From a virus (taxonomy: Duplodnaviria > Caudoviricetes): a stretch of DNA of 32,156 bases. The number at the start of each line of letters is the position of its first letter. Position 1 is the stretch's first letter. Made by a program: the position numbers and the translations under genes. Below are positions 1-32,156 of the stretch, one piece after another. The DNA is taken from the IMG/VR virus record IMGVR_UViG_3300030395_000158, positions 1-32,156 of that record, one strand, 5' to 3'. The notes under the pieces are model-generated. The model was not told the origin of the DNA. It worked only from the letters and a program-made list of their open reading frames with translations, and ran no database searches.

Positions 1-98
1 CACCTAATCCAGCAAGTAGCTCAAGAACATTTTGCGATAAAATGATGGCTGCTAAAAAAGTATATAGAAAAGAAGATATTATTGAGATGGGTAAAAAA
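1..98. repeat. Terminal direct repeat (left copy), circular-assembly overlap
   Basis: Identical to 32058-32155; the portal ORF reads through the junction in frame. Confidence 0.95.
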
Positions 99-368
99 GC
101 TGTAAATCCAGGTTTTGGTAAAGGTGGTTCTGACACTTATTCAATCTGGCTCTACAAAGGCGGTGCGAGATGCAACCATAGGTGGACACGTAAACTGTAT
201 GCAAGAAAAGGCGGTAGAAGTTTAGGCGAAGCAATAAGTACAACGCAAGCTATTAAAAGAGGTTTTAGACCTGAAACAAATGCAAAAAAAGTATCTATTG
301 CACCAAAAAATATGAAGTATGCTGGTTATACTGCTGCATATTGGAATAAAAAAGGATTTGAAAAATGA
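1..368 (+). CDS. C-terminal part of the portal protein (continues from 30629 across the junction)
   Basis: ORF 42..368 corresponds to position 32099, in frame with ATG 30629 (1470 nt upstream); joined protein is about 598 aa. Confidence 0.85.
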   Translation, partial: PNPASSSRTFCDKMMAAKKVYRKEDIIEMGKKAVNPGFGKGGSDTYSIWLYKGGARCNHRWTRKLYARKGGRSLGEAISTTQAIKRGFRPETNAKKVSIAPKNMKYAGYTAAYWNKKGFEK

Positions 369-868
369 GTAAAGCACTATTTGTAACAAGACACGATATT
401 TCAGTTTTTACTGCTGCTAATGGTAATATAGATAATGACAAGCTGTTACCATTTATAAATCAAGCACAGGATATACACATACAAAATTACTTAGGTACTG
501 AGTTATATGTTAAAATACAAAATGAAATAGTTGCTGGTACTTTAGCTAATCCTTACTTAGCGTTGGTAAATGATTATATTAAAAGTATGCTCTTACATTG
601 GAGTATGGTTGAATACTTACCGTATGCTGGTGTTAATATTTCAAATGGTGGTATATATACTAAAAACCCTGAAAATAGCACAGCATTAAGCAAAGAGCAC
701 ATAGACAGCTTAATTGAAAGAAGCAGAACAACAGCACAGTTTTACACTAATAGATTTATAGATTATATGCAAAACAACGCAGCTGGGTTAATACCTGAGT
801 ATTATAGTAATTCTCAAGAAGATATGTACCCAGATGATGTTGCAGATTTTGGAGGATGGGTACTTTAA
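365..868 (+). CDS. Putative head-tail connector/neck protein
   Basis: 167 aa, ATGA overlap with portal stop, helical; position and size fit an adaptor. Confidence 0.55.
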   Translation: MSKALFVTRHDISVFTAANGNIDNDKLLPFINQAQDIHIQNYLGTELYVKIQNEIVAGTLANPYLALVNDYIKSMLLHWSMVEYLPYAGVNISNGGIYTKNPENSTALSKEHIDSLIERSRTTAQFYTNRFIDYMQNNAAGLIPEYYSNSQEDMYPDDVADFGGWVL

Positions 869-877
869 AAATATATT

Positions 878-2131
878 ATGCCAGATAACACAATAAATTG
901 GGGACAAGGTGCGGTAGAAAACACTAATGATTGGGGAAAAGGTAAAACCAATTCTGCTAATAATTGGGGTAAAGTTTATGAAACATCACCTGCTGGAGAT
1001 ACTAATATTGAAGGTGGTTTAGCACTTTCTATAACTTATCCTGCTAGTGCTTTATGTGAAAACGCAAGTAACCCTACACCAACTGTAAGCGGTAATGAAG
1101 GTTCTGGCACATTTAGCTCAACTGCTGGATTAGTGTTTGTTAGTACATCTACAGGAGAAGTAAATATTTCTTCTTCTACTGCTGGAGCAACTTATTTAAT
1201 TACTTACACAGATACCAATGCTGCAACTGCTACTTTTAGTTTAACAATAAATAATTTAGATAATGCTGCCTTTGCTTATTCAGCAAGTAGTTTTGAGCCA
1301 ACAGGCTCAGATCCTACACCAACTATTACAGGATTATCAGGTGGTACATTTAGTTCTACAAGTGGTTTAGTGTTTGTTGATAGTGGAACTAATACAGGAA
1401 GTTCTACTGGTGAAATAGATTTAAGTGCTTCAACAATTGCGAGTTATACAATTACTTATGATACTACTTCAAGCGGTTCAAGTGTTTGTCCAAATACATC
1501 TACTCAAACTGTAGAAATAGCTTTAGCTGGAATTGCTAATAATTACAGTATGAACTTTGATGGTTCCGATGATTACATAGATGCTGGTATGTTAACAGAA
1601 ATGAGTGGAGCAACACAGTTTAGTATTTCAGTTTGGTTTAAGTATGGCTGGGCATCAGGTGCAGTTTTTAAAAGTTTGTTTGGCAATAGAGATGCTTCAA
1701 ACTCTTATAGAGGTATTGGGTTTGAATTTGGTAAAAATCCAATTTCAAAAACTTCATCTTTTTATTTAACATCTTCTACTGGAACTGGAGCTGTAGCTTT
1801 CCCACCAAATACATTTACTTCAAATCAATGGCATCATTTAGTAATTACTTATGATGGCACTACTGCAAAAGGTTATGTAGATAATGGAACAGCTTTAACA
1901 TCATCTTTTTCAGGCGCAACATTTACAGTTACTACAAACTTTAGCATAGGTAAAGATGTAGGTTCTGGCAGTTGTATACCAGCAAATATTGATGAATTTG
2001 CAATCTGGAACACAGCTCTAACATCAACACAAGTATCTGAGATATACAGCGCAACATCAACTAATTTAACTAAAGATTTAACCACAGTATCAGGTAGTAA
2101 CCTAAAATACTGGAATAGAATGGGAGATTAA
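878..2131 (+). CDS. Virion fibre protein: WG-repeat N-terminus, two adhesin-like repeats, one LamG/concanavalin-A-like domain
   Basis: NYSMNFDGSDDYID...FSISVWFK...WHHLVITYDG...IDEFAIWNTALT LamG pattern; duplicated PTPT.SG..GTFSST.GLVFV...STGE unit. Confidence 0.8.
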   Translation: MPDNTINWGQGAVENTNDWGKGKTNSANNWGKVYETSPAGDTNIEGGLALSITYPASALCENASNPTPTVSGNEGSGTFSSTAGLVFVSTSTGEVNISSSTAGATYLITYTDTNAATATFSLTINNLDNAAFAYSASSFEPTGSDPTPTITGLSGGTFSSTSGLVFVDSGTNTGSSTGEIDLSASTIASYTITYDTTSSGSSVCPNTSTQTVEIALAGIANNYSMNFDGSDDYIDAGMLTEMSGATQFSISVWFKYGWASGAVFKSLFGNRDASNSYRGIGFEFGKNPISKTSSFYLTSSTGTGAVAFPPNTFTSNQWHHLVITYDGTTAKGYVDNGTALTSSFSGATFTVTTNFSIGKDVGSGSCIPANIDEFAIWNTALTSTQVSEIYSATSTNLTKDLTTVSGSNLKYWNRMGD

Positions 2132-2133
2132 TT

Positions 2134-4998
2134 ATGAGTAACTACTATAATAGACAATGGCGATTGCCTAACAATGAGAATAAAGACAAGCAGAGCAACT
2201 ATTCTATGGACTTTGATGGCGCAAGTTATATAGATTTGGGAAATTCATCTTTGGGCTTGACTGCTAATACCATTTCTATTTGGTTTAAAACTACATCAAC
2301 AACATCTGGTCAACAATTATTAAGTAAAATGGGTTCTACATATCAGTTTCAATTAAGATTAGAAACTAATGGAACAATAAGTTTGTACTCTTTTCAAGAC
2401 CAATCAACTTTTGCAACTTTACAATCTGCTTCAGGTTATAATGATGGCAATTGGCATAATGTAATAACTACTTTTAATACTACTGATGGGCACAAAATGT
2501 ATGTTGATGGAAATACAACTCCAGTTGACACAGATACAGTAAATAAATCAGCCTTACAATCTTCTTCAGAAAGAATGTTAATTGGTGTCAGAGATTCAAG
2601 CACAGGCGTTATTGACACAGCAAGGTATTTTAATGGCCAAATAGATGGTATATCAATTTACAATTACGCTCTTTCTACAAGCCAAGTAACTACTCTTTAT
2701 GGTTCAAGCTCTAATGGTATAGGTAATCCAATGAGTTTAAGTCCAAAACCTGTTGCATATTACCCGCTCGGTGATCAAGACGCGTTCAATGGTTCATCAT
2801 ATTTGACGCCCAACAGTTCTCTAAAAGATTATGTTTTTGATTATCTTACCACTAATAGTTATATAGATACAAATTTTACTCTACCAGCTTCATATACAAG
2901 TTATAGCTATTCAATATGGTATAAACAATCAAGCTCATTTACAGGTGATAATTATTTGATTGGTAATTGGAATCAAGGCAGTAGCGCAATAGCTGATATG
3001 CGTGTAAGCGTTCGTTTTAACGGAGGAACTAAATTACGTATAATAACAGGTAATGGCACAACAGCTTTTCAATCTCCAGATTTAAATGTTAGCTCTTTGC
3101 TTTTAGATGGTCATTGGCATCATATTGTAGTAACTGTAGTTAGTGGAGAAATTAAATTATATATAGATAAAAATTTAGAAGCTACACATTCTAACTCTAA
3201 TATAGTAACAGGCATAGTAGCTAATAGAAGTTATACTTTAGGTTTTTCAGGCAATACTTCTTATGCTGGATATTTAGATAATTCACAATTAAGCAACTTC
3301 CAAATATTCAACACAGCACTATCAGCAACAGGTTCTAACTCAGTAGAAACTCTTTATAATAATGGTTCTCCACTTACTTCAATGAGTGGCTTTACTTCTT
3401 TACAAGCTTGGTATAAACTCGATGCAAGTGAGGTTTACAATAGTTCAACTACAGAGTGGAGTGTAGATAACAACGCATATCCTTCGACTTTTAAAAGTGC
3501 TTTAAATTTTGATGGAACAGATGATTATATAAGCACAACAGCATTGAGTAATTTTATAACTAACAATGTTTCTATTTCTGCTTGGGTTAATTATTCAACG
3601 CTGCCAAGTGGTTTTGATGGTGCATTTTTGGGAACACAATCTTTTAGTACTGGCTTAGGATTTTATGCAGTTAGCGGTGTAATAAGATTTGCTATTGAAG
3701 GATATAATACAAATTATGTTGCTAATACAGTTACTTTATCAACAAATCAGTGGTATCATTTTTGTGGAACCTGGAATGGTAGCACAATAGAGCTTTTTGT
3801 TAATGGCGTTTCTCAAGGTACTGATTCTTACAGCGGCAGTATTACAACATCAAATCAGTTATTTTTAGGTAGAGTTTTAAATAATAGTTATAATATTAAT
3901 GGAAAACTTTCAAATGTAGCCATATATAACACAGCATTATCTGCTTCAAACGTTGCAACATTGTATAATAATGGAGTACCACAAGCTACTATTTATGGTT
4001 CGCCTGTATCGCATTATAAATTAGATAATACAACTACAGGTATTGAAGATAGTGCTGGAAGTAACGACGGAACTAATAATGGTGCTATTGAGGTTGCAAC
4101 TTATGTTAATACTACTGCTGGCACAAGCTCAGGAATGACACAAGCCAATTTAGTACAAAGTGATTTAAGTTTTACAAGTGGCTACTCTCCTTATGCTTTA
4201 GAGTTTGATGGAACAAATGATTATATAGATTGTGGAACTTCACAATTAGTAGATTTTAGTTCAAGTTTTACTATTTCAGCTTGGGTTTATATAACTTCTA
4301 CTGCTTCTGGTTATGATTGTGTTTATGCTTTTAAAGGGGCTTCAAATGCTTTTGTAATGTTTTTTAATAATGGTTCTGGTTACGCTCCTATTAGTTTTGG
4401 AAGTGCTAATTATCCTACAGATTTATCAATAAAATGCGCTACAAATGTCACTATAAATAAGTGGAATAATATAGTAGTTGTTTATAATGGTAATGGAATA
4501 GCAACGCCAAGTAATTATACATTTTACATTGACAACACTTCACACACTTTAACTAATTCTGCTGGTTTTTCAGATAATGGAAATGTAAATTATATTGGTA
4601 GGTATGCTTCAAGCCATAGTTTTACTGGTTCTCTTTCAAATATATCAATTTGGAACGATGCTTTAACATCTTCACAAGTATCAGAAATTTATAATGAGGG
4701 TGTACCATCTAATCTAAACAACCATAGTGCCTATTCAAACTTAGTAAGCTGGTGGCAGTTAGGAAGTAACAGTTCTTTTAATACTAACTGGACTGTATTA
4801 GATGAAAAGGGAACAAACAATGGAACATCTGGAAATATGACTGAGGATGATATAGTAGACGGTGTTGGAAGTTATGCAAATGGAATAAGTTCAGGAATGG
4901 GTGGAGATGAAGTGACAGGAGATGCACCTTACAGCACAGCAAATTCTCTATCAGTGAATATGGATGTACTTGATAGAACAACAGATACACCAAGTTAA
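2134..4998 (+). CDS. Large virion fibre/receptor-binding protein with four LamG domains
   Basis: Four units beginning F[D]G..[D]YI / FDY...YID, with ISxW, WHH/WHN/WYH/WNN and NxALS/T motifs; S/T/N/G-rich. Confidence 0.85.
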   Translation: MSNYYNRQWRLPNNENKDKQSNYSMDFDGASYIDLGNSSLGLTANTISIWFKTTSTTSGQQLLSKMGSTYQFQLRLETNGTISLYSFQDQSTFATLQSASGYNDGNWHNVITTFNTTDGHKMYVDGNTTPVDTDTVNKSALQSSSERMLIGVRDSSTGVIDTARYFNGQIDGISIYNYALSTSQVTTLYGSSSNGIGNPMSLSPKPVAYYPLGDQDAFNGSSYLTPNSSLKDYVFDYLTTNSYIDTNFTLPASYTSYSYSIWYKQSSSFTGDNYLIGNWNQGSSAIADMRVSVRFNGGTKLRIITGNGTTAFQSPDLNVSSLLLDGHWHHIVVTVVSGEIKLYIDKNLEATHSNSNIVTGIVANRSYTLGFSGNTSYAGYLDNSQLSNFQIFNTALSATGSNSVETLYNNGSPLTSMSGFTSLQAWYKLDASEVYNSSTTEWSVDNNAYPSTFKSALNFDGTDDYISTTALSNFITNNVSISAWVNYSTLPSGFDGAFLGTQSFSTGLGFYAVSGVIRFAIEGYNTNYVANTVTLSTNQWYHFCGTWNGSTIELFVNGVSQGTDSYSGSITTSNQLFLGRVLNNSYNINGKLSNVAIYNTALSASNVATLYNNGVPQATIYGSPVSHYKLDNTTTGIEDSAGSNDGTNNGAIEVATYVNTTAGTSSGMTQANLVQSDLSFTSGYSPYALEFDGTNDYIDCGTSQLVDFSSSFTISAWVYITSTASGYDCVYAFKGASNAFVMFFNNGSGYAPISFGSANYPTDLSIKCATNVTINKWNNIVVVYNGNGIATPSNYTFYIDNTSHTLTNSAGFSDNGNVNYIGRYASSHSFTGSLSNISIWNDALTSSQVSEIYNEGVPSNLNNHSAYSNLVSWWQLGSNSSFNTNWTVLDEKGTNNGTSGNMTEDDIVDGVGSYANGISSGMGGDEVTGDAPYSTANSLSVNMDVLDRTTDTPS

Positions 4999-5017
4999 TA
5001 ATATTAAATAAATAAAA

Positions 5018-5263
5018 ATGAATAATAGAACATATATAATTTGTAATTTATCAGATAGCAACCTTGTCTTGTTTTCACAAGTAAATCAGAGTTCTGCTCA
5101 ATCTGTTAGAAGAAATTTAGCTAATACACAAATGGTTTTAAGTTACCAAGTTGAACCAAGTTTTATAACTGATGGAAGTTTAACACCTTTAGGAACATAT
5201 AATCATAGTGAAATATTAGAGATTTTAGCGGGTAGTGATTGGAGTGAACCAATGCCAGAATAA
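5018..5263 (+). CDS. Hypothetical protein, possible fibre-associated factor
   Basis: 81 aa ORF with A-rich start, directly after the fibre gene. Confidence 0.6.
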   Translation: MNNRTYIICNLSDSNLVLFSQVNQSSAQSVRRNLANTQMVLSYQVEPSFITDGSLTPLGTYNHSEILEILAGSDWSEPMPE

Positions 5264-5592
5264 TGAATTATTTAAAAAGTGTAAGAATGGATGACCACAG
5301 TATATTAATGGCCGTAACTGCTTTAATTTCTGCAATAGGATTAAAAGAAGTTTGGAGTATATGGAAAAAGAAAATGGATATTGGAGTAACTAAATCTGAA
5401 AGAAAATTTAGTGTATATTCACAAAACATAGAAGCACTTACAAATAAAATTACAGAACTTGAAGCAAAAATAGAAGTATTAATTTCTGAGAATACACAAT
5501 TATTAGTTAAGGTTGCAAGAATGGAAGAGAAGCTAATACTTAATGCAAAACGCAGAGTAAAATCTAAAATTAAAAAAGATGAGAAAAGTTAA
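5263..5592 (+). CDS. Putative holin/lysis membrane protein (one TM segment plus coiled coil)
   Basis: Hydrophobic SILMAVTALISAIGL segment, heptad C-terminus, directly upstream of the amidase. Confidence 0.55.
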   Translation: MNYLKSVRMDDHSILMAVTALISAIGLKEVWSIWKKKMDIGVTKSERKFSVYSQNIEALTNKITELEAKIEVLISENTQLLVKVARMEEKLILNAKRRVKSKIKKDEKS

Positions 5593-6100
5593 TAAAATAG
5601 TTATACATTGTACCGCTACAAAAGAAGGTAATAATGTAAGTCCAGCTACTATAAAAAAGTGGCATTTAAATCGTGGTTTTTCAGATATAGGTTATCATTA
5701 TATCATAGGCATCGAAGGTAAAATAAATGCTGGTAGACCAGTATCAAGAGCTGGAGCGCACGTTAAGAACGGTAATAGCACAAGTATTGGAATAGCATAT
5801 ACTGGTGGCTTAGATTCTAACGGTAAAGCAAAAGATACAAGAACAGATGCACAAAAAGCATCATTAATTAAAATACTTAAAGTATTAAAAAACATTTATC
5901 CACAAGCAAGCATTCATGGCCATAGAGATTATTCACCTGACAAAGATGGCGATGGAGTAGAGGAACACGAGTTTATGAAGCAATGCCCGTGCTACAATGC
6001 GGAATTAGAAGCATATGAGCTTGGATTACAACCAAAATCATTCAAACCAAAAACAAAAAAAGTAAAGGATAAATTAAATGGAAAAAAACAATCAAACTAA
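5579..6100 (+). CDS. N-acetylmuramoyl-L-alanine amidase endolysin (Amidase_2, T7 lysozyme-like)
   Basis: IVIHCTAT, DIGYHY, GAHVK..N..SIGI, GHRD and K.CP motifs. Confidence 0.93.
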   Translation: MRKVNKIVIHCTATKEGNNVSPATIKKWHLNRGFSDIGYHYIIGIEGKINAGRPVSRAGAHVKNGNSTSIGIAYTGGLDSNGKAKDTRTDAQKASLIKILKVLKNIYPQASIHGHRDYSPDKDGDGVEEHEFMKQCPCYNAELEAYELGLQPKSFKPKTKKVKDKLNGKKQSN

Positions 6101-6194
6101 TTTAGAAGAATTAATTAAAAAACTGGAGAATGTACCAGTACCAGAAAGAACGTGCAATATAGATGATGAAACTTGCGAGAGCTGTAGTGGATGA
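6078..6194 (+). CDS. 38-aa peptide ending CNIDDETCESCSG (not in the ORF track)
   Basis: Hand translation MEKNNQTNLEELIKKLENVPVPERTCNIDDETCESCSG; fills the gap and its stop overlaps the next ATG (ATGA). Confidence 0.75.
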   Translation: MEKNNQTNLEELIKKLENVPVPERTCNIDDETCESCSG

Positions 6195-6637
6195 AAAAAA
6201 TAAAAGATAGTAAAATAGGAAAGTTTTTAGCTGAAAAAGTACCTCATGTTCTTGATTTGGTTGGTGATGTTTTGCCAGAACAAGGAACACTTGGCATTGT
6301 AAAGAATCTTATTAGTAAAGACCCTGACTTAACACCTGAAGAAAAGCAAGAAATTCATAATAGATTAGTAGAGTTTTACAAGTTAGAAGTAGAAGATAGA
6401 GATTCAGCAAGACAAAGAGAGGTTGAAATGGTTAAAGCTGGTAGTGATGACTGGATGATGAATTTTACAGGTGTTGTTGGTTTAGGTGGTTTTGTTTTGT
6501 TGTTAGTTGCAATAGTGTTTATAGAAGTGCCAGTACACAATAAAGAGTTAATGATTCACACTACAGGAATCGTTGAAGGAATCGTTTTATCAATCGTTGG
6601 ATATTACTTTGGAAGCATAGCTAAAAAAGGCAGATAA
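6191..6637 (+). CDS. Putative holin-like membrane protein
   Basis: EVEDRDSARQRE motif followed by two TM segments ending GYYFGS; in the lysis cluster. Confidence 0.65.
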   Translation: MKKIKDSKIGKFLAEKVPHVLDLVGDVLPEQGTLGIVKNLISKDPDLTPEEKQEIHNRLVEFYKLEVEDRDSARQREVEMVKAGSDDWMMNFTGVVGLGGFVLLLVAIVFIEVPVHNKELMIHTTGIVEGIVLSIVGYYFGSIAKKGR

Positions 6638-6669
6638 ATTTTTTTTATTATATTTAACAAAATTGTTAA

Positions 6670-7734
6670 ATGAAATCACACAAAAAAAGGTGGAAAGATA
6701 AAGGTAATCCACGTTACCGCCTTAACTCAGATGAGGCGCAAATCATTAATGATTACAGAAGATTAAAACTTGAAGCAGAAGCAGAGGGTTTAAATCCTAA
6801 TGATATTCATAGTGGTTGGATAAAGAACAAAAAAGCCAGTTTATATTTTAAGAATCCTAATTTTAAGCAAAACGATTTAAAAGAGTTTAAGCAACAATTA
6901 TTAAAAGAACTTAAAGAATACTCTCCAAACTTTCAAAAGCTCGTTAAACCAAAGGTAAATGACGGTCATTGCTTATTAATATCACCAGCAGATATTCATA
7001 TTGGTAAATTATGTAAATCTTTTGTAAGTGGCGAAGAATATAATAAACAAATAGCAGTACAAAGAACTTTAGAAGCTATTGATGGTATATTACAAAAAAG
7101 TAACGGATTTAATATAGATAAATTAATACTTTGTATAGGTAATGATGTAATGCACATTGATACACCAAGCGGTAATAAAACAACAAAAGGAACTGTTCAA
7201 GATACAGATGGAATGTTTTTTGAGCATTTTCACATTGCAAAACGTTTATATATTAATATTATAGAAACATTAGTTAGTTTTTATCCAGATTTACACGTTG
7301 TTTATAATAGTAGTAATCACGATTATTTAACTGGATTTTGCTTGGCTGATACCATTGCAACTTACTTCAGAAATAGTAAAAACATAACTTTTGATATTAG
7401 TTTACAACATAGAAAATATTATACTTACTATGATAATTTAATTGGTAGTACGCATGGAGATGGTGCTAAATGGGATTTACTACCTTTACTAATGGCTGAT
7501 GAATGTTCTGAATGGAGTAGAACTAAATACAGATATATGTTTACGCACCATATACATCACAAGATAAGTAACAAAGATTTAGTTGGTTGCACGCTTGAAA
7601 GTTTTAGAAGTCCATCACCAGCGGATTCTTGGCATCATAAAATGGGTTATACTTCTTCTAATAACCAAGCAATAGAGGGTTTTATATTCTCTAAACGTAA
7701 TGGCCAAGTAGCCAGAATTACACATTTATTTTAG
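6670..7734 (+). CDS. Calcineurin-like metallophosphoesterase
   Basis: DIH, GND, NHD, HGD and HHIHH metal-binding motifs in canonical order. Confidence 0.8.
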   Translation: MKSHKKRWKDKGNPRYRLNSDEAQIINDYRRLKLEAEAEGLNPNDIHSGWIKNKKASLYFKNPNFKQNDLKEFKQQLLKELKEYSPNFQKLVKPKVNDGHCLLISPADIHIGKLCKSFVSGEEYNKQIAVQRTLEAIDGILQKSNGFNIDKLILCIGNDVMHIDTPSGNKTTKGTVQDTDGMFFEHFHIAKRLYINIIETLVSFYPDLHVVYNSSNHDYLTGFCLADTIATYFRNSKNITFDISLQHRKYYTYYDNLIGSTHGDGAKWDLLPLLMADECSEWSRTKYRYMFTHHIHHKISNKDLVGCTLESFRSPSPADSWHHKMGYTSSNNQAIEGFIFSKRNGQVARITHLF

Positions 7735-7786
7735 AATTAACATTTAATTGTTAATAAAGTTTTTAGTGTGTTTTGTAATTTGTATT

Positions 7787-7808
7787 ATAATTATATATAT
7801 ATTTACAT
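7787..7808 (+). promoter_or_regulatory. Putative early promoter motif, copy 1
   Basis: ATAATTATATATATATTTACAT, 21/22 identical to 17798-17819; contains TATATTTA, a variant of the Bacteroidota -7 element TAnnTTTG. Confidence 0.6.
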
Positions 7809-7831
7809 CATAAACTTAAAAACAAACAATT

Positions 7832-8029
7832 ATGACAACGCAAGATATATTAAATACAAGAAATCATAAAGGTATTATATCTTTAGAAAATGAAGCTGCT
7901 AATTGGTATGCTGTTTCAAGAGATAATATACATATGATTACTTTTTATAATACTGATGAAAATAAGTTTTATAAAAATGAATTATCTTTTGCTAAAAGAG
8001 TTGCACAATTAATTAAAAGAGGATATTAA
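7832..8029 (+). CDS. Hypothetical early protein
   Basis: 65 aa ORF after the promoter, with AAACAAACAATTATG start context. Confidence 0.75.
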   Translation: MTTQDILNTRNHKGIISLENEAANWYAVSRDNIHMITFYNTDENKFYKNELSFAKRVAQLIKRGY

Positions 8030-8055
8030 ACAATATAAACTAAAAACAAATAATT

Positions 8056-8211
8056 ATGAGTAGAGAAATATCATACACAACAAGAACCTTTTACGTACCA
8101 GCAGAGAAAATAGAAACGTTGGTAAAGTTTCAAGGCAAATGCAAAGAGAATGGGCATCGTTCATATTCTGAAGTATTATTAAAATTAATGGAACAATACA
8201 ACGAACAATGA
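8056..8211 (+). CDS. 51-aa putative ribbon-helix-helix DNA-binding protein (not in the ORF track)
   Basis: MSREISYTTRTFYVPAEKIETLVKFQGKCKENGHRSYSEVLLKLMEQYNEQ; beta strand followed by two helices with S.SEV turn; ATGA overlap with next gene. Confidence 0.6.
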   Translation: MSREISYTTRTFYVPAEKIETLVKFQGKCKENGHRSYSEVLLKLMEQYNEQ

Positions 8212-8525
8212 TACACTATCCACATCCTCACAACGAACACTACTACAATGAAAACATTAATCATTGGTGGGCTTATGAAACTAACAGATATTTACAAGAT
8301 AGATTGAGAAACTTAGTTATAAGAGTGAATTGGAACAAGCGTATTATCTGTAGAATACATTTATCAAATAATGATTTAGAAATACATAAACACAGGTTTG
8401 ATACATTTATTAAACAATTAGAAAACATTGAAAAGCAATTAAAAACTATTGCAGTTCAATATAATAAACGAAGAATGAAACAATTAAAAACTATATTTAC
8501 AAAAATTAGAAACTATGAAAATTAA
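8208..8525 (+). CDS. Hypothetical protein
   Basis: 105 aa ORF overlapping both neighbours. Confidence 0.7.
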   Translation: MIHYPHPHNEHYYNENINHWWAYETNRYLQDRLRNLVIRVNWNKRIICRIHLSNNDLEIHKHRFDTFIKQLENIEKQLKTIAVQYNKRRMKQLKTIFTKIRNYEN

Positions 8526-8889
8526 AGAATTAGCACAAAAATATGATTTATCAAAAGATGACTTTTGGGAATTAAAAAGAGGTACAAAAAGTATGTGGAT
8601 AATAACTCACGATGCTTGCGAAAAGATAGCAGCAAAAGAAAATATACAATTTGGCGCACCAACTATATACAGAGATAGCAACCAAGATGTTGCAATAGTA
8701 GGAGATGCAAAACGTGGAAACAAAGTTATTTGGAGTACAGGCGAAGCATCACCAAAAAATTGTAAAGCTCCATATATGTTTGCAATGGCTGAGAAACGTT
8801 TAAAAGATAGATTGATACTAAAATTAATTAATGCTTATGAGTATGGTATCTACTCAGATTCTGAAGCAGATAACTTTAAAAAACAATGA
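8515..8889 (+). CDS. Putative single-strand annealing protein (Rad52/Sak-like)
   Basis: GEASPKN...AMAEKR..DR.ILKL...GIYS..EAD pattern; next to exonuclease and SSB-like genes. Confidence 0.5.
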   Translation: MKIKELAQKYDLSKDDFWELKRGTKSMWIITHDACEKIAAKENIQFGAPTIYRDSNQDVAIVGDAKRGNKVIWSTGEASPKNCKAPYMFAMAEKRLKDRLILKLINAYEYGIYSDSEADNFKKQ

Positions 8890-8978
8890 TAGAAACAAAT
8901 ATTTTAGAAGTAATACAAGTGGTCTTGCTTTGCTTCACATTAGGATTAGTAATTGGAACAATAATTAAAAAGAAATAA
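8886..8978 (+). CDS. 30-aa membrane peptide (not in the ORF track)
   Basis: MIETNILEVIQVVLLCFTLGLVIGTIIKKK; ATGA overlap with upstream gene. Confidence 0.6.
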   Translation: MIETNILEVIQVVLLCFTLGLVIGTIIKKK

Positions 8979-8993
8979 ATTAAATTATATATT

Positions 8994-9713
8994 ATGAAAA
9001 AAAATAGATTAAGTTATTCATCTTTAGCTCAGTTTAAAAAATCTCCTAATCATTTATTAGCATACTGGAATAAAGAATTTAAAGCTACTGATGCTATGCA
9101 GTTTGGTAGTTTAATTCATAAGATGTTATTAGAACCAGATACATTTAATAATGATTTTGCAATATTTGAAGGCGCAAGAAGAGCTGGAAAACAATGGTTA
9201 GAGTTTAAAGAAGAAAACGAAGGCAAAACATTAATTAAGCAACAAGAATTAGATGATGCAAATAGAATAATTAACAATGCAATGTTACATCCAGTACTTA
9301 CTGAAATGATGCAAAATAAAATAGATACAGAAATTAAATTAGAATGGAGTTATAAAGATGTTAATTTTCTTGGCTTTGCAGACCTTTTAACAACGTTTAA
9401 CGGTAAGAAGTGTATAGTAGATATAAAAACCACTAATGATGCTGGAAAACGCTTTGAAAGAGATTTATATTATAATGATTATAAAATGCAGTTGGCAATG
9501 TATCAAGACCAATATGATAAAGATACAGATGTTTATATAGTAGCAATAGAAACTAAAATGCCATTTAATGTTCAGATATATAAATTAGATGAAAGTTTAT
9601 TATTTAAAGGTTGGATGGACTATGATTATTATACAGATAAATTTAAAGAATGGAACGGGGAGCCACAAGGTTACTCCAGTGACATTATAGAAATAAAAAC
9701 AGAAATAGAATAA
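8994..9713 (+). CDS. PD-(D/E)XK exonuclease (RecE/exonuclease VIII-like)
   Basis: LSYSSL, AMQFGSLIH, G.AD...IVDIKTT, Y.MQLAMY motifs. Confidence 0.85.
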   Translation: MKKNRLSYSSLAQFKKSPNHLLAYWNKEFKATDAMQFGSLIHKMLLEPDTFNNDFAIFEGARRAGKQWLEFKEENEGKTLIKQQELDDANRIINNAMLHPVLTEMMQNKIDTEIKLEWSYKDVNFLGFADLLTTFNGKKCIVDIKTTNDAGKRFERDLYYNDYKMQLAMYQDQYDKDTDVYIVAIETKMPFNVQIYKLDESLLFKGWMDYDYYTDKFKEWNGEPQGYSSDIIEIKTEIE

Positions 9714-9715
9714 AT

Positions 9716-9871
9716 ATGAAAAAACTTGCAATAATAGGAGGACTTAGTTTAATGACTGCTGGTGCAACTAATATGTTATGGCATAAGCAGAAGTTTAATA
9801 ACAACCCTAATACATTTGCAATAGCTACAGGAGGGTTTTTTGTAGCTGTAGGAATAACCTACAAATTTTAA
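9716..9871 (+). CDS. 51-aa exported/membrane peptide ending VGITYKF (not in the ORF track)
   Basis: MKKLAIIGGLSLMTAGATNMLWHKQKFNNNPNTFAIATGGFFVAVGITYKF; fills the gap exactly. Confidence 0.7.
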   Translation: MKKLAIIGGLSLMTAGATNMLWHKQKFNNNPNTFAIATGGFFVAVGITYKF

Positions 9872-9887
9872 TTAAAAACAAATAACA

Positions 9888-10151
9888 ATGGATAAAAAAG
9901 AAAAAACAATATATTGTGGTGGTGGTAAAATCATGAATGATAAATGGTTAAAAGTAACTATTAATCCAACTAAATTAGCTGATTACATACAAGAATACAA
10001 CGGTAACAAATTTATCAAACTAAATATTAATTTAAAAGATGAGCCAGACCAATATGGTAAAGATGTAAGTATTAGCATAGATACTTGGAAACCCGAACCA
10101 CAAGAAGAAACAAAAGCTGTAAGTGATACTTCAAACGATTTACCCTTTTAA
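9888..10151 (+). CDS. Putative single-stranded DNA-binding protein
   Basis: Small beta-rich protein with acidic C-terminal tail ending DLPF. Confidence 0.7.
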   Translation: MDKKEKTIYCGGGKIMNDKWLKVTINPTKLADYIQEYNGNKFIKLNINLKDEPDQYGKDVSISIDTWKPEPQEETKAVSDTSNDLPF

Positions 10152-10156
10152 ATATA

Positions 10157-10474
10157 ATGAAGCAATCAAAGGTCTTAGAAGCATTGGGTTTAACGTCACA
10201 GGATATACAAAATATGTTAATGAACGGTTACACAATGCCAGAGATAGCAAAGAAGTATAAAATAGAATACATTTCTTTGGTACAAGCATACAAAGTACAA
10301 AAGAAAAATTACAAGTATGTTGATTTTATACAACCAAAAAAAGAAGTAGAGGACATAAAAAAAGTGTCCTTTACTTTCGATAAACTATATAATGAAGAAG
10401 CTCTTAATGAAAATGAATTATTAGCTTATTATAAATACGAACAAAAACACAAAGCATATTATAAAATAAATTAA
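10157..10474 (+). CDS. Putative HTH DNA-binding protein
   Basis: GYTMPEIAKKYKI helix-turn-helix-like segment. Confidence 0.5.
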   Translation: MKQSKVLEALGLTSQDIQNMLMNGYTMPEIAKKYKIEYISLVQAYKVQKKNYKYVDFIQPKKEVEDIKKVSFTFDKLYNEEALNENELLAYYKYEQKHKAYYKIN

Positions 10475-10484
10475 AACTAAAATT

Positions 10485-11123
10485 ATGAAAGAAGTATTAA
10501 TAAATAATAAACAATATAAAGATTTAATTGCATTACAAAGTAATAAATCAAATAAAGCATTCTTAAATCGTATGATTGAATGTAAAAGTATAGAATTATA
10601 TAAAGATGATATTGTAGCAGATATAGGCGCATATATTGGTGAATATTCTATATATGCAATAAATCAAGGGGTTAAAAAAGTAATATCTTATGAAGCAACT
10701 CCAGAAACTTTTAATATTTTAAATAAAAATAAAAGAGGAAATATGATTGTAAATAATTTAGCTGTTGTCCCTGATAATAGAAGTAAAACTAAATTACATA
10801 TCTCTAAAGGTATCGGTGTTACAAATAGCATTGTAAAGTCAGATAGAAAAAGTCATTTTATTGAAATAGATTGTATTAGATATGAAAATGCTGTAAAAGA
10901 AGCAACTGTTGTTAAAATTGATGTTGAAGGTGCTGAATATGATTACAATATTATTCAAGATAATTTAAGGGCTATTATATTAGAGTTTCATCCAATTAAT
11001 AACTGTGACTGGATGCAAAACGCCAGAAAAATTATGGATGATATTAAAAACGCTGGATTTAAAAGTATTATAGAGCCAACATTTAAATCTGGATGGAATA
11101 TGGCTGCAAGTTTTAAAAGATAA
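10485..11123 (+). CDS. FkbM-family SAM-dependent methyltransferase
   Basis: DIGAYIG motif I, SYEA.P, KIDVEGAE, LEFH. Confidence 0.85.
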   Translation: MKEVLINNKQYKDLIALQSNKSNKAFLNRMIECKSIELYKDDIVADIGAYIGEYSIYAINQGVKKVISYEATPETFNILNKNKRGNMIVNNLAVVPDNRSKTKLHISKGIGVTNSIVKSDRKSHFIEIDCIRYENAVKEATVVKIDVEGAEYDYNIIQDNLRAIILEFHPINNCDWMQNARKIMDDIKNAGFKSIIEPTFKSGWNMAASFKR

Positions 11124-11127
11124 AATT

Positions 11128-11523
11128 ATGAAACAATACGATTTATTTAATAAGAAAAAAGATGATAATATAAAAAAATATACATCTAAAATTAAAGCGC
11201 CGATTTACGAACCTAAAAATAAAAAACCTCATATATTAGAGCTTTATGACAAAACTAAATATTTAAGACTATTAAGAGAAATTGATAGGTCTAACATATC
11301 AGTTGAGGATAAGCAATTTCTTGTAGACGCAGCTAAAAGACATATTGTATTTAATTATCAAAAGATAGCAGACTATTATGCGCATTCAAATAAGGATGTA
11401 CAACATTTAATGGAGCGTTCTGCTTTAGTAATTATTGACCTTGAAAAAGCTCTACAATACGGTTATATGAAACTTAGCTATGATATATCACAACAATTTT
11501 TAGAAGAAAAAACAAATGAATAA
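11128..11523 (+). CDS. Hypothetical protein coupled to the glycosyltransferase
   Basis: 131 aa (KYTSKIKAPIYEP...AAKRHIVFNYQKIADYYAH...SALVIID); overlaps the GT start. Confidence 0.7.
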   Translation: MKQYDLFNKKKDDNIKKYTSKIKAPIYEPKNKKPHILELYDKTKYLRLLREIDRSNISVEDKQFLVDAAKRHIVFNYQKIADYYAHSNKDVQHLMERSALVIIDLEKALQYGYMKLSYDISQQFLEEKTNE

Positions 11524-12391
11524 TAAAGATTTTGTTGCAATGATATTATCACACGGTAGACCTAATAATGTTTATACATATAAAACATTAAGAAAACATG
11601 GCTACACAGGCGACATAATAATTGTTGTAGATAACGAGGATAAAACAATAGAAGAATATAAAAAAAACTTTGAAAAAGTTGTTGTTTTTAATAAAGAAAA
11701 GATAGCTAAAGAAACAGATCAAGGGGATAATTTAAACGATTTAAGAACAACTACACACGCACGAAATGCTATGTTTAAAATTGCTAAATATTATAACTAT
11801 AAATATTTTATACAATTAGATGATGACTACACTGATTTTAGATATAGATATTTAATGGATAAATATATAACAACTTTAACTAAAGAGTATGACTGTAATG
11901 GAAAACTTAAAAACTTAGATAAAGCATTTAATACTTTATTAGAATTTTATAAAAAAATAAATGCAAAAAGTATAGCTATATCACAAGGTGGTGACTTTAT
12001 AGGTGGCGAAGGATGTGGTATGATTTCTAATTATGAAAGATTATCGCGAAAATGTATGAACAGTTTTATATGTTCTGTAGATAGACCTTTTAAATTTATA
12101 TCAAGACTTAATGAGGATGTTAATACCTATTTAAGTTTAGGAGCAAGAGGTGATTTATTTTTAACGTTACCTTATATAGGTTTAGAACAAAAATCAACAC
12201 AAGCTACATCTGGCGGAATGACTGATACATATCTTGATAATGGTACATATCAAAAAAGTTTCTTTTCTGTTATGTATTGTCCAAGCTTTGTTAAAATATC
12301 TTTAATGGGCGTTAGTAATAAAAGATTACATCATACTGTGGACTGGAATAAAGCAGTACCAAAAATAATATCAGAAGAATACAAAAAATAA
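11516..12391 (+). CDS. GT-A fold glycosyltransferase, TET-associated (TAGT)/GREB1-like
   Basis: ILSHGRP, ARN, LDDD, NEDV, GGMT, KSF and RLHH motifs. Confidence 0.75.
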   Translation: MNNKDFVAMILSHGRPNNVYTYKTLRKHGYTGDIIIVVDNEDKTIEEYKKNFEKVVVFNKEKIAKETDQGDNLNDLRTTTHARNAMFKIAKYYNYKYFIQLDDDYTDFRYRYLMDKYITTLTKEYDCNGKLKNLDKAFNTLLEFYKKINAKSIAISQGGDFIGGEGCGMISNYERLSRKCMNSFICSVDRPFKFISRLNEDVNTYLSLGARGDLFLTLPYIGLEQKSTQATSGGMTDTYLDNGTYQKSFFSVMYCPSFVKISLMGVSNKRLHHTVDWNKAVPKIISEEYKK

Positions 12392-12416
12392 AATCAAACT
12401 AAATAAAATCAAACAA

Positions 12417-12902
12417 ATGAAAAAAGAAATATATAATGAGAATTATCACAATAATAAATTTAATTTTTTAATTAGCAAACTATTTGACGAAAGACGAACA
12501 ATAATGGACTTTGATACTTTTATATCAGCAGGAAATAAATTAGCTTTCTTAATAGACCATAAGCAGGAGGACCCATGGGATGAAATTAGTATTAACTTAT
12601 TAAAAAATCTTATGAACTTTAATAATTTAAAACTAAATAATAATTGTCTTTTAAAATCTTTTGTAGTTAGAAGCAATATACATTTATTTAATAAAGATAC
12701 AGAGGCAAAAACATCTTGTTTTACAACTATTTATGAGTTAATAGACTTTAATAAAGATTTAATGTATAAAAAAACAAACGAATTAAACCCTAAAGAATTT
12801 ATTAAAAACTCTTATACTTTAAGAAGTGACGAAGAATTAAAAAACTTTTTTAATCCAGAAACTCACGAAAAATTTAAACTTGATATAATAAATAGATTAT
12901 GA
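12417..12902 (+). CDS. Hypothetical protein, possible PD-(D/E)XK-fold nuclease
   Basis: MDFD-x11-IDHK spacing resembles a restriction-endonuclease-fold active site; weak. Confidence 0.5.
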   Translation: MKKEIYNENYHNNKFNFLISKLFDERRTIMDFDTFISAGNKLAFLIDHKQEDPWDEISINLLKNLMNFNNLKLNNNCLLKSFVVRSNIHLFNKDTEAKTSCFTTIYELIDFNKDLMYKKTNELNPKEFIKNSYTLRSDEELKNFFNPETHEKFKLDIINRL

Positions 12903-13306
12903 AAGAATTACCATATTTTAAATTTTATCCTAATCAGTGGATAACTGGCAGTATATCATTTATGGATTTAGATGTACAGGGTGCGTTTATAAAAGTTTGC
13001 TGCTACTACTGGAGCAAAGAATGTAACGTTACAAGAAAACAAATAAAAGCATTAATACCAAAACAATGGAGTGTATTAGTAGATGCTGAGTTATTTAAGA
13101 TAGAAAACGAATCTATTAGCATTAAATGGTTAGATGAACAATATCAAGAGAGATTAAAAGAGCATAAAAGAAATGTTTTAAATGGTCGCAAGGGTGGGTT
13201 AAGCAGGGGTAAAGCATTAAGAAAAGAAGAGAAAAGAAAAGATAAATATGCAAATGATAATTTATTAAAAGTAAATGATGAAGTGCAAAAACTTCTTGAC
13301 CAATGA
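12899..13306 (+). CDS. Putative replication initiator (DUF1376/YdaU-like winged helix)
   Basis: LPYFKFYPNQW..G.I...GAFI..C.YW N-terminus, NGRKGG linker; directly upstream of the helicase. Confidence 0.7.
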   Translation: MKELPYFKFYPNQWITGSISFMDLDVQGAFIKVCCYYWSKECNVTRKQIKALIPKQWSVLVDAELFKIENESISIKWLDEQYQERLKEHKRNVLNGRKGGLSRGKALRKEEKRKDKYANDNLLKVNDEVQKLLDQ

Positions 13307-14148
13307 TATTAGAAGATAAAGCTACTATACCATATTTAAAAGCATTTAAAGAAGGTAGAATTAAAAAAGGTATTGGCATTAATTGTTTATTAGATGATTA
13401 CTTTCTTTATAAGAATGGTAATTTTAATATGTTTCTTGGCTTAGATAATGTTGGTAAAACTAATTTTATATTATGGTACTTAACTGCTTTAAGTAAATTA
13501 CATGGTAAGAAATGGTGTATCTGGAGTGGCGAAAACAATGCTGGGCAACTTAAAAGAGATATAATTCAAATGTGGACTGGCGAAGCTATTAAAGATTTAA
13601 ACGAATATTTATTTTATCACGATGAAATTAGTAAGTATTTTAAATTTATTGATAATAGAAAACTTTACAATCATAAAGAACTATTAGAAATATTTGATAA
13701 AGAAGATTGTGATGGTGCATTAATAGACCCTTATACAGGTATTAACCACGATAGAAGAATATCACAATTTGAAAGAAATTATCAAGTTTGCAATGATGTT
13801 AGAGAGTTTTGCAATAGAACAGGCAAAACAGTATTTATTGCAATGCACCCACAAACAGAAGCAGCAAGAAGAGTATATCCACCAGACCATCAATTAAATG
13901 GACATATACAACCACCACGTAAAGCTGATTGTGAAGGTGGGCAAGTATTTCCAAATAGAGTAGATAATTTTATTTGTTTACATAGATTAATTTCACACGA
14001 TAAATTGTGGATGATGACAGAAGTACACGTATATAAAATCAAAGATAAAGAAACAGGTGGTAAGCCAACAATGTTAGGAGAGCCATTAAGATTTGATTAT
14101 AATAGTGGTTTAGGTTTTACAATTGGTGGTAATAACGTATTAAAATAA
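13303..14148 (+). CDS. DnaB/T7 gp4-like (SF4) replicative helicase
   Basis: Walker A GLDNVGKT, SGEN, Walker B LIDP, MHP, K.K...G motifs. Confidence 0.85.
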   Translation: MILEDKATIPYLKAFKEGRIKKGIGINCLLDDYFLYKNGNFNMFLGLDNVGKTNFILWYLTALSKLHGKKWCIWSGENNAGQLKRDIIQMWTGEAIKDLNEYLFYHDEISKYFKFIDNRKLYNHKELLEIFDKEDCDGALIDPYTGINHDRRISQFERNYQVCNDVREFCNRTGKTVFIAMHPQTEAARRVYPPDHQLNGHIQPPRKADCEGGQVFPNRVDNFICLHRLISHDKLWMMTEVHVYKIKDKETGGKPTMLGEPLRFDYNSGLGFTIGGNNVLK

Positions 14149-14154
14149 AAAACA

Positions 14155-14394
14155 ATGAGATATAAATATGAAGATATAGAAAAGTTTATGGAGTTTAAAA
14201 CTTGGACTGATAAAGATAAAATAGATAAATTACTTGAAATAGATTGTAGTTTATATGCACATCTTGGCAAAGATTCTACTAAATCAGAGAAAGAAGAAGT
14301 TAAAAGAAAAAGTATAGATATATACAGAACGATAAAAACATTAGATAAAAAAATGGGTGATTTATTTTTATACTCAGAAGATTTAAAACAATGA
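14155..14394 (+). CDS. Hypothetical protein
   Basis: 79 aa ORF in operon. Confidence 0.75.
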   Translation: MRYKYEDIEKFMEFKTWTDKDKIDKLLEIDCSLYAHLGKDSTKSEKEEVKRKSIDIYRTIKTLDKKMGDLFLYSEDLKQ

Positions 14395-14654
14395 ATGATT
14401 TAGATTACACAATAACAAAGAACAAATTAGAAATACTGCTTTTAAAAGCTCAAGAAGGTTTAAAGAGTGGTAAAGTAACGCAAAGCAAATTAGATGCTGT
14501 AGAAACGCTCCAAGACACTTTAAAATGTATGTTAGAGCTGAGGTTTACAATTGATGAACTAAATAAAAAACAAAGTTTGTTAACAATGCAAAATATAAAA
14601 TCTTATAAAGAAACTGCAGAACTTAAGAAAAAATTTAATACTTTTAAAAAATAA
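14391..14654 (+). CDS. Hypothetical coiled-coil protein
   Basis: 87 aa, ATGA overlap with upstream gene. Confidence 0.75.
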   Translation: MNDLDYTITKNKLEILLLKAQEGLKSGKVTQSKLDAVETLQDTLKCMLELRFTIDELNKKQSLLTMQNIKSYKETAELKKKFNTFKK

Positions 14655-14664
14655 ACTATAAATT

Positions 14665-14757
14665 ATGTATATAACATTATTATTAACAATAACACATTTA
14701 ACCTGTTTTATATTAGGTATAATAGTAACACACATCATTGAAAAAAAATTTAAATAA
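14665..14757 (+). CDS. 30-aa membrane peptide (not in the ORF track)
   Basis: MYITLLLTITHLTCFILGIIVTHIIEKKFK. Confidence 0.55.
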   Translation: MYITLLLTITHLTCFILGIIVTHIIEKKFK

Positions 14758-14914
14758 AAAGAAAAGAACGCTTAATGAGTACAGACAAACAAAGGACTCG
14801 TACTATATTAGCCCTAATACTCCTGTTGAGTATAATATTGCTCTATTGTGTAGGATATATCCTAATGATACCGAGCTTGGAGCTATAATTAGAAAACACT
14901 TCCAAAAGATATGA
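14738..14914 (+). CDS. 58-aa hypothetical protein, TTG start (not in the ORF track)
   Basis: ...RTLNEYRQTKD...YPNDTELGAIIRKHFQKI; stop overlaps the ATG at 14911; start uncertain. Confidence 0.5.
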   Translation: MKKNLNKKKRTLNEYRQTKDSYYISPNTPVEYNIALLCRIYPNDTELGAIIRKHFQKI

Positions 14915-15261
14915 GTTTAAATGCAAATCAAAAAGGTAAAAGATTCGAGTTAAAAATTGCAAAAGATTTAGCAAAGAAATTCGATACTAATATTAGAAGA
15001 ACACCCAATAGCGGTGGTTTAAGTATTAAAGGAGATATTATGACTACAAGCGGAATATTATCTGAATATAGCTGGGAGTGTAAAAACCAAGAGAAATTAA
15101 ATATCTGGAAAGCATTAGAACAAAGTAAAGGAGATGCAAGAGGAACACTAAAAACACCTGTGGTTGTATTTACTAAAAACTTTGAAAAAGATTATGTTGC
15201 TTTACAATATGATGACTTTGTTAATTTACTTCTTGAATTAAATGAGTACAGAAGTAGATAA
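14911..15261 (+). CDS. Putative Holliday junction resolvase (archaeal Hjc-like PD-(D/E)XK)
   Basis: KGKRFE...RTPNSGG...GD...ECK motifs. Confidence 0.75.
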   Translation: MSLNANQKGKRFELKIAKDLAKKFDTNIRRTPNSGGLSIKGDIMTTSGILSEYSWECKNQEKLNIWKALEQSKGDARGTLKTPVVVFTKNFEKDYVALQYDDFVNLLLELNEYRSR

Positions 15262-15751
15262 TATATTAAATATATTAGTAAAGGATGACGATGTATGGCT
15301 TAAGATGGCTGAGGAAATAAGCGGTAACAGCAAAGTACAAGCAAAAGATTTATTACACGATTTCTACATAGCTTTACATAGCAAAGTTGATAACGGTAAA
15401 GTAAAAATTAACGATATTCTATATAACGATTCTTTAAATAAAGCGTTTATATATAAGATGATGCACAATATATTTATTGATAACATAAGAAATGACAAAG
15501 ATATATTAATAGATAAAGAACTAAAAAACATTATAGAAGCAGATAATGAACCATACATTGATATTGAAAAAGTAGTTGATGAAATAGTAGATGGCTTTTA
15601 CTGGTTTGATAGAAAATTATTTAATTTATATAGAAAAAAATTCCATAGTATAAGAAAACTATCCGCAGCAACTAATATATCACACGTAGTTGTATGGAGA
15701 ACTATAAACAATTGTATTAAAGAAATTAAAAAAAAAATTAATGAAAAGTAA
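15242..15751 (+). CDS. ECF-like RNA polymerase sigma factor
   Basis: Region-2-like AKDLLHDFYIAL...AFIYKMMHNIFIDNIR and region-4 HTH SIRKLSAATNISHVVVWRTI; 169 aa. Confidence 0.75.
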   Translation: MSTEVDNILNILVKDDDVWLKMAEEISGNSKVQAKDLLHDFYIALHSKVDNGKVKINDILYNDSLNKAFIYKMMHNIFIDNIRNDKDILIDKELKNIIEADNEPYIDIEKVVDEIVDGFYWFDRKLFNLYRKKFHSIRKLSAATNISHVVVWRTINNCIKEIKKKINEK

Positions 15752-16118
15752 AGGTTTAGGAGATACAGTAGAAAAGATAACAAAAGCTACAGGTATAAAA
15801 CAAGCTACTGATTGGATATTTGATAAACTTGGAAAAGATTGCGGATGTGATGCAAGGAAGAAAAAGCTAAATTCTATGTTTCCATATAAAGTAGAATGTT
15901 TAAATGAAGAAGAATATATATTTCTAAAAGGATTCTTCTCAATAAATAAAAACATAGTAAACAATATAGAACAAAAACAACTATTAACAATACATAATAG
16001 AGTGTTTAGCACCAACAAAAAACCATCAAGCTGTGGTAGTTGTGTAAAAGATTTAGTTAATACTATGAAAAGATTATATAATGAATATGAATACGAAAGA
16101 GAAAGTAAAAGCAATTGA
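15741..16118 (+). CDS. Cys-rich hypothetical protein
   Basis: GLGDTVEKIT..TGIK...DCGC..R and SSCGSC motifs. Confidence 0.75.
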   Translation: MKSKGLGDTVEKITKATGIKQATDWIFDKLGKDCGCDARKKKLNSMFPYKVECLNEEEYIFLKGFFSINKNIVNNIEQKQLLTIHNRVFSTNKKPSSCGSCVKDLVNTMKRLYNEYEYERESKSN

Positions 16119-16168
16119 AAAAAAGCTATTAATGTTTTTAAACAAATACACAGAAAATACACAGAAAG

Positions 16169-16510
16169 ATGTCAAAAGAAGACAATTTAATTTTATGGAA
16201 AAAAGGTCAGTCGGGAAACCCAAAAGGTAGGCCAAAAGGTAGTAAAAATAGAAGTACTATTTTAAAAGAATTAGCAGAACTTAGAACAAAAGGAATAGAC
16301 CCAGTTTCTGGTGAAGAAGTTTGGATGACTAATGAGTATAGAATGGCTATGGCTGTTATTGAGAAAGTTATTGAGAAAGGGGATCATCAAGCTCTTAATA
16401 TGGTTTTAGATAATATCTATGGTAAACAAAAAGATAGTGTTGATATACATACATCAGAAGAAGTAAATCACGATTTCAGAAAGATTATTGCACGGATTAA
16501 AGCTCAATAA
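16169..16510 (+). CDS. terS: Terminase small subunit
   Basis: WKKGQSGNPKGRPKGSKN (DUF5681-type) N-terminus; directly upstream of TerL. Confidence 0.75.
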   Translation: MSKEDNLILWKKGQSGNPKGRPKGSKNRSTILKELAELRTKGIDPVSGEEVWMTNEYRMAMAVIEKVIEKGDHQALNMVLDNIYGKQKDSVDIHTSEEVNHDFRKIIARIKAQ

Positions 16511-17699
16511 AAAGTACTTAGTATTTAATGAATCTTTTTCGCGTTACTTTATTGTAACTGGTGGAAGAGGTTCAGGTAAATCATTTGCAGTTAACTCTGT
16601 ACTATTACTATTAACTTATCAAGCTGGTCATACTATATTATTTACACGTTACACGCTTAGGGCTGCAAGCATTAGTATAATACCTGAATTTATAGAAAAG
16701 TTAGAACTGCTTGGAGTTATTGACCAATTCAAAATAACACGTGACGAGATAATAAATAAAGGTAATGGTAGTAAGATAATATTTAGAGGTATTAAAACAA
16801 GCTCAGGCGACCAAACAGCAAATCTTAAATCATTAACTGGTATTACTACTTGGGTAATGGATGAAGCAGAAGAATTAAATGATGAAGATATATTTGATAA
16901 AATAGATTTATCTGTTAGAAATAAAATACAAGAAAATAGAGTAATACTAATATTAAATCCAACAACAAAAGAGCATTTCATTTATAAAAGATGGTTTGAA
17001 GATAGAGGAGTTAGTGCTGGTAGTAATATAACAAAAGAAGATACTACATACATTCACACAACATATTTAGATAACTTAGATAATCTTTCAGAAAGCTATA
17101 TTAAGCAGATTGAAACAATGAAAGTTAGAAGGCCAAACAGATACAAGCATACAATAGAAGGTGCTTGGCTGGATAAAGCTGAGGGAGTTATATTTACTGA
17201 TTGGAGTATAGGAGAATTTAAACAAGTAGGCAAAGTTGTATTTGGCCAAGATTATGGTTTTAGCAACGACCCATCAACATTAGTTAAAACAAGTATAGAT
17301 AAAGAAAATAAAGTTATCTATATTCAACTATGTTTCTATCAAACTAAATTAACTACAAGCGAGATATTACAATTAAATAAAAAGTTTGCATCAGATAATT
17401 TAATAGTAGGTGATTCAGCAGAACCAAGATTAATAACAGAACTTAGTAGAGATTGTAATGTTGTGCCAGCTATCAAAGGACAAGGCAGTATTACGTTTGG
17501 TATTAGTTTATTACAAGATTATGATTTAGTAATTACTGAAGATAGTACAGAATTAATAAAAGAGTTAAATAACTATTGTTGGTTAGAAAAGAAAAGCCAA
17601 ACACCAGTTGATAATTTTAATCATGCTATTGATGCGTTGAGGTATGCAGTAAGCTATCAATTACAGAACCCAAATTTAGGCGAATATCACATATATTAA
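16488..17699 (+). CDS. terL: Terminase large subunit (PBSX/SPP1-like)
   Basis: GGRGSGKS Walker A, WVMDEAEE Walker B, LNP, GQDYGF.NDP, DSAEP, NHAIDALRY. Confidence 0.95.
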   Translation: MHGLKLNKKYLVFNESFSRYFIVTGGRGSGKSFAVNSVLLLLTYQAGHTILFTRYTLRAASISIIPEFIEKLELLGVIDQFKITRDEIINKGNGSKIIFRGIKTSSGDQTANLKSLTGITTWVMDEAEELNDEDIFDKIDLSVRNKIQENRVILILNPTTKEHFIYKRWFEDRGVSAGSNITKEDTTYIHTTYLDNLDNLSESYIKQIETMKVRRPNRYKHTIEGAWLDKAEGVIFTDWSIGEFKQVGKVVFGQDYGFSNDPSTLVKTSIDKENKVIYIQLCFYQTKLTTSEILQLNKKFASDNLIVGDSAEPRLITELSRDCNVVPAIKGQGSITFGISLLQDYDLVITEDSTELIKELNNYCWLEKKSQTPVDNFNHAIDALRYAVSYQLQNPNLGEYHIY

Positions 17700-17700
17700 A

Positions 17701-17797
17701 GCGGTGCTTAAGCCACCCTTAAGCATTTAGATAAGATAAGAAAAGATAAGATATATAAGAAAAATAAAAAAAAAGTTTAAAAAAGTTTTTTTATTTA
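17701..17797. other. Candidate replication origin: CTTAAGC repeats, AGATA/AGAAA repeats and AT-rich tract
   Basis: Homologous to 13190-13248 inside the initiator gene (see findings). Confidence 0.5.
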
Positions 17798-17819
17798 ATA
17801 ATTATATTTATATTTACAT
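17798..17819 (+). promoter_or_regulatory. Putative early promoter motif, copy 2
   Basis: ATAATTATATTTATATTTACAT, 21/22 identical to 7787-7808. Confidence 0.6.
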
Positions 17820-17844
17820 TGTAATTAATTAAAAAACAAACAAA

Positions 17845-18021
17845 ATGAAGACATTAAACATTATTATAAAAGAAAACATCTCAACAACATTAAGTCAAAT
17901 TGGACCTAACTCTTGGAGAGTATCACAAACATATTTAGGAAATACTTTAAAGCAATTAGGTATTGATTACTTCTCAACATTAAAAAAAGCTGAGAATAAA
18001 TTTAATTCATTAACCAAGTAA
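17845..18021 (+). CDS. 58-aa hypothetical protein (not in the ORF track)
   Basis: MKTLNIIIKENISTTLSQIGPNSWRVSQTYLGNTLKQLGIDYFSTLKKAENKFNSLTK; AAACAAACAAAATG start. Confidence 0.7.
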   Translation: MKTLNIIIKENISTTLSQIGPNSWRVSQTYLGNTLKQLGIDYFSTLKKAENKFNSLTK

Positions 18022-18033
18022 AACCAAAACAAA

Positions 18034-18213
18034 ATGAAATTAGCAAAATACAAACAAAACTTAAAAATAGAAGGCAATAAAGTAATTAGTTATATTACTC
18101 ACGTTGCAACAATTAAAGGTAATGAGTTATATCAATTAGGTTATTGGTCAATGACAACTCAGAAACATATTAATTATGTTGCTAAAGAATTAAATTTAAA
18201 TCTAATTAAATAA
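18034..18213 (+). CDS. 59-aa hypothetical phage protein (not in the ORF track)
   Basis: MKLAKYKQNLKIEGNKVISYITHVATIKGNELYQLGYWSMTTQKHINYVAKELNLNLIK; SY.T.VA / WS.TT.KHIN pattern familiar from small phage proteins. Confidence 0.75.
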   Translation: MKLAKYKQNLKIEGNKVISYITHVATIKGNELYQLGYWSMTTQKHINYVAKELNLNLIK

Positions 18214-18263
18214 AAAATACCAAGAGGCAGCCGATGTATGTTAGCGTAAGTCCTCAGAAATTT

Positions 18264-18293
18264 AAGAGCTACTGTAAAAGGTAGCTTTTTTTT
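18264..18293 (+). terminator. Rho-independent terminator
   Basis: AGCTAC-tgtaaaag-GTAGCT stem followed by a T run. Confidence 0.8.
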
Positions 18294-18295
18294 AT

Positions 18296-18303
18296 TATAT
18301 TTG
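18296..18303 (+). promoter_or_regulatory. Bacteroidota -7 promoter element
   Basis: TATATTTG matches TAnnTTTG; a second copy lies at 18387-18394. Confidence 0.5.
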
Positions 18304-18309
18304 AAATAA

Positions 18310-18387
18310 GCAAATTATAGCCAATGTTAATTTGCGTTTTGGTTTAAAGTAGGTAGTCGGCGAAAGAGCGTTACCTACTTTTTTTTT
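18310..18387 (+). ncRNA. Candidate small RNA (hairpin, GU-rich seed, terminator)
   Basis: GCAAATTA/TAATTTGC stem, GTTTTGGTTT, then AAAGTAGGTAG/TTACCTACTTT stem and T run; bounded by an upstream terminator and promoter element; no credible ORF. Confidence 0.55.
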
Positions 18388-18395
18388 ATATTTGT

Positions 18396-18426
18396 ATATA
18401 ACGATTCAACAATTAAAACGTTTATA
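18396..18426 (+). promoter_or_regulatory. Putative late (ECF-type) promoter of the tail operon
   Basis: ATATAAC-N13-AAACGTTTATA, repeated at 27975-28005. Confidence 0.7.
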
Positions 18427-18431
18427 TATAA

Positions 18432-19103
18432 ATGAAGTTAACTATTAATATACCAGAAACTTTAAATGAAGTTACTTTAAAGCAATATCAAAAGTGGTTA
18501 AAGATTGCTGAGGGTAAAGAACTGGATTCATTTCTACAACAAAAGATGGTAGAGATATTTTGTAATATACCACTTAAACAAGTATTACAAATAAAAGCTA
18601 CTGATATAAACAATATCTGCGAAGAGCTATCAAAGCTATTTAATAATGAACCTAAATTTATAGATAGGTTTACTTTAAATGATAAAGAGTTTGGTTTTAT
18701 ACCAAAGCTGGATGATATTTCTTTTGGCGAGTATGTTGATTTAGATACATACCTTGCAGATTGGGAGCTTATGAATAAAGCAATAGGCGTTTTATATAGG
18801 CCAATTACATACAAGAAGAAGAACCAGTATTTAATAGAAGAATATGAAAGTTCTGAAAAGTATGATATGACAGAAACAACTTTAGATATTGTATTTGGAG
18901 CGATAGTTTTTTTTTACAGTTTAAAGAACGAATTACAGAAAACTATCCTGAACTATTTAGCAACACAGAAGGAGATAGAGCTACCTCAGCATCTGCGGGT
19001 TTCTCTGCTAAATGGGGATGGTATCAATCTATCTACGGACTTACTAATGGAGACATTCTCAAGTACAATAAAATTACCAAATCAAAACTACACACATGTT
19101 TAA
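18432..19103 (+). CDS. Putative tail assembly chaperone (frame-0 product)
   Basis: 223 aa; T9 slippery run at 18907-18915. Confidence 0.65.
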   Translation: MKLTINIPETLNEVTLKQYQKWLKIAEGKELDSFLQQKMVEIFCNIPLKQVLQIKATDINNICEELSKLFNNEPKFIDRFTLNDKEFGFIPKLDDISFGEYVDLDTYLADWELMNKAIGVLYRPITYKKKNQYLIEEYESSEKYDMTETTLDIVFGAIVFFYSLKNELQKTILNYLATQKEIELPQHLRVSLLNGDGINLSTDLLMETFSSTIKLPNQNYTHV

Positions 19104-19171
19104 TGCACTTAGCATTTGAAAAGGATAAATATGAATTAGAACAACAAATATTAAAAAGAAGCCAACGATGA
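18914..19171 (+). CDS. -1 frameshift extension of the chaperone (about 246 aa fusion product)
   Basis: -1 frame is open for 85 codons (LQFKERITENYPELF...KWGWYQSIY...LKRSQR), has no upstream start of its own, and its stop overlaps the ATG at 19168. Confidence 0.7.
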   Translation, partial: LQFKERITENYPELFSNTEGDRATSASAGFSAKWGWYQSIYGLTNGDILKYNKITKSKLHTCLMHLAFEKDKYELEQQILKRSQR

Positions 19172-19434
19172 CAAAGCAAGATATATTAGAAGAATTAACT
19201 GAAAGAAATTTATTAGTTGAGAATAAACACATAATTTTAGTTGATGGCTTTGAAGAAGCGTTTTTAGGTATTACAGCAAATCATCCAATACAAGCTATTT
19301 ATGATTATTGGATATGTTTAGATTTATTAATACAACGTGATAATATGGATTTTGATGATGCTATTGATTCTCTTGATGAATTTATAGAACAAGATTTAGG
19401 TAATCATACACCAAGATATATAAAAATAATATGA
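19168..19434 (+). CDS. Acidic hypothetical protein
   Basis: 88 aa; DGFEEAFLG...YD...TP pattern. Confidence 0.7.
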   Translation: MTKQDILEELTERNLLVENKHIILVDGFEEAFLGITANHPIQAIYDYWICLDLLIQRDNMDFDDAIDSLDEFIEQDLGNHTPRYIKII

Positions 19435-19886
19435 ATAGTTTTTATAACATAATAGATAAAATAAAAGAAGTAATTACAGCAGAACCATTTAATAATGAAA
19501 TATCATTTGGTGACATTGCTGATATTGATTTAAAAAAACAGAGCTTATTTCCATTAGCTCACGTAATGATTAACAATAGTACAATAAACAACAATTATGT
19601 AACATTTAATATTACTATATTCTTTATGGATTTAGTTGATATTAGCAATGAGCAAGTAACAGATTTATATAGAGGCAATGATAATAGGCAAGATATATTA
19701 AACACTCAATTAGCATTAGCAACAAGAGTTATGCGAGTATTACAAAAGAGTGATTTATATAGAGATAAATTTGAGGTAATTGATACTGCAAGCTGTGAAC
19801 CATTTACAGAGCGTTTTGATAATATGCTTGCTGGCTGGGCTGTTACTTTTAATGCTGGTACTAAAGATGAAATGACTTACTGCTAA
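19431..19886 (+). CDS. Putative tail terminator/completion protein
   Basis: 151 aa; FPLAHV and CEPFTERFDNMLAGW; position in tail operon. Confidence 0.55.
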   Translation: MNSFYNIIDKIKEVITAEPFNNEISFGDIADIDLKKQSLFPLAHVMINNSTINNNYVTFNITIFFMDLVDISNEQVTDLYRGNDNRQDILNTQLALATRVMRVLQKSDLYRDKFEVIDTASCEPFTERFDNMLAGWAVTFNAGTKDEMTYC

Positions 19887-20374
19887 TGAGTGAATTTAGA
19901 AAAGCTTTAGAGAAATATGCAAAGTATGTTATTCAACAGTCAAGGACTAACCTAACTAAAAAGAAAAACAACTCAACTAAAGCGCTATATAATAGTTTAG
20001 AGTATAAAATACAAGGAGATAAAGTTTCTTTTCTTAGTGAAAAATATGGGCCTTTTATTGATAAAGGAGTAAGAGGTGCAAAAGGTTATTATGCAGACCA
20101 AGCAACAGCAGAAAGTCCATATAAATACACAACTAAAATACCACCAGCAAAACCTTTTGAAAAGTGGATAAAAAAGAACAATATACAAGGTAGAGATAAA
20201 AAAACAGGAAGATTTATAACACAACAAAGTTTAAGCTATATAATAGCAAGAAGTGTTTACAGCACAGGTATTAGAGCAACATTATTTTTTACAAAACCAT
20301 TTGAACGTGGTTTAGATTTATACGGAGATGAAATAGTTGCTGGTTATTTAGAAGATAAATTAGATTTACAATGA
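19886..20374 (+). CDS. Putative tail completion/neck protein (HK97 gp10-like)
   Basis: Basic protein; L.NSL, YGPFIDKG, GIRATLFF motifs. Confidence 0.55.
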   Translation: MSEFRKALEKYAKYVIQQSRTNLTKKKNNSTKALYNSLEYKIQGDKVSFLSEKYGPFIDKGVRGAKGYYADQATAESPYKYTTKIPPAKPFEKWIKKNNIQGRDKKTGRFITQQSLSYIIARSVYSTGIRATLFFTKPFERGLDLYGDEIVAGYLEDKLDLQ

Positions 20375-21513
20375 GTACAATAATAAGAACAAGATCACCA
20401 TTTTTTATAAGAACACCACAAGAACCGCATAGCAGTTTAAGTTACTTTCAAATTAATATAACTGTATTTGGTGGCTTAAGTTCATCAACAGAAGTTTGTG
20501 ATGATTTGTATGCTACATACGCACTACAAAAAAAACCATTAGGAGCTGAAAACTCTGTAACTGTAGATATAAGTGAAATAGTAAACGACCATTTAGAACA
20601 AATATTTACAGGTACTTATTCTGCATCTTCAGCAAAAAGTTCTATTTGGGTAACTGTAGCTACTTCAGCAAGACAATCAGATGGTCAAATAGTACCAGAT
20701 ACTTCAGTAACATCTAATACTTACTTAGCGCAAGAGGGTTACAATAAATTTAAGGATGGTGTAAACTACACAACAGAACCAACTGTAATGATAAGTAGTA
20801 ATTACATTCAATATCATTTAGGAAGTACAGTAACAATACCAGTTAATGTTGAAAGGGTTACTTCAATTAAATGGCGCTCTGGAACTGGTGTTAGAGAAAC
20901 AGATTCATTTACTGATAATGGTAATCAAAATCAAAAAATTCAATATGCGCAATTTACCAGTACAACATTATTAGATAATGTATTAGTTACTTATGATAGT
21001 GGTAGCACATCAACAATTACATTAGCACCTACAGAAGAATGTAAATATCCAGTAAACAAAATAACATTTGTAAATAGATGGGGAGCAATGCAAGATTTAT
21101 TTTTCTTTAAAAAATCTGTAGATAGTTTAGAAAGCAGAAGTGAGAGTTTCAATAGAAGCATATTTGAAGCAAGAGCAGTACAATTAGACCCACCAGAAGA
21201 ACCAGAGCAACCTTGCCAAGAATCTTTAACATTTAACACTTATTCTACAACAGCACACGCAAAGAAAACATTTAATGCAAACGCTACTGAAAGTGTTTTA
21301 TTAAATACTGGTTTTGTTAATGAATTAATGAATCCATATTTTGAGGAGTTAATGGTTAGTGAGAATATTTGGCTTACTGATTCGAGTGATAACATATATC
21401 CAGTTAATTTAAAAGAAAGCTCATTTACTAAAAAAACAGGTTTAAATGATAGGTTAATAAATTACACAATGAACTTTGAAAAAGCATTTGCTTTAGTAAA
21501 CAACATTAGATAA
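20371..21513 (+). CDS. Tail tip/baseplate structural protein
   Basis: 380 aa; FVNRWGAMQDLFFFKKS and LNTGFV...ELMVSE C-terminal domain. Confidence 0.55.
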   Translation: MSTIIRTRSPFFIRTPQEPHSSLSYFQINITVFGGLSSSTEVCDDLYATYALQKKPLGAENSVTVDISEIVNDHLEQIFTGTYSASSAKSSIWVTVATSARQSDGQIVPDTSVTSNTYLAQEGYNKFKDGVNYTTEPTVMISSNYIQYHLGSTVTIPVNVERVTSIKWRSGTGVRETDSFTDNGNQNQKIQYAQFTSTTLLDNVLVTYDSGSTSTITLAPTEECKYPVNKITFVNRWGAMQDLFFFKKSVDSLESRSESFNRSIFEARAVQLDPPEEPEQPCQESLTFNTYSTTAHAKKTFNANATESVLLNTGFVNELMNPYFEELMVSENIWLTDSSDNIYPVNLKESSFTKKTGLNDRLINYTMNFEKAFALVNNIR

Positions 21514-23729
21514 TGCAAAAAGTTATTCTATATATACAACCACAGTTAAGAAATACAACAACTACACAAGATTTTGTTAGGGTTGATTTAATGGAAGAAG
21601 ATTTAATTGAATTAACTCAAGTTATTCAAGATGCAAGAGATATAGAAAAAATATTTACTGATTATTCAAGGACTTTTAATTTACCAGCAAGTAAAACAAA
21701 TAACAAAATTTTTAAACATTGGTACAATCCTGATATTGATGGTTTTGATAATCAGATATTTTGTAGCGCAAGAATAGAACTAAACCACTTACATTTTAGA
21801 TTTGGCAAAATAAAATTAGAAGAAGCTGTTTTAAAAAACAATGTAATATCAATGTATAAAGTAACATTCTTCGGTGATACTTTAACACTAACTGATTTAA
21901 TTAAAGATGACAATATAAATAATTTAACTTGGCTAAATAATTTTAATTTTACAGCATCTAATGCAACTGTCAAAGATGGTTTAGAAAATGGTTTAAATTT
22001 TACTGTTGATGGTGTTACTTATAATGATGCAATCATTTATCCATTAATAGCACATTCACAGAGTTATATTTATGATGAAACAGGTAGCCAAAGCAATGGT
22101 TTAAATATTAGTAATCATCAGAATGCTTCACATCTTGGAAAGCGTGGTGTATTTCCAGAAGATTTAAAGCCAGCAATAACTGCAAAAATTATTATTAAAG
22201 CAATTGAACAACAATACGGAATAACTTTTAAAACAGGTGAATTTTTAGATTCTGCTGCTATGACTAATTTATATTTGTGGATGCACAGAGATAAAGGAAA
22301 TGTAGTTTCTGAAAGTTTTAAATTAGTAGATGACCAAGCTTTTACTTGTCAAAGCACAAGTATTAAATGTGCCTATTTTTCTTTAGGAATTACTTCAACA
22401 GCTAATGTTCTTTTTGATACTAATAAAGGAACTTATTCTTTTTATTATACAGCATCATACGGCTTAAATCAACCAGAATCTTTTGATTTTCAAGCGCAAG
22501 TAACGCCAACAACCAGTAATGTTTATAGTTTAGATATAGTTAATGTTTTAGATGGTACAGTTTATAAGTCGGTTAACAATGTAAGCGGAACACAAATAAT
22601 AGGCGTTCAATTTGGTGATATTGACAATGGTATTGATATAAATTTAAATGAAACAATTGAGGTAGGTATTAGAGTTCGTTCTAATTTATCAATAAGTTTT
22701 GGTGTTTTAATTAATGTAGACCACAGAAATTGGCTTATTGATTATCCAACGCAACAGCACGTAACAGCAGTATATCAATCAAATTCAACAACTATTGCTT
22801 TAAGCTCCGATTTAAATTTAACAAATCAAATACCAGATATTAAAGTATTAGATTTTTTAAAAGCATTATTTAATATGCACAATCTAACAGCATTTTTAAA
22901 TTTTAATGGTGAAGTGGTTGTAAAAACATTAGATAGCTTTTATAGTGGTGGAGATACATTTGATATAACACCATTTGTAAAAACAGATGAACATACAGTA
23001 GGTGCAACAGTACCATTTAGTGAAGTAGATTTTGAGTATGCAGAACCTAAAAGCATTTTAGCGCAACAGTTCTTTAATACTAATAACCAAAAATATGGAG
23101 AACTTAATTATTTATCTGACACAACTAAAAGTAAAAAGTATCAAATTAAAATACCTTTTGAACACATGTTGTTTGAAAGATTACAAGATAAAACAAGTGG
23201 TGCATTGTCTACTGTTCAAGTTGGTACTTTTTTAGATGATAATTTAGAACCAAGTATAGGGCAACCGCTTTTGTTTTATGGAATTTATCAGCAATCAGCA
23301 GATGAAGTACATTTTGTTTATAATACAAGGCCTGTAGTTTATGGAGCTTTAGCAGATAATTCATCAAATGACCAATACGATTTAACAAACTATTGGATTC
23401 CAAGCGCGTGTAATGAATTAGGTACATCATCAACACCACCTACATATAATTTAAATTTTGGTAGTGAAATAAATACTTATACACTTACTGATTATGGTGG
23501 TAATAATAACAGTTTATTTCAAACATATTACACTAATTACATCACAAGAGTATTTAACAAAAGAACAAGAATATTCAAGTTTAATGCAATACTACCACTA
23601 AAAGTATTATTGAATCTAACATTAGATGATTTAATTGTGGTTGGAACAAGAGCTTACACAATAAATAAGATGTCAACTAAACTACAATCAGGAGAAACAA
23701 ATTTTGAACTATTAAACGAACCAACGTGA
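21513..23729 (+). CDS. Tail tip/hub protein
   Basis: 738 aa; DYSRTFNLPASKTNNKIFKH N-terminus typical of Bacteroidota siphovirus tail proteins. Confidence 0.6.
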   Translation: MQKVILYIQPQLRNTTTTQDFVRVDLMEEDLIELTQVIQDARDIEKIFTDYSRTFNLPASKTNNKIFKHWYNPDIDGFDNQIFCSARIELNHLHFRFGKIKLEEAVLKNNVISMYKVTFFGDTLTLTDLIKDDNINNLTWLNNFNFTASNATVKDGLENGLNFTVDGVTYNDAIIYPLIAHSQSYIYDETGSQSNGLNISNHQNASHLGKRGVFPEDLKPAITAKIIIKAIEQQYGITFKTGEFLDSAAMTNLYLWMHRDKGNVVSESFKLVDDQAFTCQSTSIKCAYFSLGITSTANVLFDTNKGTYSFYYTASYGLNQPESFDFQAQVTPTTSNVYSLDIVNVLDGTVYKSVNNVSGTQIIGVQFGDIDNGIDINLNETIEVGIRVRSNLSISFGVLINVDHRNWLIDYPTQQHVTAVYQSNSTTIALSSDLNLTNQIPDIKVLDFLKALFNMHNLTAFLNFNGEVVVKTLDSFYSGGDTFDITPFVKTDEHTVGATVPFSEVDFEYAEPKSILAQQFFNTNNQKYGELNYLSDTTKSKKYQIKIPFEHMLFERLQDKTSGALSTVQVGTFLDDNLEPSIGQPLLFYGIYQQSADEVHFVYNTRPVVYGALADNSSNDQYDLTNYWIPSACNELGTSSTPPTYNLNFGSEINTYTLTDYGGNNNSLFQTYYTNYITRVFNKRTRIFKFNAILPLKVLLNLTLDDLIVVGTRAYTINKMSTKLQSGETNFELLNEPT

Positions 23730-23863
23730 AAACAATATTAGAAGCATTAGAATTTTGTAAAGAGAATAAACTATATGATGAGCATATTAGAATAGCATTA
23801 GGTATTAACAAAGTACCACTAACATTTAAAGAAGGGTTTAATCAATTAAGAATGAAGAAATGA
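23726..23863 (+). CDS. 45-aa hypothetical protein, GTG start (not in the ORF track)
   Basis: MKTILEALEFCKENKLYDEHIRIALGINKVPLTFKEGFNQLRMKK; 4-nt overlaps with both neighbours. Confidence 0.65.
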   Translation: MKTILEALEFCKENKLYDEHIRIALGINKVPLTFKEGFNQLRMKK

Positions 23864-26265
23864 GTAAGGAATATGTAGCTAAAATTATATTTGATACTAA
23901 TAGCGCAGATTTAAGCGTTAATAAAACAAATAAAAAAGTAAAAGATTTAGGTAAAACAGCTAAAGAAGTTGGTAAAACAGGAAGTAAAAGTATAAAAGGT
24001 TTAAATGATTCTTTAAGTGCTTTACCAGCTCCAATACAAAGAATTGTTGGCGGTTTTAAAACTTTAAAGGTTGCATTATTATCTTCTGGTATAGGAGCAT
24101 TTGTTGTAGCTGCTGGTGCGTTAGCTGGCTTATTTACTGCTGCAACTAAAAAGGGCGCAGAGTTTAGCAAAGCAATGTCTGGATTAAAAGCGGTTACAGG
24201 TGCAACTGAAAAAGAAATGAATGCTTTAGCAAGTAGCGCAAAAGAATTAGGAAGTTCTACAGAGTTCACTGCTATGGAAGTGGCATCACTACAAACAGAA
24301 TTAGCAAAATTAGGTTTTCCTACAGCAGATATATTAGATATGAGTGAAGCTACTTTAAATTTAGCTTCATCAATGGGTATTAGTTTAGGAGAAGCTGCTG
24401 CTTTTACTGGTTCTACTTTAAGAGCGTTTGGACTTGAAGCAACTGATTCTAAAGAAGTTATTGACATATTAGCTCAATCAACCGCATCTTCTGCATTAGA
24501 TTTTAATAAATTAAATACTGCTTTAACTACTGTTGCCCCTATTGCAAAAACAGCAAATGTTTCATTATCTGAAACAACTGCAATGCTTGGAACTTTATCA
24601 AACGCTGGTTTTGATGCTTCAACATCAGGAACAGCATTAAGAAATATCTTTTTAACATTAGCTGAAGAAGGTATAACAATGGAAGAAGCATTTACTAAAA
24701 TTAATAATGCGACTGATAAAAATGTTGTTGCTCTTGATTTGTTTGATAAAAGAGGTGCTGGTGTTGCTATAACCTTAGCAGAAAATGCAGAATCAACTGC
24801 AAAATTGTTAACTGAATTAAATGGGGCAACTGATGCTTTTGAAGGTTTAGGCGCTGCTGCTGGTATTGCTGAAACTCGATTAGACAATTTAGATGGGGAC
24901 ACTACAAAACTTGGTTCAGCTTGGGAAGGGTTCTTATTATCTGTTGAAGATGGTGAAGGTATATTTAGCAAAATAGCAAGAGGGTTTGTTCAAGCATTAA
25001 CAGGAATTGTAAATACTTTAACTTTTGTTAGTAAAGCAACAGGAGCGTTTTTTAAAGAAATAAGAGAAACTGCTGGCATTTCTTTAGCAGTTCTTAAAAC
25101 AGGAATTAAAAATACTTTAAGAGGTATACAAAATTCTTTTTTAAGTTTTAAAGAAACTATTGCTGACATACCGTTTATAGGCAAAGCAATTGATAAAGAA
25201 AAACTTGCAAAAGAAAGAGAAGCATTAAACCAAGCATTAGCAAAAGCAAATGAAGATGCTAAATACTGGGCTGATATAAGCAAGAAACGAGCAGAAGAAG
25301 GAAACCTTTTTGAAAGAACTTTAAATAGGTTAAAACAAGAAGAACAAGAAAGAATTGACAGAGAATTAGAAGAAAGTAACAAAGCTAAAACAGATGCTAA
25401 TATTAATGGTTTAAAAGAAGAAGAAAAAGCAACTAGAGATTTAATAAAGTTAAAAGAAGCAGAACTAAAAGCAATATTAGATGTAGAAGCAACAACAAGA
25501 AAAGAATTAGCTGCAAGAAATGATAAAGTGAAAGCAATACAAGCTGAAATTAAAGAACTGCAAAATTTAAGATTAGCAAAGTTTGATATTGAAAAAATGG
25601 ACTTTGAAGAAATGCCAAAGTTAAAAGCAAGGGAAGCTCAAAAGGTAGAAATTAGAACTGGCGCAGAAGATTTAATTTCAAGAAATATTAATAAAATTAA
25701 AGACGAAAGAACTCGTGATGATGTTATAAGAGAAGAAGAAGAATATGAAAGAAATAGAGCCCTTAACAATGCAAAATTTGATTTTGCTTCAAGTGCTTTA
25801 ACTTCTATTGGTCAAATTGCTGATGCTTTTGCTAAAGGAGATGAAAAAAGGGCGAAGAAAGCATTTAAAATAAATAAAGCTATTGGTATTGCTCAGGCAA
25901 CAATATCAACAGCGCAAGGTATAATAAATGAATTATCACATCCAGTAAAAACTTTAACTTTTACAAACTACGCTGCCGCTGCCGCAATGGCTTTAGCTGG
26001 CGCTGCTCAAATAGCAACAATATCTGCAACAAAATTTCAACCAAGTGGTGGAGGTGCTAAACCAAGTGTAAATGATACAACTGGTGGTGGTAGTTTAAAT
26101 GCTGCGACACAACCACCAAGTTTTAATGTAGTAGGACAAAGTCAAGCAAATCAAGTGGCAATGGCTCTTACAAATCAACCACCAACACAAGCATTTGTAG
26201 TAGCTGGAGATGTAACAACAGCACAACAACTACAGAACAATACAATTACACAAGCAACTTTTTAA
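23860..26265 (+). CDS. Tail tape measure protein (TP901-type core)
   Basis: FSKAMSGLKAVTGAT...AKELGSSTEFTAMEVA...GTALR core; Ala-rich and helical; 801 aa. Confidence 0.9.
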   Translation: MSKEYVAKIIFDTNSADLSVNKTNKKVKDLGKTAKEVGKTGSKSIKGLNDSLSALPAPIQRIVGGFKTLKVALLSSGIGAFVVAAGALAGLFTAATKKGAEFSKAMSGLKAVTGATEKEMNALASSAKELGSSTEFTAMEVASLQTELAKLGFPTADILDMSEATLNLASSMGISLGEAAAFTGSTLRAFGLEATDSKEVIDILAQSTASSALDFNKLNTALTTVAPIAKTANVSLSETTAMLGTLSNAGFDASTSGTALRNIFLTLAEEGITMEEAFTKINNATDKNVVALDLFDKRGAGVAITLAENAESTAKLLTELNGATDAFEGLGAAAGIAETRLDNLDGDTTKLGSAWEGFLLSVEDGEGIFSKIARGFVQALTGIVNTLTFVSKATGAFFKEIRETAGISLAVLKTGIKNTLRGIQNSFLSFKETIADIPFIGKAIDKEKLAKEREALNQALAKANEDAKYWADISKKRAEEGNLFERTLNRLKQEEQERIDRELEESNKAKTDANINGLKEEEKATRDLIKLKEAELKAILDVEATTRKELAARNDKVKAIQAEIKELQNLRLAKFDIEKMDFEEMPKLKAREAQKVEIRTGAEDLISRNINKIKDERTRDDVIREEEEYERNRALNNAKFDFASSALTSIGQIADAFAKGDEKRAKKAFKINKAIGIAQATISTAQGIINELSHPVKTLTFTNYAAAAAMALAGAAQIATISATKFQPSGGGAKPSVNDTTGGGSLNAATQPPSFNVVGQSQANQVAMALTNQPPTQAFVVAGDVTTAQQLQNNTITQATF

Positions 26266-26276
26266 AATAAAATACA

Positions 26277-27815
26277 ATGGATATAATAGAATTAATATTA
26301 GATGAAGAAAACGAAGAAATGGTTGGAATAGATGCGGTTAGCATCGTAGAGAATCCAGCTATTGAATCTGACTTTATAGCATTAGCAAGTGATGAAATAC
26401 AACTTGCAAAAATAGATGAAGAGAAAAAACTGCTTCTTGGTGCGGCGCTTATACCAAATAAGCCAATATTTAGAAAGAGAAATGATACAATGTTTTATGT
26501 GTATTTTTCTAAAGATACAGTAAGAAGAGCAAGTGAATTATTCTTCCAAAACAGTAATCAAAATAATGCAACTTTAGAACATCAAATGAGTGTTAACGGT
26601 TTAACTGTTGTGGAAAGCTGGATAGTAGAAGATACTAAAATGGATAAATCTGCAAAGTATGGTTTAGAAATGCCTGAGGGTACTTGGATGATTAGTATGA
26701 AAGTAGAGAATGATGAAATTTGGAATGATTATGTAAAAACTGGTAAAGTAAAGGGTTTTAGTATTGAGGGTTATTTTGCTGATAAAGCACAAATTAAAAA
26801 ACCAGATACTAAAGCAGAAATGGCAGCTATTGAAGAAGAAGAGGCAGAATATATGCTCAGTAATATTAAGGCACTAATTAAAAAAGATAAAAGAACTAAA
26901 TCTGGTAAGAAGATAGAATTAGAAACTTATAATGATTATCCAAAAGCGGTTAGCAATAATGCTAAAAGAGGTATAGAACTAAATGAAAAAGTAAATAATC
27001 GTTGCGCCACGCAGGTGGGTAAAATAAGAGCTCAGCAATTAGCACAAAAAGAAAACATAAGTTTACAAACTTTAAAAAGAATGTACTCATATTTAAGTAG
27101 AGCGCAAGAGTATTATGATGAAGGAGATACAAAAGCGTGTGGTACAATTAGTTATTTATTGTGGGGTGGTAAAGCTGGTCTTAGATGGAGTGAAAGTAAG
27201 TTAAAAGAATTAGGTGAAATTAAACTTTCTTCACTTGTAGTTGATAACAACTTTGCAATTATAGATGATAGGTTAGCATACAGCACACAAGAAAAAGCTG
27301 AGCAGATGGCTAAAAATATAGGTTGTGAGGGTTTTCACATACACGAGTTTAAAGATAAGAAATGGTATATGCCTTGCGAAAAGCATTCTTTAGCAGAGAT
27401 TGGACCAAAAGGTGGTATTAAAAAAAGTCCTAAAGCACCTAAAGGTGATACACCAAATCCAAATCCAAAAGGGAAAGGAACTGCTAAAGGAGATGCTTCT
27501 ACAAGTAGAGGCGCAAAAGTAAGTAAACAAGATGAAGTGTCATTACAAAAAAAAGCTAACGATTTTAACGAAAGATATAAAAAGAAACTTGGCTACGGAG
27601 TAACAATAGGACAATTAAAATCAGTATTTCAAAGAGGATTAGGTGCTTTTGTTAAATCACATTCACCAAAAGTAACAAACGCAAAACAATGGGCACATGC
27701 AAGAGTAAATGCATTTTTGTATTTAGTTAAAAATGGAAGACCTCAAAATGCAGGATATACAACTGATTATGATTTATTACCAAGTAAACATCCTAAATCA
27801 CCTAAAAAGAAATAA
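26277..27815 (+). CDS. XkdF-like putative prohead protease with three appended domains
   Basis: AVSIVENPAIESDF, LIPNKPI, ATLEH, VESW, GTW, KGFSIEG motifs. Confidence 0.75.
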   Translation: MDIIELILDEENEEMVGIDAVSIVENPAIESDFIALASDEIQLAKIDEEKKLLLGAALIPNKPIFRKRNDTMFYVYFSKDTVRRASELFFQNSNQNNATLEHQMSVNGLTVVESWIVEDTKMDKSAKYGLEMPEGTWMISMKVENDEIWNDYVKTGKVKGFSIEGYFADKAQIKKPDTKAEMAAIEEEEAEYMLSNIKALIKKDKRTKSGKKIELETYNDYPKAVSNNAKRGIELNEKVNNRCATQVGKIRAQQLAQKENISLQTLKRMYSYLSRAQEYYDEGDTKACGTISYLLWGGKAGLRWSESKLKELGEIKLSSLVVDNNFAIIDDRLAYSTQEKAEQMAKNIGCEGFHIHEFKDKKWYMPCEKHSLAEIGPKGGIKKSPKAPKGDTPNPNPKGKGTAKGDASTSRGAKVSKQDEVSLQKKANDFNERYKKKLGYGVTIGQLKSVFQRGLGAFVKSHSPKVTNAKQWAHARVNAFLYLVKNGRPQNAGYTTDYDLLPSKHPKSPKKK

Positions 27816-27816
27816 T

Positions 27817-27957
27817 ATGAAAAGTAAAAAATTTAAAACACCAAGTAATACATCACCTAAAAATACAAAGCGTGGTTGCTTATGTCCTGATGGCAAAAGA
27901 TACAGTAATAAATGCTGTGATGGCAGCTTACAAGCACAAGGAATAGGTAAAGTATAA
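27817..27957 (+). CDS. 46-aa Cys-rich basic protein
   Basis: RGCLCPDGKRYSNKCCDGSLQAQGIG; ATG 27817 just after the upstream stop is preferred over 27733. Confidence 0.7.
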   Translation: MKSKKFKTPSNTSPKNTKRGCLCPDGKRYSNKCCDGSLQAQGIGKV

Positions 27958-27974
27958 AATAAAGTTGTAAAAAA

Positions 27975-28005
27975 ATATAACAGTTAACGTTTTCAAACGT
28001 TTATA
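27975..28005 (+). promoter_or_regulatory. Putative late (ECF-type) promoter of the head operon
   Basis: ATATAAC-N13-AAACGTTTATA, repeated at 18396-18426. Confidence 0.7.
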
Positions 28006-28021
28006 GATATATACTCAAATT

Positions 28022-28639
28022 ATGAAAGCAAACGAAATACTAAACAAAATAAAAAATATTGTTGGTGAAAAAGTTGAACTTTCTGAAGAAAAAATAGAAA
28101 TGGCTGAAATTACATTAGAAAACGGAACTGTATTAGTTGCAGAAAAGTTTGAAGCTGGAGAATCTATATTTATTAAAACCGAAGATGAGCAAATTGCTTT
28201 ACCAATTGGTGAATATAAATTAGAAGAAGGCAAAGTTTTAGTTGTATCTGAAGAAGGTTTAATTGACAGTATTAAAGAAGCTGCTGAAGAAGCGGTTGAA
28301 GAAGAATTATCTGAAGAATCTAATGAAGAAGTAGAAACTGAATTAGAGGAAGAAGAAAAAGAAGAATTGGAATATGTAACCAAAGAAGAATTTAAATCTG
28401 CTGTTGAAGAAATCAAAGGTATGATTGAAAAAATGGGTTACAAAGACAAAGAAGAAATGAAGGAAGAAGTAATAGAAGAAGTTAAAGAAGAAAAAGAAGA
28501 ACTTTCTGCTGTTGCTCCTGAACCTGTAAAACATAATCCTGAAGCTGAGGTTGATAATAAAGTGAATTTTCATATTGCAAGCAATAGAACACAAACAACT
28601 AAAGACAGGGTTTTTGATAAAATTTTTAACAATAATTAA
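28022..28639 (+). CDS. Putative capsid scaffolding protein
   Basis: Very Glu-rich; directly upstream of the capsid gene. Confidence 0.7.
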   Translation: MKANEILNKIKNIVGEKVELSEEKIEMAEITLENGTVLVAEKFEAGESIFIKTEDEQIALPIGEYKLEEGKVLVVSEEGLIDSIKEAAEEAVEEELSEESNEEVETELEEEEKEELEYVTKEEFKSAVEEIKGMIEKMGYKDKEEMKEEVIEEVKEEKEELSAVAPEPVKHNPEAEVDNKVNFHIASNRTQTTKDRVFDKIFNNN

Positions 28640-28650
28640 TATAAAATAAA

Positions 28651-29586
28651 ATGGCGACAACAACAAGTATATCAAGTACTTACGCTGGAGAATTTGCAGG
28701 AAAATATATTTCTGCTGCTCTTTTAAGTGCTAACACAATTGATAAAGGCGGTATAGAAGTAATGCCTAATATCAAGTATAAATCTACTATGAAAAAAGTA
28801 GCTACTGATGCAAATGTAATTAAAAACGCTTCTTGCGATTTTGATGCAACTGCTACAGTAACATTAACTGAAAGATTATTACAACCAGAGGAGTTTCAAG
28901 TAAACTTACAATTCTGTAAGCAAGATTTTGTTGACGATTGGGAAGCGGCTCAAATGGGATATTCTGCATTTGATAAAATGCCACCTAAATTTTCTGATTT
29001 CATTATTGGCCACGTTGCTGGTTTGGTAGCTGAAAAAACTGAGCAAAACATTTGGGAAGGTGTTAACGCTAATGCTGGTGAATTTGATGGTTTAGTAACT
29101 TTAGCTTTAGCTGATAGTGATGTAATTGACGTTGCATCTCACGCTGCTGTAACTGCTGCTAACGTAATTGATAAATTAGGTTCTATTGTAGATGCAGTAC
29201 CTTCTGCACTTTACAATAAAGAAGATTTACACATTTACGTATCACAAAACATTGCAAGAGCTTATGTAAGAGCTTTAGGTGGTTTTGCTACTTCTATTGG
29301 TTCAAATGGTGTTAACGCACAGGGAACACAATGGTATAACGCTGGTGGACAACTATCTTTTGATGGTGTGAAAATCTTCGTTGCTAATGGTTTAGCTGAT
29401 GATACTGCAATGGCTGCTCAAAAGAGTAACTTATATTTTGGTACTGGTTTACTTTCGGACTCACAAGAAGTAAAGGTTCTGGATATGTCAGACCTTGATG
29501 GTTCGCAGAATGTTAGAGTAATAATGAGATACACAAGCGCAGTTAACTACGGAATAGGTTCTGATATAGTTTTATACCACGCCTAA
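28651..29586 (+). CDS. Major capsid protein
   Basis: 311 aa; YAGEFAGKYI, EQNIWEG..A..GEFDG; codon usage of a highly expressed gene; follows the scaffold. Confidence 0.85.
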   Translation: MATTTSISSTYAGEFAGKYISAALLSANTIDKGGIEVMPNIKYKSTMKKVATDANVIKNASCDFDATATVTLTERLLQPEEFQVNLQFCKQDFVDDWEAAQMGYSAFDKMPPKFSDFIIGHVAGLVAEKTEQNIWEGVNANAGEFDGLVTLALADSDVIDVASHAAVTAANVIDKLGSIVDAVPSALYNKEDLHIYVSQNIARAYVRALGGFATSIGSNGVNAQGTQWYNAGGQLSFDGVKIFVANGLADDTAMAAQKSNLYFGTGLLSDSQEVKVLDMSDLDGSQNVRVIMRYTSAVNYGIGSDIVLYHA

Positions 29587-29601
29587 TAATTAATTAATAA
29601 C

Positions 29602-29623
29602 AAGGGGGCTGAAATGCTCCCTT
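29602..29623 (+). terminator. Stem-loop after capsid gene (weak terminator or mRNA stabiliser)
   Basis: AAGGGGGC-tgaaat-GCTCCCTT; poor U tail. Confidence 0.55.
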
Positions 29624-29641
29624 AATTTAAAACAATAACAA

Positions 29642-30190
29642 ATGGCATGTGATTTAACGGCTGGTAGAAAAGTACCTTGTAAAGATGTAATTGGCGGTAT
29701 TGTTAGAGCTTGGTTCTGCGATTTTGGAGAGCTTGGAACTGTAACAAAAACTGCTGATGAAATTACAGATATGACAGGTACGATAACTCTGCTACAATAC
29801 GATTTAAAAGGTACTAATAGTTTAGAAACTGCTATTACCTCAAGTAGAGAGAATGGAACAACATTCTTTGAAGAAACATTAACTTTAACACTACCTAAAT
29901 TATCTAAAGAAGATAATAAGGAACTGAAACTGATGGCTTACGGAAGACCACACGTTTGTGTAGAAGATAGAAACGGAAACTTCTTTTTATGTGGATTAGA
30001 ACATGGAATGGAAGTGACCGGCGGTAGTATAGCTACAGGAACAGCTTTCGGGGATTTAAGCGGTTACTCACTAACATTAACTGGACAAGAATTAGAACCA
30101 GCTAACTTTATTGCTGGTGGTACTTCTGCTGACCCTCTTGCTGGAATGAGTTCTGCAACTGTAACAGTTACTGTAGGTACAAATAGTTAA
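29642..30190 (+). CDS. Major tail (tube) protein
   Basis: MACDLT.GR..PCKD.IGG, SRENGTTFFE, GTAFGDLSGYSLTLTG; 182 aa. Confidence 0.7.
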   Translation: MACDLTAGRKVPCKDVIGGIVRAWFCDFGELGTVTKTADEITDMTGTITLLQYDLKGTNSLETAITSSRENGTTFFEETLTLTLPKLSKEDNKELKLMAYGRPHVCVEDRNGNFFLCGLEHGMEVTGGSIATGTAFGDLSGYSLTLTGQELEPANFIAGGTSADPLAGMSSATVTVTVGTNS

Positions 30191-30195
30191 AAAAG

Positions 30196-30272
30196 ACGCG
30201 ATTAATATAATTGTGTGATTCATAATATATAGTTTGATTGAGGGGTGGAAGTGATTAGCCACCCCTTTTTTA
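30196..30272 (+). ncRNA. Candidate 3'-UTR antisense RNA (hairpin, seed, terminator)
   Basis: ACGCGATTA/TAATTGTGT stem; 30219-30239 complementary to 8978-8998; terminator follows. Confidence 0.55.
30241..30272 (+). terminator. Rho-independent terminator
   Basis: AGGGGTGG...CCACCCCT stem followed by a T run. Confidence 0.8.
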
Positions 30273-30282
30273 TTAAAAAAAT

Positions 30283-30636
30283 ATGCAAATATTAACTACA
30301 AGTGGCACACGAATTATTAACTTTATACCAAGAGAAACAATAACTGGTAGTAAAACTTATAAATTAGTGATAAAATCAGAAGCTCAAAATAAAGTTATAG
30401 CAACAGATAATAATGCAACATTTTCTGAACTGGATTACTATTATCAATATTCAACTACACAAGCATTAATTGAAAATAATTACTATACTATTACAATCAC
30501 CAATACAACAGATAACGCAATAATTTTTAAAGATAAAATGTACTGTTCTGACCAAACACTTTCAGATTATGAAATTTCAAATGGTGTTTATATAGAACAA
30601 AGTACAGGAGATAACAACTTTGTATATTATGGATAA
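30283..30636 (+). CDS. Putative head closure/structural protein
   Basis: 117 aa, beta-rich; between tail tube and portal genes. Confidence 0.5.
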   Translation: MQILTTSGTRIINFIPRETITGSKTYKLVIKSEAQNKVIATDNNATFSELDYYYQYSTTQALIENNYYTITITNTTDNAIIFKDKMYCSDQTLSDYEISNGVYIEQSTGDNNFVYYG

Positions 30637-32156
30637 TCTACACTTAATTCAACTTAATCAATATGAAAGGCCTACTATTACAGAAGAACGTAATAAAAAT
30701 TATGTATCAATAGGCGATAACAATGATTATTATCAAAACTTGATAGATTGCTATATGGATAGCACTACAAATCAAGCGGTAATAAATGGCGTTGTTAATC
30801 AAATATATGGCAAAGGGTTAGATGCTACTGATTCTAATAAAAAACCAGACCAGTATGCACAAATGAAAAGCTTAATTAAAAACGATTGCTTAAGAAAAGT
30901 TTGCCAAGATTTAAAACTATTAGGAGAAGCAAGTTTTCAAGTAACATACACAGGTAATAAAATATCAGCTATTACACACTTTCCTCGTGAAACTTTAAGA
31001 GCTGAAAAGATGAACGATAAAGGTGAAATAAAAAATTATTATTATGCACCTGATTGGAGTAAAGTACAAAGAAATAGTAAATTAAAAAAGTTTCCTGTTT
31101 TTGGTAGTGGCGCACAAAATGAAATATATATTGTAAAAAGATATGTTACTGGATTTTACTACTATTCACCTGCGGATTATAATACCGCCTACGCCACACT
31201 TGAGAACGAGATTGCTTGTTATTTAATTAATGATACTCAAAATGGTTTTAGTGGTACAAAGGTGGTTAATTTTAATAATGGTGTGCCAGATAGAGAAAAG
31301 CAATTAGCTATTAAGAATGATGTAATGCAAAAGCTAACTGGTAGCTATGGTGAAAAAGTAATTGTTGCATTTAATAATAATGCAGAAAGTAAAACAACTG
31401 TTGAGGATATACCACTAACAGATGCGCCAAATCATTATGAATTTCTTAGTTCTGAGTGTTCTAAAAAAATAATGTTAACACATAGAGTTACTTCACCTTT
31501 ATTAATTGGTTTAAGAGATGGTAATAATGGTTTAGGAAACAATGCAGATGAGATACAAAATGCAAGTAGATTGTTTAATAATGTTGTTATACAACCTTAC
31601 CAAAACTTACTAATTGATTCTATTGATGAAATGTTAGCTGTTAATGGTATTAGTTTAAATCTATATTTTAAAACTATTGAGCCATTAGAATTTATGGAGT
31701 TAGATGATATTGATAATGCAGAAGTAGAAGAAGAACAAACAGGAATAAAAGATGAGGAAACTGAATTAGAATTAATGGTTGCTAATTCTAAAAGAACTGC
31801 TTTAGATGAATTAATTGATTTAGGTATTAATGAAGAAGAATTATTGAAAGATTATGAAATGGTTCATAGTGCTGAAGTTGATTATGATTTAGAAGAAGAA
31901 CTTGATTTTGTAGTAACTGAAATAAATAAAACATCTAAAAAAGAGTTTGCAAGTACAGGTAGTGCTAAACCATATAGAGAGAGTGAACAAGATGGAACTT
32001 CTAAAAAGAAAACAGAAGAAGGTACTGAGTTTTTAGTTAGATATATGTATGAAGCAGCACCTAATCCAGCAAGTAGCTCAAGAACATTTTGCGATAAAAT
32101 GATGGCTGCTAAAAAAGTATATAGAAAAGAAGATATTATTGAGATGGGTAAAAAAC
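30629..32156 (+). CDS. Portal protein (N-terminal part; continues to 368; not in the ORF track)
   Basis: Open frame MDNLHLIQLNQYERP...STTNQAVING...IYGKG...NGFSG..VVNFNNGVP...HRVTSPLLIG...VIQPYQ, followed by an acidic linker. Confidence 0.85.
   Translation, partial: MDNLHLIQLNQYERPTITEERNKNYVSIGDNNDYYQNLIDCYMDSTTNQAVINGVVNQIYGKGLDATDSNKKPDQYAQMKSLIKNDCLRKVCQDLKLLGEASFQVTYTGNKISAITHFPRETLRAEKMNDKGEIKNYYYAPDWSKVQRNSKLKKFPVFGSGAQNEIYIVKRYVTGFYYYSPADYNTAYATLENEIACYLINDTQNGFSGTKVVNFNNGVPDREKQLAIKNDVMQKLTGSYGEKVIVAFNNNAESKTTVEDIPLTDAPNHYEFLSSECSKKIMLTHRVTSPLLIGLRDGNNGLGNNADEIQNASRLFNNVVIQPYQNLLIDSIDEMLAVNGISLNLYFKTIEPLEFMELDDIDNAEVEEEQTGIKDEETELELMVANSKRTALDELIDLGINEEELLKDYEMVHSAEVDYDLEEELDFVVTEINKTSKKEFASTGSAKPYRESEQDGTSKKKTEEGTEFLVRYMYEAAPNPASSSRTFCDKMMAAKKVYRKEDIIEMGKK
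32058..32155. repeat. Terminal direct repeat (right copy)
   Basis: 98-bp identity to 1-98; last base 32156 (C) differs from base 99 (G). Confidence 0.95.

Follow-up and report, generated by a model that had tools for sequence, protein, structure and literature searches.

The locus examined here raises the question whether the 3' untranslated region (UTR) of a phage structural operon could act as an antisense RNA on the start codon of an early gene of the same phage. The window, i.e. the whole stretch of 32,156 nucleotides that was analysed, proved to be a complete phage genome, circular and 32,057 bp in length, with 99 nt repeated at the ends of the stretch. Its GC content is 30% and its genes lie on the plus strand, with the replication and recombination region at about 6670-16118 and the structural genes elsewhere in the window. 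No integrase, repressor or antirepressor was matched among the 46 window proteins scanned against PHROGs, about a third of which gave no match of any kind. The methyltransferase, ParB-like and glucosyltransferase genes standing in a row at 10485-12391 suggest DNA modification; a similar cassette is present in Nonlabens phage P12024L, where P12024S carries other genes.

The UTR belongs to gene 29642, the product of which is likely the tail tube or major tail protein, as judged from its position and from an Atlas lead. The gene lies directly downstream of the virion structural gene 28651-29586, and the named Atlas clusters nearest to its product are tail tube families (0.83-0.86, to be taken as a lead only). 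PDB and Pfam gave no match for this product. The only cultured phages displaying a homologue of this gene, hereafter the tube gene, are P12024S and P12024L (38% identity). Together with the A-rich leaders of the window, which are devoid of Shine-Dalgarno sequence, this makes a host of the Flavobacteria type likely. The phage family is widespread and marine, with a likely host range in Flavobacteria; 3,902 tube homologues were counted, and the group was estimated at about 1,900-2,300 IMG/VR stretches.

The UTR element and its complement at the exonuclease start

The following features define the element and its main predicted target.

27998-28005, plus strand: CGTTTATA motif, putative late promoter of the 28022-30190 operon (from motif position)
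29642-30190, plus strand: gene carrying the UTR (PHROG 19091, unknown function)
30196-30216, plus strand: 5' hairpin (from folding), predicted to keep the seed open
30219-30239, plus strand: seed, complementary to the exonuclease mRNA over its 15-nt spacer, the AUG and the 2 nt that follow
30240-30271, plus strand: intrinsic terminator-like hairpin with U-run (from folding)
8978-8998, plus strand: main predicted target, i.e. the spacer from the stop of a 30-aa ORF to the exonuclease ATG, plus ATGAA
8994-9713, plus strand: exonuclease VIII (RecE)-like PD-(D/E)XK nuclease, DUF3799 (PHROG 412, E 1.9e-41; PF12684, E 1.7e-23)

The element is present in one copy per genome, between the tube stop codon and the mRNA terminator. 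Folding bore out the hairpin and terminator of the original prediction, with a z-score of -3.94 and none of 200 shuffles as stable. Two-sided changes were detected at five of the nine terminator pairs in a 12-sequence alignment. In the first hairpin of relatives, an invariant GTGT arm pairs with a 5' arm which reads ACGC, ACAT, ACAC or GCAC. This upstream pairing reached a probability of at least 0.65 in 14 of 22 unique UTRs; the GTGT arm pairs with the seed instead in five, and the remaining three are mixed. RNAalifold on a MAFFT alignment did not recover the first hairpin, the arms of which were misaligned, and its support comes from single-sequence ensembles. The seed has a mean unpaired probability of 0.69, and an alternative fold which hides it lies within about 1 kcal/mol of the open one. 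As the competing arm is located 6-14 nt after the stop codon, it may be speculated that a terminating ribosome favours the closed state. A further hairpin, lacking a U-run, was observed at 29587-29641 between the capsid-candidate and tube genes, and many relatives have a hairpin at the same place.

The CGTTTATA motif occurs in six copies, of which one more lies just before 18432 and the other four within genes. A similar motif precedes structural genes of P12024S, and a sigma-like gene is located at 15242; we infer that CGTTTATA acts as a promoter. Sigma-70 promoter scans were uninformative, and no host-type -7 promoter motif was found upstream of the UTR element.

The predicted pairing of 30219-30239 with 8978-8998 was recovered as an ungapped 21-nt duplex with 19 Watson-Crick and two G:U pairs, which covers the whole 15-nt spacer after the 30-aa ORF. 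It is the longest ungapped plus-strand complement of 30196-30272, the next best having 15 nt. When all 44 starts of the window were ranked by cofold, the exonuclease start came first at -18.1 kcal/mol, followed by the next at -12.7. The PHROG and Pfam matches agree on the assignment of the target as a RecE-like exonuclease. The distance of about 21 kb between both sites, as originally given, is valid for the linear map, but the genome is circular and they are 10.8 kb apart round the circle. The 30-aa ORF (8886-8978) is hydrophobic, its stop abuts the exonuclease leader, and relatives vary in the sequence preceding the spacer. Of the exonuclease leader, 15 nt recur exactly at 3150-3164, within the coding sequence of gene 2134, which is probably due to chance.

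The AT-richness of the genome had been named as a source of coincidental matches. This caution was justified for match length across the genome, since helices with at least 19 Watson-Crick pairs appeared 10 times in 40 local genome shuffles; match length alone, being unremarkable against these shuffles, was therefore rejected as evidence. It did not apply to placement at starts. None of 300 dinucleotide-shuffled UTRs reached 19 Watson-Crick pairs against the 45 start windows (maximum 15), so equal matches at starts are rare in shuffled sequence. As an internal control, the spacer before the post-capsid hairpin, which is A-rich, paired at best at -7.7.

Conservation and joint change in relatives

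The comparison was done with 53 genomes including the window, all of them long contigs, whole or nearly whole. They comprise 24 genomes of seed types A to E (16 of type A) and 29 distant relatives; P12024S and P12024L, for which the terminator was not placed automatically, and G033, with its tube gene split over two pieces, were excluded. By eye, the hairpin-seed-terminator UTR was recognisable in 49 of 79 scorable tube loci, the 30 more distant ones having short UTRs. Two tube loci (L422 and L425) display tandem repeats with a unit of about 27 nt in place of the usual UTR after the tube stop. In seven distant genomes (G075, G078, G079, G081, G082, G085 and G088) a second UTR type was observed at another locus, with TTTCATA and a U/G-rich run before the terminator.

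The exact 21-mer was found at 102 loci in IMG/VR, namely 96 times in this UTR before the terminator, four times at the exonuclease start in mirror orientation and twice at other ATGs. In this collection, exact mirror copies of the seed recur at the exonuclease and at no other gene. One exact mirror (L598) lies at the start of a small membrane-like gene on another viral contig. Start windows make up about 5% of the DNA, and in 21 of the 53 genomes the best genome-wide ungapped complement of the segment from stop to terminator was located in one of them, as compared to 23 of 636 shuffled seeds. Types A to E account for 17 of these (from 24 genomes), with the exonuclease as target in 13, the portal in two and the orthologue of gene 12899 in two, and the distant genomes for only four out of 29. 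Using RNAduplex on the 23 genomes of types A to E which hold an exonuclease, its start ranked 1-2 in 12 and 3-7 in 10; in the last one (G068, of the type C lineage) the start was miscalled, and the corrected one pairs at -17.7.

Seeds and leaders were seen to change jointly. The type B genome (G019) has the seed TTTTTTTCATAGTTT, and its exonuclease leader plus start is an exact 15-nt mirror of it. Type C comprises G044, G045, G066 and G100, with an exonuclease that is 48% identical; in the first three of them a different 14-nt seed, located in the loop of the first hairpin, mirrors the exonuclease start. Type C keeps two seeds, the old one included, and both leader types are found on its exonucleases, G068 having the old one. 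In type D (G017) one seed base is altered jointly with the leader, and the pairing has a bulge. The seeds of types B, C and D pair with their own leaders at -14.5 to -20.8 kcal/mol, whereas on the same leaders type A UTRs reach only -6.2 to -11.2. The covariation is asymmetric, the type B seed pairing at -21.5 with type C leaders and at -15.8 with its own. In the trees, type D is sister to B, and type C stands on its own. As the genomes are related, the counts given here are not independent, and about two to three independent joint changes can be considered.

The complementarity is thus kept in relatives, as the original prediction required, with two exceptions. In type E (G047, a partial contig) the seed is A-like and the exonuclease, among 30 starts, ranks only sixth by RNAduplex and eleventh by cofold; in five type A genomes (G004, G005, G007, G008 and G010) the exonuclease pairing contains an internal 3x3 loop and ranks 3-7. 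Conservation of the exonuclease leader (0.83) did not exceed that of the other leaders (0.52-0.95), and the case consequently rests on placement and joint change.

These data also bear on the possibility that the stretch has no pairing role and is a U/G-rich element for protein binding or stability, which mirrors leaders because those of Bacteroidota are A/C-rich. U/G-rich stretches, often with TTCAT, indeed precede many terminators of the wider family (none was seen before the post-capsid hairpin), and the distant genomes show a weak preference or none for their own starts. In addition, the 17-nt target was found at unrelated ATGs in seven out of a sample of 401 genomes of the G101 phylum, and can thus be regarded as a leader-like word. 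Composition-matched shuffles, however, failed to reproduce the matches between UTR and starts, and this explanation accounts neither for the lineage-specific joint changes nor for the repeated mirror copies at the exonuclease. We consider it unlikely.

A similarly low probability is given to a pairing that takes place as predicted but is aimed outward, either at host mRNAs or at the early mRNAs of related phages that arrive later (superinfection exclusion). The seed is near-invariant, with 96 identical loci, while the leaders come in 14 variants, and own-seed pairing is in some genomes poorer than in relatives. Against this stands the observation that in types A and C the seeds match the leaders of their own genome better than those of other seed groups. 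Moreover, no conserved host target was detected in 401 genomes, a sample outside which the actual host may lie.

The polarity of the RNA was considered as well. For 14 unique leaders (at least 80% protein identity), the 294 cells of the alignment with the seed comprise 263 Watson-Crick pairs, seven G:U, one A:C and 23 others. The tube and exonuclease genes lie on one strand in all 23 genomes of types A to E that hold both, and the plus-strand fold was the more stable one in 10 out of 10 UTRs folded. Plus-strand polarity of the RNA is supported. Use of both copies as DNA, i.e. as sites of one protein or as inverted recombination sites, is very improbable. Joint change would be compatible with a protein and its DNA sites, and a nuclease of recombination type is encoded in the phage, but both sites are non-palindromic and always include the ATG, their orientation is fixed (the UTR copy antisense, the gene copy sense), and the deviations are more often G:U than A:C, on genes sharing one strand.

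It is scarcely credible that the stretch is the start, or a remnant, of a small minus-strand gene, in spite of a 43-codon minus-strand ORF starting at 30223 with a good leader and of the minus-strand gene that P12024S has behind its tube gene. The corresponding ORF of relatives varies between 5 and 54 codons and occurs in all three frames, RNA structure favours the plus strand, and the minus-strand gene of P12024S is situated past the terminator, which is itself preceded by a CAT-plus-U/G stretch. The minus-strand ORF and a moron remnant were rejected on these grounds. The CAT-plus-U/G stretch before the tube terminator matches the leader of gp24 in P12024S and of gp25 in P12024L; at -12.4, and only tied second among 59 starts in P12024S, this match is a weak lead.

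Further targets and a second element near 18310

Beside the exonuclease, three other sites of the window were considered as targets of the seed.

30620-30634, plus strand: second candidate target at the portal start, 15 nt with three G:U pairs (ATG at 30629)
12392-12401, plus strand: weaker candidate target in the leader of early gene 12417, at -25 to -16 of the start (rank 2 in the window)
6670-6683, plus strand: doubtful complement with a bulge, at the start of a gene for a DNA-repair exonuclease, within coding sequence

The shorter complements listed in the original prediction as falling at other starts were of unequal value, and the 15-nt match at the portal start was not among them. Start codons are covered by 6670-6683 (with one bulge) and by 871-880, and 12392-12401 is in a leader, but 6089-6099 was rejected as a start, as it corresponds to codons 4-8 of a 38-aa ORF. 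That ORF (6078-6194) follows the amidase and displays a CxxC-like tail at its end. Pairing at 6670-6683 requires the opening of the first hairpin, and the site falls outside the top five once opening costs are counted. The 12417 leader ranks first in G002 by RNAduplex and in G045 by cofold. A complement of 13-15 nt to the 5' arm of the hairpin, found in G007 and G013, was rejected as it lies inside coding sequence.

The portal gene (598 aa, labelled from PHROG 33693 on its C-terminal part) spans the origin of the circular genome and starts about 390 nt downstream of the seed. Its start ranks first, at -24 kcal/mol, in G004, G005, G008 and G010, and it outranks a present exonuclease in about 3-4 of the 24 genomes of types A to E; other early starts come first in several more. 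The main role of the seed might hence be sought within the late operon, where upon read-through it would pair with the portal start and lower portal relative to capsid and tube. In all 16 type A genomes the portal ranks 1-9, and it comes first in five, one of which has no exonuclease on its contig. By eye, no late-promoter-like motif was seen in type A from the terminator to the next gene, unlike in distant relatives, so that the portal would depend on read-through. The portal drops, however, to rank 26 in type B, 10-37 in C and 13 in E, and the element nevertheless persists there and changes with early leaders. The portal leader doubles as the last coding stretch of gene 30283, and some of the complementarity may thus be due to codons. 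Such a main role within the late operon is judged improbable.

Even with exonuclease and portal omitted, pairing relative to shuffles was stronger for early than for late starts in all 24 genomes of types A to E. Restricting the comparison to leaders gave the same bias in 22 of 24; it was weak in type A and clear in types B, D and E and in some of type C. The early bias is partly confounded by ATGAA starts, which are found in 12 of 20 early genes and eight of 25 others. The proposal of a one-to-one silencing of the exonuclease is partly supported by the complementarity, the joint change and the shuffles, but is too narrow, as portal and other early starts compete and type E is mismatched.

An element near 18310 had been proposed to form an antisense network with the UTR. 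Two features were located there.

18296-18387, plus strand: free-standing hairpin-seed-terminator unit with a promoter-like motif (from folding; seed at about 18336-18345)
18022-18030, plus strand: complement of the 18310 seed in the leader of small gene 18034 (9-mer match)

The motif before this unit is presumably a promoter motif of the host -7 type. The unit was identified in 11 of the 16 type A genomes, and its seed differs from that of the UTR. The 9-nt complement is present in small-gene leaders of nine of the 11 genomes with the unit (eight by gene call and G011 by context) and in none of the five without it. The energy of this pairing alone is not significant, being equalled by 3 to 23 of 30 shuffles. 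The idea of a network is supported by the matching leaders. The small genes, located 280-550 nt upstream of the unit, are variable, and their N-termini differ between genomes. The non-coding stretch 18214-18295 has a GAGGCAGCCG...CGTAAGTCCTC motif before a terminator, which recurs in several relatives and is possibly another structured RNA.

Proposed mechanism and relation to known RNAs

The feature is real and is well supported by comparison of the sequences. With some reserve, it is considered probable that the late 3' UTR carries an anti-start-codon RNA resembling FopS/GibS, which would act on several early genes and chiefly on the exonuclease. The 3'-terminal part of what is likely the capsid-tail-tube mRNA, either within the whole mRNA or as a cut 3' fragment, would act in trans as an antisense RNA. 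It would mask the exonuclease mRNA at its start codon and leader and, with weaker pairing, other early mRNAs, and early-gene translation would drop once late transcription starts. This scheme presumes a late operon with an abundant transcript, a seed that is accessible in vivo, and a block of initiation upon pairing; a duplex of 15-21 bp could plausibly form independently of a chaperone. RecE has nuclease activity, and the benefit may lie in halting a nuclease that could attack genome ends during packaging.

Bacteroidota do without Shine-Dalgarno sequences, and flavobacterial initiation relies on upstream adenines and low mRNA structure (PMC6847099). In Bacteroides, pairing at start codons represses translation (PMC11697453). 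Four marine RNA runs, compared over 28000-31500, gave continuous cover of the capsid-tube region, as assembled contigs which have neither strand nor ends, are mostly below 95% identical, and thus from relatives, and come with no DNA control. At the element, the pieces of X2 and X5 stop at 30210 and 30200, respectively, X8 gives no cover, and one X1 contig (29858-30771) crosses it.

The closest likeness is to FopS/GibS of Bacteroides thetaiotaomicron, which have a single-stranded seed before an intrinsic terminator, pair near the start codons of several mRNAs and block translation, in a phylum without classical chaperones (PMC11697453). FopS-14 is derived from a 3' UTR, and a FopS copy was reported in a phage (PMC11697453). 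FopS are multicopy host sRNAs with own promoters which act on polysaccharide-use operons (PMC11697453), whereas the element of the window is single-copy in the UTR of a phage structural operon, has an extra 5' hairpin and a longer duplex, and has genes of its own phage as predicted targets. Rfam gave no match over the window element (E<=1) or over 12 relative loci (E<=5); the FopS/GibS model is stated as deposited there (PMC11697453), and the copy searched may not hold it. As regards membership of FopS/GibS, the structure agrees, and a match to the Rfam model and many promoter-bearing paralogues were not found.

The C4 antisense RNA is known in Rfam as RF01695 (number quoted second-hand). C4 of P1/P7 is likewise phage-encoded, acts in trans, is cut from a longer transcript and occludes the ribosome-binding site of a gene of its own phage, RNA and target co-changing between phages (PMC5320573). 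It differs in being a three-stem RNase P substrate with two loop seeds, involved in immunity and lysogeny of temperate phages (PMC5320573). The window element has a linear seed before a terminator and a two-hairpin fold, in a genome without integrase or repressor match; neither a three-stem fold, nor an Rfam match, nor an immunity region among the 46 proteins places it with C4. Other base-pairing phage RNAs tune infection as well, namely PreS (lambda), VpdS (VP882), StxS, 24B_1, OOP, sar and aQ. They are encoded mainly by temperate phages or prophages, act as cis-antisense RNAs or in association with Hfq, and often have host targets; the available portions of both sources describe none of them as a structural-operon 3' UTR acting on early starts of its own phage (10.1101/2024.10.31.621285, PMC12197685). 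With 3'-UTR-derived trans-acting sRNAs the element shares the position in a UTR and, bar type E and the looped type A genomes, a conserved start-complementary seed with compensatory change. No description of it was found in the literature searched. The seed was absent from six searched supplementary files of PMC10690425 (10,006 candidate viral RNAs), others of which may catalogue it without a target.

A wider version of the proposed mechanism is put forward only tentatively. The tail of the most abundant late mRNA would be a chaperone-free late-to-early off-switch, by which Bacteroidota phages exploit the initiation of their hosts without Shine-Dalgarno sequence; it would silence early leaders sharing a lineage-specific word and also hit early mRNAs of superinfecting kin, and a ribosome at the tube stop might flip its two-state fold; the 18310 unit would be a second such RNA, for the accessory-gene cassette. 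The model is directly testable, as seed, targets and natural compensatory pairs are named. Early shut-off in lytic phages has mostly been explained by proteins acting on transcription. If true, the present mechanism would let assembly feed back on replication through RNA alone, in a large phage group, and would offer a compact design for translational silencers in Bacteroidota.
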